The position numbers and the translations under genes were made by a program. A stretch of 64,000 bases of DNA from Planctomycetota bacterium (lineage in GTDB: Bacteria > Planctomycetota > UBA1135 > GCA-002686595). Shown piece after piece: positions 1 through 64,000 of this stretch (its first letter is position 1; every line of letters starts with the position of its first letter). Location: positions 8,886 to 72,885 of the forward strand of contig VGZD01000003.1 of assembly GCA_016872715.1 (NCBI GenBank), given 5' to 3'. The notes below the pieces were generated by a model. The model was given only the letters and a program-made list of their open reading frames with translations. It was not told the origin of the DNA and did no database searches.

Positions 1-1
1 C

Positions 2-700
2 ACCCTGTGGTTCTTGGGCGGCATGGCGCGCATGCGCGAGATCCCCGAGAACCCGAAGGTCGAGGCGGTCGTGGCGCTCGCGGGCCCGGCGGTGAACTTC
101 CTCCTGGCGGCGCTGGCCCTGCCGTTCCTGCTCGCCTCCGGCATCGCCAACATGAGCGACCTCGCGCCCAACGCGACCGCGACGCTGGCGGGGCTGCTCG
201 CCAACTTCATCCTGATCAACCTGTTCATGGGCGCCTCGAACCTCCTCCCGGCCTTTCCCATGGACGGCGGCCGCGTGTTCCGCGCCCTGTGCGGCCTGTT
301 CACGGACTGGCTCAACGCCACGCGCATCGCCGCCGGCGTGGGCAAGCTGTTCGCCGCGGGCCTGATCGTGCTCGGCTTCGTCTCGCGCCAGTGGTCGATC
401 GCGGCGGTCGGCCTGTTCGTGTGGCTGGCGGGTTCCCGCGAGCTGTGGGCCGTGCGCATGCGCCGCATGCAGCAGCAGATGCGCGAGCAGACGTTCGGGG
501 GCTTGGGCGAGCGCGCGGCGACGTTCACGCCGGTCGAAACCGAGGAGCCGCCGCAGCGCGGCGCCGAAGACGACCCCAGCGGCGCGCGCCGCCCGAGCGA
601 CAATCCGCTGGCGCAGGGCCGGGGACTGGACGACGAGGCCGTGCGGCGCCTCGAGCGTTTCCGCGGCAGCATCCGCAAGCCCCGCGACCCGCAGGACTAG
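2..700 (+). CDS. M50 (site-2 protease) family membrane metalloprotease, C-terminal part; the 5' end lies outside the window
   Basis: The frame of ORF 14..700 stays open to the window edge. It has hydrophobic multi-TM stretches and the M50 hallmark 'NLLPAFPMDGGRV'. Confidence 0.75.
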   Translation, partial: TLWFLGGMARMREIPENPKVEAVVALAGPAVNFLLAALALPFLLASGIANMSDLAPNATATLAGLLANFILINLFMGASNLLPAFPMDGGRVFRALCGLFTDWLNATRIAAGVGKLFAAGLIVLGFVSRQWSIAAVGLFVWLAGSRELWAVRMRRMQQQMREQTFGGLGERAATFTPVETEEPPQRGAEDDPSGARRPSDNPLAQGRGLDDEAVRRLERFRGSIRKPRDPQD

Positions 701-785
701 CCGCGGTTCGCGCGCCGTCCGCGAACAGGACGAAGCCGGACGCACACGCGGCGCCCGGCCCCGTGAAACTGGACGGTGGCGTGCG

Positions 786-1691
786 CTAGCCGCGCCGCCG
801 CCGACTGGGAGCCGACCGCGGCGGGTCGACGGCGACCCGCTCGCGCCAGACGCGGTCTTCCCCGAGCGCATGGCACGGCAGGCCCGCGTCCCCTTCGCTC
901 AAGTCGACCTCGCCGCGCCACACGGAATGCTCCTCGATGAAGGGCCACGCTTCGAGCACGTACACGCCCGGCTCGAGGCCCTCGAAGCGAAACGAGCCCG
1001 AGTGCCATGGCTCGGTGTGCGACGTGAAGCAGTGGGCGCGCGCCACGGCGCTCCCCCACTCCCCCTTGCGCCACAACACGACGCGCACGAGGGACATGTC
1101 CATGTCGGCCCAGCTGTCGGAGAACTCGAAGCTGCCGTGCAGCACGCGCCCACCCTCGAGCGACAGATCCGCGACGGTCACGGAGTCTGGCCGCACGTCG
1201 ATGCGCTGGAGCACCGTGGAGCCTTGCCCCACGCCGGATGCCCGCACGCCGAGGTCGTAGCCGCCGGGCGCAACCTCCGACAACTCGTACCAGCCTTCGA
1301 GATCGCTCATCGCCGTGTAGCTCGGCGCGAACAGGTCGCCTTCGGGTGCCGCGGCGAGCACCGCCGCGCCGCTCAAGGGCGAGCCATTCGAAGCGAATAG
1401 GCGGCCGACGATGCGCGCTGTCCCCGGCTCCGGGGCAGCGGCGGGATCCTGCGTCGCACTCGCTCGCGGCTCGCCGGAGGCCCGCTGCGCGAGCTCGAGC
1501 GGATCGCGGTGCGGGACGTCGAATCCGGGCTCGGACACGGACGCGGCGGCGCGGTCGGAGACGATCGGTGCGAGTTCCGACGGCTCCGCTCGCGAGTCGC
1601 GCGAAGACCACCACGACGCGAGCAGCAGGAGCAGCGCCGCGGCGCCGAGGGCGATGAGCGCGCGAGCGGGAGGAACGCGGAGGTTCAGCAC
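786..1691 (-). CDS. Membrane-anchored or secreted protein with carboxypeptidase-regulatory-like beta-sandwich repeats
   Basis: This is the lower part of ORF 786..2576. A GTG at 1691 overlaps the stop of the upstream gene. It has an N-terminal hydrophobic anchor 'ALIALGAAALLLLLASWW' and 'ARIVGRLFASNGSPLSGAAVL' resembles a CarboxypepD_reg repeat. Confidence 0.55.
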   Translation of the reverse strand: MLNLRVPPARALIALGAAALLLLLASWWSSRDSRAEPSELAPIVSDRAAASVSEPGFDVPHRDPLELAQRASGEPRASATQDPAAAPEPGTARIVGRLFASNGSPLSGAAVLAAAPEGDLFAPSYTAMSDLEGWYELSEVAPGGYDLGVRASGVGQGSTVLQRIDVRPDSVTVADLSLEGGRVLHGSFEFSDSWADMDMSLVRVVLWRKGEWGSAVARAHCFTSHTEPWHSGSFRFEGLEPGVYVLEAWPFIEEHSVWRGEVDLSEGDAGLPCHALGEDRVWRERVAVDPPRSAPSRRRRG

Positions 1692-2233
1692 GGCCGCACC
1701 TCGACGACGGCCGAGTCGTGCCAGGCGTAGCGCACCACGGTGCTCGTTTGGCTCGAGCCGCCGCTGATCGAGCCGCCCACGGCGAGGCCCGAGTTCGTGA
1801 CCTGCGCGGTGTACACCGAGGTCCAGCGCACGAAGATCTCCGGATTGCCGACCTCGCCCGTGCCGTTGAGCTCGATCGCGCCGGGGTGGGTGAGCAACCG
1901 ACCGGCGTGGTTGCAGATGAGGATCGTCGCGCTCTCGCCGTTGACGCCGCAGGCGCCGAGGAAGTCGTCGCAGACGAAGTCCTCCTCGAATCCCACCGGA
2001 CCACCGTTGGCGAGCGCCCAGCGCTGACCGGGGGGCAGGGCGGGACGGCGGAAGGTGTAGAGCGCGCAGTCGTTCATCGGGACGCAGGCCGGGAGCGAGC
2101 CGTGGCAGGAGCCCTGCGCGGGAGTGGGCGGCGGGCCCAGGGGCGCCGCGGTGAGCGTGCCGAGGGCGCACAGGGCGAGCCCCCCCAGAGTGAGGGTCGC
2201 TGGCGAGAACCGACGCGAGAGATTGGATTGCAT
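1685..2233 (-). CDS. Hypothetical secreted Cys-rich protein
   Basis: ORF 1685..2233 has a signal-peptide-like N-terminus 'LTLGGLALCALGTLTAAP' and several Cys. Its composition is not shadow-like, and its stop overlaps the start of the downstream gene. Confidence 0.55.
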   Translation of the reverse strand: MQSNLSRRFSPATLTLGGLALCALGTLTAAPLGPPPTPAQGSCHGSLPACVPMNDCALYTFRRPALPPGQRWALANGGPVGFEEDFVCDDFLGACGVNGESATILICNHAGRLLTHPGAIELNGTGEVGNPEIFVRWTSVYTAQVTNSGLAVGGSISGGSSQTSTVVRYAWHDSAVVEVRPC

Positions 2234-2262
2234 GGGAGAAGCTCAGCTTCGGTGGGGACCTT

Positions 2263-2320
2263 GGTGGGATCCTCGGGTGGAATCCTCGGGTGGAATCCTC
2301 GGGTGGAATCCTCGGGTGGA
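2263..2320. repeat. 13-bp tandem repeat, about 4.5 copies (ggtggaatcctcg)
   Basis: Read directly. The copies start at 2263 (one mismatch), 2276, 2289 and 2302, with a partial copy at 2315. The array lies in the divergent intergenic region between 2233 (-) and 2528 (+). Confidence 0.9.
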
Positions 2321-2337
2321 GAGCGCGAGGCGTTCGC

Positions 2338-2363
2338 GGCCCCAAAGCGCGGCCCCAAAGCGC
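2338..2363. repeat. 13-bp tandem repeat, 2 copies (ggccccaaagcgc)
   Basis: Read directly at 2338..2350 and 2351..2363, 18 bp after the first array. Confidence 0.8.
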
Positions 2364-2527
2364 GGCCCGCGGCCCAGGACGCGCGCTCCCCGCTCGCGCC
2401 CACTGCGTTCGTCGTTCGCGCTCCCCGCTGGTGGCGGGGGAAAACCACGAAAATCTCGCTCCGCCTCGATTCGGGAGCGTTCGGCGCTTGAGATCCGGCG
2501 GCTGCCGCTCCAGCCTATCCCTCGGCC

Positions 2528-4009
2528 ATGGGAACCCCGCGCGATTGGGCGACGCTCGAGCGCCTGCCTGCTCCACAACTGCGCGCCGTGCAAGACGCGG
2601 CGCTGCGCCGCTTCGTGCGCGAGGAGCTCTACCCGTTCTCGGCCCACTACCGCCGCGTGTTCGACGAGGCCCGCGTGCGGCCGGAGTCGATCGCGCGCAT
2701 CGCCGACCTCCAACGGCTGCCGCTCACCACGAAGCAAGACCTGCTGCGCGCGCAGTCGACGCCCCAGACGCGCTACGACTTCGTGCTGCGCCCGAGCCCC
2801 GATCGCATCCGCGCCCACTGGCCCTTCCTGCGCAAGCTCGCGCTCGTGCTCGGCGGCGCGCGCGCGCGCGAGGCGCTGCGTTTCCAGTACACGCCCAACT
2901 TCCTCACCTTCACGACCGGTCGCTCGAGTGAGCCGGTCGGCTTCGCCTACACGCCCTTCGACTTGCAGGTGCTGCAGCAAGGGATCGCGCGCATGTTCGA
3001 CATCGCGGGCCTCGACCCCGCGCGCGACCGTCTCGTCAACCTGTTTCCCTTCGCGCCGCACCTCGCCTTCTGGGCCGTGACGCTCGGTGGCTTCGAGACC
3101 GGCGCGCTCGTCGTGCCCTCGGGCGGCGGGAAGGTCATGGGCACCGATGGCTCGCTGCGGCTGATCGAGCGAATGAAACCGACCGTGCTCGTCGGCACGC
3201 CGGGCTTCACCTACCACGTGCTGCGGCGCGGCAACGAGCTCGGCACGAGCTTCGCCGACGTGCACACGGTGATCCTCGGCGCGGAGAAGGTGCCGCCGGG
3301 ACTGAAGGACAAGCTTCTCGAGGCGCTGCGCACGGGCGGTGCCGCAGCCGTGCGCATCATCGGCACCTACGGATTCACCGAGGCGCGCATGGCGTGGGCC
3401 GAGTGCCCCAGCGCGGACAATCACTCGACCGGCTACCACCTGCACCCCGATCTCGGCGTGTTCGAGGTGATCGAGCCCAAGAGCGGCGCGGTGGTGCCCG
3501 ACGGCGAGGACGGCGAACTGGTCTACACCGGAATCCTCGGCCACGGCACGTGCGTGCTGCGCTACCGCACCGGCGACCTGTGCGTGGGCGGCCTGACGTG
3601 GAAGCCGTGCTCGAGCTGCGGTCGCACGCTGCCGCGCATCGGCGCCGAGTTGCGCCGCGTGAGCGAGCAGCACTCGCTGTCGTTGACCAAGGTCAAGGGC
3701 ACGCTCGTCGACCTGTCGGTGATGGGCAGCGTGCTCGCGGCCATGCGCGACGTCGAGGAATGGCAGGTCGTGATCTCCAAGCGCAACGACGATCCGCTCG
3801 AGCTCGACCAGCTCGAAGTGCGCGTCGCTCCGCGCGCGGGCGCCAACGCGGACGAGCTCGTGAAGAGCATCCGGCGCGATCTCGCCAACGCGACGGAAGT
3901 CGCGCCGAACGAGGTGCACGTGCTCACGCTGCACGAGATGCTCGAGCACCTCGGCATGGAGAGCGCGATGAAGGAAAAGCGCTTCCTCGACCGGCGGCCG
4001 AAGTCATGA
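2528..4009 (+). CDS. PaaK / coenzyme F390 synthetase-like adenylate-forming acyl-CoA ligase
   Basis: 493-aa ORF. The 'FTTGRSSEP' P-loop-like motif, 'LRYRTGDL' and the overall layout resemble the phenylacetate-CoA ligase family. Its stop overlaps the thiolase start (ATGA). Confidence 0.75.
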   Translation: MGTPRDWATLERLPAPQLRAVQDAALRRFVREELYPFSAHYRRVFDEARVRPESIARIADLQRLPLTTKQDLLRAQSTPQTRYDFVLRPSPDRIRAHWPFLRKLALVLGGARAREALRFQYTPNFLTFTTGRSSEPVGFAYTPFDLQVLQQGIARMFDIAGLDPARDRLVNLFPFAPHLAFWAVTLGGFETGALVVPSGGGKVMGTDGSLRLIERMKPTVLVGTPGFTYHVLRRGNELGTSFADVHTVILGAEKVPPGLKDKLLEALRTGGAAAVRIIGTYGFTEARMAWAECPSADNHSTGYHLHPDLGVFEVIEPKSGAVVPDGEDGELVYTGILGHGTCVLRYRTGDLCVGGLTWKPCSSCGRTLPRIGAELRRVSEQHSLSLTKVKGTLVDLSVMGSVLAAMRDVEEWQVVISKRNDDPLELDQLEVRVAPRAGANADELVKSIRRDLANATEVAPNEVHVLTLHEMLEHLGMESAMKEKRFLDRRPKS

Positions 4010-5301
4010 GGCGCGGCGTCGTCCTCGCCGCGGGCTGCCGCACGCCCTGGGCCAAGGCGGGCGGCGCGCTGCGGCGCGAGGACGCGGCGCGGCTCGGCGC
4101 GCTCGCGGCGCGCGAGACGCTCGCGCGCAGCGGCATCGATGCGGGCGCGCTCGACGAGGTGCAGATCGGCTGCGTCGGACCGCCGCACGATCAAGTCAAC
4201 GTGGCGCGCGTGATCGCGCTGCGCGCCGGCGTGCCCGAGCGCGTGAGCGCCGTCACGCTCGGCCGCAACTGCGCCAGCGGCATGGAGGCCGTCACGAGCG
4301 CTGCGACGCGCATCCTCGCCGGACGCGGTGAGCTGTTCCTCGCCGGCGGAGTCGAGGCGATGAGCGCCTACCCACTCGTCTTTGGACCCGAGCTGACCGA
4401 CATGTTCGCGCGCCTCGCGCGGGCCAAGTCGCTGGGCGCGCGCCTCGCGGCCATGGCCCGCTTTCGGCCGTGGCACCTCAAGCCGCGCATCGCGCTCGTC
4501 GAAGGGCTGACCGATCCGACCTGCGGACTCATCATGGGGCGCTCGACCGAGGTGCTCGTGCGCGAGTTCGGGCTCACGCGCCTCGAAGGCGACCAACTCG
4601 CGCTCGAGAGCCACCGCCGCGCGGAGGCGGCGCGCAAGGCGGGCCGTTTCGAGCGCGAGATCGTGCCCGTGATGCCGCAGGACGCGCGCGACGGCTGCGC
4701 GCTGCGCGAGGACGACGGGATTCGCGCGGGCCAGTCGCTCGAGCAGCTCGCCAAGCTCAAGCCGTACTTCGAGCGACCCGACGGCGTCGTCACGGTCGGA
4801 AACTCGTCGCAGATCACCGACGGCGCGTGCACGCTGCTCGTCGCGAGTGAAGAGCGCGCCCGCGAGCTCGGCCTCGAGCCGCTCGCCCGCATCCGCGCGT
4901 TCGCCTACGCGGGGCTCGCACCCTCGCGCATGGGCCTCGGTCCCGTGTTCGCGACCTCGCGCGCGCTCGACGAAGCGGGCTGCACGCTCGCCGACATCGG
5001 GCTCGTCGAGCTCAACGAGGCGTTCGCGCATCAGGTGCTCGCCTGCCAGCGGGCGTTCGCGAGCGAGGCCTTCGCGCGCAACGAGCTCGGACGCGAGCGC
5101 GCGCTCGGCGAGCTCGACCCGGCGCGACTCAACGTCCACGGCGGCGCGATCGCGCTCGGCCATCCGGTCGGTGCGACGGGCGCGCGGTTGCTGCTGACGC
5201 TGGCGCACGAGATGCGCGAGCGCGATGTCGAGCTCGGCCTCGCGACCCTGTGCATCGGCGGCGGACAGGGCGGTGCGGTCGTGCTGGAGCGCGTGCGATG
5301 A
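4006..5301 (+). CDS. fadA: Acetyl-CoA C-acyltransferase (3-ketoacyl-CoA thiolase)
   Basis: Internal ATG at 4006 in ORF 3394..5301. Motifs: 'NCASGMEA' (active-site Cys), 'NVHGGAIALGHPVGATGARL' and 'CIGGGQG' thiolase signatures. Confidence 0.9.
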   Translation: MRRGVVLAAGCRTPWAKAGGALRREDAARLGALAARETLARSGIDAGALDEVQIGCVGPPHDQVNVARVIALRAGVPERVSAVTLGRNCASGMEAVTSAATRILAGRGELFLAGGVEAMSAYPLVFGPELTDMFARLARAKSLGARLAAMARFRPWHLKPRIALVEGLTDPTCGLIMGRSTEVLVREFGLTRLEGDQLALESHRRAEAARKAGRFEREIVPVMPQDARDGCALREDDGIRAGQSLEQLAKLKPYFERPDGVVTVGNSSQITDGACTLLVASEERARELGLEPLARIRAFAYAGLAPSRMGLGPVFATSRALDEAGCTLADIGLVELNEAFAHQVLACQRAFASEAFARNELGRERALGELDPARLNVHGGAIALGHPVGATGARLLLTLAHEMRERDVELGLATLCIGGGQGGAVVLERVR

Positions 5302-7478
5302 ACGTGCTCGAGCACATGCCCAAGCCCGAAGGCGAGCCCGCGCCGGGAGCCTGCGTGCGCATCGAGCGCCCCGAGGCCGGCCTCGCGCTGCTGCGCATCG
5401 CTCCGCCCCACCGGCGCCTGGCGGTGTTCGACCGGCCGCTGATGCGCGACCTCGCGCTGGCGCTCGACGAGCTCGAGCGCGCGAAGGACATCCGCGCCCT
5501 GGTGCTCACCGGCAGCACCCCGATCACGTTTGTCGCCGGAGCGGACGTCGACGCCATCGAAGGGCTCGTCGACATCGAGCTCGCGACGGAGCTCGCACGC
5601 TTTGGGCAACAGCTGTTCGAGCGCGTCGCGCGCTTGGCATGTCGAAAGGTCGCGGCCGTCGGCGGCCCTGTCCCCGGCGGCGCCTTCGAGCTCTCGCTCG
5701 CCTGCGACGCGATCGTGCTCGCCGACCATCCGAGCTCGCGCATCGGACTTCCCGAGACGCGGCTGGGCATCCTGCCGGGTTGGGGCGGCTGCCAGCGACT
5801 GCCGCGCCGCGTCGGAGTGCCGACCGCGCTCGCCGCGATCCTCGCCGGAAAGCTGTACGCACCGCGCGAGGCGCTGCGCAACGGACTCGTCGATCGCCTG
5901 TGCGCGAAGGAGAACCTGCTGCGCGTGGCGAGCGACATCGCGCTCGGTCGCGAGCGGAGTCCGCGGCGCTCGCGCGGCGCGCAGCGCTGGCTCGTCGACT
6001 GCAATCCGCTGGCGCTCGCGGTGATCGCGGCGAGCGCTCGCAAGAACTTGCGCGCGCAGACCAAGGGGCGCTACGCGGCGCCGGAACGCGCGCTGGAACT
6101 GGTCGTGCGCGCACCGCTCACGCCCCTCTCGCGCGGACTCGAGCGCGAGGCGCGCGCACTCGGTCAGCTCGCGGTCGGAAGCACGTGCAAGAGCCTCGTG
6201 TCGCTGTTCCGCGGCTCCGAAGCGGCCAAGAAGCTCGCGCGGCTCGACGACGGCACGCAGGCGCGTCCGATCGAGCGCGTGGGCGTGATCGGCGCCGGAG
6301 TGATGGGCGGAGCGATCGCCGGGCTCGTCGCCGAGCGCGTCGGCTCCGTGCGCCTGTGCGATCTCTCGCGCGATGCACTCGACGCGGCGCAGGCCGCGCA
6401 TTTCTCGCGCGTCGACAAGGCCCGGCGCCGTCGCATTCTCGAGCCGCACGAGGCGCGCGCCGCGGCCGATCGGCTCGAGACCGCTGCGAGCATCACAGGA
6501 CTCGCGCGGGCGGACCTCGTGCTCGAAGCCGTGGCCGAGAAGCTGGAAGTGAAGCGCGCGGTGTTCGCACAGGTCGCGGCAGGCGTGCGACCCGACACGA
6601 TCCTCGCCACGAACACCTCTTCGCTCTCCGTCAGCGCGATCGCGGCCGCCCTCCCGCACCCCGAGCGCGTCGTCGGCCTGCACTTCTTCAACCCCGTGCA
6701 CGCCATGCCGCTCGTGGAGATCGTGCGCGGCGAACGGACGTCCCCGGAGACCGTGGCGCGCACGGCGCGGCTCGCGCTCGCGCTCGGCAAGACACCGGTG
6801 GTCGTCGCCGACGTCGCGGGATTCCTCGTCAACCGCGTGCTCGGCCCCTACCTCGACGAAGCGGTGCGCCTGTTCGAGCAGGGCCTCGCGGCCGAGCGCA
6901 TCGAGCGCGCGGCGCTCGACTTCGGACTGCCCATGGGGCCGCTCGAGCTGCTCGACGAGGTCGGGCTCGACATCGCGGCCCACGCCGCGGCGTCGCTGCA
7001 CGCGGCCTACGGCGAGCGCATGCGCTCGAGCCCGCTCGCGAGCGCACTCGTCGCGGCGGGGCACAGGGGCAAGAAGAGCGGCGCGGGCTTCTTCACCTAC
7101 GCGGTCGACGCCAAGTCCACTCGCGCGCGCAAGCGCGGCCTGAATCCGGCGGCACAGTCCATGGTGCGCCCGAGCGGGCTTTCGCTGTCGGACGACGTGC
7201 TGCGCGACCGACTCGCGCTCGCGCTCGTCGCCGAATCCGCGCGCTGCCTCGAGGAACGCGTCGTCGCGAGCGAGGCGGAGCTCGACCTCGCGACGGTCTT
7301 CGGCATGGGCTTTCCCCCCTTCGAGGGCGGGGCGCTGCGCTATGTGCGCTCGCGCGGCGCGCACGGCGTGGTGGAGCGGCTCGCGACGCTGGCCGCCCTG
7401 CCCGATGTCGCCTCGCGCGACGGCGCGCGCGAGCGCTTCGATGCCTGCGAAACGCTGCGGCGGCTCGCGCGCGAGTGA
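5298..7478 (+). CDS. fadB: FadB/FadJ-type bifunctional enoyl-CoA hydratase / 3-hydroxyacyl-CoA dehydrogenase
   Basis: ATG at 5298 (ATGA overlap with the thiolase stop). It has a crotonase-like N-terminal half and the Rossmann motif 'VGVIGAGVMGGAIA', followed by a 3-HCDH C-terminal region. Confidence 0.9.
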   Translation: MNVLEHMPKPEGEPAPGACVRIERPEAGLALLRIAPPHRRLAVFDRPLMRDLALALDELERAKDIRALVLTGSTPITFVAGADVDAIEGLVDIELATELARFGQQLFERVARLACRKVAAVGGPVPGGAFELSLACDAIVLADHPSSRIGLPETRLGILPGWGGCQRLPRRVGVPTALAAILAGKLYAPREALRNGLVDRLCAKENLLRVASDIALGRERSPRRSRGAQRWLVDCNPLALAVIAASARKNLRAQTKGRYAAPERALELVVRAPLTPLSRGLEREARALGQLAVGSTCKSLVSLFRGSEAAKKLARLDDGTQARPIERVGVIGAGVMGGAIAGLVAERVGSVRLCDLSRDALDAAQAAHFSRVDKARRRRILEPHEARAAADRLETAASITGLARADLVLEAVAEKLEVKRAVFAQVAAGVRPDTILATNTSSLSVSAIAAALPHPERVVGLHFFNPVHAMPLVEIVRGERTSPETVARTARLALALGKTPVVVADVAGFLVNRVLGPYLDEAVRLFEQGLAAERIERAALDFGLPMGPLELLDEVGLDIAAHAAASLHAAYGERMRSSPLASALVAAGHRGKKSGAGFFTYAVDAKSTRARKRGLNPAAQSMVRPSGLSLSDDVLRDRLALALVAESARCLEERVVASEAELDLATVFGMGFPPFEGGALRYVRSRGAHGVVERLATLAALPDVASRDGARERFDACETLRRLARE

Positions 7479-7557
7479 ATCGGCCGATTTCGCTCGCTCG
7501 AGGCGCGCGGAGTGTTGTGGGACGAGATCGCGGCGCGCATCGCGCGCTGACCCGAGC

Positions 7558-9084
7558 TCAGGGCAGCACGTCGAAACCCCGCGGTGGCAGCACGCTGCGA
7601 CCGGCGGGACCGAAGATGATCCCCGACCATTCGATGCGTGTCCCGACGAGCTGGTGCATCGTGCTCGCATCCGGCTCGAACCACGCCGCGACTCGCCCCG
7701 ATGGCGGCAGCGGCCCGCTGGTGTGCGGCAGGCCGGGATCGCCGGCGTTGGAGAGCGTGTAGCGCAGGAGTCGCGAGCCGTTGAGGGGCAAGCTCAGGTT
7801 GCCGAAGGTCAGGCCCGGCGTCGTACCCGCGCTGCTCGCGAGCAGCAGGTAGGCGCGGCGATCCGCGTCGTGTCCGACGTTGATCACGATCGGGACGGGA
7901 TGGGGATCGAGGGCCGAGATCGCGTCGTAGCCAAGGTGCAGCGGCACCACCGGATCGACGCGCAGCGTGAGCTCGGGCCACAGCGTGACCGGCGAGATGC
8001 CGTCGTTGACGGTGACGCGGAAGCGCGCGTTGCCCGGCGTCTGTCCAGCGCGGATGCGCAGCGTGTAGGTGCCATCGCCGTTGTCGACCGTCGGACCCGA
8101 CAGGCTCGCCGCACTGCTCGAGCCGAAGTTCGCGACGGACACCGCTGCGCCGCCATGACCGACCGGCACGCCATCGAGGTCGCGCAGGAACAGCGTCACC
8201 TCCGCTTCCGTGCGACCGTCGGCGACGAGTGCGGCGCGGTCGGCGAGGGTCTCGCTCGCGATGTGGTCGGGGCGTCCAGAGAGCGCCGCGCGCCACGCGT
8301 TGTACTGCGCGCGCAGCGTGATCACGGGGTCGGGCGTGGTCGAGTTGCCGATCACATTGAGCGCCGCGTACATCTGGCCCTGCGCGCAGCCCGAGCTCGA
8401 GTTGCACACCGAGCCGCCGGTGTCGCCGACGCGCGAGATCAGGAGGAAGCCGGTGTAGGCGCTATGAAACGGCTCGGGCGGCGGCAGGGCGCACGAGGTC
8501 GGCGCCGAAACGCTGCAAGAGCAGCGGCCGTCGCCGCCCCACGAGCGCGCGGCCTCCATCGCGGCCATGACCTTCTGCCCGATGTCGCCGTCGGTCTGGA
8601 GGAAGGCCTGCTCGGCGGCGAGCACGACTTGGTTGCCCGTGAGGATGTTGCCTTGGATGGCGTAGCGCCACTCGCCCACGACGCCCACGACGCCGGGGTT
8701 GGCGGGAATGGTCTGCGAACCGGAGAAGGTGACCGGCAGGTTTTCGAAGTCGACGATGCCGAACTGCCGCGACTGCGCGCCCTGCAGGCCGAGCAACTGC
8801 TGCAGGATCTGCTGCGGAGCGAGCCCGGCGTTGAGCCCGTTCCACATGAGCTGGCGATTGGCCGAGTTCGAGTCCACCGCAGCCTGCGAGACCGCGCCCC
8901 CCAACCCCGGCCGCATCACGGGCAAGTTCAAGCGCAGGTTGAAGTTCGCCAGGCAGGTCGCCGACGAGATGCACACCTCGCGGGTGCGCGTGTTCACGGC
9001 GACGATCGACCACGTCGGAAACGCCGGCGCGGCGGCGAGCGTCACGGCCGAGGCGAGGGCGACGATGCGGCGGAGCACTTGCAT
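7558..9084 (-). CDS. Exported DUF1028-family (Ntn-hydrolase fold) protein with a C-terminal bacterial Ig-like domain
   Basis: A signal peptide 'ALASAVTLAAAPAFP' is followed directly by 'TWSIVAV' (the DUF1028 N-terminal 'T/S-x-S-I-V-A' motif). The C-terminal region 'TVDNGDGTYTLRIRAGQTPGNARFRVTVNDG' is Big-like. Confidence 0.7.
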   Translation of the reverse strand: MQVLRRIVALASAVTLAAAPAFPTWSIVAVNTRTREVCISSATCLANFNLRLNLPVMRPGLGGAVSQAAVDSNSANRQLMWNGLNAGLAPQQILQQLLGLQGAQSRQFGIVDFENLPVTFSGSQTIPANPGVVGVVGEWRYAIQGNILTGNQVVLAAEQAFLQTDGDIGQKVMAAMEAARSWGGDGRCSCSVSAPTSCALPPPEPFHSAYTGFLLISRVGDTGGSVCNSSSGCAQGQMYAALNVIGNSTTPDPVITLRAQYNAWRAALSGRPDHIASETLADRAALVADGRTEAEVTLFLRDLDGVPVGHGGAAVSVANFGSSSAASLSGPTVDNGDGTYTLRIRAGQTPGNARFRVTVNDGISPVTLWPELTLRVDPVVPLHLGYDAISALDPHPVPIVINVGHDADRRAYLLLASSAGTTPGLTFGNLSLPLNGSRLLRYTLSNAGDPGLPHTSGPLPPSGRVAAWFEPDASTMHQLVGTRIEWSGIIFGPAGRSVLPPRGFDVLP

Positions 9085-9112
9085 GGAGTCCTAGGATACG
9101 CGCGACTCGCGG

Positions 9113-9157
9113 ATCTGGCCGAGGAACATCTGGCCGAGGAACATCTGGCCGAGGAAC
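9113..9157. repeat. Perfect 15-bp tandem repeat, 3 copies (atctggccgaggaac)
   Basis: Read directly at 9113..9127, 9128..9142 and 9143..9157. It lies 29-73 nt upstream of the DUF1028 start codon (minus strand). Confidence 0.9.
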
Positions 9158-9244
9158 TTCGTCCAGCGAGTGAGCGCGAGACCCCCATCGTCGACGGCCG
9201 CGGCGGTGCGGTGGGCGTGGAGCCTCGCGCCCGCCTCGCTCGGA

Positions 9245-10018
9245 CTAGCGCAGCGCGTCCTCGAGGGCCGTGGCGCGATCCGTGCGCTCGTCGCGGTACT
9301 TCACGATCAGGGCGCAGGCCACGTGCAAGTGCCGCCCGGCGGCCCACTCGTCGCTCGCGGGCCGCGATCCGGGCACGACCACGGCGTACTCGGGGATCTC
9401 GAGCGGCCGCTCGCGCGTGCCGCGCAGCTCGCGGCGATTCGGCAGGTCGTACACGACGGTGCTCGCGGAGAGCACGACGCCCGACGCGAGCACCGCGCCG
9501 CGCCGCACGAGCACGCCCTCGTAGAGCCCCGTGTTGCCGCCGACGAAGGCCTCGTCCTCGATGATCACGGGGCGCGCGCCGGCGGGCTCGAGCACGCCAC
9601 CGACCTGACAGCCCGCCGAGAGGTGCACGCGCTTGCCGACCTGCGCGCACGAGCCGACGAGCGCGTGACTGTCGATCATCGAGCCCTCGTCGACGAAGGC
9701 GCCGACGTTCACGTAGGCGGGCGGCATCACGATCACGCCCGGAGCGAGAAACGCGCCGCGGCGCACGGACGAGCCGCCGGGCACGACGCGCAGCTTGTCC
9801 GCGAGCGAAAACGTGCGCGGGCCGATGTCGCGCTTGTCGACGAACGTGAGCGCGCCGGCGGAACTCTCCGCGAGCGGCGAGGCGCGGAAGAGCGCGAGAA
9901 TCTCCTCCTTCACCCACGCGTTCACCGTCCAAGCGCCGTCGGCGCCCCGCTCGGCGACACGCACGCGACCCTGCTCGAGCGCATCGAGCAACGCCGCATT
10001 GGCGAGGCGCTCGCTCAC
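9245..10018 (-). CDS. dapD: 2,3,4,5-tetrahydropyridine-2,6-dicarboxylate N-succinyltransferase
   Basis: GTG at 10018 in ORF 9245..10774. The left-handed beta-helix hexapeptide region 'VMPPAYVNVGAFVDEGSMIDSHALVGSCAQVGKRVHLSAGCQVGGVLEP...IIEDEAFVG' is nearly colinear with classical DapD. Confidence 0.9.
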   Translation of the reverse strand: MSERLANAALLDALEQGRVRVAERGADGAWTVNAWVKEEILALFRASPLAESSAGALTFVDKRDIGPRTFSLADKLRVVPGGSSVRRGAFLAPGVIVMPPAYVNVGAFVDEGSMIDSHALVGSCAQVGKRVHLSAGCQVGGVLEPAGARPVIIEDEAFVGGNTGLYEGVLVRRGAVLASGVVLSASTVVYDLPNRRELRGTRERPLEIPEYAVVVPGSRPASDEWAAGRHLHVACALIVKYRDERTDRATALEDALR

Positions 10019-11031
10019 GCGCAAGCCTCCGCGCGCGCGAGCAGCTCGCGCGCCGTCGACTCGTAGTCGGCGACCGCCTGCTCGAACGAGCGTTTGGTCA
10101 CGAGCTCGTGATCGGTGTGCGCATCGAGGATGCGGCCGGGCCCGTAGAGCAGCGGCTTGCCCCAGCGGCCGAGGTGCGGCGCGTCGGTGCCAAATGCGAC
10201 GGGGATCGGCTCGTGCCCGCGCGGAACCTCGAATTCGATGGGCCCGTAGCTCTTGTAGGGCCGCTGGAGCGCAACATGGGGCGAGAGACACGCGCACAGC
10301 TTGCGCTCGGTGGCCTCGACGGGCTCGACCGCGCGCAGGAGCACGCTCGCGACGGCGCGATCCGCGACGACGTTCGCCGCGACGCCCCCTTGGATGGTGC
10401 CGATGTTGAGCGTGCCCGGCCCGAGCAACGCGTGGCGGCCCCAGTCTTGCGCGAGCAGCTTCTCGATCGCGTGCACGAGCTCGTGGATCGCGCTCGGCCC
10501 GATGTTCTGCGAGCTGTGCCCCGCGACGCCGCTGGCGACGAGCTCGGCCTTGTAGACGCCCTTGTGCGCGCCCGCGAAGCGATTTTCCGTCGGCTCGCCG
10601 ACGATCGTGAAGGCCGGACGCCACGGCTCCGCGAGTTGCGCGTTGGCGAGCGCCGCACCGGCCGAGTCCGTCTCCTCGCCGCACGTGAACAGAAACCCGA
10701 TGCGGTCCTCGCCTCGGTCGAGCAGCCTGCGCGCGGCTTGGATCATCGCGAGCGCCGGTCCCTTGGCATCGCACGAACCGCGCCCGTGCACGGCCTCGCG
10801 GTCCTCGCGCGGTCCGAAGAACGGCGGAACCGTGTCGAGGTGCGTGCAGAACACGACGCGCGGACGAGCGCCGCGGGCGAGCACGTTGAAGCGGCCGGGA
10901 GCGAGCTCCTGCCGCTCGACTCCGAGCCCTAGAGCGGCAAGTTCACGCGAGAGCGCGTCGGCGTAGTCCCGCTCGTCCCCCGTCACCGACGCTATCGCCA
11001 CCAGATCGCACAGCTTCTTGAAGATGTCCAC
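10015..11031 (-). CDS. M20-family metallopeptidase (DapE / ArgE-like deacylase)
   Basis: GTG at 11031 in ORF 10015..12174. Motifs 'FCTHLDTVPP', 'GRGSCDAKG' and 'TCGEETDSAG' are M20 metal-ligand motifs. The gene shares a 4-nt GTGA overlap with the dapD start. Confidence 0.8.
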   Translation of the reverse strand: MDIFKKLCDLVAIASVTGDERDYADALSRELAALGLGVERQELAPGRFNVLARGARPRVVFCTHLDTVPPFFGPREDREAVHGRGSCDAKGPALAMIQAARRLLDRGEDRIGFLFTCGEETDSAGAALANAQLAEPWRPAFTIVGEPTENRFAGAHKGVYKAELVASGVAGHSSQNIGPSAIHELVHAIEKLLAQDWGRHALLGPGTLNIGTIQGGVAANVVADRAVASVLLRAVEPVEATERKLCACLSPHVALQRPYKSYGPIEFEVPRGHEPIPVAFGTDAPHLGRWGKPLLYGPGRILDAHTDHELVTKRSFEQAVADYESTARELLARAEACA

Positions 11032-11139
11032 GTCGCGAATACTAGCAGCGCCGCCGCGCGCGGAGTTCGCGGCGCCACCGCAGCGATTTCCGCTCGTCGC
11101 GGCTCGGGTGCCCGCGCAGCAGGCCGTAGGCTGGGCACC

Positions 11140-12450
11140 ATGCAAGCGGGCCCCAAGCTCGGGCTGCTCTCCGGCGTCGGCCTCGTCGCATCGAGCATGA
11201 TCGGCGTCGGCGTGCTCGTGTCCGCCGGCTGGGCGGCGAGCGTGCTCGGCCCGGGCGAGATACTGATGACGTGGCTCGTCGGTGGAGCGATCGCGCTGTG
11301 CGGCGCGCGCGCCTACGCGGAACTCGCGCTGCTCGTGCCGCGCTCGGGCGGCGAATACCGCTACCTCGCGGATCTGCTGCACCCCGCGCTGGGAGAGCTC
11401 GCGGGCTGGGCCTCGCTGTTCCTCGGCTTCGCGGCGCCGATCGCGTTCTGCGCGGCCATGGCCGATGCGTACGCGGGCACGCTCGTGGAATTGCCTCCGC
11501 ACGCTGTCGGAGCGTCGATCGTGGTCGCGACGACGGCTCTCGGCGCGCTCTCCGCGCGCGCCAGTCAGCGCGTGCAGGACGCGCTCGCGCTCGCGAAGGT
11601 CCTGCTGTTCGCGCTGTTCCTCGCGGTCGGCCTGTGCTGGGGCTCGAGCGCGTGGCCGACATGGCAGCCGCAAACCCCGCACACCGGCTTCCCGACCGGG
11701 AGCTTCTTCGCGCAACTGCTGTGGGTCGCGCTGGCCTACACCGGCTGGAACACGGCGAGCTACGTGAGCGAGGAGTTCCGCGAGCCGCGCCGCGACGTTC
11801 CGCGCGCGATGCTGCTCGGCACGGTGCTCGTGATGGCGCTCTACCTCGCGGTCAACTGGGTGTTCGTCGCCAACCTCGACGCGAGCATGCTGGCGGCGTG
11901 GCGCGCGGTGGACGGCGAGAGCGCGCGCACGACGCTGGCGCACCTCGTCGTGCGCGAACTCGCTGGCCCGCGCGGCGCGGCCGCGATGTCGGCCTTCGTG
12001 GTGCTGGCGATGCTCTCCTCCGCGAGCGCCTTCACCGTCGCCGGACCGCGCGTCTACTCGGCGATGGCGAGCGATGGAGCGCTGCCGAAGCTGCTCGCGG
12101 CCCGCAGCGGAGCGACGAGCGTGGCGTCGACGCTGCTCCAAGGCGCGGTCGCCCTCGCGCTGCTGCTCACGCACTCGTTCGACTTGCTGGTCGAGAACTG
12201 CGGCGCCGTGCTCACCTTCACGACCGCGCTCGCCGCGCTCTCGCTGCTGCGCGTGCGCTTTTCGCCGCCCGCGGCGCTCGCCGCGACGCGCGTGGGAGCG
12301 TTCCCAACCGCCTGCGCCGCGCTCTATTTCCTCGCCTCGGTCTGGACGCTGTGGGCCGCCGCGCTCGAGCGACCGTCGCGACTGGCGTGGATCGCGAGCC
12401 TGTGCGCGGCCGCGCTCGCCGCCTACGCGCTTCGCCGCCGAGTGCGCTGA
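11140..12450 (+). CDS. APC-superfamily amino-acid permease
   Basis: 436-aa polytopic ORF. 'GVGLVASSMIGVGVL', 'AYAELALLVPRSGGEYRY' and 'GWNTASYVSEEF' are typical APC motifs. Confidence 0.8.
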   Translation: MQAGPKLGLLSGVGLVASSMIGVGVLVSAGWAASVLGPGEILMTWLVGGAIALCGARAYAELALLVPRSGGEYRYLADLLHPALGELAGWASLFLGFAAPIAFCAAMADAYAGTLVELPPHAVGASIVVATTALGALSARASQRVQDALALAKVLLFALFLAVGLCWGSSAWPTWQPQTPHTGFPTGSFFAQLLWVALAYTGWNTASYVSEEFREPRRDVPRAMLLGTVLVMALYLAVNWVFVANLDASMLAAWRAVDGESARTTLAHLVVRELAGPRGAAAMSAFVVLAMLSSASAFTVAGPRVYSAMASDGALPKLLAARSGATSVASTLLQGAVALALLLTHSFDLLVENCGAVLTFTTALAALSLLRVRFSPPAALAATRVGAFPTACAALYFLASVWTLWAAALERPSRLAWIASLCAAALAAYALRRRVR

Positions 12451-12465
12451 GCACGCGGGAGCAGC

Positions 12466-12972
12466 TCAGTCCGCGGCCAGCGCGACGAGCTTCGCTCCGC
12501 TCGCCACGGCTTCCTTCTCCTTCACGAACAGCGTCTTGACCGTGCCCGCCGACGGCGCGGCGATCTCGTTCTGCATCTTCATCGCCTCGAGGATCAACAG
12601 CGGCTGGCCCTTCTCGACCGCCTCGCCTTCCTTGACGAGCAGCTTGAAGACCACGCCCGGCATCACGCTCTTGACCGTGCCGCCGCCCTTCTGGGATTCG
12701 CGCTCGGCCGCGTGGGCGGCGCGCTCGCGCTCGTCCTCGATCTCGACGGCGTACAGGTGCCCGGCGATGCCCGCCGTGACCTGATGCTCGTCGCCCTCGA
12801 TCGACAGGCCCCACGAGCGCCCGCCGGCGAGCAGCGCGACCTGCCCGAGGCTGTCGACCTCCTCGTAGTCGACGTCCATGTCCTTGCCATCGCAGCGCAC
12901 GTGCAGCAGGCCGAGCCGCTCGACGACCTCGACCTCGTGCGCCTTGCCGTTGACGGTGACGAAGTACTTCAC
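12466..12972 (-). CDS. Biotin carboxyl carrier protein domain protein with an N-terminal extension
   Basis: GTG at 12972 in ORF 12466..13551. Biotinyl-lysine motif 'ILEAMKMQNEI'. Confidence 0.8.
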   Translation of the reverse strand: MKYFVTVNGKAHEVEVVERLGLLHVRCDGKDMDVDYEEVDSLGQVALLAGGRSWGLSIEGDEHQVTAGIAGHLYAVEIEDERERAAHAAERESQKGGGTVKSVMPGVVFKLLVKEGEAVEKGQPLLILEAMKMQNEIAAPSAGTVKTLFVKEKEAVASGAKLVALAAD

Positions 12973-14495
12973 TGGGCAGCTCCGGTGCTCGCGCCGACGT
13001 GCGGCGGATAGGGCGAGAGGCTCGCGCGACTGCGCGACGACCACGCGAGCCGATCCGCGGCGCTGGTGTGGAGCGCCTTGCGCTGCATGAGCCGGTGTCG
13101 GTGGATCGCCGCAGCGACGGCGACGAGCACGTCCTCGCCCGCGCGCGGCGTCGCGAGGTCCATGTGCGCGAGGAAGTGCGTGTCGAACTCGCCCTTGACG
13201 AACTTTTCCTCCTCGAGCACGAGCAGCGCGACCGGCGCGCTGGTGCGCACGCCGCCGACGTTGAGCTCCGCGAGCGCGCGCTTCATGCGCTCGATCGCGG
13301 CGTTGCGATCGGGCCCCCACACGATCAGCTTGGCGAGCATCGGGTCGTAGTTGAGGCTGACCTCCATGCCGCGGTAGATGGCGGCGTCGAGGCGCACCCA
13401 CGGGCCGCCGGGCGCGCGCAGGTTGTGGATCGTGCCGATCGAGGGCACGAAGCCGTTGAACGGGTCTTCGGCGTTGATGCGCACCTCGATCGACCAGCCG
13501 TTCTTCTTCGCGAGCACCTCGTCCTGCGTGTAGCCGAGCTTCTCGCCCCACGCCACGCGGATCTGTTCGCGCACGAGATCGACGCCGTAGACCATCTCGG
13601 TCACCGGGTGCTCGACCTGCAGGCGCGTGTTCATCTCGAGGAAGAACACCTCGCCCTTCGAATAGAGGAACTCGACCGTGCCCGCGTTCTGGTAACCCAC
13701 GGCCGCGCCCGCCCGCACCGCGATCTCGCCCATCTTGCGGCGCAGCGCGTCATCGACGACCACGCTGGGCGCTTCCTCGATCAGCTTCTGGTGGCGGCGC
13801 TGGATCGAGCACTCGCGCTCGCCGTAGTGCACGCCGTTGCCGTGCTTGTCGAACAGCACCTGCACCTCGACGTGGCGCGGCTCGTCGACATAGCGCTCCA
13901 TGTAGAGCCGTCCGTCGCCGAAGCTCGCGAGCGCCTCGCCGCTCGCCGTGCGGAACGCGGTCGCCATCTCGCCCTTCGAGCGCACGAGGCGAATGCCCTT
14001 GCCGCCGCCGCCGGCCGCGGCCTTGAGCGCGATCGGGTAGCCGATCTTCTCGGCCTCCTCGAGCGCGCGCTCGACGTCGTCGACCGGATCGACGAGGCCC
14101 GGCACGACCGGCACCCCGGCCTTGGTCATGTTGCGGCGGCTGGTGATCTTGTCGCCCATGGCCTCGATCGCCTCGGGCGGCGGACCGATCCACACCAGCC
14201 CCGCCTCGGTCACCTTGCGCGCGAAGGCCGAGCGCTCCGACAGGAACCCGTAGCCGGGGTGGATCGCCTCCGCGCCGGACTGCTTGGCCGCGGCGATGAC
14301 CTTGTCCATGTCGAGGTAGCTCTCGCGCGGCGTCGACCCACCGAGCGCCACCGCGCTGTGAGCCATGCGCACGTGCAGCGCACGCCGGTCGACATCGGAG
14401 TAGATGGCGACGGGCTCGATGCCCATCTCCCTGCAGGTGCGGATCACGCGCAGCGCGATCTCGCCCCGATTGGCGATCAAGATACGTCGAAACAT
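12969..14495 (-). CDS. accC: Biotin carboxylase subunit of an acyl-CoA carboxylase, with a C-terminal extension of about 60 aa
   Basis: ATG at 14495 in ORF 12969..14861. 'MFRRILIANRGEIALRVIRTCREMGI' and the ATP-grasp core 'GYPIALKAAAGGGGKGIR' and 'EMNTRLQVEHPVTE'. Confidence 0.9.
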   Translation of the reverse strand: MFRRILIANRGEIALRVIRTCREMGIEPVAIYSDVDRRALHVRMAHSAVALGGSTPRESYLDMDKVIAAAKQSGAEAIHPGYGFLSERSAFARKVTEAGLVWIGPPPEAIEAMGDKITSRRNMTKAGVPVVPGLVDPVDDVERALEEAEKIGYPIALKAAAGGGGKGIRLVRSKGEMATAFRTASGEALASFGDGRLYMERYVDEPRHVEVQVLFDKHGNGVHYGERECSIQRRHQKLIEEAPSVVVDDALRRKMGEIAVRAGAAVGYQNAGTVEFLYSKGEVFFLEMNTRLQVEHPVTEMVYGVDLVREQIRVAWGEKLGYTQDEVLAKKNGWSIEVRINAEDPFNGFVPSIGTIHNLRAPGGPWVRLDAAIYRGMEVSLNYDPMLAKLIVWGPDRNAAIERMKRALAELNVGGVRTSAPVALLVLEEEKFVKGEFDTHFLAHMDLATPRAGEDVLVAVAAAIHRHRLMQRKALHTSAADRLAWSSRSRASLSPYPPHVGASTGAAQ

Positions 14496-14625
14496 GGGGC
14501 GCCGATTGTACGCACCGCGCGCCCCACCCCCTCGCGGGCAGGGGCAGGACGCACAGGGGGGGGCGGCGGAGGTTGCTAGGCTCGTTTGGGTCCCGCCGGA
14601 GAGGGGCGAAAAGGAGTCGGTTGGC

Positions 14626-15108
14626 GTGAGGACTTTGCTGCGTCGCGCGTTCTTTGGCTCGCTCGTCGCGTTCGGCCTGATCCAGCTCGTGCCGTATGGG
14701 CGCGGCGAAGTCGATCCGCCGGTGACGAAGGAGCCGAGCTGGGACAGCCCGCGCACCCGCGAGCTCGCCGTGCGAGCCTGCTTCGACTGCCACAGCCGCA
14801 CGCCGCGGCGCCCGTGGTATGCGCGTGTGGCGCCCGTGAGCTGGCTCGTGCGCCACGACATCGAGGAAGGTCGCGAACACCTCGACTTTTCCGCGTGGGA
14901 CCAGCCGCAGCGCGACGCCCACGAGGCGGGCGAGACGATCGAGGAAGGCGAGATGCCGCCTTGGTTCTACTCGCCGCTGCACCCCGAGGCGCGGCTGTCG
15001 GAGAGCGAGCGGGACGAGCTCGTCCGCGGGCTGCGGGCGAGCCTCGCCGACGCGCTCCGACCGGCTCGACGCGGCGCTCGCGAGCGGCGCGAGCGCGACG
15101 AGAAGTGA
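14626..15108 (+). CDS. Haem-binding-domain (Haem_bd-like) membrane-anchored protein
   Basis: GTG at 14626 is preceded by 'aaggag' 9 nt upstream. It has an N-terminal TM segment and a 'CFDCHS....PWYARVAPVSWLV' CXXCH-containing motif. Confidence 0.6.
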   Translation: MRTLLRRAFFGSLVAFGLIQLVPYGRGEVDPPVTKEPSWDSPRTRELAVRACFDCHSRTPRRPWYARVAPVSWLVRHDIEEGREHLDFSAWDQPQRDAHEAGETIEEGEMPPWFYSPLHPEARLSESERDELVRGLRASLADALRPARRGARERRERDEK

Positions 15109-15271
15109 GCGAGCGAGCGCGAGCGCGCGTGAGGTTAGTTCGGAAAAGGGGTCGACGAAGCTCTTCCGTGCAGGGTAGATTTGCGCCCGTCCGTCGGCGC
15201 GTGCCCGCGCAGCTCCCCCCACCCACGAGCTGCCGAGGCCCCGCTCGAGCGGATCCCTCAAGGACCCCCAC

Positions 15272-16609
15272 ATGCCCGTCTCCGTCGACCCCGCAGCGCA
15301 GCGCGCTGCGACGACTCCGGACCTTCCGCCAGCTACGAACATCGGCCGCCGCACCGGCCGCGCGTTCTTCTACCCCGACGTCAGCGACGGGGAGTGGAAC
15401 GACTGGAAGTGGCAGTTCAAGAACCGCGTCACGACGCTCGAGCAGCTCGTCGCGAAGCTGCCGATCCCGCAGCAGGAGCTCGGCCGGCGCCGCGAGGTGC
15501 TGTCCGATTTCCGCATGGGCATCACGCCCTACTACCTGTCGCTGATCGACGCCGATGACGAGGCGGATCCGATCCTCAGGCAGGTGGTGCCGCTGTCGGA
15601 CGAGTACTACTTCCGCGCCGTCGGCGAGGAAGATCCGCTCGGCGAGGAGAAGTTCTCGCCCGTTCCGGGCATCACGCATCGCTATCCCGACCGCGTGCTG
15701 ATGGTGATCTCGAACAACTGCGCCATCTACTGCCGCTACTGCACGCGCAAGCGGACCATGTACGACGGCGCCACGCCGGACATCGAGATCGACCGCATGG
15801 TCGACTACATCGCGCGCACCCCGCAGGTGCGCGACGTGGTCGTGTCCGGCGGCGACCCGCTCAACTACTCGACCCAGAAGCTCGAGTCCATCCTCTCGAA
15901 GCTGCGCGCCATCCCGCACTTGGAGATCATCCGCATCGGCAGCCGCGTGCCCGTGGCGCTCCCCCAGCGCATCGACGACGAGCTGGTGGAGATGCTGCAG
16001 CGCTACCACCCGCTGTGGATCAACGTGCACTTCAACCACCCGCGCGAGCTCACTGGGGAAGCCGCGCGCGCCTGCGACAAGCTCTCGCGCGCCGGGATCC
16101 CGCTCAACAACCAAGCCGTGCTGCTCAAGGGCGTCAACGACTCGGTCGAGACCGTCAAGTCGCTGTGCCAAGGCCTGATGAAGATGCGCGTGCGGCCGTA
16201 CTACCTCTACCAGTGCGACCCGGTGCGCGGCGCCGAGCACTTCCGCACCCCGATCTCCAAGGGCATCGAGATCATCGAGGGTCTGCGCGGGCACACCAGC
16301 GGGCTCGCCATTCCGACCTACGTGGTCGACGCCCCCGGCGGCGGCGGCAAGATCCCGATCCAGCCGCAGTACCTGCTGCGCTACGACGAGGCGAAGGGGC
16401 GCGCGGTGCTGCGCAACTTCCAAGACAAGATCTACGAGTACCTCGAGCCGGGCTACCTGCGCGACGAGATCCGTCCGCCGACGCCGCGTCCGCAGGAAGC
16501 CGAGCCACGCGGAGCCGAGTCCGCGCCGACGAGCGAGGTCAAGCCGCCGGTGGTCGGGAAGAGCCGCTGGGTCCGCAGGGGCGCGACAGCGCGGCGCGAG
16601 AAGAAGTAG
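15272..16609 (+). CDS. kamA: Lysine 2,3-aminomutase (radical SAM / PLP)
   Basis: 445-aa ORF colinear with clostridial KAM. Motifs: 'WNDWKWQFKNR', the radical-SAM 'CAIYCRYC', 'YQCD', and 'VVDAPGGGGK' (PLP Lys). Confidence 0.9.
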   Translation: MPVSVDPAAQRAATTPDLPPATNIGRRTGRAFFYPDVSDGEWNDWKWQFKNRVTTLEQLVAKLPIPQQELGRRREVLSDFRMGITPYYLSLIDADDEADPILRQVVPLSDEYYFRAVGEEDPLGEEKFSPVPGITHRYPDRVLMVISNNCAIYCRYCTRKRTMYDGATPDIEIDRMVDYIARTPQVRDVVVSGGDPLNYSTQKLESILSKLRAIPHLEIIRIGSRVPVALPQRIDDELVEMLQRYHPLWINVHFNHPRELTGEAARACDKLSRAGIPLNNQAVLLKGVNDSVETVKSLCQGLMKMRVRPYYLYQCDPVRGAEHFRTPISKGIEIIEGLRGHTSGLAIPTYVVDAPGGGGKIPIQPQYLLRYDEAKGRAVLRNFQDKIYEYLEPGYLRDEIRPPTPRPQEAEPRGAESAPTSEVKPPVVGKSRWVRRGATARREKK

Positions 16610-16636
16610 GCTCTCGCGCCCTCACCGGCGCCCCCC

Positions 16637-17662
16637 ATGCACATCGGCATCGCCTTCGACCTCAAGGCGGACTTCCAGTCGGAGTCCGCGCGCGCGCGCG
16701 AAGGTGCGAGCGAGGACCGTCCCGATGACCTCCTCGAGGAATACGACTCGGTCAGCACCGTGGCCGAGATCGAGCGCGTGCTCGCCGCGCGCGGCCACCG
16801 CGTGACGCGCTTGGGTGGCGGACGGCGCTTCGTCGAGAGCCTCCTGCGCGAGCGCGTCGATCTCGTGTTCAACATCGCCGAAGGGCGCGGGTCGCGCTCG
16901 CGCGAGGCGCACGTGCCCGCCGCGTGCGAGATGCTCGGCGTGGCCTGCACGCACTCCGATCCGCTGACCATGGCGGTGACGCTCGACAAGGCCATGGCCA
17001 AGCGCGTGGTCGCGTCCGCGCTCGTGCCGACGCCGGGCTTCGTCGTGGTCGAACGCCCTGCGGACGTGGCGCGCGTCACGTTCCCCTTCCCGCTGTTCGC
17101 CAAGCCGCTGTTCGAGGGCTCGAGCATGGGCATCCGCCGCCGCTCGCGCATCGCGAATCCAGCCGAGCTCGCCGAGCGCGTCGGCGCGTTGCTGCGCGAC
17201 TATGGCGAGCCTGTGCTGGTCGAGGAATTCTGCGCCGGTGCGGAGTTCACCGTCGGCATCCGCGGCCACGGCGAGAGCACGCGCGTGATCGGCACGATGG
17301 AGGTCGAGCCGCTGATCGTGCCGCGCGAGCAGTTCGTCTACTCGCTCGAGGTGAAACGCAATCCGAACTGGGCGGAAGAGATCGCCTACAACGTGCCGCC
17401 CAAGCGCGCGCGGGCCGAGGTCGAGCGCGTCGAGAAGGTCGCGCTCGACGCCTACCGCGCGCTCGGCTGCCGCGACATCGCGCGCATCGACGTGCGCTGC
17501 GACGCCTCGGGCGACCCCAAGTTCATCGAGTGCAACCCGCTGCCGGGCGTCGCGCCGGGCTGGAGCGACCTCGCGATCCTGTGGGACCGCCTCGGCGGCA
17601 CCTACGACACGCTGATCGGCGCGATCCTCGACGAAGCCTGCGCGCGCCTCGAGCTCGCGTGA
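16637..17662 (+). CDS. D-Ala-D-Ala-ligase-like ATP-grasp ligase (paralogue 1)
   Basis: 341-aa ORF. 'LFAKPLFEGSSMGI', 'VEEFCAGAEFTVGI' and 'IARIDVRCDASGDPKFIECNPLPG' are Ddl-type ATP-grasp motifs. Confidence 0.8.
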   Translation: MHIGIAFDLKADFQSESARAREGASEDRPDDLLEEYDSVSTVAEIERVLAARGHRVTRLGGGRRFVESLLRERVDLVFNIAEGRGSRSREAHVPAACEMLGVACTHSDPLTMAVTLDKAMAKRVVASALVPTPGFVVVERPADVARVTFPFPLFAKPLFEGSSMGIRRRSRIANPAELAERVGALLRDYGEPVLVEEFCAGAEFTVGIRGHGESTRVIGTMEVEPLIVPREQFVYSLEVKRNPNWAEEIAYNVPPKRARAEVERVEKVALDAYRALGCRDIARIDVRCDASGDPKFIECNPLPGVAPGWSDLAILWDRLGGTYDTLIGAILDEACARLELA

Positions 17663-17669
17663 GCGATCC

Positions 17670-18683
17670 ATGGCGAGCATCACGGTCCTCTACAACGACG
17701 ACAGCGCGCTCGCGCACGGCTCGGCTCAAGACGCGATCGCCGTGCTCGCGGTGAAGGACTGCGCGCGGGCGATCGCGGAGGCGCTCACGTCGCGCGGGCA
17801 TCGCGCCACGGCCGTGGGCGTGCCGCCGGAGCGCGAGGGCGTGCTGCGCGCCGTCGCTGCCGTGCGCGACGAGCTCGTCTTCAACCTCGTCGAGGGCCTC
17901 GGCGGCGACTCGCGCTTCGAACAAGCCATGGCGTGGCTCTACGAGCTCCACGGCGTGCGCTACACGGGCTCTGGGCCACGCGCCATGGCGCTGTGCATGG
18001 AAAAACCCGTGACGAAGGCGGTGCTCGAAGCAGCGGGGCTGCCGGTGCCGCGCGGGACGGTGCTCGCGCGCGGCGACGAGTCCGTCGCGGGCCTGCGCTT
18101 TCCGCTGATGGTCAAGCCCGCGCGCGAGGACGCGAGCCACGGGATCTCGATCGACTCCCTCGTGCGCGATGAGGCGGCGCTGCGCGCGCAGGCACGGCGA
18201 ATGATCGACACCTACGCGCAACCAGCGCTCGTCGAGGAGTACATCCCCGCGCGCGAGATCAACGTCGCGCTGCTCGGCGGATCGCGCGGCGTCGAGGTGC
18301 TGCCGCTCTCGGAGATCGACTACTCTCTCTTCGCGAGCGACGAGCCGCACCTCGTCACCTACGCGGGCAAGTGGATCGAGGACAGCCGCGACTGGGACCT
18401 CACCAAGGTCATCGCCGCGCGCGACTTGGCGCCGGCGCAGAGCGCGCGCATCGAGAGCGTCGCGCGCGGCGCCTTCGAGACGCTCGAGCTGCGCGACTAC
18501 GCGCGCGTCGACCTGCGGCTCGACGAGCGCGGCGAGCCCTTCATCATCGACGTCAATCCCAATCCCGACATCTCGCCCGGCGCGGGCTTCCACCTCGCGG
18601 CCGAGCGCGCCGGGCTGTCCTACTCCGAACTCGTCGAGCGCGTCGTCCACAGCGCGCTTTCGCGCCATGGCGAAGTTGCGTGA
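17670..18683 (+). CDS. D-Ala-D-Ala-ligase-like ATP-grasp ligase (paralogue 2)
   Basis: 337-aa ORF. Motifs: 'LMVKPAREDASHGI', 'VEEYIPAREINVALLG' and 'YARVDLRLDERGEPFIIDVNPNPD'. Confidence 0.8.
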   Translation: MASITVLYNDDSALAHGSAQDAIAVLAVKDCARAIAEALTSRGHRATAVGVPPEREGVLRAVAAVRDELVFNLVEGLGGDSRFEQAMAWLYELHGVRYTGSGPRAMALCMEKPVTKAVLEAAGLPVPRGTVLARGDESVAGLRFPLMVKPAREDASHGISIDSLVRDEAALRAQARRMIDTYAQPALVEEYIPAREINVALLGGSRGVEVLPLSEIDYSLFASDEPHLVTYAGKWIEDSRDWDLTKVIAARDLAPAQSARIESVARGAFETLELRDYARVDLRLDERGEPFIIDVNPNPDISPGAGFHLAAERAGLSYSELVERVVHSALSRHGEVA

Positions 18684-19137
18684 ACTGCGCGCGAGCGATC
18701 GCGCGGCCCTCGAGCGGATCGTGCGCTCGACGAACGCCTTTCGCGAGGACGAGGTCGAGGTCGCGCTCGAGCTGATCGACGCGGGCGCGCGCGCGGGCTC
18801 TGGCTATCTGTTCACGGTCGCGACCGACGAGCGCGACGAGCCGCAGGGCTACGCCTGCTGGGGGCTGACGCCGCTCACCGATGGCGCCTACGACCTCTAC
18901 TGGATCGTGGTCGACGCGACGCTCCATGGAAGGGGGCTGGGCCGCGCGCTGCTCGACCACGTCGTGCGCGACGTGCGCGCGCGCGCGGGCCGCCTCGTGA
19001 TCATCGAAACGTCGGGCCAGCCCGAGTACGCTGCGCAGCGCACGTTTTACGAACGCTGCGGCTGCGCGCTGCTCGCTCGCTATCCAGACTTCTATCGGCT
19101 CGGCGACGACAAGCTCGTCTACATGGTGCGACTTTGA
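18667..19137 (+). CDS. GNAT-family N-acetyltransferase
   Basis: 156-aa ORF with the acetyl-CoA-binding-type motif 'IVVDATLHGRGLGRALLDHV'. Its start overlaps the preceding ATP-grasp gene by 17 nt. Confidence 0.75.
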   Translation: MAKLRELRASDRAALERIVRSTNAFREDEVEVALELIDAGARAGSGYLFTVATDERDEPQGYACWGLTPLTDGAYDLYWIVVDATLHGRGLGRALLDHVVRDVRARAGRLVIIETSGQPEYAAQRTFYERCGCALLARYPDFYRLGDDKLVYMVRL

Positions 19138-19757
19138 CCCACAAGCCCCTCCCCACGCTCCCGATCCTCGTCGAGAACGCCGCCACGGCAACCTTTGACT
19201 GCGTCTACCCCACCTGCGGCGGCTCGTGCTGCAAGCAAGGCCGTCCGCCCGTCGAGCCGGGCGAGCGCGCGCGCATCGAGGCGAACCTGCCTAAGTTCTT
19301 GCCGCACCTGCGCGCCAAGGCGCGCGCGCTCATCGAGGCGCGTGGCTTCGTGACGCGCCGCAAGAAGCAGGGCAACCCGATGCTCGCGGTGTCCGAGGGC
19401 TGGTGCGTGTTCGAGAACCAAGGCTGCGTGCTGCACAAGGTCGGCGCCAAGGAAGGCGACCGCTTCCAGTACAAGCCGTGGGCCTGCGCGACCTTCCCGC
19501 TCGATCGGCTCGAGAAGACGGACGGCTGGTACGTGCGCCAGTGGAAGCGCCACGGCGAGGCCTGGGACCTCTTCTGCCTCAACCCGAAGGAATCGAAGCA
19601 GCCCGCCGTGAAGACGATGCAAGGCGAGATCGAGTTCGCCGCGCGCTTCGATGCTGGAGAGGAAGCGTGGCGCGGCGGCTCGGTGCCCAAGCCCCCGAGG
19701 AAGGGCGCGGCCAAGAGGAAGCCCGCGCAGGCGAAGAAGCCCGCGGCTCGCAAGTAG
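19134..19757 (+). CDS. DUF3109-like Cys-rich protein with a Lys-rich C-terminal tail
   Basis: TTG start at 19134 (TTGA overlap with the GNAT stop). 'FDCVYPTCGGSCCKQGRPPVEPGE' resembles the DUF3109 / CxxCxxCC cluster. The tail is 'PKPPRKGAAKRKPAQAKKPAARK'. Confidence 0.6.
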   Translation: MTHKPLPTLPILVENAATATFDCVYPTCGGSCCKQGRPPVEPGERARIEANLPKFLPHLRAKARALIEARGFVTRRKKQGNPMLAVSEGWCVFENQGCVLHKVGAKEGDRFQYKPWACATFPLDRLEKTDGWYVRQWKRHGEAWDLFCLNPKESKQPAVKTMQGEIEFAARFDAGEEAWRGGSVPKPPRKGAAKRKPAQAKKPAARK

Positions 19758-19790
19758 GGCGGGAGGAAACGCTCGCGCGCGGCGTCGCAG

Positions 19791-21116
19791 ATGGCAGTGG
19801 AACACGAGCGCGAGTCGCTCGGGCGCGTGCCCGGGGCAGTGTGGCGCGGCACCGCGCTGCAGGTGCTCGGGCGCATGTTCGGCGCGGCCTGCACGCTGGT
19901 GATCCTGTGGCTCGCGAAGGAGGCGCTCGACGGCGCGGACTTCGGCCGCTTCACGTTCTACATCGCGCTGTTCGCTTGGCTCGACAGCATGGCGAACATG
20001 GGCGCCGCTCAGGTGGCGGTGCAGCGCACCGCAGCGGAGGGCGCGCGCATGGCGAACGTGCTCGCGGCCGCGCGAGGGATCCGCGTGCGCGCGGGGCTCT
20101 TCGGCGTGCTCCTGTGCGCGACCTTCGTCCTCTCGCGCGAGGAGGCCGACGGCGCGTGGATCGTGCTCGCCGCGCTGTATCCGGTCACGCACGCGCTCGA
20201 GCTCTCTACGATTCCCGCGCGCAACGCGCTCTCGTGGAGCGTGCCCGTCGCGGTGCGTGCGATCGCGTCGGCGATCAGCCTCGCCAACGTGTTCGCGCTG
20301 CGGCTCGCTGGCGTCGATCGGCCCGCGCTGTACCTGCTCGGCGTGGCGCTCGGGAGCACGCTCGGCAACGTGCTGCTGCACGTCGCGTCGCGGCGCCACT
20401 TGCCGCGCGAGCACGGCGACGCCGCGCGCGAGAGCGGCTTTTTCCGCGAGGCCCTGCCACTGGGGATCTCCGCGTTGTGCGCGCAGACGTACTTCTACGT
20501 CGACAACCTGTTCGTCGAGGCGTGGTGCGGGCTCGAGCCGCTCGGCCACTACAACGTCGCGGTGCGCGTGATGAGCTGGTCGATCATGCTGGCGCAGTAC
20601 ACGACGCTCACCGTGCTCCCGTGGCTGCGGCGCGAGCATCTCGCCGGAGCGCTCGGGCCCTCGCTCGCGCGCCTCGGTCCGCCGCTCTTCGCCGGAGCGG
20701 GATTCGCGTGCGGACTCGCGCTGCCGTGGACCGGCTCGCTGCTCGCGCTGTTCGGCGAGGAATTCCGCGCCGGATCGAACAGCCTGCGTTGGTTGCTCGG
20801 CGCGACGACCGCCATCTACGCCGGCTCGCTCTTCATGACCGCGCTCGTCGCGCTCGGCAAGAACGTCGCGAGCCTGTGGATCGCCGCGCTCGCCGTGCTG
20901 CTCAACATCGGCCTCAACTTCTGGGCCGTACCGGTGCTCGGCATCGACGGCGCCGCGCTCACCACCTGTGCCACGGAGATGTTCGTCGCGCTCGCGGGAG
21001 CAGCCGTGATCCTGCGCGCGGGAGTGAGCCTCGGCAGCCCGTGGCGCTGGCTCGGCGGCCCGCTGTGCATGGCGGCGGGCGCGGGACTGTCTTCCCTGTT
21101 CGCGTTGGGCTATTGA
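19791..21116 (+). CDS. MOP / Wzx-like polysaccharide-biosynthesis flippase
   Basis: 441-aa polytopic ORF. Its N-terminus 'VWRGTALQVLGRMFGAACTLVILWLAKEAL..FGRFTFYIALF' is typical of the polysaccharide-biosynthesis protein family. Confidence 0.7.
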   Translation: MAVEHERESLGRVPGAVWRGTALQVLGRMFGAACTLVILWLAKEALDGADFGRFTFYIALFAWLDSMANMGAAQVAVQRTAAEGARMANVLAAARGIRVRAGLFGVLLCATFVLSREEADGAWIVLAALYPVTHALELSTIPARNALSWSVPVAVRAIASAISLANVFALRLAGVDRPALYLLGVALGSTLGNVLLHVASRRHLPREHGDAARESGFFREALPLGISALCAQTYFYVDNLFVEAWCGLEPLGHYNVAVRVMSWSIMLAQYTTLTVLPWLRREHLAGALGPSLARLGPPLFAGAGFACGLALPWTGSLLALFGEEFRAGSNSLRWLLGATTAIYAGSLFMTALVALGKNVASLWIAALAVLLNIGLNFWAVPVLGIDGAALTTCATEMFVALAGAAVILRAGVSLGSPWRWLGGPLCMAAGAGLSSLFALGY

Positions 21117-21124
21117 GAGCGCCC

Positions 21125-22276
21125 ATGCGCGTCGGACTCGACTATCGCCCCGCTCTACACAACCGCGAGGGCATCGGACGCTACGCGCGCGAGCTCGTGC
21201 GCGGCTTCATCGAGCTCGGCTTCGATGGCGAGCTCGGACTGTTCGGCTACACCGCGGCCGCGATGCGTTTCTCGCGCGAGGAACTCGGCATCGCGGGCAC
21301 GCGCGCGGAGCTCGTGCGAATGCGGCTCCCTTCACGGCTGCTCCCGTGGTTGCTCGCGCGACTGGGCAAGGGCGTCGATGACCTCGTCGGAGGCGCGAGC
21401 GTGTACCACCACACACAGCCCAACCTGCTCGCTGTGCGCAACGCGACGGAAGTCGCGACGATCTTCGACTGCATCTACATGATCCCCGATTCGGGCTACC
21501 TCGATCCGGCCGTGGCCGAGCGCATGACCGCGGCCGCCAAGGAGCAGGTGCGCCGCGCCAAGCGCATCCTCGTGCCCAGCCAGTACGTTGGCGCGGAAGT
21601 CGTGCTCTCGCTCGGCGCGCACCCCGCGCGCGTCGCGGTCACCGAGCTCGGCTGCGACCACATCGCGCGCGCGCTGCCGCCCGAGGGTTTCGGACGCGCG
21701 AAGGAGCCCTACGTGCTCACCGTCTCACGCGTCGACCCGCGCAAGAACCACCTGCGCATGCTGCGGGCGTTCGAGCTGCTCGTAAAGGAGGGTCTCCCCC
21801 ACGGCTGGATCGTCGCCGGTCCGCGCGGTCACGACTGGCAGGAGTTCGCGCGCGCTCTGGAGCGCTCACCGGCGCGCGCGCGCGTGCAGTGGATCGTCGA
21901 TGCGCCCGAAGCGGATCTGCCGCGCCTCTACGCGCAGGCCGATTGCTTGCTCTTCGCGAGCCTCAACGAGGGCTTCGGCCTGCCGCCGCTCGAAGCGATG
22001 GCCTGCGGCACGCCGGTGGTGTCGAGTTGCGTGACTTCGCTGCCGGAAGTGTGCGGCGACGCGGCCTTCCTCGTCGAGCCCACCGACCACGAGCGCATCT
22101 TCGAGGCCACGCGCCGCGTGCTCATGGAGCGCGAGGTCGCCGCCGAGCTGCGCACGCGCGGCCTCGCGCAGTCGCGCAAGTTCACCTGGCGCGAGTGCGC
22201 CAAGCGCACGCTGCTCGCCTACCGCAACGCGCTCGAGCCCGATCCACAGGAGCAAAAGCTCCGGCACGTGTTCTAG
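21125..22276 (+). CDS. Family-1-fold (GT4-like) glycosyltransferase
   Basis: ATG at 21125 in ORF 19403..22276. 'MRVGLDYRP...GIGRYAREL' and the EX7E region 'SLNEGFGLPPLEAMACGTPVV'. Confidence 0.8.
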   Translation: MRVGLDYRPALHNREGIGRYARELVRGFIELGFDGELGLFGYTAAAMRFSREELGIAGTRAELVRMRLPSRLLPWLLARLGKGVDDLVGGASVYHHTQPNLLAVRNATEVATIFDCIYMIPDSGYLDPAVAERMTAAAKEQVRRAKRILVPSQYVGAEVVLSLGAHPARVAVTELGCDHIARALPPEGFGRAKEPYVLTVSRVDPRKNHLRMLRAFELLVKEGLPHGWIVAGPRGHDWQEFARALERSPARARVQWIVDAPEADLPRLYAQADCLLFASLNEGFGLPPLEAMACGTPVVSSCVTSLPEVCGDAAFLVEPTDHERIFEATRRVLMEREVAAELRTRGLAQSRKFTWRECAKRTLLAYRNALEPDPQEQKLRHVF

Positions 22277-22401
22277 GGCGACGCGAGTCGAGCGCGGACG
22301 GCGGCTTCGTCGGTGTCGTCGAGCGACCACAGCGCTCGTCCCTCCATGCCGCCAGAAGCGCCGGTGACGGCCACCACCTTGCCTGCCAGCCCCAGTTCCA
22401 T
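22273..22401 (-). pseudogene. Possible remnant of a short-chain dehydrogenase (42 codons)
   Basis: The tail of ORF 22273..23529 reads 'MELGLAGKVVAVTGASGGMEGRALWSLDDTDEAAVRARLASP'. This is an SDR Rossmann 'TGxxxG' start that stops after 42 aa. Confidence 0.25.
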
Positions 22402-22406
22402 GGAAC

Positions 22407-25181
22407 TCAGTGCTTCGCGCTGTCCACGAAGGCCTTGAACCCGGTGTCGAGCGCGTCGCCGCGCTGATAGCCGAGCAATTTCCAGCCCTCGGGCGTGGTC
22501 TGCCCCAAGTAGCGCGCGCGCAGGTATTCGACGACCTTCGCGCGGGGCTCCGGACCCGCGCGGTACATCAGGAAGAACACGAGACTCCCCGCCTGCTCGT
22601 AGAAGATGTGCCGCTCGCTGATGATCATGTTGCCCGACACACCCTCGTTCAGCGGCGGCAATTGGAAGAGCTCGTCGTTGCCGAGTCCGGCGAAGTCCGA
22701 CGCGTTCATGTCGACGAGGCGCTGCGTTGGAAAGAGCTTGGAGAGCGCGCTCGCCTGCTTGCACACGTACGCGCAGGCCGGATCGCGCTGCTGGCGACCC
22801 TTGCGACCATGCACGCGGTCGGCGACAGCCTCCTCGATGAAGCGCGCGGTGCCTTCGACGATCCAGTAGCCGGGCAGATTGCTGCCCTCGGGCTCGCGCT
22901 TGGTGCCCTTGGCGAGCCATGCGACATCGAGGTAGTGATGCGTGAGCTCGTGCGACACGACCGAGAACACGCCTCGGCCGTAGGGATCCTGTGCTTCCGC
23001 GCCGCTGGGCACGTAGAAACGGGAAATGCCGCCGGAGTAAAGGCCCGCGCTCCACTCCGGCGGGCGTCCGCCGCCCGCGGGCTCGGCGAGGTACTCGTCG
23101 CGCGTCGCGAACAGGCGCACCTGCAGCGGCTGCGTGAAGGTGTCCGGATCCGGCGGCAGGAGCTCGCGCAGCGTGCGGATCGCGAACTCGGCGGCATCGA
23201 GGCAGTCGCCGACGATGCCCGGATCCGTCGGCCGCGAGCACAAGGTCACGTTCTTCGTGCGCAGGATGATCACGCCGTCTTTCCACGCACCGCCGGTCAG
23301 CACGCGATACAGGCGATCCTCGCGCGGCACGAAGAACGCGCCCGTGCGCACGAGGCGCGGTGCCCACGCCGCCCAGCGCGCGACGGCCTCGGGGCTCTCT
23401 TTCCAAGGAAAGTCCGCGGGGATCAGCGGCGCCACCGCGGCGTCGGGTTTGCCCTCGAGCGGCGAACGCTCGGCGCCCTCGATCAGCAGCAGCGAAGCCG
23501 TGAGGCGCAGCTCGTGCGCGGAGCACCACGCGGCCGCCGCGCCGTAGGCCGCGCGCGAGAGCTTGCGCAGCTCGAGCTCCTTGCCCAGCGGCGCCTTACG
23601 CAGCGCTTCCTTGTTCGACTTGTCGTTGGGCTTGAGCGCCTTCACCTTCGCCTCGAGCTCCGCGAGCTTGGCGCTCGAGAGCCCGCAGTCCTTCGCCTCG
23701 GCGAACAAGCGCTTGCAGTCCTCGTCGAGCCGAGACTTGTGAAACAGCTCGAACGCCTCGACCACGCGCGCGACGTGCTCGGACTCCAGCGCGGTCTGGA
23801 ACGACTGCAGCACCGGCTCTTCGTCGCCGAGCAGTTGCACGGTCCCATCCTGCTCCACGAGCGCGACGTCGCGTGCCGTGTAACCGTTGGAGCGACCGTC
23901 GTCGCCGTCGACCTTCCAGCCGTCGTCCGTCGCGCTCACCGTTCCGGCGACGTACGACCCGTCGCTCAGCACGACGCCGTTGCCGCCGCCCGGTCGCGGC
24001 AGCGCCGCACTCGCCGCCTCCGCGCTCGCGCCCTTCTTCGGCGCCTTGCCGACGAGCAGCGTGAGCGCGCCCTTCGCATCGGCGACGACGAGGAGCTGAT
24101 CGCCGACCGGATAGGCGCGGCGCTCGGGCGCGAACTTGCTCGACTGCCACAGCACCTTGCCGCTGGTGAGGTCGATCGCGCGCCCGCCCGCGAAGGCCAC
24201 GTCGCGCGCGACGGACACCGGCCCCCTTGCGCCACCATCCGCGGCCAGAATCGTCGCGAGGCTGCCGCTCGCCTCCATCCGCACGAGCGCTCCACTCGCG
24301 TCGAAACCGACCACGCCTCCGCGGACCACCGCGACGCCGCCGACGAACGGGGCGGGCGTCGGCTGGGCGCTCGCTCCGTCCGCGACGAACCACGAGCCGT
24401 CCCCGCGCGCGACGAACCAGCCGCCGACGCCGCTCTCCGGTTGCACGCGAGCGACGCTCGCGAGCGCGAACTGCTCCGCGGGTGCGCTGCCGAGCGCGAT
24501 GCTCCCGCCGCCGATGCGGTTGATCTTGAGCGCGGCCAAGTCATCGAGTTCCGCGAGTTCCAGCGACCAGTCCGTCCCGACGAGCTTGAGGCTCGCGTAG
24601 GCCGGAACGCCCCACGAGCCCCCCAGCCGCAGGCACGCCGGTCCGCGCGTGCCCGCGAACCCGCCGCGCAACTTGCCGCTCTTGGTGGCAAACGCCTTGA
24701 CCGACGTGCCGTCGCCAAACAGCGTGCCCGCGACGACGCGCGGAGCCACCGCGAGCGCCTCGGGGATGCGGCGAACTTCGGTCAGCTTCTTCTTCGCGAA
24801 GTCGACCTCGTACATCACGATCTCGCTGCCGAGCGCGACACCGACTTCGCCCTCCCACGCGAACATGCCGCGCAGCTCGCCCTTGCCCAGCCCCACGGTG
24901 CCCAGCGCCGCCTTGTCGACGAGGTCGAACGCCTTGAGCGTCAGCGCCTCGCCCGACTTCGTGCAGAAGAACAGGGTGCGGTCCCAACTGACCGGCTCGC
25001 CGAACGCCGTGCCGATGTTCGAGCCCGTGCCCGGGTCCGCGCGGATCGGCGCGACATCGACCCACGCACTGGCGAATGCGTTGCCTTGGGCCTGCGTCCA
25101 ACTGCGCTCGGGAATCTCGGTGCGCTGGGCGAGCGCGGACAGGGACAGCGCCGCGAAGGCGAGGAGACGTGCGACTTGCAT
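22407..25181 (-). CDS. Large secreted protein: N-terminal beta-propeller-like region plus a C-terminal HExxH metallopeptidase-like domain
   Basis: ATG at 25181 gives the signal peptide 'MQVARLLAFAALSLSALAQ'. The C-terminal part carries 'VVSHELTHHYLD'. Confidence 0.7.
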   Translation of the reverse strand: MQVARLLAFAALSLSALAQRTEIPERSWTQAQGNAFASAWVDVAPIRADPGTGSNIGTAFGEPVSWDRTLFFCTKSGEALTLKAFDLVDKAALGTVGLGKGELRGMFAWEGEVGVALGSEIVMYEVDFAKKKLTEVRRIPEALAVAPRVVAGTLFGDGTSVKAFATKSGKLRGGFAGTRGPACLRLGGSWGVPAYASLKLVGTDWSLELAELDDLAALKINRIGGGSIALGSAPAEQFALASVARVQPESGVGGWFVARGDGSWFVADGASAQPTPAPFVGGVAVVRGGVVGFDASGALVRMEASGSLATILAADGGARGPVSVARDVAFAGGRAIDLTSGKVLWQSSKFAPERRAYPVGDQLLVVADAKGALTLLVGKAPKKGASAEAASAALPRPGGGNGVVLSDGSYVAGTVSATDDGWKVDGDDGRSNGYTARDVALVEQDGTVQLLGDEEPVLQSFQTALESEHVARVVEAFELFHKSRLDEDCKRLFAEAKDCGLSSAKLAELEAKVKALKPNDKSNKEALRKAPLGKELELRKLSRAAYGAAAAWCSAHELRLTASLLLIEGAERSPLEGKPDAAVAPLIPADFPWKESPEAVARWAAWAPRLVRTGAFFVPREDRLYRVLTGGAWKDGVIILRTKNVTLCSRPTDPGIVGDCLDAAEFAIRTLRELLPPDPDTFTQPLQVRLFATRDEYLAEPAGGGRPPEWSAGLYSGGISRFYVPSGAEAQDPYGRGVFSVVSHELTHHYLDVAWLAKGTKREPEGSNLPGYWIVEGTARFIEEAVADRVHGRKGRQQRDPACAYVCKQASALSKLFPTQRLVDMNASDFAGLGNDELFQLPPLNEGVSGNMIISERHIFYEQAGSLVFFLMYRAGPEPRAKVVEYLRARYLGQTTPEGWKLLGYQRGDALDTGFKAFVDSAKH

Positions 25182-25278
25182 GGCGGAGTGAGACGGTAGC
25201 TCCCGCGCGCGCGGCGCGCCACGCTCGCGCAGCGCCACGGCGCGCAACTGGGGGCCAATCCCGCGTGAATTCGCGCGC

Positions 25279-27285
25279 TCAGGCGCGGCGGACGTCGACG
25301 CGGGTGCTGTAGAGCGAATTGCTCTCGCCCAGATCGCTCGTCTCGCCGGACACGAGCGCGTTCACGCCGACGCGCTCCGGCGTGTCCTCGGCCCTCGGCA
25401 CGCCGTCGATCCGCACGAGCCCGCGCGGCATGCGCTCCGAAATGCCCGCGCGCACCGTGAGACTCGCCAGCTCGTTGGAGAGCACGAGCGCATCACCGTC
25501 GCTCGCGCCCAGTTCACGCGCGTCCTCGGCGTGCAGCCACGCGCGCACCTCGCCGCGCCGACGGATATGTCGCGCGCTGTGCGAGAAGGTCGAGTTGTGC
25601 GTGTGCACGCTCGGCGCGCACACCAGCCAGAAGCGGCCGCGCCCGAGGGCGCCGTCGTCGGGCACGTAGGTCGCCAGCGCGGGCTGGCCCCGTGCCGCGG
25701 CCCGATTGCTGACCAGCTCGATCTTCCCGCTCGGTGTCCCCACGCCCTCCCCTCGCGGCTGTGACACTTTCACGCTCTCGCCGCGCTCGAGCGCCGCGAG
25801 TTGTCCCTCGTCGAGATGCCGCGAACTCGCCGCGAGGAGCTCGTCGACGAGTTGCTCGGCGCGCACGTCGTGGCACGCGCGCGGAAGTCCGAGCGCCTTC
25901 GCGATCGCGGCGAAGGCATCCACGTTCGAACGCGGCCCCGGCGGCGGTTCGCACGCCTTGCGCGCGCGCTGCAGGCGACGGTGGCCGTAGCTGCGATAGA
26001 GGTCGTCGTTCTCCATCGCGAAGGTCGCAGGGAGCACGACGTCGGCGAGCTCGGCGGTTTCCGTGCGGAATTGCTCGTGCACGACGACGAAGACGTCCTC
26101 GCGCCCAAGCCCGCCGCGCACGCGCAGCGACTCTGGGCAGGTGACGGCGGGATTGTGGCCCCACACGAACACCGCGCCAAAACGTCCACTCTCGAGCTCG
26201 CGGCCGACCTTCACGTGTTGGATCACGTCCGCGCGCGAGTGCGGCGGCCGCAGATCGGCGCGTTCGATCACGCTGTCCTCGAGCTGGAAGCAACTGAAGC
26301 TCTCGTAGTGCATGCACTCGGGGCGGCCGAGCACCGCGACGAGCGACGCGATCGCGCGCATGCTCATCGCGCCCACGCGGCGACGGCCGAAGCCGATGCC
26401 CGTCTTGAGCAGGAAGCGCCGAGCCCTGCCGAGCAGGTCGGCGAGCTCACTGACCGTGGCCGCTGGCACGCCGGTCGCCTGCTCGACCCACGCGAGGTCA
26501 TGGCCGGAGCGCACGTGTGCCTCGAACGTCGCGCCACCGAGGCAGCGTTGCGCGAGGAACTCGCGATCGACGTAGCCGCGCTCGAATGCGAGGCGCGCAA
26601 TTCCGAGCGCGAGCGCCGCATCGCTACCCGGCTTCACCAGCACGCCGCGCCCGCCCCAACGTTCGAGCGCTTGGATCGTGTCCGTGCGATAGATGTCGAT
26701 CGCGACCACGCTCACGCCGCGGCGCGCGAGGCGCTGTACGGCGGGCTGGAGGTGCTGCACGGTGCGCGCCATGTCGCAGCCCCACAGGAGCACGAAGTCG
26801 CAGTCGTCGACCTGCTCGAGATCCGCGCCGTACGCGCCGCCGAAGACGCACTCGTAGCCAGCGGTGGTCGAGTTGTCGCACAGCCCGCCGTCGACGTTCG
26901 TCGCGCCGAGCGCGTGCATCACGCGCAGCGGGAAGAAGCGCTGAATGCGCCCCATGTTCCCCGCATACCACAGGGCCAAGATGCGCTCCGGCGTTGCGCG
27001 CAGCGGCGCCACGCGCTCGACGATGCGCGCGAGCGCCTCGTCCCAGCTCGCGGGCTCGAGCGAGCCGCCCGCTTTCGAGCCACGTCGCACGAGTGGCTGC
27101 AGCAGGCGCTCCGACGAGTTCAGCAGCTCGCCGTAGAGCGCCGTCTTGCCGCACAGGACACCGCGCGAGTAGCCGTGCGAGGGATTGCCGCGCAGCGCCA
27201 CGAAGCGCTGCTGCGCATCGCTCTCGACGAGCATGCCGCAGGCATCGGCGCAGTCGAGTGGACACGTGACCGGCGTGGTGGTCAT
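25279..27285 (-). CDS. Molybdopterin (MopB-superfamily) oxidoreductase
   Basis: ATG at 27285 gives 'MTTTPVTCPLDCADACGM' (N-terminal Fe-S Cys cluster). It has molybdopterin-binding domain-like regions and a C-terminal 'barrel' region 'GDALVLSNELASLTVRA'. Confidence 0.8.
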   Translation of the reverse strand: MTTTPVTCPLDCADACGMLVESDAQQRFVALRGNPSHGYSRGVLCGKTALYGELLNSSERLLQPLVRRGSKAGGSLEPASWDEALARIVERVAPLRATPERILALWYAGNMGRIQRFFPLRVMHALGATNVDGGLCDNSTTAGYECVFGGAYGADLEQVDDCDFVLLWGCDMARTVQHLQPAVQRLARRGVSVVAIDIYRTDTIQALERWGGRGVLVKPGSDAALALGIARLAFERGYVDREFLAQRCLGGATFEAHVRSGHDLAWVEQATGVPAATVSELADLLGRARRFLLKTGIGFGRRRVGAMSMRAIASLVAVLGRPECMHYESFSCFQLEDSVIERADLRPPHSRADVIQHVKVGRELESGRFGAVFVWGHNPAVTCPESLRVRGGLGREDVFVVVHEQFRTETAELADVVLPATFAMENDDLYRSYGHRRLQRARKACEPPPGPRSNVDAFAAIAKALGLPRACHDVRAEQLVDELLAASSRHLDEGQLAALERGESVKVSQPRGEGVGTPSGKIELVSNRAAARGQPALATYVPDDGALGRGRFWLVCAPSVHTHNSTFSHSARHIRRRGEVRAWLHAEDARELGASDGDALVLSNELASLTVRAGISERMPRGLVRIDGVPRAEDTPERVGVNALVSGETSDLGESNSLYSTRVDVRRA

Positions 27286-27338
27286 GTCGAAAATCGTAGC
27301 GCGTGCCCGCATCGGCGCGCAGCGCTACCCTACGGCGC

Positions 27339-28385
27339 GTGGCCAGAATTCGGATTGGCTTCGACGTGTCGCCGTTGCATGTGCCGCACCCGCCCGGCGT
27401 GGTGCGCGCGACGCGCGGGCTCGTCGAGGCGCTCGAGCGCCGCGGCGTGCTCGACGTCGTGCGGCTCGCGCCGCAACGCGAGCTGCGCGCGTGGCGCCAC
27501 ACTCAACTGCCCGCGCTCGTGCGCGAGCTCGGGCTAGTCGGTCTGCACTCGCCGGTGTCGAGCTTCCCGCTGCGCGGTCCCGGTCGCCGCGTGCAGACGA
27601 TCCACGAGCTGCCATGGCGGCACGGCGTCAGCGAAAACGCGGACTGGAAGCACCGCTTCTGGGCGGCCTGGGGCCCAGCGCGCGCCGACCGAGTGGTGTG
27701 TCCCAGCGAGCATGTCGCACGCGATCTGCGCCAGCGCGCGCTGCCCGGGGCCGCGCGCATTCGCGTCGTGCCGTGGGGCGTCGACGCACCGTTCGGTGAA
27801 TTCCCCGCGCTCGGCGCGGTCGACGAAGTGGTGCTCGGCAAGTACCGGCTCGGACAAGATCCGATCGCGCTGTGCAGCGGTGCCGTGCGCGAGAAGAAGA
27901 ACCTCGCCGCCGCGCTGCGCGGACTCGCGCAAGTGCGCGAGCGCCATGGGCCACGCATCCAACTCGTCGTGACCGGCCCCGACACGCCGCAGTTGCGGCG
28001 CGACCTCGGGCTCGCCTCGCAGCTCGGCCTGTCGCGCTTCGTCTCGACTCCTGGTGAACTCTCCGAGGCCGACCTCGCGTCGCTGCTGCGGCTCGCGAGC
28101 GCGGCGCCGGTGCTCTCGCGCTCGGAGGGCTTCGCGTTTCCCGTGCTCGAAGCGCTCGCGAGCGGGTGCGTGCCGCTCGTGCCGCGCCACAGCGCTCAGT
28201 CGGAACTCGCCGGCAAGGCTGGCATCGTCGTCGATGCCGACGACCCAGCGAGCGTGGCGGATGGGCTCGTGCGCGCCGTGATGGAGCGCGAGACGTTGCG
28301 CTCGGAGTGCGTGGAGCGCGCCGCGCAGTTCACGTGGGACGCCTGCGCCGCGCGCGTCGAGGCGCTGTGGCAGGAGCTCGCTTGA
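27339..28385 (+). CDS. GT4-like glycosyltransferase
   Basis: ORF 27303..28385. I prefer the GTG at 27339 ('VARIRIGFDVSP'), but the start is uncertain. EX7E region 'SEGFAFPVLEALASGCVPLV'. Confidence 0.75.
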   Translation: MARIRIGFDVSPLHVPHPPGVVRATRGLVEALERRGVLDVVRLAPQRELRAWRHTQLPALVRELGLVGLHSPVSSFPLRGPGRRVQTIHELPWRHGVSENADWKHRFWAAWGPARADRVVCPSEHVARDLRQRALPGAARIRVVPWGVDAPFGEFPALGAVDEVVLGKYRLGQDPIALCSGAVREKKNLAAALRGLAQVRERHGPRIQLVVTGPDTPQLRRDLGLASQLGLSRFVSTPGELSEADLASLLRLASAAPVLSRSEGFAFPVLEALASGCVPLVPRHSAQSELAGKAGIVVDADDPASVADGLVRAVMERETLRSECVERAAQFTWDACAARVEALWQELA

Positions 28386-29452
28386 GCGCCCCGCGCGTGC
28401 TCGTGTGCGGGACGGTGCTCGCACAGGGTGTCGGCGGAGTGCAGCGCCACAACCGCGAGCTCTTGCCGCGACTGGCGAGCAAGCTCGAAGCGCAGGGCGG
28501 GCGTCTGGCAGTCCTGCTCGGCCGCGACGGGCTGGACTTCGAGCTGCCCGCCTCGATCGAGCGCATCGCGAGCGACGTTCCGGCGTCTCCGGCTGCTTGG
28601 CGCGCATGGCACGAGAGCGGTGCCTTGCGTTCGGTGCTCGAGCGCTCGCGCGCGCAGGGCCGAGCGTTCGATCTGGTCCACACGGCGCACTTGCCCGCCC
28701 CGCGCGGACTCGCCGTGCCGTTCACGCTCACTCTGCACGACCTCAAGAGCGTCGCGAGCCCGTTCGTGCCCCTCGCCCGTCGGCTCGTGGGCCGCAGCAT
28801 CCTGCGCTCGGCCGTTCGACGCGCGGCGCAGGTGTTTTGCGTCTCGAACACGCTGGCGCGCGAGACGCTCGAGCTCACCGGCGCCGACGCGGCGCGCGTC
28901 TGCGTCGCGCGCAACGGCTGCGATCACCTGCCGCGATTCCAGCGGGCTGCGTCGAATGAGCCATTCCTCCTGTTCGTGGGTCGGCTCGAGCCGCGCAAGG
29001 ACGTCGAGACGCTGCTGCGCGCGCTCGCGCTCGACCCAACGCTTCCGCGCGTCGTGCTCGCTGGCTCCGAGCAAGGTGATCACGGCGCCAAGCTGCGTGT
29101 TCTGGCGCAGCAGCTGAGTGTCTGCGGGCGCGTGAGCTTCGCTGGTCCGCAATCGGACTTTGCCCTCGCGCGGCTGTACGCCGAGTGCGCGGCCGTGGTG
29201 CTGCCCTCGCTGCGCGAGGGCTTCGACCTGCCGCTCGTGGAAGCGCTGCGCGCGGGCGCCCCGGCGCTCGCGAGCGATCTTCCGGTGCATCGCGAGTTGG
29301 CGGGCGAGGCTGCGAGCTACTTCGCGTCGTGCAACCCCACGCAGTTGCTCCGTGCGTGGCGCACGCGAGCGTCCGCGTCGACGCCCGCGCTCGCGACGTG
29401 GAATGACTGCGCGAGCGAGATGCTCGCGCGCTGGACCAAGCTCGTGCGCTGA
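28382..29452 (+). CDS. GT4-like glycosyltransferase
   Basis: Part of ORF 28166..29452. The TTG at 28382 overlaps the previous stop (start uncertain). Motif: 'SLREGFDLPLVEALRAGAPALAS'. Confidence 0.75.
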   Translation: MSAPRVLVCGTVLAQGVGGVQRHNRELLPRLASKLEAQGGRLAVLLGRDGLDFELPASIERIASDVPASPAAWRAWHESGALRSVLERSRAQGRAFDLVHTAHLPAPRGLAVPFTLTLHDLKSVASPFVPLARRLVGRSILRSAVRRAAQVFCVSNTLARETLELTGADAARVCVARNGCDHLPRFQRAASNEPFLLFVGRLEPRKDVETLLRALALDPTLPRVVLAGSEQGDHGAKLRVLAQQLSVCGRVSFAGPQSDFALARLYAECAAVVLPSLREGFDLPLVEALRAGAPALASDLPVHRELAGEAASYFASCNPTQLLRAWRTRASASTPALATWNDCASEMLARWTKLVR

Positions 29453-29458
29453 AGGCGC

Positions 29459-30337
29459 TCAACGCTCGTCGTCGACGTCGAGCGTGCTCTCGGACTCCAG
29501 ATCGCTCGCGGCGCGGTCGCTCGCACGCCGCTTGAACCACGCGGCGCCGGAGTACGCGATCCAGGCCAGCCCCGCCATCACCGCGAGCGCGGCGAGGGCG
29601 ATCAGGAACTTCGTCCAGCCGCCGAGCTGGGACAGCTCCGCGTTGGCGAGTCCACTCCGCGCATCCACCTTGGAGTACTGCAGCACGCGTTCGCCCGCGC
29701 GTTCCTTGTTGCGCGAGATGGTCGCGCCCGCACCGGCGGGCGCGTGGCCGAACACGTCGGCGGCCGCGGGCGCGGACGCTGAGGTCGCACGACGCAGCAC
29801 GATCTCGGGCTCGCCGCTCGATGGGGACGGCGCGTTGCGGCGCTCGACGCGCGTGGGTTGCCTCGCGGGCTCGTCGGCGGCCTCGAGCTCGATCTCGTCG
29901 ACCTCCATCGGCGCGGCGCGCGGTGCGTCGAGCAAGGCCTCGCGTTCGAGGTCGAGCATGGGCTCGCGTTCGAGGTCGAGCACGGGCTCGCGTTCGAGGT
30001 CGAGCATGGGCTCGCGTTCGAGGTCGAGCACGGGCACGGGCTCGAACTCGGGCTCGTGGTCGCGAAAGCGCAGGGAAAGCTCGCCCAACTGAAACTCGCA
30101 GCCGTCGACGAGATCGATGCGCTGCACGCGCGCCTTCTGAAACAAGATGCCGTTCGTCGAACCATCGTCGAGCAGGCTCCAGCGCCCATCCTCGCACTCG
30201 AAGTGCGCATGCCGACGGGACACCGAGCCGTGCTTGAGCGTGATCGGCGTCTCGCTGGTGCGGCCGACCGCGTCGCCCGCGCGCACGCGAAACGACTTGC
30301 CGACCTGCGGCCCCGAGAGCACGAACAGCCTCGCCAC
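29459..30337 (-). CDS. FHA-domain protein with an acidic tandem repeat and a C-terminal TM anchor
   Basis: GTG at 30337 gives 'VARLFVLSGPQVGKSFRV...GRTSE..ITL....VSRRHAHFE...W.LLDDGSTNG' (FHA). There are 4 x 'LDLEREP(M/V)' repeats and the C-terminal TM segment 'FLIALAALAVMAGLAWIAY'. Confidence 0.75.
   Translation of the reverse strand: MARLFVLSGPQVGKSFRVRAGDAVGRTSETPITLKHGSVSRRHAHFECEDGRWSLLDDGSTNGILFQKARVQRIDLVDGCEFQLGELSLRFRDHEPEFEPVPVLDLEREPMLDLEREPVLDLEREPMLDLEREALLDAPRAAPMEVDEIELEAADEPARQPTRVERRNAPSPSSGEPEIVLRRATSASAPAAADVFGHAPAGAGATISRNKERAGERVLQYSKVDARSGLANAELSQLGGWTKFLIALAALAVMAGLAWIAYSGAAWFKRRASDRAASDLESESTLDVDDER
29939..30034. repeat. Intragenic 24-bp tandem repeat, 4 copies, inside the FHA gene
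   Basis: The unit 'ctcgcgttcgaggtcgagca(t/c)ggg' was read four times. Copies alternate t/c/t/c, so this is really 2 copies of a 48-bp unit. Confidence 0.9.
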
Positions 30338-30672
30338 TAGCCCGACTCCCCCGCCCGCTCCCACTCGCTCGCGAGGCGTTCGAACTTGCGCTGGAACTCC
30401 TCCGCGCTCGCGCGGCCCTTGAAAGCCACGCGGCCCGCGATTTCGAGCACCGGAATCGAGCGCCCGTGGAGCGCTTCGAGCTCCGGGTCCGATCGCACGT
30501 CGACCTCGCGCAGCTCGTAGCGCCGCGAGACCCTCGCTCGCGCGATCTCGCGCTTGAGGTCTTCGCACAGTCCACAGCCGCTCGCCGTGTACAGCACCAG
30601 CGGGACGGGGCGCGAGCGCCAGCGATCGAGGAAGGCCACCACGGCGCAGAGGATAGCGCACCCGCTCAGCAC
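30337..30672 (-). CDS. Glutaredoxin-like (thioredoxin-fold, DUF836-like) small protein
   Basis: The tail of ORF 30337..32634 carries 'LVLYTASGCGLCEDLKREI...RSIPVLEIAG'. The GTG at 30672 is one possible start, and a shorter form is possible. Confidence 0.6.
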   Translation of the reverse strand: MLSGCAILCAVVAFLDRWRSRPVPLVLYTASGCGLCEDLKREIARARVSRRYELREVDVRSDPELEALHGRSIPVLEIAGRVAFKGRASAEEFQRKFERLASEWERAGESG

Positions 30673-30711
30673 CTTCCCAGCGGCGGCGCGCTGCGCCAGA
30701 CTCTGGCGACG

Positions 30712-31584
30712 ATGGACCCGTCCGAGTCCCTGCCTGCGATCGACGTGCGCGGCCTCGTGCGCAGCTATCGGCGCGGATTTTTCGCTCGCGCCCACGTCGC
30801 GCTGCACGGCCTCGACCTCACGCTCGCGCGCGGCGAGTGCGTCGGCCTCATCGGGCCCAACGGATCGGGCAAGAGCACGCTGCTGCGCGTGCTCGCCGCG
30901 CTCGACGAGCCCGACTCGGGGCAGGTGCGCGTCTTCGGCGCGGATCCCGACGCGCGCGCCGCGCGACGCGTCACGGGTTTTTGTCCCGAGGACTCGCCCT
31001 ATCCGACCGAGCTGCGCGCGCGCGACGTGCTCGCCTTGCTCGGCAGCCTGCGGAGCATGGAACGTGCGGCCTGCGAACGGCGCGCCGCGGAGCTGCTCGA
31101 GCGCGTCGGGCTCGCGCACGTGGCGCGCGAACGACTCGGCGGCTTCTCGCGCGGCATGTTGCGGCGTTTCTGCATCGCGGCGTCGCTGCTGCACGAGCCG
31201 AAGCTGCTCCTGCTCGACGAGCCGACCGCGGGGCTCGATGCACAGGGCTTCGCGGCCATCGAGAGCCTGCTCGACGAGGCGCGCGCGCGCGGGACGACGC
31301 TGCTCGTTTCCTCGCACCTCCTGAGCGACTTGCACCAGCGCTGCGAGCGGCTCGTCGCACTCGTCGATGGCCGCATCGTCGCGCAGGGAGATGCACACAC
31401 ACTCGCGGCGAGCCTCGGCAGCGCCGCGCGGCTCGAGCTGTGCTTCGAAGGACTCGACGCGGACTCGATCGCGGAGTTGCGGCGCGTCGCACAGGCTCGC
31501 GGAGCGCGCCTCGTCGGAGTGCAGCCCGCGCAGTCGAATCTGGTCGAGCTGTATCGCCGCGGCGCGGCTGCGCGGCGACCATGA
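30712..31584 (+). CDS. ABC transporter ATP-binding protein
   Basis: ATG at 30712 in ORF 30466..31584. Walker A 'GPNGSGKST', signature-like 'FSRGMLRR' and Walker B 'LLLLDEPTAGLD'. Confidence 0.85.
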   Translation: MDPSESLPAIDVRGLVRSYRRGFFARAHVALHGLDLTLARGECVGLIGPNGSGKSTLLRVLAALDEPDSGQVRVFGADPDARAARRVTGFCPEDSPYPTELRARDVLALLGSLRSMERAACERRAAELLERVGLAHVARERLGGFSRGMLRRFCIAASLLHEPKLLLLDEPTAGLDAQGFAAIESLLDEARARGTTLLVSSHLLSDLHQRCERLVALVDGRIVAQGDAHTLAASLGSAARLELCFEGLDADSIAELRRVAQARGARLVGVQPAQSNLVELYRRGAAARRP

Positions 31585-32618
31585 ACCTGCGCCTCGCCGC
31601 GCTCGCGGTGCGCCGCGTCGCACCGTGGTGGGTCGCGCTCGCGCTAGCACTCGTCGGCGTGCTCGCGGCAAGCTCCGCGGCGAGTTCCTTGCCCGCGGCC
31701 TCCGCGCTCGCGCGACAAGGCGTGTGGAGCGTGCTCGCGCTGCTCGCGACCCTGACGTTCGTGCCGCGCGCGGCGGGGCTCGCCGCACGCTTTTCGAGCC
31801 TCGAGTTTGGCTGGGTCGGCGCGCAGCCCCTGTCGCGCGCGCGCTGGTTCGCCACCTGCCTCGCGGGCTCGCTCGCGGCTGCGCTCGCCGTGTGCGCGCT
31901 CGCCGCAACGCTCGCGGAAAGTGCGGCTCGCTTCGACGGAGCGTCGCTGCGCGAGGTTGGACTCGCTGCCGTTCCAGAACGCGGCGTGCTCGACGGCCGC
32001 GAGAGCGTGCGCTGGAGCGTCGATGCCGAGGCGGGCGAGACGCTGCGGGTCGAGTTGTCGTGCGTGAACATCGAGCCCACGGCCGAGGTCGAGTGGCGCG
32101 CGCGACGGGGCGGCGAGCAGCGCCGCGTGCGCGCGACGATTTCGCGGCCGCAGGCGCTGGAGCTCGCGATTCCGGCCGGAGTCGGCCCCGTCGAGCTCGA
32201 GCTCGAGCGCACGTCCGGTGGCGCGCTGGTCGTGCTCTCGGGCGAGCGCCTGCAACGCCTCGCGCCCTGCGGGAGCTCGCGCAGCGCGTCGCTCGCGCTC
32301 GCGTGCCACGCCCTGCTCGCGTGGAGTGCGCTGATGGCGCTCGCGCTCGGCCTCGCGCCTTGGATCGGCACGCGCCTCGCTGGAGCACTCGCACTGGTCG
32401 TGCCGCTCGCGGCGTGGCTCGCGGGCGACGAGTTCGCCGTCGACGTCTCGCCGACGGGTGCGCTCGTGCGCGCGCTCGAGGTCGCGGGCCGCGGGCTCGT
32501 ACCGGCGCTGCCGTCGCTCGCGGAGGTCGCCTGCGCCGCCGCGTGCTCCGCGGTCGGTGGCGTGTTGTTCGTGCGCGGTCTGGGGCGCGAGCGAGGGCGC
32601 GAGCGAGAGGGCGCATGA
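31581..32618 (+). CDS. Hypothetical polytopic membrane protein (putative atypical ABC partner)
   Basis: ATG at 31581 (ATGA overlap). Hydrophobic helices at both ends flank a soluble segment of about 120 aa. Confidence 0.5.
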   Translation: MNLRLAALAVRRVAPWWVALALALVGVLAASSAASSLPAASALARQGVWSVLALLATLTFVPRAAGLAARFSSLEFGWVGAQPLSRARWFATCLAGSLAAALAVCALAATLAESAARFDGASLREVGLAAVPERGVLDGRESVRWSVDAEAGETLRVELSCVNIEPTAEVEWRARRGGEQRRVRATISRPQALELAIPAGVGPVELELERTSGGALVVLSGERLQRLAPCGSSRSASLALACHALLAWSALMALALGLAPWIGTRLAGALALVVPLAAWLAGDEFAVDVSPTGALVRALEVAGRGLVPALPSLAEVACAAACSAVGGVLFVRGLGRERGREREGA

Positions 32619-33190
32619 GACGCGCGGCGCGCAAGCTGGGGTGGGTCGCGCTCCTGGGAACGAGCCTCGTGCTCGCCGTCTACGGCGCGCGCGGCGCAGC
32701 GCCGGGCTCTTCGCTCACCATGCGCCTCGCCGGTCCGCTCGCCGGCCCCCTCGCGGCCGCGCAGTGGGTGCGCGTGGATCTCGCCATCCGCGCGGGCCGC
32801 ACCGATCTGGCGCTCGCGCGCGCCCAGACCGCCTTCGCGCTCAACCCCACCGCGACCTCCGGCTGGTTCTTCCTCTCGCGCCACCTCGCCTTCGACCTGT
32901 CGTCGCCCGAGCGCGAGCCCGACGCCGCCGTGCGCCTGCGCTGGGTGCAGGCCGCCTTGGCGATCGCGGCGCGCGGCGAAAGCACGGCGGACGAGCCCTC
33001 CGAGCTCGCCTTCTGGCAGGGGCTCGTGCTCGCGCGCACGGCCGAGGTCGACCCGCGGCTCGCTTGGCCGGGCGGCGTGGTCGGGATGTGGTCCGAGGCG
33101 GCCGAGCACTTCGAGCGCGCCGCGCGCGGCGGGCATCCCGAGGCGTCCGCCGCGGCGGAAATGGCCCGTCGCGCGCGCGATTCTCGCTGA
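32615..33190 (+). CDS. Hypothetical membrane-anchored helical protein
   Basis: ATG at 32615 (ATGA overlap) in ORF 31367..33190. It has the N-terminal anchor 'LGWVALLGTSLVLAVY'; the rest is Ala/Leu-rich and helical. Confidence 0.45.
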   Translation: MRRAARKLGWVALLGTSLVLAVYGARGAAPGSSLTMRLAGPLAGPLAAAQWVRVDLAIRAGRTDLALARAQTAFALNPTATSGWFFLSRHLAFDLSSPEREPDAAVRLRWVQAALAIAARGESTADEPSELAFWQGLVLARTAEVDPRLAWPGGVVGMWSEAAEHFERAARGGHPEASAAAEMARRARDSR

Positions 33191-33226
33191 GGCCCGCGCC
33201 CTCCGCGGCTGGTAGGATCCCGCGCC

Positions 33227-33880
33227 GTGCTTCCGTTGCTCCTCGTCGAAGGTCTGGGCGAGCTCGTCAAGGGCTACATCACGCGCTTCAACTATCTGGG
33301 AGCGTTCGTGGTGCTGCTCCTGTGCGGCGTCGGCCTGCCGCTGCCGGAGGAAGTGACGCTGGTGGCCTGCGGCTACCTGATGCACGAGGGCGAGGTCGAG
33401 TTCTGGCGCGTCTCGGCGGTCTGCAGCACGGCCATCCTGCTCGGCGACTCGATCCCCTTCTGGCTCGGACGCATCTACGGCATGCGGGCCCTGCAGGGGC
33501 GCTTGGTGCGCCGCATCCTCCATCCTGAGCGCTTCGCGCGGCTCGAGGACAAGTTCACGAGCCACGGCCTGTGGGCCACCTTCGTGCTGCGCTTCATGCC
33601 CGGAGCCCGCATCGCCGGCTACTTCCTCGTCGGCACCATGAAGATGGGTTACGGGCGCTTCCTGCTGATCGATGCGCTCGGTGTGGCGGTCAGCGTGCCG
33701 TCCTCGATCTGGGCGGCGAGCTATGCGGCCGAAAAGCTGGCCGAGGGCGGGCTTTCGGGGACCACCAAGCTCCTGATCCTGATCGCGATCGTGGTCGTGT
33801 TGGCGCTCGCGGGACGCTTCCTGCGCAAGCGCCAGCAGCCGCCCTCCCCGCCCGATCCGGCTCAGGAGCCGCAGGCCTGA
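33227..33880 (+). CDS. DedA / VTT-domain membrane protein
   Basis: 217-aa ORF with 'GLPLPEEVTLVACGYL', 'LGDSIPFWLGRIYG' and 'RFMPGARIAGYFLVG'. Confidence 0.75.
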   Translation: MLPLLLVEGLGELVKGYITRFNYLGAFVVLLLCGVGLPLPEEVTLVACGYLMHEGEVEFWRVSAVCSTAILLGDSIPFWLGRIYGMRALQGRLVRRILHPERFARLEDKFTSHGLWATFVLRFMPGARIAGYFLVGTMKMGYGRFLLIDALGVAVSVPSSIWAASYAAEKLAEGGLSGTTKLLILIAIVVVLALAGRFLRKRQQPPSPPDPAQEPQA

Positions 33881-33989
33881 TGCCGCGCTCGGCAGGGCGA
33901 GGGCAGCGCCCGTCGAAGCGACCGGACGCGCAACGGCCCAAGAAGCTCCAGTCCAGTATCTGGACGGAGCGCCGCGACCTAACCTAACG

Positions 33990-34017
33990 TTGACCGGCGA
34001 ATGGGCCGCCGTAGACT
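33990..34017 (+). promoter_or_regulatory. Candidate sigma70-like promoter for the pyrophosphatase gene (TTGACC-16 nt-TAGACT)
   Basis: The hexamers were read directly at 33990..33995 and 34012..34017, about 145 nt upstream of the ATG at 34162. Confidence 0.3.
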
Positions 34018-34161
34018 GCTCGCCCAAAACCACGGGCCGTCGCCCCGGACGCCGCTCCCGAGAGGGAACGGGGCCCGACGACGCACCCGCGCAATCGTCC
34101 CACCCACCTTGGCAGGGCACACCGCCCCGCCGTCCCCACCTCTCAAGCCCCCGATCCCCGG

Positions 34162-36258
<2,097 letters not shown>

Positions 36259-36278
36259 GGCCACGGCAGCGCGCATCC

Positions 36279-36326
36279 GCGAGCCCCGCCCCGGCCGACA
36301 CGCGCCGGAGCGGGGCTCGCGCTTTG
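36279..36326 (+). terminator. Stem-loop followed by GCTTTG after hppA
   Basis: The arms 'gcgagccccgc' (36279..36289) and 'gcggggctcgc' (36310..36320) are perfectly complementary. The inner 'ccggc...gccgg' segments also pair, and a short T-run follows. Confidence 0.5.
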
Positions 36327-36475
36327 CAACGGCTCGCTTGGACGTCGCCCTAGCTCACCTCTAGACTCCCGCTCTCTGGCTCAAAGAACCGCACCCGAGG
36401 CCTACCATCGAATCTCTGGAGCTTGCCGCATCTGCGGCCCAACTCGCCGATGAAAAGAAGGGCACCGACATCAAG

Positions 36476-36808
36476 GTGCTCGAACTCGCGGAGTCCGCTC
36501 GTGTAGCCGACTTCGTCGTGCTCGCCACGGGCAAGTCACGCCCGCAGGTGCGCGCGATGTACGAGGAGATCCACTCGCGCATGAAGGCCGCCGGAGTGCG
36601 CCACGCGCGCGCCGAGGGCGTCGACCTCGGTTGGTGGATCCTGCTCGATTTCGGCGACGTGATCGTGCACCTGATGCAGCCCGAGGCGCGGCAGTACTAC
36701 GACCTCGACGGCCTGTACCGCGAGGCGCGCGAGGTCGATTGGTCCAAGGTCGAACGTCCGGCGCTGCCCTCGACGCGCAATCGTCGCGCGCGCCGCGGCG
36801 AAGCCTGA
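36476..36808 (+). CDS. rsfS: Ribosome silencing factor RsfS
   Basis: ORF 36476..36808 carries 'ADFVVLATGKSRPQVRAM', 'WILLDFGDVIVHLMQPEARQYYDLDGLY'. The true start may lie upstream (see findings). Confidence 0.8.
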   Translation: MLELAESARVADFVVLATGKSRPQVRAMYEEIHSRMKAAGVRHARAEGVDLGWWILLDFGDVIVHLMQPEARQYYDLDGLYREAREVDWSKVERPALPSTRNRRARRGEA

Positions 36809-36824
36809 GAGCGGCGCCGACGCG

Positions 36825-38546
36825 ATGGAGTGGCTCGAGTGGGGCGAGGCTGCGTTCGACGAGGCGCGCGCGCGGCGCGCTCCGACGCTGCTCCTCGTGC
36901 ACGCGCGCTGGTGTCGCTTCTGTCGTGACCTGCGCGAACGCGTGCTCGTCGATGAGCGCGTCGTCGACGCCCTGCGCCGCGACTTCGTGTGCATCGCGGC
37001 CGAACGCGATGACCGCCCGGATCTCGCGGCGCGCTATTCGCGCGGCGGCTGGCCGACGCTGGCGTTCTTGGACGAGCATGGAGAGCTGTTGGCGGCGGAC
37101 GGGTTCCTCGAAGTCGACGAACTCCTGGCGCGGTTGGCGCTGGTAGCGGGCTACTTCGCCGAGCAACGCGCGAGCGTGCACGAGCGATCGGCGGCGCACT
37201 CGGCGCAAGGCGAGCACGGAGCCGTCGCGCGCGCGGAGCTGAACGCGGAGCTGCTCGAGCAGCATGCGCGCTGGCTGTGCGCGAGCGCGGACCCCGTACA
37301 CGGTGGTTGGGGCTCGCCGCACAAGTTCGCGCACCCACAGTCCCTCGAGTACTCGCTCCTGCGCTGGTCGCACGGTGGCGACGAGCTGATGCGCAAGCTC
37401 GTCCTGCGGACGCTCTGCAACGTGCAGACCGGCGAGATCCACGATCGCGTCGAAGGCGGCTTCTACCGCTGCGCGACGGCTCAGGACTGGAGCGGCCCGC
37501 ACCATGCCAAGCTGCTCGATGCCAATGCCGAGTGGCTGCGTGCCTATGCCGGAGCTTTCCAAGCGCTCAAGGAGCAGAGTTTCCGCGGGACGGCGGAATC
37601 CACGCTCGCGTGGCTGCTCGACACGTTGCTCGACCGCCGCACCGGCGCCTTTGGATCGAGCCAGCTCGCCGATCCGCTCCACGCGCACCTGCGCACGCGC
37701 GCGGCTCGCGCGGCCCACGGCGCGCCGGAGTGCGACGAGAGCGTGTACGCGGACGGCAACGCACTCGCGGCCAGCGCACTGTTCGCGGCGGGCGATGCGT
37801 TCGGCAAGCCGGACTGCGCCGAGCACGCGCTGCGCGCGCTCGAGTTCGTGCTGCAAGAGCTGTACGACCCGCACCGCGGCGTGCTGCACGGCTGGCGCGG
37901 TGCGGCCCGTCCTCCGATCCTGCTGCGGGACCAGTCGCTGACGCTCGCTGCGATCCTCGACGCGTTCGAGCACACCGGACGCGCGCGCTACCTCGGGTTC
38001 GCGACGGAACTCGCCAGCTTGACCGTCGAGCGGCTGGCGAGCGAGGAAGGTGGCTTCTGGGACCTGCGCCTCGATCCGCGAGCGCACGGAGCCCTGCGCC
38101 GCCGTCGCCGCTCCTTGGCCGACAACGCGCGCATGGCGCAAGGCCTGCTCAGGCTGTCGTTCATGACACTCGAGCCGCGCTGGCACTCGATCGCCAAGGC
38201 GACGCTCGAGTCGTTTGCCGGTGAGTTCCAGCGCCATGGACACGCCGCTTCGACGTTCGCGCAGGCCGCCCACCTGCTGCTGGAGGACACCGTGCACGTC
38301 CTGATCGTCGGCGAGCCTGAGCACGACGACACGCGCGCCTTGCAGCGCGCCGCGCTCGCCTCCTACGCCGGCCAGCGCATCGTCCAGCTCGTGCCTCCCA
38401 GCGACACCGCCACTCTGGCGCGCTTCGAGTTGCCGACGGGGAGCGAGCGCGCGCAGGCCTACGTTCGCTGTGGCTCGCGTCCGACCTCGATGACGGCTGC
38501 TCCCGAGCGCCTGCCGTCTCTGCTCACGCGACTCGAATACGTCTAG
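36825..38546 (+). CDS. Thioredoxin-domain DUF255 (YyaL-like) protein with an (alpha/alpha)6-barrel-like C-terminal region
   Basis: 573-aa ORF. 'W..W.EAF.EAR...AP.LL.VHARWCRFCRDL...RDDRPDL...Y....GWPT..FL' is the DUF255 N-terminal pattern. Confidence 0.8.
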   Translation: MEWLEWGEAAFDEARARRAPTLLLVHARWCRFCRDLRERVLVDERVVDALRRDFVCIAAERDDRPDLAARYSRGGWPTLAFLDEHGELLAADGFLEVDELLARLALVAGYFAEQRASVHERSAAHSAQGEHGAVARAELNAELLEQHARWLCASADPVHGGWGSPHKFAHPQSLEYSLLRWSHGGDELMRKLVLRTLCNVQTGEIHDRVEGGFYRCATAQDWSGPHHAKLLDANAEWLRAYAGAFQALKEQSFRGTAESTLAWLLDTLLDRRTGAFGSSQLADPLHAHLRTRAARAAHGAPECDESVYADGNALAASALFAAGDAFGKPDCAEHALRALEFVLQELYDPHRGVLHGWRGAARPPILLRDQSLTLAAILDAFEHTGRARYLGFATELASLTVERLASEEGGFWDLRLDPRAHGALRRRRRSLADNARMAQGLLRLSFMTLEPRWHSIAKATLESFAGEFQRHGHAASTFAQAAHLLLEDTVHVLIVGEPEHDDTRALQRAALASYAGQRIVQLVPPSDTATLARFELPTGSERAQAYVRCGSRPTSMTAAPERLPSLLTRLEYV

Positions 38547-38694
38547 CCCGCACGCCCCGATCGCCGAGCGGGCGCAACCTGGCGCGCGAATCAGCCGATC
38601 GCAGTCGGCGGATCGCGCTCGATGAGCGCCTCCCGATGCCCAAGCAGCAGCACGTCGAGCTCTCGGTGCAGCTCCAAAAGCTCGCGGAAGCTCG

Positions 38695-39843
38695 TCACGA
38701 GCTCCTCCGCGCGACGCCGCTCCCCATCCCCCACATCGCCCACGCGCCTCCGACGCATGCGACCGCGATCATCGGCCAGTAGGCCAGCGCGCCATGACTC
38801 GCGTAGAGGCCTGTGATAGCGGAGATCACGAGCGCGTGGGCGCCGATGTTGAGCGCGCCGTAGAGGCTCTGCGCGCTCGCCGAGAGTTGCACGGGGACGA
38901 CGTGCTGGAGTCGCCGGATCACGGCGAGATGCGCGGCCGCGAAGGTGAACGCGTGCAGCCACTGCACGAGCGCGATCGCCGCGACGTCGGTCGTGCTCGC
39001 GAGCACGCTCCAGCGCACGGCGCCCGCGATGACCGCCGAGAGCATCAACGCACGCTCCGACCAACGCTCGTTCACGCGCCGCGCGAGCGCGAAGAAGATC
39101 GTCTCGGCGACGACCGCCTCGGCCCACAGCGCCCCGATCGTGGACGTCGAGAGCCCCGCGCGCTCCCAGTGCAGCGTCGAGAACAGGTAGTACATCGCGT
39201 GCGCGGACTGCACGATGCCGCCGCCGACGAGCAGTGCCAGCACGCGGCGGTCGCGGAACAGAGTGCCGAGCGGAAAGAGCTGCGGTGCGCGGCTCGTCGT
39301 TGGCGGATCCGCGGGCAGTCGCAGCGCGCTCGCCGCGGACAGTGCGAGCAGTCCCATCACGAGCCACCACGTGCGACCGAGCGAGCCGCCATCGAGGACC
39401 CAGCCGGCCCCCCAACTCGCCAGCAGGAAGGCGATCGAACCCCACAGGCGCGTCGAACCGTAGTCGAAACCGCGCTCGCGCGCCTGCAGCACGAGCAGGT
39501 TCTCGCCGAGCGGCAGCACGGGCGCATTCACGAGCGCGAACGCCAGCGTGACCGCGAGCAGCGAGGGAAACCCGCTCGCGAGCTGGAAGGGCGCGAAGGC
39601 CAGCAGCGACGTGCACGTGAACGCGACGAGCCAGCGCCGTCGATGTCCGCTGCGGTCGACGAAGTGCGCCCACAGCGGCGACGCGGCACCGCGCGCGCAC
39701 ATGTAGGCCATGCCGAGCAGGCCGATCTGCACTTCGCTCATGCCGCGGTGCGCGAGCCACGCGGGCCAGAACGGCACGTGCACGCCGAGCACGCCGAACG
39801 AGGCCGCCGTGAACGCGGCCAGACGAAACCGTTCGGAGTTCAT
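38695..39843 (-). CDS. MFS transporter (MFS_1_like / HcaT-like)
   Basis: 382-aa ORF with about 12 hydrophobic helices and 'FWPAWLAHRGMSEVQIGLLGMAYMCARGAASPLWAHFVDR'. Confidence 0.8.
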   Translation of the reverse strand: MNSERFRLAAFTAASFGVLGVHVPFWPAWLAHRGMSEVQIGLLGMAYMCARGAASPLWAHFVDRSGHRRRWLVAFTCTSLLAFAPFQLASGFPSLLAVTLAFALVNAPVLPLGENLLVLQARERGFDYGSTRLWGSIAFLLASWGAGWVLDGGSLGRTWWLVMGLLALSAASALRLPADPPTTSRAPQLFPLGTLFRDRRVLALLVGGGIVQSAHAMYYLFSTLHWERAGLSTSTIGALWAEAVVAETIFFALARRVNERWSERALMLSAVIAGAVRWSVLASTTDVAAIALVQWLHAFTFAAAHLAVIRRLQHVVPVQLSASAQSLYGALNIGAHALVISAITGLYASHGALAYWPMIAVACVGGAWAMWGMGSGVARRSS

Positions 39844-39901
39844 CGCGAAGTGCAGCGTAGGTTGGCGGCCGACCGTGCGTCCACGCGCCGACGCGAGCGC
39901 G

Positions 39902-40621
39902 TCACTCGCTCTCGCCGCCCTTGAACAACGGCAGGATCGTCGCGCGCAGCTTGCGATACAGCGCCGCGGTCGCGCGCACGTCGCGCAGGCAGTACTCGCC
40001 GATGTCCTCGATGCGTCCGTCTCGATAGCAGCGGCTCACCTGACTGCCGTCGATGCCACCCTTGGGGCTCTCGATGTCGAAACGTCGGCACCAATAGTCG
40101 AGCTTGTAGTTCTCGCGCACGGCGCCCTGGAAGTTCAGCACCTCGGCGATGTCGCAGTGGTCCGAGAGGTCGTAGCGATAGCCGACGAGCTGGCGGCTCG
40201 GCCGCACGCCGAGCTGCGCGGAGCGCGTCATCAGCATCGGCCCGTCGTAGTTGCGGCCGTTGAACGTGACGAGCACGGACCGCTCTCGGCCGACGATCTC
40301 CCAAAAGCGCGTCAGCAGCGCCCGCTCGTCGCCGCGAAAGATCTTGGAGCCCGGCACCTTCTCCCAACCGTGCTCCGGCGCGCTCTCGCCTTCGAGCAGC
40401 AGCAAGCCGCGATCGAGCTCCGCACCCTTGCCGTCCTTGCCGACGAGCCACATCCCGATGGCGATCACCTTGCCGAGCCCGGGCACGAGCGCCGTGCGCT
40501 CCGGCACCGCATCGCGCTCCTCGGACGACTTCGCGCGCGACAGCAGGTAGCCGCGCGTGATTTCGTCGACCTCCTCCCAAGGAAGCCCCGCCACCTCGAT
40601 ATCGAACACAATCGTCGGCAT
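39902..40621 (-). CDS. PolB-exonuclease-domain-like 3'-5' exonuclease
   Basis: 239-aa ORF with 'IVFDIEV' (ExoI), 'LVTFNGRNYDGPML' (ExoII) and 'YCLRDVRATAALY' (ExoIII-like). Confidence 0.7.
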   Translation of the reverse strand: MPTIVFDIEVAGLPWEEVDEITRGYLLSRAKSSEERDAVPERTALVPGLGKVIAIGMWLVGKDGKGAELDRGLLLLEGESAPEHGWEKVPGSKIFRGDERALLTRFWEIVGRERSVLVTFNGRNYDGPMLMTRSAQLGVRPSRQLVGYRYDLSDHCDIAEVLNFQGAVRENYKLDYWCRRFDIESPKGGIDGSQVSRCYRDGRIEDIGEYCLRDVRATAALYRKLRATILPLFKGGESE

Positions 40622-40648
40622 GGGGCGACACCTTAGCGAAACGCCGCG

Positions 40649-42403
40649 CTATTCGCGCCGGATCCGGTACACCTCGATCGTGTTGCCGTAGGCGTTCGCC
40701 TCGAACACGCGCAGCGCGAGGGGCTTGGCGCCGAGTTCCTGCGTATAGCGCAGCGCGAACTGGCCCCGCCCCGTGGCCGGATCGCCGATCGGCGAGGTGC
40801 GGAACACCAGCTCCTCGTGCTCGGCGAGTTGCTGGCGCGTCTTCGCCAGCAACACGTTGCGTGAGTCCTCGGAAGCAGCCTGCACGAGCACGTAGTCAGC
40901 GCCGAGCGAGCGCAGGTGCGCGAGCGGGTCGTCACCGAACTCTTCCTGAGCGCGCTTGGGCGACTTGGGGATCACGATGCGATAGCAGGCCCCTGTGCGC
41001 ATGCTCGCGGGGATCTCGCGCGCGTAGCGAGCCCAATAGTTGATCTCCTCCGCGCGACCCGACTGCCGCAGCGACTCCTCATCCTTGAAGAGCGGCACAT
41101 CGATGTAGGGCACGGTGTAGACGCTCGCCTGCGGATCGACGTGGGCCTGAATCCAGCGCGCCACCTGCGTCCACGTATCGGGCGCGGCGCGCACGCTCGA
41201 GAGCTTCCATGCCGCGGCGGCCGCCGGAGCCACGGCGAGCAGCGCGAGCACCGTCAGCGCGGACGCGCTTCGCAGCGCGTGGGGCAACGTGCGAGCGATT
41301 CGGACGGCGCCGTAGGCGGCGAGGCAGGCGACGCAGGCGACCGCCGGCATCAAGAAACGCTCGAATGTCACCTTGGCGTCGTAGGCGACGAGCACGAACA
41401 GGAACGGCAGCGCGAAACCGAGCAGCACGGCGAGCGCGCGGCGGCGCTGCGGATCGGCGACCGCGCCGCGCAGGCGATCCGCGACGAAGAACCCGATGCC
41501 GATGAGCCCGAACACGAGCAGGCTCGGGTCGTAGCTCATCAGAGTCGAAAGCACGACCTTCCAGCCGCTGAAGACGAAACCCTTGAGGAACATCGGGTGT
41601 CCAGCGAGGTCGAGCACCGCCTCGCGGCCCTGCAGCTCGTGTTCGGGCGGCTGAGCGACGCCGTCGACGAAGTGGAACGGATAGAAGAAGCGTACGCACA
41701 GACCGCCCACCACCAGCAGCAGCGGAATGGCGGCTGCGAGCGCCGCGCGCGGACGCGGGCGGTCCAGCCACCACAGGCACCACAGCACGCCGAGCGCTCC
41801 GAGCGCGATCGCTCCGCTCTGCAGCGTGCATGCGGCGAGCACCGCGGCCACGACCGCGAGCAGCATGCGCGGCGCGCTCGGACGCTCCGCGAGCCACAGG
41901 GCCGCGGCGAGAGCCAGCGCGACGGTGCCGCTCACCGGACCATGTGGCTTCTCCTGCTGCGAGAACGACAGATGCAGCAAGCTCGTCGCCGCGAACCCCG
42001 CCGCCAGCAGCGATCCTCCCGCTCCGAGGAAGCGTCGCGCGATCCAATACGCACCGACGACGGTCAGCAGCGAGAGCAGCACCGAGGCGCGGCGCAGCGC
42101 GATCCAAGGCGCCGCCGCGCGCGCCACGTGTCCCTCGAGGTCGAGCGGTCGCTCGAGCGGCGCCAAGTCCGCGTCGGAGAACAGCGCGGCGAAGCGCGCG
42201 GTCACCTGCGGGTAGTAGCCCCAGAACTCGTCCGTGCGCAGCTCCGGATCGCCCGTGCGGATCTCCTTCACCTGCGTGTACAGGACCATGCCGTCGCGGT
42301 AGGTCATGTGCGGCAGGCCGAAACCGATGCCATGCAGCCGCAGCGCGAGCGCCGCGAGCACGATTGCGAGGAGCGCCACTCCCTCGCGCATGCGAGCGCT
42401 CAT
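40649..42403 (-). CDS. GT-C fold (ArnT/PMT-like) membrane glycosyltransferase, paralogue B
   Basis: ATG at 42403 in ORF 40649..42517. 'GFGLPHMTYRDG', 'RTDEFWGYYP' (loop-1 acidic motif), more than 10 TM helices, and a soluble C-terminal domain of about 170 aa. Confidence 0.7.
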   Translation of the reverse strand: MSARMREGVALLAIVLAALALRLHGIGFGLPHMTYRDGMVLYTQVKEIRTGDPELRTDEFWGYYPQVTARFAALFSDADLAPLERPLDLEGHVARAAAPWIALRRASVLLSLLTVVGAYWIARRFLGAGGSLLAAGFAATSLLHLSFSQQEKPHGPVSGTVALALAAALWLAERPSAPRMLLAVVAAVLAACTLQSGAIALGALGVLWCLWWLDRPRPRAALAAAIPLLLVVGGLCVRFFYPFHFVDGVAQPPEHELQGREAVLDLAGHPMFLKGFVFSGWKVVLSTLMSYDPSLLVFGLIGIGFFVADRLRGAVADPQRRRALAVLLGFALPFLFVLVAYDAKVTFERFLMPAVACVACLAAYGAVRIARTLPHALRSASALTVLALLAVAPAAAAAWKLSSVRAAPDTWTQVARWIQAHVDPQASVYTVPYIDVPLFKDEESLRQSGRAEEINYWARYAREIPASMRTGACYRIVIPKSPKRAQEEFGDDPLAHLRSLGADYVLVQAASEDSRNVLLAKTRQQLAEHEELVFRTSPIGDPATGRGQFALRYTQELGAKPLALRVFEANAYGNTIEVYRIRRE

Positions 42404-44145
42404 CGCGGCTCCCCCTTCGGCATGCGGTAGATCTCGAGCACGGTGCCCATGCTGCGGTCTTGGAATACGCGCAGCCACGTCGGCACCTGCGCGAGCGTCA
42501 TCTTCTCCCGGATCCACACCCGCCCCGATTCCTCGCCGTCCGCGCGCGGCGAAGCGACGAAGACGCGCTCCGCGCGCTCACGCAGCTCGTCGAGCAGTTG
42601 CAGGAGCACCTTGTAGCGGTAGCGCTCGCCGAACGATTGGATGAGCACGTAGTCCGCGCCGCGGCGCGCGATGGCCTCGAACGGAGCATCGCCGAGCTGC
42701 GCGAATTCCTGCTTCACGCCGCGCGGCGGCAGGACCGTGAAGGACGGCCCGAGCCTGCTCTTTGCGTCGAGGCGCGCCTGATATGCCATCCACGTGAGCA
42801 CCGCGCTCGCGTCCGGGCTCTCGGCGACCGCGGCCGCGCTGTAGAAGAGCGGCAAGTCGACGTAGGGCAGCACCACGACGCGCTCCTCGGGCTGCACATG
42901 CTCGCGAATCCAGCGCGCCGCCTGCGACTGCGTGTCGTCCGCAGCGCGCACTCTCGCGAGTTGAAGCGTGGCGGCCGCCGGAAGGACGAGCAGAGTGGCG
43001 GCGAGCGCCGCCATGGCCGTGCGCGAACTCAGGCGGCTGGCGAGCGCGCTCGCCGCGTAGGCCGCGAGCGCCGCGAGGAACGGGAAGAGCGGCATCAGGA
43101 AGCGATCGAACGCGTCTTCGTAGACGCACACAAACAGCCCGTAGATGGCGACGAACGGCACGATCACGAGGAAATCTCGCCGGCGCTCGACGGGCACGAC
43201 CACCTTGGCGCGGCGGCGCGCCACGAACACGATCACGCCGACAAGTCCCAGCGCGAGCACGACCGGCTCGTACAGGTACAGCGTGAGGAACATGTTCTTG
43301 GAGCCCGCGAAGTTGAGCTTGTTGAGCATCAGCGGGTGATTGCCGACGTTGAGCGCGTGATCGCCGAGCTTCTCCTGCTCTTGCGCCCCGAACAGGAACG
43401 GATAGAAGAAGCGCACGGTCGCGGCAAGCGCGAGCACGGTCGGGACGATCCCCCAGCCGACGAGCTTCCACGCTCGCGCGCGCTCCGTGCGCGCGAGGAA
43501 CATCGCCGCGACGGCTCCGGCCGCGGAAAACAGCGCGAAGGCACCGTTCACCGCCGTAGCGAGCGCCAACGCCATCGCGAGCGTGGCGAGCAGCCACGTC
43601 CACGCGCCCGGTCGCCGTGCGAGTGCCATCGCGGCGAGCACGGCCATGACCACGGTTCCGCTCACGGGACCGTGCGGCTTCTCTTGCTGGGCGAACGAGA
43701 GGTGAAAGATGCTGAACGTCACGAGCGCAGCCGCGAACAGCGCCCAGCCGTCGAGCACGAAACGGCGCGCCACGAAGAAGGCTCCGGGGATCGCGAGCAG
43801 CGAGAGCAGCACCGACAACTTGCGCGCCATGAGCCACGGCTCGGAGGCGCGCGCGAGGTGTCCCTCGAGATCGAGCGGCTCGCGCGGCTCCCCCACCCAG
43901 TCGTCCGGCGCCGCCGCGATCAGCCGCGACATCAGGTGCGGGTAGTAGCCCCAGAACTCGTCGCGCTCGGGGTGCTCCGGCATGTTGCGCAGGTACTCGA
44001 CCTGCGTGGAGATCACCATGCCGTCGCGGTACGTCTGGTGCGGCAGTCCCCAGCCGACGCCCCACCAGCGCAGGGCGAATCCGACGAGCACGAGCGCGAG
44101 CAGCGCCAGCAGCACGAGCGGGCGAGGGCGCGTGGTCTCTCTCAT
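42400..44145 (-). CDS. GT-C fold (ArnT/PMT-like) membrane glycosyltransferase, paralogue A
   Basis: ATG at 44145 in ORF 42400..45078. Motifs 'GWGLPHQTYRDG', 'ERDEFWGYYP' and 'QQEKPHGPVSGT' are shared with paralogue B. ATGA overlap with the next gene. Confidence 0.7.
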   Translation of the reverse strand: MRETTRPRPLVLLALLALVLVGFALRWWGVGWGLPHQTYRDGMVISTQVEYLRNMPEHPERDEFWGYYPHLMSRLIAAAPDDWVGEPREPLDLEGHLARASEPWLMARKLSVLLSLLAIPGAFFVARRFVLDGWALFAAALVTFSIFHLSFAQQEKPHGPVSGTVVMAVLAAMALARRPGAWTWLLATLAMALALATAVNGAFALFSAAGAVAAMFLARTERARAWKLVGWGIVPTVLALAATVRFFYPFLFGAQEQEKLGDHALNVGNHPLMLNKLNFAGSKNMFLTLYLYEPVVLALGLVGVIVFVARRRAKVVVPVERRRDFLVIVPFVAIYGLFVCVYEDAFDRFLMPLFPFLAALAAYAASALASRLSSRTAMAALAATLLVLPAAATLQLARVRAADDTQSQAARWIREHVQPEERVVVLPYVDLPLFYSAAAVAESPDASAVLTWMAYQARLDAKSRLGPSFTVLPPRGVKQEFAQLGDAPFEAIARRGADYVLIQSFGERYRYKVLLQLLDELRERAERVFVASPRADGEESGRVWIREKMTLAQVPTWLRVFQDRSMGTVLEIYRMPKGEPR

Positions 44146-44225
44146 GGGGCCACGGGGGAGCTTAGGGCGCGTGAGCCACAATCGCACGAGCAGGCCGCGC
44201 CAGCTCGGTCGCACTCCCTCGGTGC

Positions 44226-46457
44226 TCAGGACGCGCGCACGCCGCGCGTGGCCAGCCGCACAGCGCGTTGACGTCGCAACTGCGCGAATGCGAGCAGCGC
44301 CATCAACGCCGGAATCCAACCCGCGTTCGCGAGCCGGTCCCCCAACTGCATCGGTGGCGCGCCCACGACGCTGCCGCACCCGCCGCCGCCACCCGAGCCG
44401 GAGCTCGACCGGAACTCGAACGCTCCGGCGAGCAGCGTGACTTGGCCGGTCTGGGTATCGCGCACGGCGACCGTCACGTCGCCCTCCGCGCCCGAGGGAC
44501 TGATCGCCTCGATGCGTCCGTCGTCGATCCACGTGACGCCCGCGGCGAGCGTTCCGCCCGTGCCCGTGTCGGCGTCCATGCCGAACAGCACTTCGCAGCC
44601 CTGCTGCAGGTGAGCTCCATCGATGCCCACGATCGTCCCGCCCGCGGTCGGCCCGCTCGACGGTGACACTTGCGCGATCACGGGGTCGGCCTGCGCGACG
44701 TACAGGAACGCGGCGCTCGCGACGTCGCCATCGGCATCTTCGATTTCGAGCACCGCCGCTCCGCCCGCGAAGCCGGGCTGCGTCACAAAGTGCAGGAAGC
44801 CCGCGTCGCGGATCGTGACGTCGGTCTGCACGACGCCGTCGATGCGCACGACCAGCGGAGCCACGAGCCCCGCGCCGCTCACCTTGACGACCGTACCGCC
44901 CACGTCGCTGCCGACCGCGGGGAACACCCCGTCGATCTGCGGCACGTCGACGAACTCGAACGCTCCCGACGCGCGACCCTCGACTCCGCTCGCGTCCTGA
45001 ACGACCACGTCGAACGCTCCGCCGGTGGCAGCAGCTCGCGTCACGAGCGTGATCGTGTTCGCGTCGACGACGGTGCAACCACCTGCCACGCCGTCGCTGT
45101 AGAGCTCGTGTCCGAGCACGACCGTCGCGCCCGCGCGGAAGTCACTACCCGCGATCGTGACCAGCGTGCCACCACTCAGCGATCCCTGCGAGGGCGAGAC
45201 GAGCGTGAGCACGGGATCGACGGGCGTGATCTCGATCGCACCGGCGAGCACCGAGAGTGCGCCGTTGCGCAACTCGAGATCGACGTGTCCGAGCGGCTCG
45301 TCGGCGGGCACGTTGACGACGAAGCTGACGCTGGTCGTCCCGATCCACGCGATGTTCGAGAGCGTCACCGACGGATCGCTGCTCACGAGCGAGGCTCCCG
45401 CGCCCATGCCCGCGCCGCGCAGCACGTGAACGCTGGCGCGTCCGCGCTCCGCCCGCAGGGGGAAGTCGTCGTAATTCCGTCCGAGCGAGACGGGCGAGTC
45501 CACTCCGACGAGCAGTGAGCCCACGCTGGCGCTCGCTCCGCTTCCGACGCCGATCGAGACGCCTTCCCGCGGCTGGAAGTCCGTCACAATCGTGCGCGCG
45601 CCGCCCAGATTTCCGGCCGAGACCGGCGCATCGAGCGGCGTGGCGAAGAGCGTGTAGCTACCCGCGGCGAGTCCGCGCAAGGCGAAGGTGCCGTCGTCCC
45701 CGGAGAGGGCCGCGCCGGCGTTGCGACCCTGTGCGTCGCGCGCGATGACGTGCGCGCCCGCCACAGCGGTGAGATCGGTGTCGCGCAGGACCGTGCCCGT
45801 GATCGTGCTCATGCTCGCGCCGGACTCGGGAGCATTGGCGCGAATGCCGTTCGCGTCGTCGATCGCGACGCTGCGATGGCCGATGACGGTCGGACTGACG
45901 TACGGATAGAGCGTCGCACCCGCCACGCCCGAGTGGTCGAGACCGAGCAGGTGACCGAGCTCGTGCGCGGCGACGTCTTGCACGTCGAATGCTCCGATCT
46001 CGCCGCGGGTCGTGAACTGGTGCCCCGATCCGTTGAACAGGATGTCCGCGTCCGCGATGCGTCCGTTCGAGAAGAACTGCACCGGCGTGAGCGCGACGGT
46101 CGACGATCCCGGCGGGAAATAGCCCGACGAGTTGTCCTCGTCGAACAGGATCAGATGCAGCGCGTCGGCCTGCCAGTCCGTGCGCGCGCGCGCCACCGAC
46201 GAGGTGTTCTCGACGAGCTGCACCGCGCTGCCATCGACGCGATTCCACTGTGCGATCGCGAGCCGCAGCGCGGGCACGTGCTCGTCCCTCGCGAGGTCAT
46301 CCGAACCCTGCGAGTTGATCACGATCCCGATGCTCCCCGGGGTTTCCCAGAACAGCTCGGCTCCGTTGGAGGGGTTGCGCAGTCGCACGTGCGTCGAGGC
46401 GAACGTCGCGAGGAGCACGACGGCGGGCAGCGCGAGCAAGCGTAGGCGGACGGCCAT
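44226..46457 (-). CDS. Secreted matrixin-like (metzincin) zinc protease with CarboxypepD_reg and IPT/TIG repeats and a C-terminal anchor
   Basis: 743-aa ORF with a signal peptide and 'VAAHELGHLLGLDHS' (HExxHxxGxxH). It has repeated beta-sandwich modules. The C-terminus is 'GGGGGCGS...WIPALMALLAFAQLRRQR'. Confidence 0.8.
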   Translation of the reverse strand: MAVRLRLLALPAVVLLATFASTHVRLRNPSNGAELFWETPGSIGIVINSQGSDDLARDEHVPALRLAIAQWNRVDGSAVQLVENTSSVARARTDWQADALHLILFDEDNSSGYFPPGSSTVALTPVQFFSNGRIADADILFNGSGHQFTTRGEIGAFDVQDVAAHELGHLLGLDHSGVAGATLYPYVSPTVIGHRSVAIDDANGIRANAPESGASMSTITGTVLRDTDLTAVAGAHVIARDAQGRNAGAALSGDDGTFALRGLAAGSYTLFATPLDAPVSAGNLGGARTIVTDFQPREGVSIGVGSGASASVGSLLVGVDSPVSLGRNYDDFPLRAERGRASVHVLRGAGMGAGASLVSSDPSVTLSNIAWIGTTSVSFVVNVPADEPLGHVDLELRNGALSVLAGAIEITPVDPVLTLVSPSQGSLSGGTLVTIAGSDFRAGATVVLGHELYSDGVAGGCTVVDANTITLVTRAAATGGAFDVVVQDASGVEGRASGAFEFVDVPQIDGVFPAVGSDVGGTVVKVSGAGLVAPLVVRIDGVVQTDVTIRDAGFLHFVTQPGFAGGAAVLEIEDADGDVASAAFLYVAQADPVIAQVSPSSGPTAGGTIVGIDGAHLQQGCEVLFGMDADTGTGGTLAAGVTWIDDGRIEAISPSGAEGDVTVAVRDTQTGQVTLLAGAFEFRSSSGSGGGGGCGSVVGAPPMQLGDRLANAGWIPALMALLAFAQLRRQRAVRLATRGVRAS

Positions 46458-46459
46458 GT

Positions 46460-47053
46460 TCAGCGCGCCTCCCCGCGGGCGCGCGCGCTGCGCACGCGTC
46501 GCACGACGTCGGCATGGTCGAGCATCGAGGGACTAGGAGCGGGTGCGCTCAGGCCGCTCACGGGATCGAGCAGCGTGAGCTCGGCGGCGTCGCGCAGCAG
46601 CCCGAGCCGCCCGGCGGCATCGCGCACCAGACGCAGCTTGCCCTGCGCCAGTCCGACCGGCACGCGCAGCCCGCTGGCGCTCTCGCCGGTCAGAAACAGC
46701 AGCGCGTCCTCGCCCAGCGCGAGCGTCGGCATGCCGGCGATGAGTGTGCCCGACCCGTCGGCCAGCACGCCGCCGGGGAGCTCGAAACGCCGCGTGCCGA
46801 GCGGCTCACCGGCATGGGTCGCGTCGACGCTCAGCAAGAACTCGGTGCGGACGTCGCCGCGCGCATCGCGGAAAGCGCGCGTCGAGAGCACGCGTCCCTC
46901 GACGACCAGTTCCGAACGCTGCGCGAGCTGTTCGATCTCCAGACGCACGGCGGTTCCGGCCTCGAGGGAACTCGGCCGCGTGAGTCGGAGGGCGAGCAGC
47001 GCTGCGATCGCGAGCAGCCCACAGGAGAGTGCGACGGGGCGGTGGAGGTTCAT
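46460..47053 (-). CDS. Hypothetical secreted protein
   Basis: ATG at 47053 in ORF 46460..47266. Signal anchor 'VALSCGLLAIAALLALRL'. Its stop lies 2 nt before the protease start. Confidence 0.5.
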   Translation of the reverse strand: MNLHRPVALSCGLLAIAALLALRLTRPSSLEAGTAVRLEIEQLAQRSELVVEGRVLSTRAFRDARGDVRTEFLLSVDATHAGEPLGTRRFELPGGVLADGSGTLIAGMPTLALGEDALLFLTGESASGLRVPVGLAQGKLRLVRDAAGRLGLLRDAAELTLLDPVSGLSAPAPSPSMLDHADVVRRVRSARARGEAR

Positions 47054-47283
47054 GCGGAGGTCTCCGGTGCGATGAGCGGCCGGATGGGGCCGCTGCAGGG
47101 CGAGTTTTCGTCCCTTCCCGTCGGCGCCCTTGATCGCACCCCCCGGATTCGTGAGCGCGACCTCGATTGGGCTCAAGAAATCAGCCCCGGGCGCGCCGAA
47201 ATCAGTCGCTGGTCGACCGCGGGCACGACGTGTGCCCGCGCCCGCTCCCACCGCGCCGACTCCCACCTGCTTCGCCCGACCGC

Positions 47284-48129
47284 ATGACGACGCTCACCGC
47301 CGAAGGCCTGATCCGCGCGAACGTCGCCATCCCGACGCTGCCGCAGGTCGTCGCGCGCATCAACGCGCTGGTCGACGACCCGGAAGTCGGTGTGCGCGAG
47401 ATCGGCGCCGCGGTGGCCGAGGACGCACCCATCGCGGCCTCCGTCCTGCGGCTCGCAAACTCCGCGCGCTACGGGCTGCGCGAGAAGGTGCTCTCCACGG
47501 AGCATGCGACCGCCGTGCTCGGCGTGCGCATGCTGCGCACGATCGCCATGCAGGCCTCGGTCGTCAGCCACTACGACCATCTGCGCGGTCAGGCGGACTT
47601 CAGCGTGGAGGCGCTGTGGCGCCATTCGATCCTCGATGGGTTCGCGTGCTGCCTGCTCGCGACGCACTCCCGCGCGCGCATCGAGCTCGCGCCCGAGGAA
47701 TTTCAAGTCGTGGGCCTGCTGCACGACATCGGCAAGGTGCTGCTGCTCGAGAGCAGCGCCGAGCCCTACCTCGCCTGCGTCCGCGAGGCCCGCGAGCGCG
47801 GCGTGCCCGAGTTCCGCGCCGAAGAGGCTCGCTTCGGCTTCCACCACGGCGAGGTGGGAGCCCTGATCGCAAGCTCATGGGGACTGCCGCGGCTGGTCGC
47901 CGAGTGCTGTCGCTACCACCACGGTCCGAGCAAGCGCCTGCTCGCCTCCCCCACCCTCGCGCTGGTCGCACTCGGCAACCTGATGGTCCACCGCCTCGAA
48001 GACGGCGACCTCCGCGGGGCCGCGGCCGTGTTCAGCCCCGAGGCTCGCGCGCTGCTGTGCCTGAGCTCCGAGCACGTCGCCGACGTCGTAGAGCGCACCG
48101 AGGCCATGCGGCCTCAGATCACGGTCTAG
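47284..48129 (+). CDS. HDOD-domain signalling protein
   Basis: ATG at 47284 in ORF 47167..48129. Motifs: 'IPTLPQVVARINALVDDP', 'ASVLRLANSARYG', 'GLLHDIGKVLL' and 'FGFHHGEVGALIASSWGLP'. Confidence 0.8.
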   Translation: MTTLTAEGLIRANVAIPTLPQVVARINALVDDPEVGVREIGAAVAEDAPIAASVLRLANSARYGLREKVLSTEHATAVLGVRMLRTIAMQASVVSHYDHLRGQADFSVEALWRHSILDGFACCLLATHSRARIELAPEEFQVVGLLHDIGKVLLLESSAEPYLACVREARERGVPEFRAEEARFGFHHGEVGALIASSWGLPRLVAECCRYHHGPSKRLLASPTLALVALGNLMVHRLEDGDLRGAAAVFSPEARALLCLSSEHVADVVERTEAMRPQITV

Positions 48130-48146
48130 GCGCACTTCGCAGCCGC

Positions 48147-48200
48147 GCGCAGGTACTTCCCCGCAGGTACGTCCCCGCAGGTACGTCTCCGCAAGTACTC
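48147..48200. repeat. 14-bp tandem repeat of about 4 degenerate copies (ccgcaggtacgtcc)
   Basis: Read directly at 48147, 48161, 48175 and 48189, immediately after the HDOD stop codon. Confidence 0.8.
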
Positions 48201-48260
48201 AGGGCGCACCCGCTCGTTTGCGGCGGGTGCGCCCTGTGATCTGATTCGGAGCCGAATCAG
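48200..48260. terminator. Two consecutive perfect hairpins between convergent genes (candidate bidirectional terminator)
   Basis: Hairpin 1 pairs 'cagggcgcacccgc' (48200..48213) with 'gcgggtgcgccctg' (48223..48236). Hairpin 2 pairs 'ctgattcgg' with 'ccgaatcag' (48241..48260). Confidence 0.55.
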
Positions 48261-48288
48261 GCTCGCGAACGGAGAGCCTCGCGGCCCA

Positions 48289-49041
48289 TCAGCGCCGACG
48301 GCCGGAGCCCTTCTTCTCGGCGCTCATCTTGACCTCGACCGGCGCGACCTTGCCATCGGCGTCGACCTTGATGGTGGCCTCGGCCTTGCCGAGCTTCTCG
48401 TGCCAGAACTTGGCCTTGTGCTCGCCCGCGGGGAGGCCTTCGATCGTGAAGGTGCCGTCGGCGCCCGAGACCGCGTAATGGTTCGTGTTCGCCACGATCA
48501 GCCACGAGTTCATCCACGGGTGGATGTCGCACTTGATCTCGATGCGGTCTTCCTTCTCGAGCTTCTGGATCTCCATCGCGCCCGCGCCGACCATCTTGTT
48601 CAGGCCCTCGTTCTTCGAGGGGTAGGTGTGCACGTTGTGGGAGATCGCGTCCGAGTTCTTGTACTCGACCGTGGTTCCGACCGGCACGATCACGACGTGC
48701 GGATCGAAGCGGCAGGTCTTCTGGTCGAGCACGATCGGCTTCTCCGGCGCCTTGACGGTGGCGCCGGCGATCTCGACGGTCACGACGACATTGGCGATGC
48801 CGCCGTTGGCGCCGATCATCAGACTCTGGTCCTGGGTGTCGACCGTGCCGCAGCCCTCGGACTTGGCGGCGTCGATCGCGAGCGGCTTGACTTCCGGCTT
48901 CTCGCCGTCGAACAGGACCTTGCCGGTCTCCGCGAGGAGGACCGAGCCGGTCAGGGTGCCGCGGACGGGCTCGGCGGGGAGGGTGAAGGCGGTAGCCAGA
49001 GCGGCACCGGCCACGATCGAGGCGAGGGTGATGTTCTTCAT
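48289..49041 (-). CDS. Exported amicyanin/plastocyanin-like cupredoxin with a C-terminal CarboxypepD_reg-like domain
   Basis: ORF 48289..49158. The preferred start 'MKNITLASIVAGAALATAF' is at 49041, with an alternative at 49065. Type-1 Cu ligand pattern: 'SHNVH' ... 'CDIHPWM' (C-x2-H-x2-M). Confidence 0.7.
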   Translation of the reverse strand: MKNITLASIVAGAALATAFTLPAEPVRGTLTGSVLLAETGKVLFDGEKPEVKPLAIDAAKSEGCGTVDTQDQSLMIGANGGIANVVVTVEIAGATVKAPEKPIVLDQKTCRFDPHVVIVPVGTTVEYKNSDAISHNVHTYPSKNEGLNKMVGAGAMEIQKLEKEDRIEIKCDIHPWMNSWLIVANTNHYAVSGADGTFTIEGLPAGEHKAKFWHEKLGKAEATIKVDADGKVAPVEVKMSAEKKGSGRRR

Positions 49042-49109
49042 GGATGCGTGTGAGAGTCGGGACATGTGGCCGTCACGGCTTGCGTCGACGGCCTTCGAGG
49101 CTCCCCAGT

Positions 49110-52100
49110 TCATTGGCCCGGGGAACCCTTGTACATACGGTCGAAGTTGTAGAGCCATTCAAGGACCACCTGAACCTGATCCGCGTTGGTCGAGTTCGGG
49201 TAGCGGTCCTGATACTGCGCCGGAGAGGCTTCGAAGTTGGCCGGCATGGCCGTGCCCGGATACACCAGCGCGGGGTTGATCAGCCAGTCGCGGACCCAGT
49301 CCTCGCGCAGGCGCTCGCGCACGCGCTCGAGGTCGGGGGCCCAGGCGATCGGATCCGCCGGAGGCGGCGTGCCGAGGCGGAAGTGGCACTGGAAGCAATT
49401 GACGCCCTTCACGGCGACCGCTTCTCCGAGCTCCAAGTGATTGGCGAGGAGCGCGCGACGGCTGTCGAGGTGGGTCTTGGAGCGCAGCACGGAGGCCTCA
49501 TAGGCGGGATCCACGGCCGGACGGGTCGTGAACTTCGCCGCGGAGGCGTACGCGAGCACCTTGGGGAAGTTGGCCTCGATGGCCATGGAAACGCCGTCCT
49601 CGATCTCCCTGAGCGCCGTCACGTCCATGCGAGCGGCCGCGGCGAAGGCCTCGGCGTCCTGCTTGGCGGATCGTCGCGCAGCGCGCGTGAAGTTGGCCGG
49701 CCACTCCTGATGCGACTTCTGGGCGAAGTAGTCCGCGATCGACTCGGCCTCGCCGGGGTCGTAGCGGAAGGACGGCATGCGCACGCGCAGTTGCGGGCGC
49801 AGGGACACCACGTCGCGCAGGAAGCTGAAGAACCAGCCGCGTTGGAGCTTGCCGCCCTCGTCCCACAGGACCGGCGGTGCGAAGGTCCACCGGACCTTGT
49901 CGTAGGGCTCGGTCGAATGGTCGCGCAGCTTGCCGTCGACGTCGACGACGCCCCACTCGTCGCCGCTACCGCCGCTCACATAGCTGTAGGCATCGTCGCC
50001 TTCCTTCGAGCTGTCGTAGAGCTCGATGCCGCTCATGTAGTAGTCGGTCACGACGCGGATGAAGTCGCCACCGTGGGGCGCCGTGGTCGCGACCAGCCGC
50101 TCGGGAGCCACGAACACCTTGTCGCCCATGCCCTTTTGAACGCTGGGCTCGGGGCGCAGCACGCGGAAGGTGAGCTCGTCGACTTCGTACTTCTCGGCGT
50201 CGGTCTTGATGGCCGCGAGGTCGTGGGCCGAGGGCACCTTCTGGTCCTCGGACATGGGCTGGATCTCGGCCGCGATCGTGTGGGCGAGGCCGTTCTCGTC
50301 CGTGAAGGTGATCGTGCCCGGATCGATCATGTGGCAGGCGGCGCAGTTGTTCTGGCGCACCGCGCGCATGCCGGCGTCCATCGAGTGCTGGGCCGGCGTC
50401 GGAACCATCTTGGCGAGCTGCACTTCATCGTCGACGAGGCCGATGATGAAGGTCGTGATGGCCTGCTCTTGCTCGGCGGTGAAGCCGAAGTAGGGCATGC
50501 GCAGCTTCTCGCTGGGGTTCTTGATCTTCTGCTGGTCGTAGGAGCGCGGGGCGTGCAGCTTCTGCATCAGCCAGCCCTCGCGGTAGTTCGGGTCCAGCTT
50601 GACGAAGCCGAAGTCGAGCTTGTCGACGGTCTTCGAGCCCCAGTTGGAGAGCTCGGCGCCGATCGGCATCCAGTCCTGCGTGCCCTCGATTTCGTGGCAG
50701 CTGAAGCAACCGTAGTTGGCGACCAGCTTCTCGCCGACGGCGACCTTGAGCTTGGCCAAGTCCGCCCACTCGCCGCGCTCGAGACGCTCCTCGACCGCCG
50801 TGCGACCGTCGCGGGCGAAGAACCAGCGCGCCTGCTCCGAGAGCACCTCGCGCAGCGTGCCTTCGGCCATGTCGACGAGCTTGGGGTTCCAGCCTTCCGG
50901 CACATCGCGGAAGTACCCGTCGGGGTCCTCCATGATGTAGGCGGTGATGTCGGCCGCTTCCTGATCCGACAGGCGCAGGTTGGGCATGCGCGTGTCTTCC
51001 CAGTACTTGGTCGGGTCCTTGAGCCACTGGAAGAGCCACTCCTTGGTGACCTTCGTGGCGACGCCGCGCAGGTTCGGGCCGTGCTCGTTCTCGCCGGTGC
51101 GGGCGAGCGCGAGGTCATTCGCCGTCGCTTCCTCGCCGTAGGGCGCGAGGTTGTGGCAGGCGAAACAGCCCGAGAGGCGCATGGTCTCGCGGCCGCGGTG
51201 CGCATCACCCTCGGCGGGCACGGCCGGCATGGCCGCGAGCGGCGCGCGCTCGATGAGGTAGGCCGTGATCGCGGCGATCGCGGCGTTGTCCCACTCGCGT
51301 CCCTCGATGGGGCGGCCCGCGCCGTACTTCGAATTCGTGATCGTCTCGCCCGGGGCGTAGTTGCCGCCCTCGATGTGGAAGAACTGCGGCATCCACGTGG
51401 TCGGACGGAAGGCCTTCGGATCGGTGATCCAGCCCGTCACGAACTCCGGCGTGAGCTTGGCCTGCAGGTTGCGCAGGTTCGGGCCCGGACGGCGCTTGGT
51501 CGGGAACCAGTCGATCTTGTGGCAGCTGTAGCAGCCGTAGCGCTCGACGAGCTCGTAGCCCTTCGAGACCGTCGGCGCGTCTTCGGAGATGAGCTCCATC
51601 GAGCTCTTGTGGCACTGCACGCACGAGGCTTCCGTGTACTCGCTCGCGAGCATCGGGTAGTCCCAGTGGTGCTGCTTGTGCCAGTGGTGCTCCTCGGCCC
51701 ACGCCGCCTGCTCGCCCATGTCGGTCGGGCGGTGGTCGGAGCGGATGAAGTCGAGCGCCTCGCCCGAGCCGCGGTGGCAGATCGTGCAGCCGAACTCGTT
51801 GAGCGGGTGCGGCGACTTCGAGCTCAGGTACAGATCGAGACGCGGGTGCGACGCGTAGGGCTGAGCCTCACCCTCGAACCCGGCGCGATCCGCGCCGAGG
51901 TGGCAGGTGTGGCACATGTCGATGCGCTTCTTCTTGGTGAAGTTGAGCTCGAAGGTCAGCTTGTCGAGCACGACCTTGTTGACCTTCAGGTTGGGCTTCA
52001 CGAAGTCCAGGCCCGGCGCGTCGCGGACGACGTCGGCCACCTTTTCCGGAGCGCTCATGGCACTGCGGTCGAGCTGCACGAGGCGCTTGCGCACCTGCTC

Positions 52101-52682
52101 GAGGTCGCGCGAACCGATCGCGAGCGCCTTCTTGGCGTTGTCGCGCTCGCGGGTGAGGTCCGAGATCTCGTTGTCGAGCGCGAGCTTCTTGCCTTCGAGC
52201 ACCTCTTGGATGCCCATGGCCTCGTTCATCTCGCGCTCGATCGAGCCGATCTGCACCTGATCGAGGGTCGGGTTGCCTTCCCTGAGACGCTCTTCCTCGA
52301 GCAGGTAGCGGTCCCAGTTGTAGGCGCTCTTGCGCTTCTTGGCCGCCTCGATCGCGCTCCACAGCTCACCGCGCGCGAGCCGCTGGCGCTCGGTGACCTC
52401 GGCGATCTTGGCCGCGTTGGCCGTCACGCGCTGCTCGGCCTCGGACACCCGCGCGATGAGCTCGGCTTCGCGCGCCGTCGCGCCCTCCAGCGTCAGCTCC
52501 TGCTCCGCCGCGCGCGCCTTCGCAATCTCGATCTCGCGGAAGTCGCGCTGGTAGTGCTTCCAAGGCCGCTCCCAGTCGTCGATCATCATCCAGACGACGG
52601 AGAGCAGAATGGCCACGCTCGAGAGGAGGAACCACTTGTTCAGCGTCGAGACGCTGTAGTGGGTATCGCCACGATCCGCCAT
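49110..52682 (-). CDS. Membrane-anchored octahaem c-type cytochrome (1,190 aa)
   Basis: Eight CXXCH motifs were read in the translation: CHTCH, CTICH, CVQCH, CYSCH, CFACH, CFSCH, CAACH and CFQCH. The N-terminal TM segment is 'WFLLSSVAILLSVVWMMI'. Confidence 0.85.
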   Translation of the reverse strand: MADRGDTHYSVSTLNKWFLLSSVAILLSVVWMMIDDWERPWKHYQRDFREIEIAKARAAEQELTLEGATAREAELIARVSEAEQRVTANAAKIAEVTERQRLARGELWSAIEAAKKRKSAYNWDRYLLEEERLREGNPTLDQVQIGSIEREMNEAMGIQEVLEGKKLALDNEISDLTRERDNAKKALAIGSRDLEQVRKRLVQLDRSAMSAPEKVADVVRDAPGLDFVKPNLKVNKVVLDKLTFELNFTKKKRIDMCHTCHLGADRAGFEGEAQPYASHPRLDLYLSSKSPHPLNEFGCTICHRGSGEALDFIRSDHRPTDMGEQAAWAEEHHWHKQHHWDYPMLASEYTEASCVQCHKSSMELISEDAPTVSKGYELVERYGCYSCHKIDWFPTKRRPGPNLRNLQAKLTPEFVTGWITDPKAFRPTTWMPQFFHIEGGNYAPGETITNSKYGAGRPIEGREWDNAAIAAITAYLIERAPLAAMPAVPAEGDAHRGRETMRLSGCFACHNLAPYGEEATANDLALARTGENEHGPNLRGVATKVTKEWLFQWLKDPTKYWEDTRMPNLRLSDQEAADITAYIMEDPDGYFRDVPEGWNPKLVDMAEGTLREVLSEQARWFFARDGRTAVEERLERGEWADLAKLKVAVGEKLVANYGCFSCHEIEGTQDWMPIGAELSNWGSKTVDKLDFGFVKLDPNYREGWLMQKLHAPRSYDQQKIKNPSEKLRMPYFGFTAEQEQAITTFIIGLVDDEVQLAKMVPTPAQHSMDAGMRAVRQNNCAACHMIDPGTITFTDENGLAHTIAAEIQPMSEDQKVPSAHDLAAIKTDAEKYEVDELTFRVLRPEPSVQKGMGDKVFVAPERLVATTAPHGGDFIRVVTDYYMSGIELYDSSKEGDDAYSYVSGGSGDEWGVVDVDGKLRDHSTEPYDKVRWTFAPPVLWDEGGKLQRGWFFSFLRDVVSLRPQLRVRMPSFRYDPGEAESIADYFAQKSHQEWPANFTRAARRSAKQDAEAFAAAARMDVTALREIEDGVSMAIEANFPKVLAYASAAKFTTRPAVDPAYEASVLRSKTHLDSRRALLANHLELGEAVAVKGVNCFQCHFRLGTPPPADPIAWAPDLERVRERLREDWVRDWLINPALVYPGTAMPANFEASPAQYQDRYPNSTNADQVQVVLEWLYNFDRMYKGSPGQ

Positions 52683-52740
52683 GGGGGTAGTCCGAGAGGT
52701 GCGGGGAAGTGCGTGCGGAAGGGAACGGCGCGCAGTCGTT

Positions 52741-53883
52741 TCAGACGTTGAAGAAGTACTCGGGCATGCCGATGAAGTACTTCAAGTTCACGGTCCAGCG
52801 CAGGCCCATCTTCACTGGGATCAGCACGAACCACAGGAACAGGTGCATGAAGACGTTGAAGCGCACCATGCCCATTTCCTCGACCATCTTCTTCATCACG
52901 GTCTTGCCGAAGAGCGGCGGCAGGACGAGGAAGTAGCCGAGCAGTGCCACGATGCCGGGGGCCTCGCGCACGAACGCGTTGTCCGGTCGCGGCTTGTCGA
53001 GCAGCTCGACCCAGAAGTACGTCGAGAGGTCGACGTTCACCATCGGCTCCAGCTTGTGGAGGTCCCAATACTCGAACGGGCCGAAGAACGACCAGTTCGG
53101 ACCGCGCAGGAAGGTGCCGAGGATCACGAACGACACCCAGAAGAGCAGGAATCCGACCCAGAAGAACGCGATCGCGAACGGGCGCTCCTCGAAGGTGTAG
53201 TAGCCGTTGCCCTTGGGGTTGAGGTCGAGGTAGGGGATCGCGCACAGGCCGACGACGATGAAGCTCGGCAGCACCACGCCGGCGAGCCAGGGATCGAAGT
53301 AGACCAGCAGCTCTTGTAGGCCGAGGAAGTACCACGGCGCCTTGGACGGGTTGGGGGTGCGGGCCGTGGCGGCCGGCTCCTCGATCGGCGCGGTGATCAG
53401 GATCGACCACACCAGCATGCCCGCCGTGAACAGGATCAGGCAGATGAGCTCGGTGTAGACGAGATCGGGCCAGGTGAAGACCTTCTGCTTGGCGAGCTCG
53501 CCTTCGAGCGTGGGCTCGCCGCGCTTGGTGCGCTCGTCGTTGATGACGGCGCGGCGCAGCGCGAGCCACGTGAAGAAGATCACCGACGCGAACAGGATCA
53601 CGATCGGCACGTTGTCGGGCTTCGTGATGATCGCGTTGAAGTTCGGGTCCTGGAACGCGAACACGAAGTAGGCGGTCGACAGCGCGAAGAACGCCGTGAT
53701 CACCCACACCTGCGCAAAGAACTTGCGGAAGTAGAGGATCCCCACCACGGCGAGGATGCTCGCCACGCTGTAGCGCGTGGGCTCGGTGAGCCAGTTCGAG
53801 AAGTTCTTGAGGCCGGCCGCGATCGGTCCGTCGTGGACGGGAGCGCCGCCGCCACCCAGCAAAGTCGCAAGAGCGAGGTGCAT
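52741..53883 (-). CDS. Cytochrome b C-terminal half (b6f subunit-IV-like), enlarged
   Basis: 380-aa polytopic ORF. 'TWPDLVY' and 'PSKAPWYFLGLQELL' correspond to the subunit IV / PEWY region. Confidence 0.85.
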   Translation of the reverse strand: MHLALATLLGGGGAPVHDGPIAAGLKNFSNWLTEPTRYSVASILAVVGILYFRKFFAQVWVITAFFALSTAYFVFAFQDPNFNAIITKPDNVPIVILFASVIFFTWLALRRAVINDERTKRGEPTLEGELAKQKVFTWPDLVYTELICLILFTAGMLVWSILITAPIEEPAATARTPNPSKAPWYFLGLQELLVYFDPWLAGVVLPSFIVVGLCAIPYLDLNPKGNGYYTFEERPFAIAFFWVGFLLFWVSFVILGTFLRGPNWSFFGPFEYWDLHKLEPMVNVDLSTYFWVELLDKPRPDNAFVREAPGIVALLGYFLVLPPLFGKTVMKKMVEEMGMVRFNVFMHLFLWFVLIPVKMGLRWTVNLKYFIGMPEYFFNV

Positions 53884-53895
53884 CGCTTGGCTTCC

Positions 53896-54672
<777 letters not shown>

Positions 54673-54741
54673 GAGGGGCAGCGAAAGGCCGGGGCGGGAC
54701 GGGGCGGAGTGGTCAGCCCATCAAGCTTGGGGGCGCGACGT

Positions 54742-55380
54742 TCAGGCGTAGGCCAGGTAGGCGCCATCGAGCGACCACTGGCCCTTCTCTTCCTGAAACT
54801 TGGTGTTCTTGTCGATCAGGATCTGGCCATCCTCGGCCAGCGCGATCTTGTAGCGCTCGAGCGGCCGCGGGGCCGGCCCTTCGACGTTGACGCCGGTGCG
54901 CACGAAGCCCGAGCCATGGCAGGGGCACTTGAACTTCTCGTCGGTCGGCAGCCAGTTGGGCGTGCACCCAAGGTGCGTGCAAACGGTGGAGAGCGCATAG
55001 AAGCCGGTGGGCTCGCGCACGATCCAGACGCCGTAGGCCGCCTTGAAGCGCTCATCGACGGCGCCGACCGCGAACTCGGTCGGGTAGCCAGCCTTGAACT
55101 CCTGCGGCGGCTCGTAGAGCACGTTGGGCATCATGAAGCGCAGCATCGCGCCAGCGCCGGCGGCGTTGGCGGCCGCGAAGGCGCCCCAGCCCAGCCCAAG
55201 GACTGAAAACAGGCCGCGGCGCGAGACGTCGCCGCGCAGCGGAGCGGTGCGCAGGGGCGGCGGCTGGTGGGAGGGTGCGGAGGGGGTCTGGGGCTTCTCG
55301 TCGGCCACGGGGATCGGAGGGGATCGAGGTTGCGCGAGGGCTCGGGTTACGCCGCCGCGACCGGTGCCGACCGACGCCAC
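54742..55380 (-). CDS. Rieske 2Fe-2S subunit
   Basis: 'CTHLGC' and 'CPCHGSGF' boxes and a Tat-like 'SRRGLFSVLGLG' leader. The start is uncertain: GTG at 55380 or an internal GTG near 55305. Confidence 0.85.
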   Translation of the reverse strand: MASVGTGRGGVTRALAQPRSPPIPVADEKPQTPSAPSHQPPPLRTAPLRGDVSRRGLFSVLGLGWGAFAAANAAGAGAMLRFMMPNVLYEPPQEFKAGYPTEFAVGAVDERFKAAYGVWIVREPTGFYALSTVCTHLGCTPNWLPTDEKFKCPCHGSGFVRTGVNVEGPAPRPLERYKIALAEDGQILIDKNTKFQEEKGQWSLDGAYLAYA

Positions 55381-55584
55381 CCACAGGCGACGTCAGTACG
55401 GCGCGCAATCGCCGCGGACATGGGGACCGAGAGGATGGGGAAATCTGGGCGCCGAAGCAAGCCCCGCGCGGCTGCGATTCCCACGCCCTCCCGAGCCGCG
55501 CGGGCAGTCTGGCGCGTGCCCCGTCACGGCGCGCCGCCCTGCCCCGCCGAGCGCGGGTTCGGGCGTGCGAATCGGACGACCGAT

Positions 55585-55668
55585 CCGCCTCGAGGGTCGC
55601 CTCGAGGGCCGCCGCGCGAGCCGCCGAACGGGCCTCCGAAATGGCTTCCGAAAGGGCCGCCGCGAGGG
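55585..55668. repeat. Degenerate 12-bp periodic array, about 7 units (ccNcc..cga.gg)
   Basis: Units read in order: ccgcctcgaggg, tcgcctcgaggg, ccgccgcgcgag, ccgccgaacggg, cctccgaaatgg, cttccgaaaggg, ccgccgcgaggg. The array lies in the 320-nt gap between the HEAT gene and the Rieske gene. Confidence 0.7.
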
Positions 55669-55700
55669 CGGACTCCGGCGCGGCTCAAGGGGGTCCCTTT

Positions 55701-56663
55701 TCAGCGTGCCGACGACGACTGCAAGGCCCGCATCGCCGCCTCGCGGACCTGCAGGCTCGCGTCGTCCTTGGCCACGGCCTCGAGCAGCGCTCGGTCCTGC
55801 GCGCGCCCGAGTCGACCGAGCGCGGCCACGGCGTGCAGGCGGGTCGACTCGACGAGGCGCTCGGACGCGAATTTCTTCGGCTGCGCGCTCTGCACCGACG
55901 CGTAGCTGGCCGGATCGACGAGCTCGTGCAACACCTCGACGCCGCGCGCGTCGCCCAAATGCGACAGCGAGATGGCGGCCTGACCGCGCAGCTCGAGCGC
56001 GGGATCGCCCAACAGGCGCGCGAGCGCCTCCTTCGTGGCGTCGCCGGGGAGGTTCTGAAGCACCGCCGCCGCCGTCTGGCGCAGGAACGACTCCGGGGAG
56101 TCGAGCAGCGGGATGATGCGCGAGGCCGCGCGCTCGTCGGACAGCCACGACAGGCCCATCAAGGCCGACACGCGCAGTTGGCCGTCGGCGTCCTGCTCTT
56201 CGGTGGCATCGAGGAAGATAGACAGACGATCGAATGCTTGTGGGTCGTCGTAGAGCGCCGAAAGCTGGGCGATGGCCAGCCGTCGCGCGGTCGGGCCAGC
56301 GTCCTTGGAGACGTCCTCCCAGGCCCGCCCCAGCCGCTCGGCGAACTCCGGCCCCACCGGCCAAGGCTCCGCGGCTCCCGCGGCGCGCGCACGCTGGTTC
56401 TCGAGCGCCTGCGACACCAGGCTCATGGCGGCCTGCTTGCGCTCGTTCAGCCCGCCGTCGACCACGCGGCGCAGGTTGTCCTCGATCGAGGTCTCCTCCC
56501 CCGCCACGGCACCGAAGAACACGAACACCAGCACCAGCACGCCGACCACCATGAACGGCACGACCACCAGCGGTACGAGCAGGTTCTGGTAGGGCGACCG
56601 GGGCGTCTCGGGGGCGGGCTGGGTCGGATCGGGATCCGATACTTCGATGGTGCGATCGCTCAA
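55701..56663 (-). CDS. Membrane-anchored HEAT-repeat protein
   Basis: 320-aa ORF with the TM segment 'LLVPLVVVPFMVVGVLVLVFVFF'. It has repeated 'R..A...L..LGD..A...L' helical units. Confidence 0.65.
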   Translation of the reverse strand: MSDRTIEVSDPDPTQPAPETPRSPYQNLLVPLVVVPFMVVGVLVLVFVFFGAVAGEETSIEDNLRRVVDGGLNERKQAAMSLVSQALENQRARAAGAAEPWPVGPEFAERLGRAWEDVSKDAGPTARRLAIAQLSALYDDPQAFDRLSIFLDATEEQDADGQLRVSALMGLSWLSDERAASRIIPLLDSPESFLRQTAAAVLQNLPGDATKEALARLLGDPALELRGQAAISLSHLGDARGVEVLHELVDPASYASVQSAQPKKFASERLVESTRLHAVAALGRLGRAQDRALLEAVAKDDASLQVREAAMRALQSSSAR

Positions 56664-56749
56664 GGGAAGGCTCGGGGCGCGTTGGGAGACAAGCTCTGGC
56701 GGGGAGACAGGCTCTTTTGGGTAGCGGGCAGCGGAAGGCGGCCTTGGAT

Positions 56750-57955
56750 TCAGCGGCGCGCGACGGGCAGATCGCCCAGCCGCGCGGGGCGCGGCAGGTC
56801 CCCCACCAGCGGGCGCAGGTAGTCGAGGAACGGCAGGGCCACGTCGTGGGGACCGGCGAGCAGGGCGGCCTCCATGGGACGCGTCTCACGCGCGACGAGC
56901 GCGAGCTCGTTGCGACGGTAGCTGACGCGATACGGCGCGTTCGACTCGCGCACGATCGACAGCGTGCCGCTCAACGCTTCGCGCGACAGCGCCGCGCGCG
57001 CGGCGAAGCGACCGACCTCGCGCGCCTCGGCGGCGTCGACCGACGAGGCCGCGCCGAAGTACGAGCGCTGCGCGTAGCCGAAGGTGTCGGCGCGCACGCG
57101 CAGCTTCTCGCCGAGCTGGCTCTTGAGCAGCGCCGCGAGCTTGTCGCCGAGGGCGCCCGAGCCCGAGAGCTGCACGTTGCCGTGGGAGTCGACCTCCTTG
57201 GACTCAGCGAACAGGCGCCCCTGTGCGTCGTGGATGCCCTCCGACACCGCCACGATGCAGCGGCCGAGGCGCTTGTAGACCGAGTCGACCGCCGTCACGA
57301 ATTCGTGCGCATCGAAGGCAGTTTCCGGCACGTACACCAGGTGCGGGCCATCGTCGAGGTGCGTGCGCGCGAGCACGCTCGCAGCCGTCAGCCAGCCGGC
57401 GTTGCGTCCCATCACGACGTTGATCTTGATGCCCGGCAGGCTGCGCACGTCGACGTTGTCGCCGAGGAAGCACGAGGCCACGTAGCGCGCCGCCGAGGCG
57501 TAGCCCGGGCAGTGATCCGTGCCGCGCAGGTCGTTGTCGATCGTCTTGGGCACGTGGTAGACGAACAGCTCATAGCCGACGTCCCGCGCAATGCTCGCGA
57601 GGATGTGCGCGGTCTCGGCCGAGTCGTTGCCGCCGATGTAGAAGAAGTAGCGCACGTCGTAGCGGCGCAGCACCGACAGGGCGCGCTCGCACTCTTCGCG
57701 CGTCGGCTTCTTGCGCACCGAGCGCAGCGCCGCGCCCGGGGTCTGCGCCACGGCCTCGAGCACGTCGGCGCGCTCGGCGCCGAGGTCGACGAACTGCTCG
57801 TCGAGCACCCCCTTGAAGCCGTGCAGCGTGCCCCAGACGTTCTCGACGAGCGCGCTCGAGCGAGCCGTCTCCACGATCCCGACGAGGCTCTGGTTGATGA
57901 CGTGGGTGGGACCACCCGACTGGCCGATCAGGACGTTGCCTTGGGGTGCGCTCAC
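56750..57955 (-). CDS. pfp: 6-phosphofructokinase, pyrophosphate-dependent type by signature
   Basis: GTG at 57955 in ORF 56750..58300. Motifs: 'LIGQSGGPTHVIN', 'FFYIGGNDSA', 'VPKTIDNDL' and 'VMGRNAGWL'. Confidence 0.85.
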   Translation of the reverse strand: MSAPQGNVLIGQSGGPTHVINQSLVGIVETARSSALVENVWGTLHGFKGVLDEQFVDLGAERADVLEAVAQTPGAALRSVRKKPTREECERALSVLRRYDVRYFFYIGGNDSAETAHILASIARDVGYELFVYHVPKTIDNDLRGTDHCPGYASAARYVASCFLGDNVDVRSLPGIKINVVMGRNAGWLTAASVLARTHLDDGPHLVYVPETAFDAHEFVTAVDSVYKRLGRCIVAVSEGIHDAQGRLFAESKEVDSHGNVQLSGSGALGDKLAALLKSQLGEKLRVRADTFGYAQRSYFGAASSVDAAEAREVGRFAARAALSREALSGTLSIVRESNAPYRVSYRRNELALVARETRPMEAALLAGPHDVALPFLDYLRPLVGDLPRPARLGDLPVARR

Positions 57956-58093
57956 GGGTCGCTCGGAGTTTCGTCGGGGGAGGGATCGGAGGAGGCGGGG
58001 GTCGCGCCACACGTGTCGACCCCCATGCAAGCCAAAGACCCTAGCTCCCACCCCCGTCCTAGCCAAGCCGTCGAGCGTCGTAGCGCAGCCCAC

Positions 58094-58121
58094 TTGAACC
58101 GGCCGCGCGCGCTGATATGCT
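58094..58121 (+). promoter_or_regulatory. Candidate sigma70-like promoter upstream of tRNA-Leu (TTGAAC-16 nt-TATGCT)
   Basis: The hexamers were read directly at 58094..58099 and 58116..58121, about 95 nt upstream of the tRNA 5' end. Confidence 0.3.
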
Positions 58122-58214
58122 CCCCGCCCCTCGGGTTTCGCCCGAGGCGGCGCGCAGGGACAGACCCCCATCTGCCCAGAGCCCTGCGACGCCCCGACTG
58201 ACGCGATCCAAGGT

Positions 58215-58299
58215 GCCCTCGTGGCGGAATTGGCAGACGCACCAGCTTGAGGTGCTGGCGGGTAACACCGTGGTGGTTCGAATCCACTCGAGGGCACCA
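58215..58299 (+). tRNA. tRNA-Leu (anticodon GAG), long variable arm, encoded CCA
   Basis: Folded by hand. The acceptor GCCCTCG pairs with CGAGGGC. The anticodon stem CCAGC/GCTGG carries the loop TTGAGGT (GAG at 58249..58251). The T-arm is GGTGG-TTCGAAT-CCACT and the 3' end is ACCA. Confidence 0.9.
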
Positions 58300-58413
58300 C
58301 CTTTTTGACGCGTGGGACGGCCTACGAAGCGCCGCCGCTGGCTTCGTTGCCGCGAACCACCACGCGTGGACCTCCGCAGGCAGAGCCTGCTCGGGGGGCA
58401 GTGGCGGGACGGA

Positions 58414-60438
58414 TCAGTCGGAGGCTGGGTCGAGGGGGGTGACGACGGTCAGGGTGAGGTCAAAGGACTTGGGGTCGAGGGCCACGGTGAGCAGGGAAAC
58501 GGAGCAGGCCTCGAGATAGGTGAGCTGGCGGTCGTAGCTGGCCTTGAGAGCGGGGACACGCTCGCGCAGGAGCTCGCGTTCGCGCAGGGCGAGCAGCGGG
58601 CCGACGATCTCGTTCAACGCTTGCTGGGTCTCGGAGCCGAGCTGGTGGCGACGCTGGCCGGGGAACTGCTCGCGCAGGACGCGATCCTCCTCGCGCGCGC
58701 GCTCGAGATCCCAGTCGATGCCGGACTTGGCTTCGTCGATCGCGCGGCGCTCGGCGAACGCGCGCAGGGTCTTGGACAGGGTGCGCGGATTGAGCCACAG
58801 GAACAGGTTCGACGCCGGCAGCGCCTCGTTGATGAGTTGATTGAACTCGGGCCGGTCGGAGAGGCGCTCGACGTCGAGCAGCGGGTTCGAGCGATTGAGC
58901 AGGTCGCTGACGAGCTGGAACGAGTTGGAGAGGAAGTACAGGTTGGCGTTGCGAGCGACGGCGACGTGGCCGGTCCCGTCGATGAACGGCGACCAGAACT
59001 CCCAGGCCTCGAAGCCGCCCTGAAGGTTGTTGATGAACACGCCGCGACCGCCGTTGCGGCCCTGCAGGCCGAAGCGACCTTGGTTGTCGTTGACGAGCTT
59101 CTGGAGCTCGAGGATGCGCTTGTGCGCGCGCTCCGAGCCTTCGGTCCACAGGACGAGCGCGAAAGCCGACACCGGCACATCGTTGTGCGGCGGGTCCTTC
59201 TCGGCGTTCACCGGGAAGTCGTTCGGGCGCATGATCAGACCGATGCGTCCCTTGAAGAGCGTGTTCAGCTCCTTGATGGCGGCCGCGGTGCCGTTGTACT
59301 GGCCCGTGCTGCGCAGCGTCTCGTCGATCAACTGGCGCGCGGCCGGCTCGAGCGAGGAGTACAGCTCGGTCAGGAACTCGCCGAGCTCGACTTCGAGGTG
59401 CGCGAGCACCTGAGTATCGGGGCGCGCGAGCCGCGCGAGCTCGTCCACGATGACCTTCGACTCGCGACCGCGCTGGCGGTAGAGCGTCTTTTGGAACGGC
59501 GTCATCGTCTCGCTGGAGAGCTCGCCGTGCAGGTCGACCACCACGCCCTGATCGAAGCCGATCGTCCCGGCCAGAGTGCGCACGCTGGCGAGTTGGAACA
59601 TGCGGCCCAAGATCGACTCGAGTGGCACATCCGAGCTCGGATCGGGGTGCCGCGCCGAGAGCTGCAGCTTTTCGATCGCCGTGCGCCAATCGACGTACAG
59701 CTCGAGGTCGTGGCCCTCGCTCGTGCGACGCGCCTGCGCGATCTCGTCGTTGTAGGCCGCGCTCATGCCGAAGCTGTCCTGCCCGCCGCGGGCGCGCAGC
59801 TCGCTCGCCTTCGCCACGAGCTCGCGCGACGTGCCGAGGATCACCACGTCCTGCACGCGCCCCACGTGCAGCGCGCGCGGCAGTCCCGCGCCGGAGAGCG
59901 TCACGAAACCCTGCTCGGCGGACACGGACAGGCCGCGCTCATCGAGGCCAGCGAGTCCGGGGTGGTCGAGCGCGGCCACGGCGAGCTTGCCCATCCACGA
60001 CGCTCGTCCGTACACGGCCCAGTCGGCCTGTTCGAGCGTCGGCCCCTTGAAGTAGCCGGCGATCGCGAGTTCCTCGCCACCGAGGACGTCGAGCGGGTCC
60101 ACGCCCAGCGCGTCGATGTGCGTGCGCAAGTTGTCGAGCTGCGCCTCGATGTGGTGACGCGCCTCGAGCTCCGCACGCTCGGGCGACTCGAGCCACGCGC
60201 GCCAGCTCGCGGTGCGTTCGAGCTCGGCCTGCACCGCGAGTCGCGGCACCCGCTCGAAGTCCTCGGACAAGTTGGACTTGGCGGCGAAGAAATCGACGCC
60301 GCGCGGCACGAGCGTCGACACGTCGGCCTCGTAGTCCGACTCGGTCGGGCTGAACACGAAGGTCGCGAAGGCGAAGTAGCCCGCGAACAGGAGCACGAGC
60401 AGTGCGAAGAAGGCGTAGCGCAGGAAGCGGCGAGTCAT
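58414..60438 (-). CDS. Hypothetical membrane-anchored 674-aa protein
   Basis: ORF with non-shadow composition and an N-terminal TM segment 'YAFFALLVLLFAGYFAFATFVF'. I recognised no family motif. Confidence 0.6.
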   Translation of the reverse strand: MTRRFLRYAFFALLVLLFAGYFAFATFVFSPTESDYEADVSTLVPRGVDFFAAKSNLSEDFERVPRLAVQAELERTASWRAWLESPERAELEARHHIEAQLDNLRTHIDALGVDPLDVLGGEELAIAGYFKGPTLEQADWAVYGRASWMGKLAVAALDHPGLAGLDERGLSVSAEQGFVTLSGAGLPRALHVGRVQDVVILGTSRELVAKASELRARGGQDSFGMSAAYNDEIAQARRTSEGHDLELYVDWRTAIEKLQLSARHPDPSSDVPLESILGRMFQLASVRTLAGTIGFDQGVVVDLHGELSSETMTPFQKTLYRQRGRESKVIVDELARLARPDTQVLAHLEVELGEFLTELYSSLEPAARQLIDETLRSTGQYNGTAAAIKELNTLFKGRIGLIMRPNDFPVNAEKDPPHNDVPVSAFALVLWTEGSERAHKRILELQKLVNDNQGRFGLQGRNGGRGVFINNLQGGFEAWEFWSPFIDGTGHVAVARNANLYFLSNSFQLVSDLLNRSNPLLDVERLSDRPEFNQLINEALPASNLFLWLNPRTLSKTLRAFAERRAIDEAKSGIDWDLERAREEDRVLREQFPGQRRHQLGSETQQALNEIVGPLLALRERELLRERVPALKASYDRQLTYLEACSVSLLTVALDPKSFDLTLTVVTPLDPASD

Positions 60439-60671
60439 GGCGGTGTGCGCGGAGAGCGTGACGGGGGCGCGCGCGGGAGTCCAGCGTGGTCCACGCCCGA
60501 GGGCGCGTCGGTGTCGACACGCGCGGCGGCGGGCTTGGACGCCGCACTGGCCAGAGCCTTCCCGACCGATGCCCGCGCGCCGCGGATGGGCACGCCATTG
60601 ACCTCGGCCAGAGGATGCCCGACGCTCTGTCCCCCGCGCGCCCCCCCTTGGACGCGCGCCCTGCCACTCCG

Positions 60672-61877
60672 ATGCCCCTCTCTCAACGCGCCCAGTCGAT
60701 TTCGCTGTCCGTGACGCTGGCCCTCGACGCCCGTGCCAAGGCGCTGGCCGAAGCAGGCCGCGACATCGTGAACATGTCCGTGGGCGAGCCGGACTTCCCG
60801 GCTCCGGCCCTCGTGCAGCAGGCGGCCTCGCGCAGGGTGCTCTCGGGCGACGTCAGGTACACGCCGGCCGCGGGCACGCGCGCCCTGCGCAAGGCGATCG
60901 GGGAGAACGCCGCGGCCGTGCGCGGCATCGCGCCCTACGCCGTCGAGGAAGTCACCGTCTGCCACAGCACCAAGCACGCGCTCTCCGGCGCCATGCTCGC
61001 GCTCGTCGATCCCATGGACGAAGTCCTGCTGATCCTCCCGGCGTGGGTCAGCTACGTCGAGATCGTGCGCATCTGCGGCGGCGTGCCGGTGAGCGTGCCC
61101 TCGCGCGAGGACTGCGGCCCGGACTTCGACGCGATCGAGCGCGCGATCACGCCGCGCACCAAGGCCGTGCTGTTCAACAGCCCGAGCAATCCGACCGGCT
61201 ACGTGTGGACCCACGACGAGGTGCAACGACTCGCGAGTCTGTGCGAGCGCCGCGGCCTGTGGATCCTCTCCGACGAGATCTACCGCCGCCTCGTGTACGA
61301 AGGCGAGCCGAACGTGAGCCCCGCGACGCTCAGCCCGGCCGTGCGCGCCCGCACGATCGTGCTCGATGGGGCCTCGAAATCGCTCGCCATGACCGGCTAC
61401 CGCATCGGCTTCGCGGCCGGACCGCGCGAGGTCACCTCGGCCATCGAGCGCCTGCAATCCCACCTCACGGGTGCGCCGAACACCATCAGTCAGGACGGCT
61501 ACCTCGCCGCGCTCACCGGCCCCGAGCCGGTCGAGATCGCGCACATGTGCGCGGAATTCGACCGCCGCCGCCGCTGGCTGATCGATGCGCTGCGCGGCAT
61601 GGGGCTCTCGGTTCCCTGGCCGCGCGGAGCCTTCTACGCGTTTCCTGACGTGCGCGCCTACCTCGATGAGCGCGGAACGAGAGGTTTCTGCGAGGACGTG
61701 CTCGAGCAGGTGGACCTCGCGCTCGTGCCCGGCACCGCGTTCGGCGTCGACACGCACGTGCGGCTCTCCTACGCGCTCTCGCTCGAGCGCATCGAGCTCG
61801 CCGCGGAGCGTCTGCGCCGTTTCCTCGAGCGCCATCCCCGCCGCGCCAAGGCGCTCGAGTTGGCACAGCAGGTCTGA
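60672..61877 (+). CDS. Class I/II pyridoxal-phosphate-dependent (aspartate-type) aminotransferase
   Basis: ATG at 60672 in ORF 60486..61877. Motifs: 'NMSVGEPDF', 'Y....G...LR.AI', 'NSPSNPTG' and 'SKSLAMTGYRIG' (PLP Lys). Confidence 0.85.
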   Translation: MPLSQRAQSISLSVTLALDARAKALAEAGRDIVNMSVGEPDFPAPALVQQAASRRVLSGDVRYTPAAGTRALRKAIGENAAAVRGIAPYAVEEVTVCHSTKHALSGAMLALVDPMDEVLLILPAWVSYVEIVRICGGVPVSVPSREDCGPDFDAIERAITPRTKAVLFNSPSNPTGYVWTHDEVQRLASLCERRGLWILSDEIYRRLVYEGEPNVSPATLSPAVRARTIVLDGASKSLAMTGYRIGFAAGPREVTSAIERLQSHLTGAPNTISQDGYLAALTGPEPVEIAHMCAEFDRRRRWLIDALRGMGLSVPWPRGAFYAFPDVRAYLDERGTRGFCEDVLEQVDLALVPGTAFGVDTHVRLSYALSLERIELAAERLRRFLERHPRRAKALELAQQV

Positions 61878-61881
61878 GCGC

Positions 61882-62931
61882 TCAGCGCCGGGCGACGGCC
61901 GTCTCGGCGCCCGCGTGGAACAGGCAGCGCACGCGGCGGAAATCCGCGTCGAAGAGCGCGATCTCGCGGTCGTTCTCGACGACGAAGCGTCCGTCGGAGA
62001 GCGCCGTGACTTCCGGCCACGCGCCCTCGTCCGTGCCCATCGAGACCTCGCGGTCGCGCAACAGGTCGAACAGCACGCGCTGGCCCCCGCGGACGCCCGC
62101 GAAGTAGCGGCCGTCGCACCCTTCGATCCAGCGCGGCTCGGTCGCCATCCACGGACCGTCGAGCAGCGTGCCCGCGCGGGCGTCGACGATGCGCACGCGG
62201 TGCTCGAGCCCGCCTTCGCTGATGAGCAGCTTGCGGCCGTCCGACGAACAGTTCCATTCCAGATCGAGCGCGCCGCTTTGAACGATGTCGCGCTGCGTGC
62301 CTTCGACGATGTCGAAGCGCGTGAGGTACGTGACTCCGCCGCGCGTCGCGCTGAAGAAGCCGGCTCCCGCCCGAGGCGAGAGCGTGATGCGAGACTGACC
62401 GACGGACTCGAGGTCGATGCGCGAGCCTTGGGCGGTCCAGCGCACGTTGCGCAGCGTGCGACCATCCGGCGTCACGCGCTCCTGAACGGTCCCCCACTCG
62501 AGCGTCGCCGCGCGCAGCTCCGCGCGAATCGCGTCGCGGTCGCGCGTGAAGCGCACGGTTTCGCCCGTCGCGGGCTCGATCCAGCGCAGCTCCCTCACGC
62601 CCAGCTCGCGGTTCACGATCTCGACGCGCGCCTCGCCTGCGGCATTCCACGCAATCGTCTGCGCTCCGTTGGGCTGCGCATCGACGATTTCGAGCGGCAC
62701 GCCCGTTTCGAGCGGCACGATCCAGCAGCGCGTGTCACTCGACCACCCGCGCGCTCCGCTGACGGCGACCCAGCGGCCATCGGGCGAGAGCGAGGCTTCG
62801 AGTCGATACGGATCGCGCACGGAAGAGTTCGCGGTGTTGGACTCGGCGAACGGTCCCGTGTTCGAGGCCGCGAGGATGGAACCCAAGACAAACACGCCGA
62901 AAGCGGCGTGCACGACGCTGATCTGCTGCAT
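61882..62931 (-). CDS. Hypothetical secreted beta-propeller-like protein
   Basis: 349-aa ORF with the signal peptide 'AAFGVFVLGSILAAS'. It has repeated 'SPDGR / TPDGR / SSDGR / LSDGR' strands like TolB/WD40-like propellers. Confidence 0.55.
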   Translation of the reverse strand: MQQISVVHAAFGVFVLGSILAASNTGPFAESNTANSSVRDPYRLEASLSPDGRWVAVSGARGWSSDTRCWIVPLETGVPLEIVDAQPNGAQTIAWNAAGEARVEIVNRELGVRELRWIEPATGETVRFTRDRDAIRAELRAATLEWGTVQERVTPDGRTLRNVRWTAQGSRIDLESVGQSRITLSPRAGAGFFSATRGGVTYLTRFDIVEGTQRDIVQSGALDLEWNCSSDGRKLLISEGGLEHRVRIVDARAGTLLDGPWMATEPRWIEGCDGRYFAGVRGGQRVLFDLLRDREVSMGTDEGAWPEVTALSDGRFVVENDREIALFDADFRRVRCLFHAGAETAVARR

Positions 62932-63009
62932 GTGCTTCTCCCAGCCCTCTCATCGGGAGCGGGAGCGAGCGACCTTGACGAAATGCGACTTTCTTACGCA
63001 GCCAGCGGG

Positions 63010-64000
63010 TCAGCCGCGGCGACCGGCGACGTAGAGATTGCGCGCAAAGGGGAACTCCCCGGCCGCGATCTCGCCCACCTTGGCGAGCAACTCCGGCTCG
63101 TCGGTGGCCGCGAACACGTAGAACTTCCACAGGTCGCGGTAGGAGCGTTCGAGATCCGCGAGCCGCGGGACCTTGGCCGAGTGCTCGGACAGGGGCGCCA
63201 GCGCGTCGTCGCCGGGCCAGCGCACGTGCGTGGCGGCTTCCTTCAGTTGCATGCGGCGCGCGGGACACACGACCATGATCTCGATCTCGCGCCCGGTGGC
63301 GAAACGCACGAGATCCTGCACGCGCTCCTCCACCGCCGTGCGCGCGGCGTGGCCTTCGAGCGCGAAGTACTTGCCCACGAGCTCGGCCTGTGCGCCTTCG
63401 TTCTGCTGGCGCGGAAACACGCACGCGCGCTTGGGCAGGCGACGGTCGCGATAGCGTTGCACCAGCGAACGGACGCGGCGCCCGATGGCGGGACGCGCGC
63501 GCTCGAGCGCGCGCTCGAGCACGTCGAGCAGCGAGTCATCCGTGGTCATGTAGAAGTCGTCCTCCGCGAGCAGCTTCTCGCGCAGGCACAGCTCGACCGC
63601 GCGCGCGAGCAGCGCACCGGCGGCGACCTTGGCGTGGTGGTAGTAGACGCGCTCGGAGAAGTAGTAGCGCGCCTCGAGCATGCGCACGATCTCGCTCAGG
63701 ATGTCCTCGCGCAGCAGATTGTGCTTGGCGAGGTCGATGTAGAGGTTTCCGCTCGCGCGATCGACCTTGAAGTGCGAGACGAGCCGCGGGTCGATGCCGA
63801 TCTTGAGGCCCGTGAAGTAGGCGTCGCGCTGCAGGTAGTCGAGGATGTCCGAGCAGATCGTGTCGGAGTTGATCTGGCGCCAGTAGGCCGGCACGCGCTC
63901 GCCGCCCTGAGCCGCGGGACAGAGCACGGCGAGCACGTCGCGGGCGAGCCCGAGGCGCTCGAGCTTCTGACCGATCTCGGTGTTCGCACCGAGCATGCGC
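63010..64000 (-). CDS. HD-domain dNTP-triphosphohydrolase-like protein, C-terminal part; the 5' end lies outside the window
   Basis: ORF 63010..63996 stays open to the window end. 'DILDYLQRDAYFTGL' and 'YFSERVYYHHAKVAAGALL' are typical of the SAMHD1 / dGTPase-like HD family. Confidence 0.7.
   Translation of the reverse strand, partial: RMLGANTEIGQKLERLGLARDVLAVLCPAAQGGERVPAYWRQINSDTICSDILDYLQRDAYFTGLKIGIDPRLVSHFKVDRASGNLYIDLAKHNLLREDILSEIVRMLEARYYFSERVYYHHAKVAAGALLARAVELCLREKLLAEDDFYMTTDDSLLDVLERALERARPAIGRRVRSLVQRYRDRRLPKRACVFPRQQNEGAQAELVGKYFALEGHAARTAVEERVQDLVRFATGREIEIMVVCPARRMQLKEAATHVRWPGDDALAPLSEHSAKVPRLADLERSYRDLWKFYVFAATDEPELLAKVGEIAAGEFPFARNLYVAGRRG

Follow-up and report, generated by a model that had tools for sequence, protein, structure and literature searches.

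A recurrent gene cassette linking a KamA-family aminomutase to two Ddl-fold ATP-grasp ligases and an acetyltransferase, with a proposed role in the synthesis of N-acetylated beta-lysine peptides

In methanogens and some bacteria the AblA/AblB pathway forms N-epsilon-acetyl-beta-lysine, and kamA-yodP of Bacillus subtilis is a comparable gene pair. A KamA-family aminomutase also supplies beta-lysine for amide joining in the EpmA/EpmB system, which beta-lysylates EF-P. NAGGN, an N-acetylated dipeptide amide osmolyte, is made by Ngg, a bifunctional GNAT and ATP-grasp enzyme, together with the amidotransferase AsnO. In pyrrolysine synthesis (PylB/PylC/PylD) a radical-SAM lysine rearrangement, catalysed by PylB, which is not a PLP aminomutase, is followed by ATP-grasp joining to another amino acid. 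Small abundant peptides arise by sequential ATP-grasp ligation or beta-amino-acid ligation in glutathione synthesis and by carnosine synthase, and the C-terminal half of GshF is Ddl-like. Here we describe a planctomycete locus that invites comparison with each of these systems.

The window analysed is a 64-kb (64,000-nucleotide) stretch of a Planctomycetota contig. A first-pass annotation had listed seven plus-strand reading frames with spacings of 27, 7, −17, −4, 33 and 8 nt; all seven are in place, and the spacings were exact when recomputed from the coordinates. The run begins with a KamA-family radical-SAM/PLP lysine 2,3-aminomutase (15272..16609, 445 aa; Pfam Radical_SAM and LAM_C), followed by two paralogous Ddl-fold ATP-grasp ligases, AG1 (16637..17662, 341 aa) and AG2 (17670..18683, 337 aa; both Pfam Dala_Dala_lig_C). 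In public annotation both ligases are labelled D-alanine--D-alanine ligase. The start of a small GNAT acyltransferase (18667..19137, 156 aa; Acetyltransf_7/_1) lies inside the end of AG2 with a 17-nt overlap, and the TTG start of a Cys-rich DUF3109/Rv0495c-family protein (19134..19757, 207 aa; PF11307, E=1.5e-12) overlaps the GNAT stop by 4 nt. A MOP/Polysacc_synt-family membrane protein, either flippase or exporter (19791..21116, 441 aa; PF01943, E=2e-12), and a GT4 glycosyltransferase (21125..22276, 383 aa, ATG at 21125; Glycos_transf_1, E=7e-28) complete the run; the latter scored under every NCBIfam equivalog cut-off. Direct reading of the sequence confirmed the start and stop codons where GNAT meets DUF3109 and flippase meets GT4. 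The intergenic gaps carry no intrinsic-terminator or sigma-70 signal over background and the next gene past GT4 (22407-25247) is convergent, which makes the single operon suggested earlier plausible.

The window KamA aligned with lysine 2,3-aminomutase of C. subterminale (PDB 2A5H) at E=6e-141. The CAIYCRYC, YQCD, VVDAP and GGGGK motifs picked out in the first pass are all present and align with the radical-SAM cysteines, Asp293, Asp330 and Lys337 of 2A5H. Among 69 cassette KamAs the CxxxCxxC cysteines and the equivalents of Asp293 and Asp330 are invariant, and the equivalents of Arg134 and Lys337 are kept in 67 and 68, respectively. The zinc site is lost, as had been noticed: Ser replaces the equivalent of Cys268 and the 86-residue basic, Pro-rich C-terminal tail has no Cys cluster. 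This absence is common to all 69 proteins. KamA passed the KamA subfamily model TIGR00238 (360.5 bits; cut-off 199.2) and fell just short of the AblA equivalog TIGR03820 (497.4 bits; cut-off 525.4). Lysine aminomutase was the preferred model (497 bits) over glutamate (443 bits) and arginine (401 bits) aminomutase, and the EpmB model gave 270 bits (cut-off 369). Model scores, the 2A5H alignment and residue conservation thus support the original assignment, and the window KamA looks like a true lysine 2,3-aminomutase.

AG1 and AG2 share 32% identity and both have the Ddl fold. The AlphaFold2 model of AG1 (pLDDT 87.7) retrieved Ddl enzymes as top Foldseek matches (TM 0.76-0.83, 22-26% identity), and, as in the Ddl/VanA family, both ligases combine the three-domain ATP-grasp fold with the same ATP, Mg and transition-state residues. 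In DdlB numbering, which we verified, the AG1 equivalents of the catalytic residues K97, K144, E180, E187, K215, R255, D257, E270 and N272 are invariant, and AG2 likewise retains the ATP-grasp catalytic set. In contrast to Ddl/VanA enzymes, the cassette ligases (22-31% identical to that family) are found with KamA and GNAT rather than with mur/fts genes, and their best Ddl model scores (136.9 bits for AG1, 138.5 bits for AG2) reach about half of a cut-off of 243, the lowest among the Ddl families. Tyr216, His63 and the Ser281/Leu282 pair are altered in both, Glu68 in AG1 and Glu15 in AG2. The AG1 changes H63 to E82, E68 to R89 and Y216 to R241 are nearly invariant in 83 members; in AG2, H63 to E75, Y216 to W235 and G276 to D300 hold in all or nearly all of 72 members, and E15 is Ala in most. 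The earlier view that these are not ordinary Ddl enzymes is borne out by the sub-threshold scores and the family-invariant substitutions at D-Ala-specific positions. On these residue patterns AG1 does not appear to be a D-Ala-D-Ala ligase. We propose that it acts directly on beta-lysine and that AG2 provides a second amide-bond step.

The GNAT did not match the AblB model (TIGR03827) and showed weak similarity to RimI and EctA only. Its acetyl-CoA loop RGLGRA (residues 88-93) is well conserved, with G90 and G92 kept in at least 90% of 57 family members, and we propose that it N-acetylates a free amine on the product. The DUF3109 protein has eight cysteines (C23, C28, C32, C33, C91, C98, C118 and C148) that are invariant in 37 homologues. 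Its AlphaFold2 model (pLDDT 82.5) found no fold match in the PDB (best E=5.4), and the Cys motifs of the CxxCxxCC family (PF03692) are in register with it in an alignment below significance. It is probably a lineage-specific, metal-binding accessory.

Relatives of AG1 number at least 581 in GTDB species genomes, and 608 clusters at 50% identity match at E≤1e-30. Conservation was surveyed in 80 species-level genomes carrying AG1, the number of assessable loci differing per gene. KamA adjoins AG1 in 66 of 75 loci, AG2 is present at 63 of 74 and GNAT at 58 of 72. DUF3109 occurs at 13 of 63, exclusively in Planctomycetota and Myxococcota. The order KamA-AG1-AG2-GNAT recurs in about 12 phyla, including Planctomycetota, Chloroflexota (Dehalococcoidia), Thermodesulfobacteriota, Myxococcota and Acidobacteriota as well as Clostridia, a strongly positive outcome of the neighbourhood check named in the first pass. 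The conserved unit is nevertheless smaller than the seven genes of the run: it is a probably biosynthetic cassette spanning 15272-19757, with KamA-AG1-AG2-GNAT as its core and DUF3109 added in Planctomycetota and Myxococcota. The first pass knew of no characterised pathway with this composition, and the cassette is likewise undescribed within the curated family models and open-access literature searched.

Four independent protein clusters at 50% identity (P0431, P0461, P0479 and P0484) join KamA to AG1 and keep the full set of KamA catalytic and lysine-binding residues. Tandem ATP-grasp fusions account for 37 of the 151 best AG1 cluster representatives, namely 25 that join AG1 and AG2 in either order and 12 of other tandem forms. 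In P0457, AG1 carries a fused CxxCxxCC domain (PF03692). As the arrangement recurs both across phyla and as gene fusions, it is beyond chance.

The cassette differs in composition from each described system. AblA/AblB-type loci likewise group a KamA/AblA-type aminomutase with a GNAT, beta-lysine being the presumed intermediate, but here two Ddl-fold ligases lie between them and the GNAT is a single domain. The likeness to NAGGN synthesis would be one of logic, GNAT and ATP-grasp ligation giving a capped N-acetylated small peptide; the cassette, however, has two ligases together with a radical-SAM aminomutase, shows no GNAT-ATP-grasp fusion among the 151 representatives, and has no amidotransferase in or near it. 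A similar analogy may be drawn with pyrrolysine synthesis, from which the cassette differs in having no PylD-like dehydrogenase and ligases that best match Ddl, with no PylC model among the best 25 of 33 and 41 families. Resemblance to glutathione synthesis (including GshF) and carnosine synthase would also be by analogy rather than by sequence membership, and the cassette adds an aminomutase and an acetyltransferase. In contrast to the EpmA/EpmB system, neither the cassette nor the conserved neighbourhood around it contains an EpmA (LysRS-like) or efp gene.

We consider it somewhat better than an even chance that KamA, AG1, AG2 and GNAT together make a small N-acetylated beta-lysine di- or tripeptide. 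This idea came from the first-pass annotation; it is still the best reading and is strengthened by the KamA+AG1 and AG1+AG2 fusions. From the observed gene order, conservation, fusions, residue patterns and fold we infer the chemical steps, their order and a physiological role, and, from the residue patterns, the substrates. Using radical-SAM/PLP chemistry, KamA would turn free L-lysine into beta-lysine, which AG1 would take directly, making the first amide bond by way of an acyl-phosphate. That AG1 is the ligase using beta-lysine is suggested by loci with KamA and AG1 only (L038, L056 and L081). Invariant Arg89, Arg241, Glu34 and Glu82 at Ddl substrate positions suggest an additional carboxylate on one of the AG1 partners and an additional ammonium group on the other. 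AG2 would then form the second amide bond, and GNAT would acetylate whichever amine is still free. With a single carboxylate and two amines on beta-lysine, two ligases and one acetyltransferase would be just enough to cap all three groups. The cassette has no additional conserved enzyme beside it, and its flanks hold regulators or transporters, which implies that the other substrates are common metabolites. Acetylation may be optional, since about 20% of loci lack GNAT; in those of the L030 type a two-component system is also inserted between AG1 and KamA.

Genes downstream of the cassette vary. Flippase and GT4 follow it only in the nearest relatives (an 84%-identical contig, L004 and L007), and a MOP flippase homologue is absent from this position in all remaining loci. 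More distant Planctomycetota carry a B12-radical-SAM gene, OPT transporters or GT2 genes, and other phyla unrelated genes. Flippase and GT4 are thus local neighbours outside the conserved cassette, with which they may be co-transcribed here. The first pass had also considered that beta-lysyl groups might decorate an exported glycan or lipid. Since flippase and GT4 are confined to nearest relatives and DUF3109 to Planctomycetota and Myxococcota, this is at most a lineage-specific possibility. More broadly, the ligases could place beta-lysine or a beta-lysyl peptide on a glycan, lipid, cell-wall precursor or protein, with the window flippase and GT4 taking part. Some ATP-grasp enzymes do modify macromolecules, such as RimK and the D-aspartate ligase acting on peptidoglycan precursors; the 33-nt gap to the flippase has no terminator, and three Planctomycetota architectures have downstream glycosyltransferases (flippase and GT4; GT2 plus a GT2-GT4 fusion in L011; OPT, GT2 and GT2/GT4 in L003). 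We still regard decoration as quite unlikely. No other phylum has a flippase or glycosyltransferase gene beside the cassette, nor do the Planctomycetota that carry the B12-radical-SAM gene; the surroundings yielded no conserved gene for a candidate acceptor protein or carrier, and the closest solved relatives of the ligases are all small-molecule ligases. The cassette is also common in metagenome-assembled genomes of Dehalococcoidales, an order whose cultured members, to our knowledge, lack peptidoglycan. Those genomes also speak against AG1 and AG2 being genuine D-Ala-D-Ala (or D-Ala-D-X) peptidoglycan ligases placed beside kamA by chance. The public label, the Ddl fold with its catalytic residues and the absence of a separate canonical ddl from the 64-kb window would fit such a role, but given the low model scores, the exchanged D-Ala-specific positions, the conserved synteny with and fusion to KamA, and the lack of mur or fts genes near the cassette, we find it barely credible.

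A plain N-epsilon-acetyl-beta-lysine osmolyte pathway with the ATP-grasp genes as unrelated passengers would account for the near-AblA score of KamA and the GNAT in the same operon. It is very improbable, as the GNAT lacks an AblB match, is about half the size of AblB and is itself missing from about 20% of loci, and the ligases are linked to KamA more tightly than GNAT is, with AG1 lying between the two and with KamA+AG1 fusions and KamA+AG1-only loci. An exported bioactive or metal-binding peptide, with a short beta-lysine peptide as antimetabolite, signal or metallophore and GNAT in self-protection or tailoring, is a less remote alternative, although we judge it unlikely. Phaseolotoxin is an example of a tripeptide antimetabolite assembled by paired ATP-grasp ligases, and acetylation of beta-lysine moieties by GNATs, as with streptothricin acetyltransferase, confers self-resistance. 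Depending on the lineage, membrane transporters of four unrelated families also stand immediately after the cassette: the window clade has MOP, L003 two OPT genes, L024 MFS, and the Dehalococcoidia loci L053, L057, L064 and L067 NAAT/MarC. Against this, a transporter is found at only ~10 of ~60 loci with downstream sequence, and the stable gene order, identities roughly tracking phylogeny and lack of tailoring enzymes are unlike typical secondary-metabolite clusters. The regulators seen nearby, of NtrC-type/sigma-54 or XRE-cupin families, suggest physiological control.

Returning to the N-acetylated beta-lysine peptide, dependence on beta-lysine is not universal by synteny, because ~12% of loci have no KamA beside AG1, among them that of Sandaracinus amylolyticus, the sole cultured carrier found. 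The product would be expected to serve as a cytoplasmic solute or buffer, or as an exported metabolite. Isolate names in record titles point to freshwater or groundwater sampling for many carriers, and a classical salt osmolyte is therefore not favoured. With transporters of four families downstream in some lineages, an exported product would fit no less well than a cytoplasmic solute.

The seven plus-strand open reading frames (ORFs) were all recovered from the window, which has a G+C content of ~70% throughout, with spacings in order of 27, 7, -17, -4, 33 and 8 nt. They encode a lysine 2,3-aminomutase (KamA, 15272-16609; Pfam Radical_SAM and LAM_C), two Ddl-like ATP-grasp ligases each carrying a Dala_Dala_lig_C domain (AG1, 16637-17662; AG2, 17670-18683), a GNAT-domain protein (18667-19137), a DUF3109 protein (19134-19757; PF11307, now named Rv0495c), a MOP flippase (19791-21116; Polysacc_synt) and a GT4 glycosyltransferase (21125-22276; Glycos_transf_1). 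Third-position G+C was very high, as for real genes, in six of the seven; the exception, GT4, sits in a stop-free ORF from 19403, where this filter gave no resolution, and its start was read directly as the ATG at 21125. Direct reading of the junction at 19134-19137 placed the TTG start of DUF3109 inside the TGA stop of the GNAT gene. Scanning between the seven genes for promoters and terminators gave no signal exceeding shuffled background, and no riboswitch or other Rfam element was detected at E≤1 upstream of the cassette or within 14000-23000. A single transcript for the seven genes is plausible from this layout. The ORFs, gaps, protein motifs and zinc-site loss described in the first-pass annotation were accurate in every detail that could be checked.

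AG1 has many homologues, the nearest being annotated as Planctomycetota MAG sequences. On three contigs encoding AG1 proteins of 84%, 60% and 57% identity the order KamA-AG1-AG2-GNAT-DUF3109 was kept. The flippase and GT4 genes followed only on the 84% contig; on the other two the cassette is succeeded either by a B12-binding radical-SAM gene or by two OPT transporters together with GT2 genes. Scanning one genome per GTDB species with an AG1 profile returned at least 581 relatives, 80 of which were fetched. These carriers, mostly MAGs, belong to Chloroflexota/Dehalococcoidia (20), Thermodesulfobacteriota and ‘Deltaproteobacteria’ (19), Planctomycetota (16), Myxococcota (4), Deferrimicrobiaceae (3), Clostridia (2) and Acidobacteriota (2), with single representatives of Actinomycetota, Krumholzibacteriia, Dadabacteria, WOR-3, Lindowbacteria and others. 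When the seven window proteins were used as tblastn queries, KamA was found at 66 of 75 assessable AG1 loci, AG2 at 63 of 74 and GNAT at 58 of 72, so the combination of kamA, two ATP-grasp genes and GNAT that had been proposed for a neighbourhood search does recur across phyla. DUF3109 was present at 13/63 loci (10/13 in Planctomycetota, 3/4 in Myxococcota and none elsewhere). The linkage counts thus define the unit as a four-gene core with a lineage-specific fifth gene. The earlier reading of all seven genes as one unit did not survive this comparison: apart from the 84%-identical contig, the flippase and GT4 accompany AG1 only at loci L004 and L007, both from Planctomycetota, and are missing from that position elsewhere. 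They are local neighbours outside the conserved unit.

Other genes in the window were also recorded. An APC-family amino-acid permease (10933-12450, plus strand) lies ~3 kb upstream of kamA and occupies the same relative position in the 84%-identical relative. Convergent on GT4 is a 946-aa ORF without a Pfam match (22407-25247, minus strand), whose 926-aa counterpart, likewise without a match, holds the same position in that relative. Further away are an H+-pyrophosphatase (34015-36258), the sole tRNA of the window (Leu-GAG, 58215-58299) and a minus-strand region at 48000-54800 with a G+C content of ~0.65-0.67 versus ~0.70-0.72 elsewhere. The latter encodes a 1223-aa protein with cytochrome c domains, a 384-aa ORF without a Pfam match and a cytochrome b, and is probably a respiratory complex.

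We clustered the ORFs of 84 loci all-against-all in search of additional conserved enzymes. No further enzyme travels with the cassette in these neighbourhoods, which yielded regulators, transporters and lineage-specific genes only; several candidate ORFs of high-GC loci have no Pfam match and may be spurious. An XRE-cupin regulator precedes the cassette in Deferrimicrobiaceae and relatives. In a group of deltaproteobacterial MAGs (L030, L033, L034, L043, L059 and L068) AG1 is separated from KamA-AG2 by genes for a histidine kinase, a sigma-54 response regulator and a single-domain receiver (8996-12177 in L034); GNAT was not detected at these six loci, and a PUA/SAM methyltransferase then follows. 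In the Syntrophobacterales locus L024, KamA and AG1 flank a third ATP-grasp gene, of the RimK family (6936-7940), and an MFS transporter closes the locus (10952-12481). Dehalococcoidia loci are followed either by a small NAAT/MarC-family transporter (L053, L057, L064 and L067) or by a 580-aa HDAC-family deacetylase resembling acetylpolyamine amidohydrolases (L063, at 4558-6300, L073 and L078), which hints at product transport, or at deacetylation or recycling. Downstream of the cassette in Planctomycetota, besides the flippase-GT4 pair, a GT2 plus GT2-GT4 cluster is found at L011 and, after two OPT genes, at L003. A B12-binding radical-SAM gene is a second recurrent lineage-specific neighbour, directly following DUF3109 in L001 (11917-13488) and L009 (8049-9680) and lying ~1.1-1.4 kb downstream in L018 (12712-14442) and L022 (12384-13955).

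Reduced forms of the cassette also occur. L038, L056 and L081 retain KamA and AG1 only, and AG1-AG2-GNAT(-DUF3109) loci exist that have no adjacent KamA. Among the latter is Sandaracinus amylolyticus DSM 53668 (L084; CP011125, 9990610-10011902), the sole cultured carrier found, with AG1, AG2, GNAT and DUF3109 in that order at ~10,000,610-10,004,453, a UbiA prenyltransferase upstream and no KamA within 10 kb. Its AG1 is 430 aa long, including an N-terminal extension of ~95 residues.

Window KamA aligns to the lysine 2,3-aminomutase of Clostridium subterminale (PDB 2A5H) with E=6e-141. In 2A5H two aspartates hold the epsilon-ammonium group of lysine and Arg134 binds its alpha-carboxylate. The CxxxCxxC radical-SAM motif is present as CAIYCRYC (residues 150-157) and supplies the cluster cysteines, while K360, R137, D316 and D353 correspond to Lys337, Arg134, Asp293 and Asp330 of 2A5H, with the YQCD, VVDAP and GGGGK motifs matching Asp293, Asp330 and Lys337, respectively. 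Across 69 cassette KamA homologues all three cluster cysteines and the equivalents of Asp293 and Asp330 are invariant and that of Arg134 is kept in 67; overall, the PLP lysine and lysine-recognition residues are conserved in 67-69 of the 69. Window KamA passed the KamA subfamily model TIGR00238 (360.5 bits, cut-off 199.2) and scored below the cut-off of the AblA equivalog TIGR03820 (497.4 versus 525.4 bits), and this lysine model outranked those for glutamate (443) and arginine (401) aminomutases. From what is established on how structure relates to function in lysine 2,3-aminomutase, free L-lysine is most likely the substrate. The clostridial enzyme has a zinc site between its subunits, formed by Cys268 and a C-terminal CxCxxC, and this site is missing here: the Cys268 equivalent is serine in window KamA and varies across the family, no cysteine cluster was seen at the C-terminus of the sampled cassette KamAs, and the window protein ends in a basic, proline-rich tail of 86 residues.

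AG1 and AG2 are paralogues of 32% identity, and among solved structures only Ddl and VanA enzymes are related to them. The AlphaFold model of AG1 (pLDDT 87.7) matched Ddl structures in Foldseek with TM scores of 0.76-0.83 at 22-26% identity, identifying the Ddl fold; the structure prediction does not indicate the substrate. An alignment of 83 AG1 and 72 AG2 sequences was built against E. coli DdlB, with a reference verified to be identical to 1IOV. The catalytic residues K97, K144, E180, E187, K215, R255, D257, E270 and N272 of DdlB are kept in both families. Since the ATP-, Mg- and transition-state residues are all retained, both proteins are probably active ligases. The DdlB substrate positions are occupied by invariant residues that are particular to each family. 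AG1 retains Glu15 and Ser150 and carries H63E, E68R and Y216R; AG2 carries E15A (in most members), S150A/G, H63E, Y216W and G276D; and Ser281/Leu282 are kept in neither. Replacement of the Ddl substrate residues in each family argues that these are not D-Ala-D-Ala ligases, and the added charges suggest substrates that bear additional ammonium and carboxylate groups. Candidate substrate contacts are Glu34, Glu82, Arg89 and Arg241 in AG1 and Glu75, Trp235 and Asp300 in AG2.

Genuine Ddl function was accordingly rejected for both proteins, as the D-alanine-binding residues are not fully kept and the Ddl scores fall below cut-off. The best Ddl-model scores were 136.9 bits for AG1 and 138.5 for AG2, with a cut-off of 243 (NF002378), and both lay still further below the cut-offs of the remaining Ddl and Van models. 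Of the window ORFs scanned, none close to the cassette was a mur/fts gene, and the 64-kb window holds no third Ddl-like gene. Cultured Dehalococcoidales are not known to have peptidoglycan; the carriers from that order are MAGs.

Gene fusions were also examined. When 1.84 billion cluster representatives were searched exhaustively by HMMER with AG1 as the query, 608 clusters matched at E≤1e-30, and architectures were classed for the 151 best of these. AG1 stands alone in 88 and has an N-terminal extension, in many cases a degenerate ATP-grasp half, in 21. Tandem ATP-grasp proteins comprise AG1+AG2 (18), AG1 with an AG1-like domain (12) and AG2+AG1 (7). Four representatives (P0431, P0461, P0479 and P0484) join KamA to AG1 in a single Radical_SAM, LAM_C and Dala_Dala_lig_C chain, and all four keep the cluster cysteines and the equivalents of Arg134, Asp293, Asp330 and Lys337; one divergent protein (P0480) has the reverse order, AG1+KamA. 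None of the 151 best representatives fuses GNAT to a ligase. The fusion proteins are metagenomic gene calls, and recurrence of KamA+AG1 in four mutually divergent clusters makes an assembly artefact unlikely. These fusions argue that AG1 would act on the aminomutase product and that the two ligases would work together. The extended class includes P0489 (980 aa), in which the AG1-family domain follows ~600 residues of leucine-rich repeats with F-box/LRR-like Pfam matches, an architecture that looks eukaryote-like or effector-like.

The GNAT protein is a single domain of 156 residues. Its acetyl-CoA loop has two glycines whose conservation among 57 family members is at least 90%. The protein had no match to the AblB model TIGR03827 at E≤0.01, and only weak matches to RimI and EctA. 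The lineage-specific fifth protein scored 48.2 bits against PF11307, above the Pfam gathering cut-off of 33.5, and its family has eight invariant cysteines. Its predicted structure was confident (pLDDT 82.5), and searching the PDB with this model returned no structural relative (best E=5.4); it may represent a new metal-binding fold. Some JGI records among the DUF3109 homologues P0236-P0355, of which P0236 is 100% identical to the window protein, read ‘Fe-S-cluster containing protein’. Another AG1 protein with an N-terminal extension, P0457 (503 aa), places a cysteine-rich CxxCxxCC domain (PF03692, YkgJ-type) ahead of the ligase; the cysteine motifs of this domain are in register with DUF3109, and homology of the two is not claimed since the profile match was not significant (E=0.0097, probability 4%). 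Deletion of Rv0495c in M. tuberculosis leads to an oxidized cytosol (preprint, 10.1101/2023.08.22.554105), the only functional report on DUF3109/Rv0495c found in the open-access literature.

These assignments can be arranged into a pathway in which KamA would convert L-lysine to beta-lysine, AG1 would form a first amide bond through the acyl-phosphate chemistry of ATP-grasp enzymes, AG2 would form a second, and GNAT would N-acetylate the remaining amine. Of the three groups to be capped on beta-lysine, one is a carboxylate and two are amines, and two ligases plus one acetyltransferase would match this number exactly, giving an uncharged or zwitterionic small peptide. As no other biosynthetic genes accompany the cassette, the partner substrates should be common amino acids. 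On balance we lean towards a small beta-lysine-containing amide or peptide as the product. A more specific version is tentative and, in our judgement, has rather less than an even chance of being correct: the cassette would make an undescribed N-acetylated beta-lysine di- or tripeptide, using the first Ddl-fold ligases specific for beta-amino acids, as a general cytoplasmic protectant of mostly uncultured anaerobes in at least 12 phyla. Such a protectant could be a compatible solute, or a buffer in the manner of glutathione or carnosine; in Planctomycetota and Myxococcota the cysteine-rich DUF3109/Rv0495c partner would hint at a connection to redox processes.

Several roles are candidates for this product. 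Alongside a compatible solute or other cytoplasmic protectant stands an exported peptide, for which the transporters of four families found downstream in some lineages speak. Use as a building block for glycan or lipid assembly, raised in the first-pass annotation as decoration of an exported glycan or lipid, is a candidate for Planctomycetota only. Beta-lysine fates known to us are the acetyl-beta-lysine osmolyte, EF-P modification and incorporation into NRPS antibiotics. The AblA/AblB route to acetyl-beta-lysine shares its first enzyme with the cassette but has a different GNAT and no ligases; a plain AblAB pathway was rejected on the sub-threshold TIGR03820 score of KamA and the lack of an AblB match for GNAT. 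EF-P beta-lysylation by EpmA/EpmB was also rejected, with 270.2 bits against the EpmB model (cut-off 369.3) and no EpmA-like gene in the cassette.

Comparison with other systems gave partial likenesses. Ddl shares fold and chemistry with AG1 and AG2 but differs in substrate residues and gene context. Synthesis of NAGGN (Ngg/AsnO) follows the same GNAT and ATP-grasp logic with a different architecture: there a fused GNAT-ATP-grasp protein works with a glutamine amidotransferase, whereas the cassette encodes GNAT and ligases separately, and no amidotransferase was found in its conserved neighbourhood. PylB/PylC, glutathione synthesis and carnosine synthesis resemble the cassette by analogy only. 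None of the five cassette proteins falls under an NCBIfam equivalog, and full-text searches of the open-access literature found no description of the cassette; one may exist in a subscription journal, and the comma in ‘2,3-aminomutase’ limited matching in some searches. The cassette is a widespread and, as far as we found, uncharacterized combination, and does not amount to a new system category.

The cassette is small and self-contained, which opens the question to a direct test. If the proposed pathway is correct, it would constitute a fourth fate of beta-lysine, encoded in hundreds of species of Planctomycetota, Chloroflexota, Thermodesulfobacteriota, Myxococcota and other phyla, and would provide ATP-grasp enzymes for the synthesis of beta-peptide bonds. 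Two large families routinely annotated as ‘D-alanine--D-alanine ligase’ would then be beta-amino-acid peptide ligases, a re-annotation that would alter cell-wall inferences drawn from the genomes of Planctomycetota and of wall-less Dehalococcoidia. The product would also be a candidate for an abundant metabolite in anoxic sediments and groundwater.
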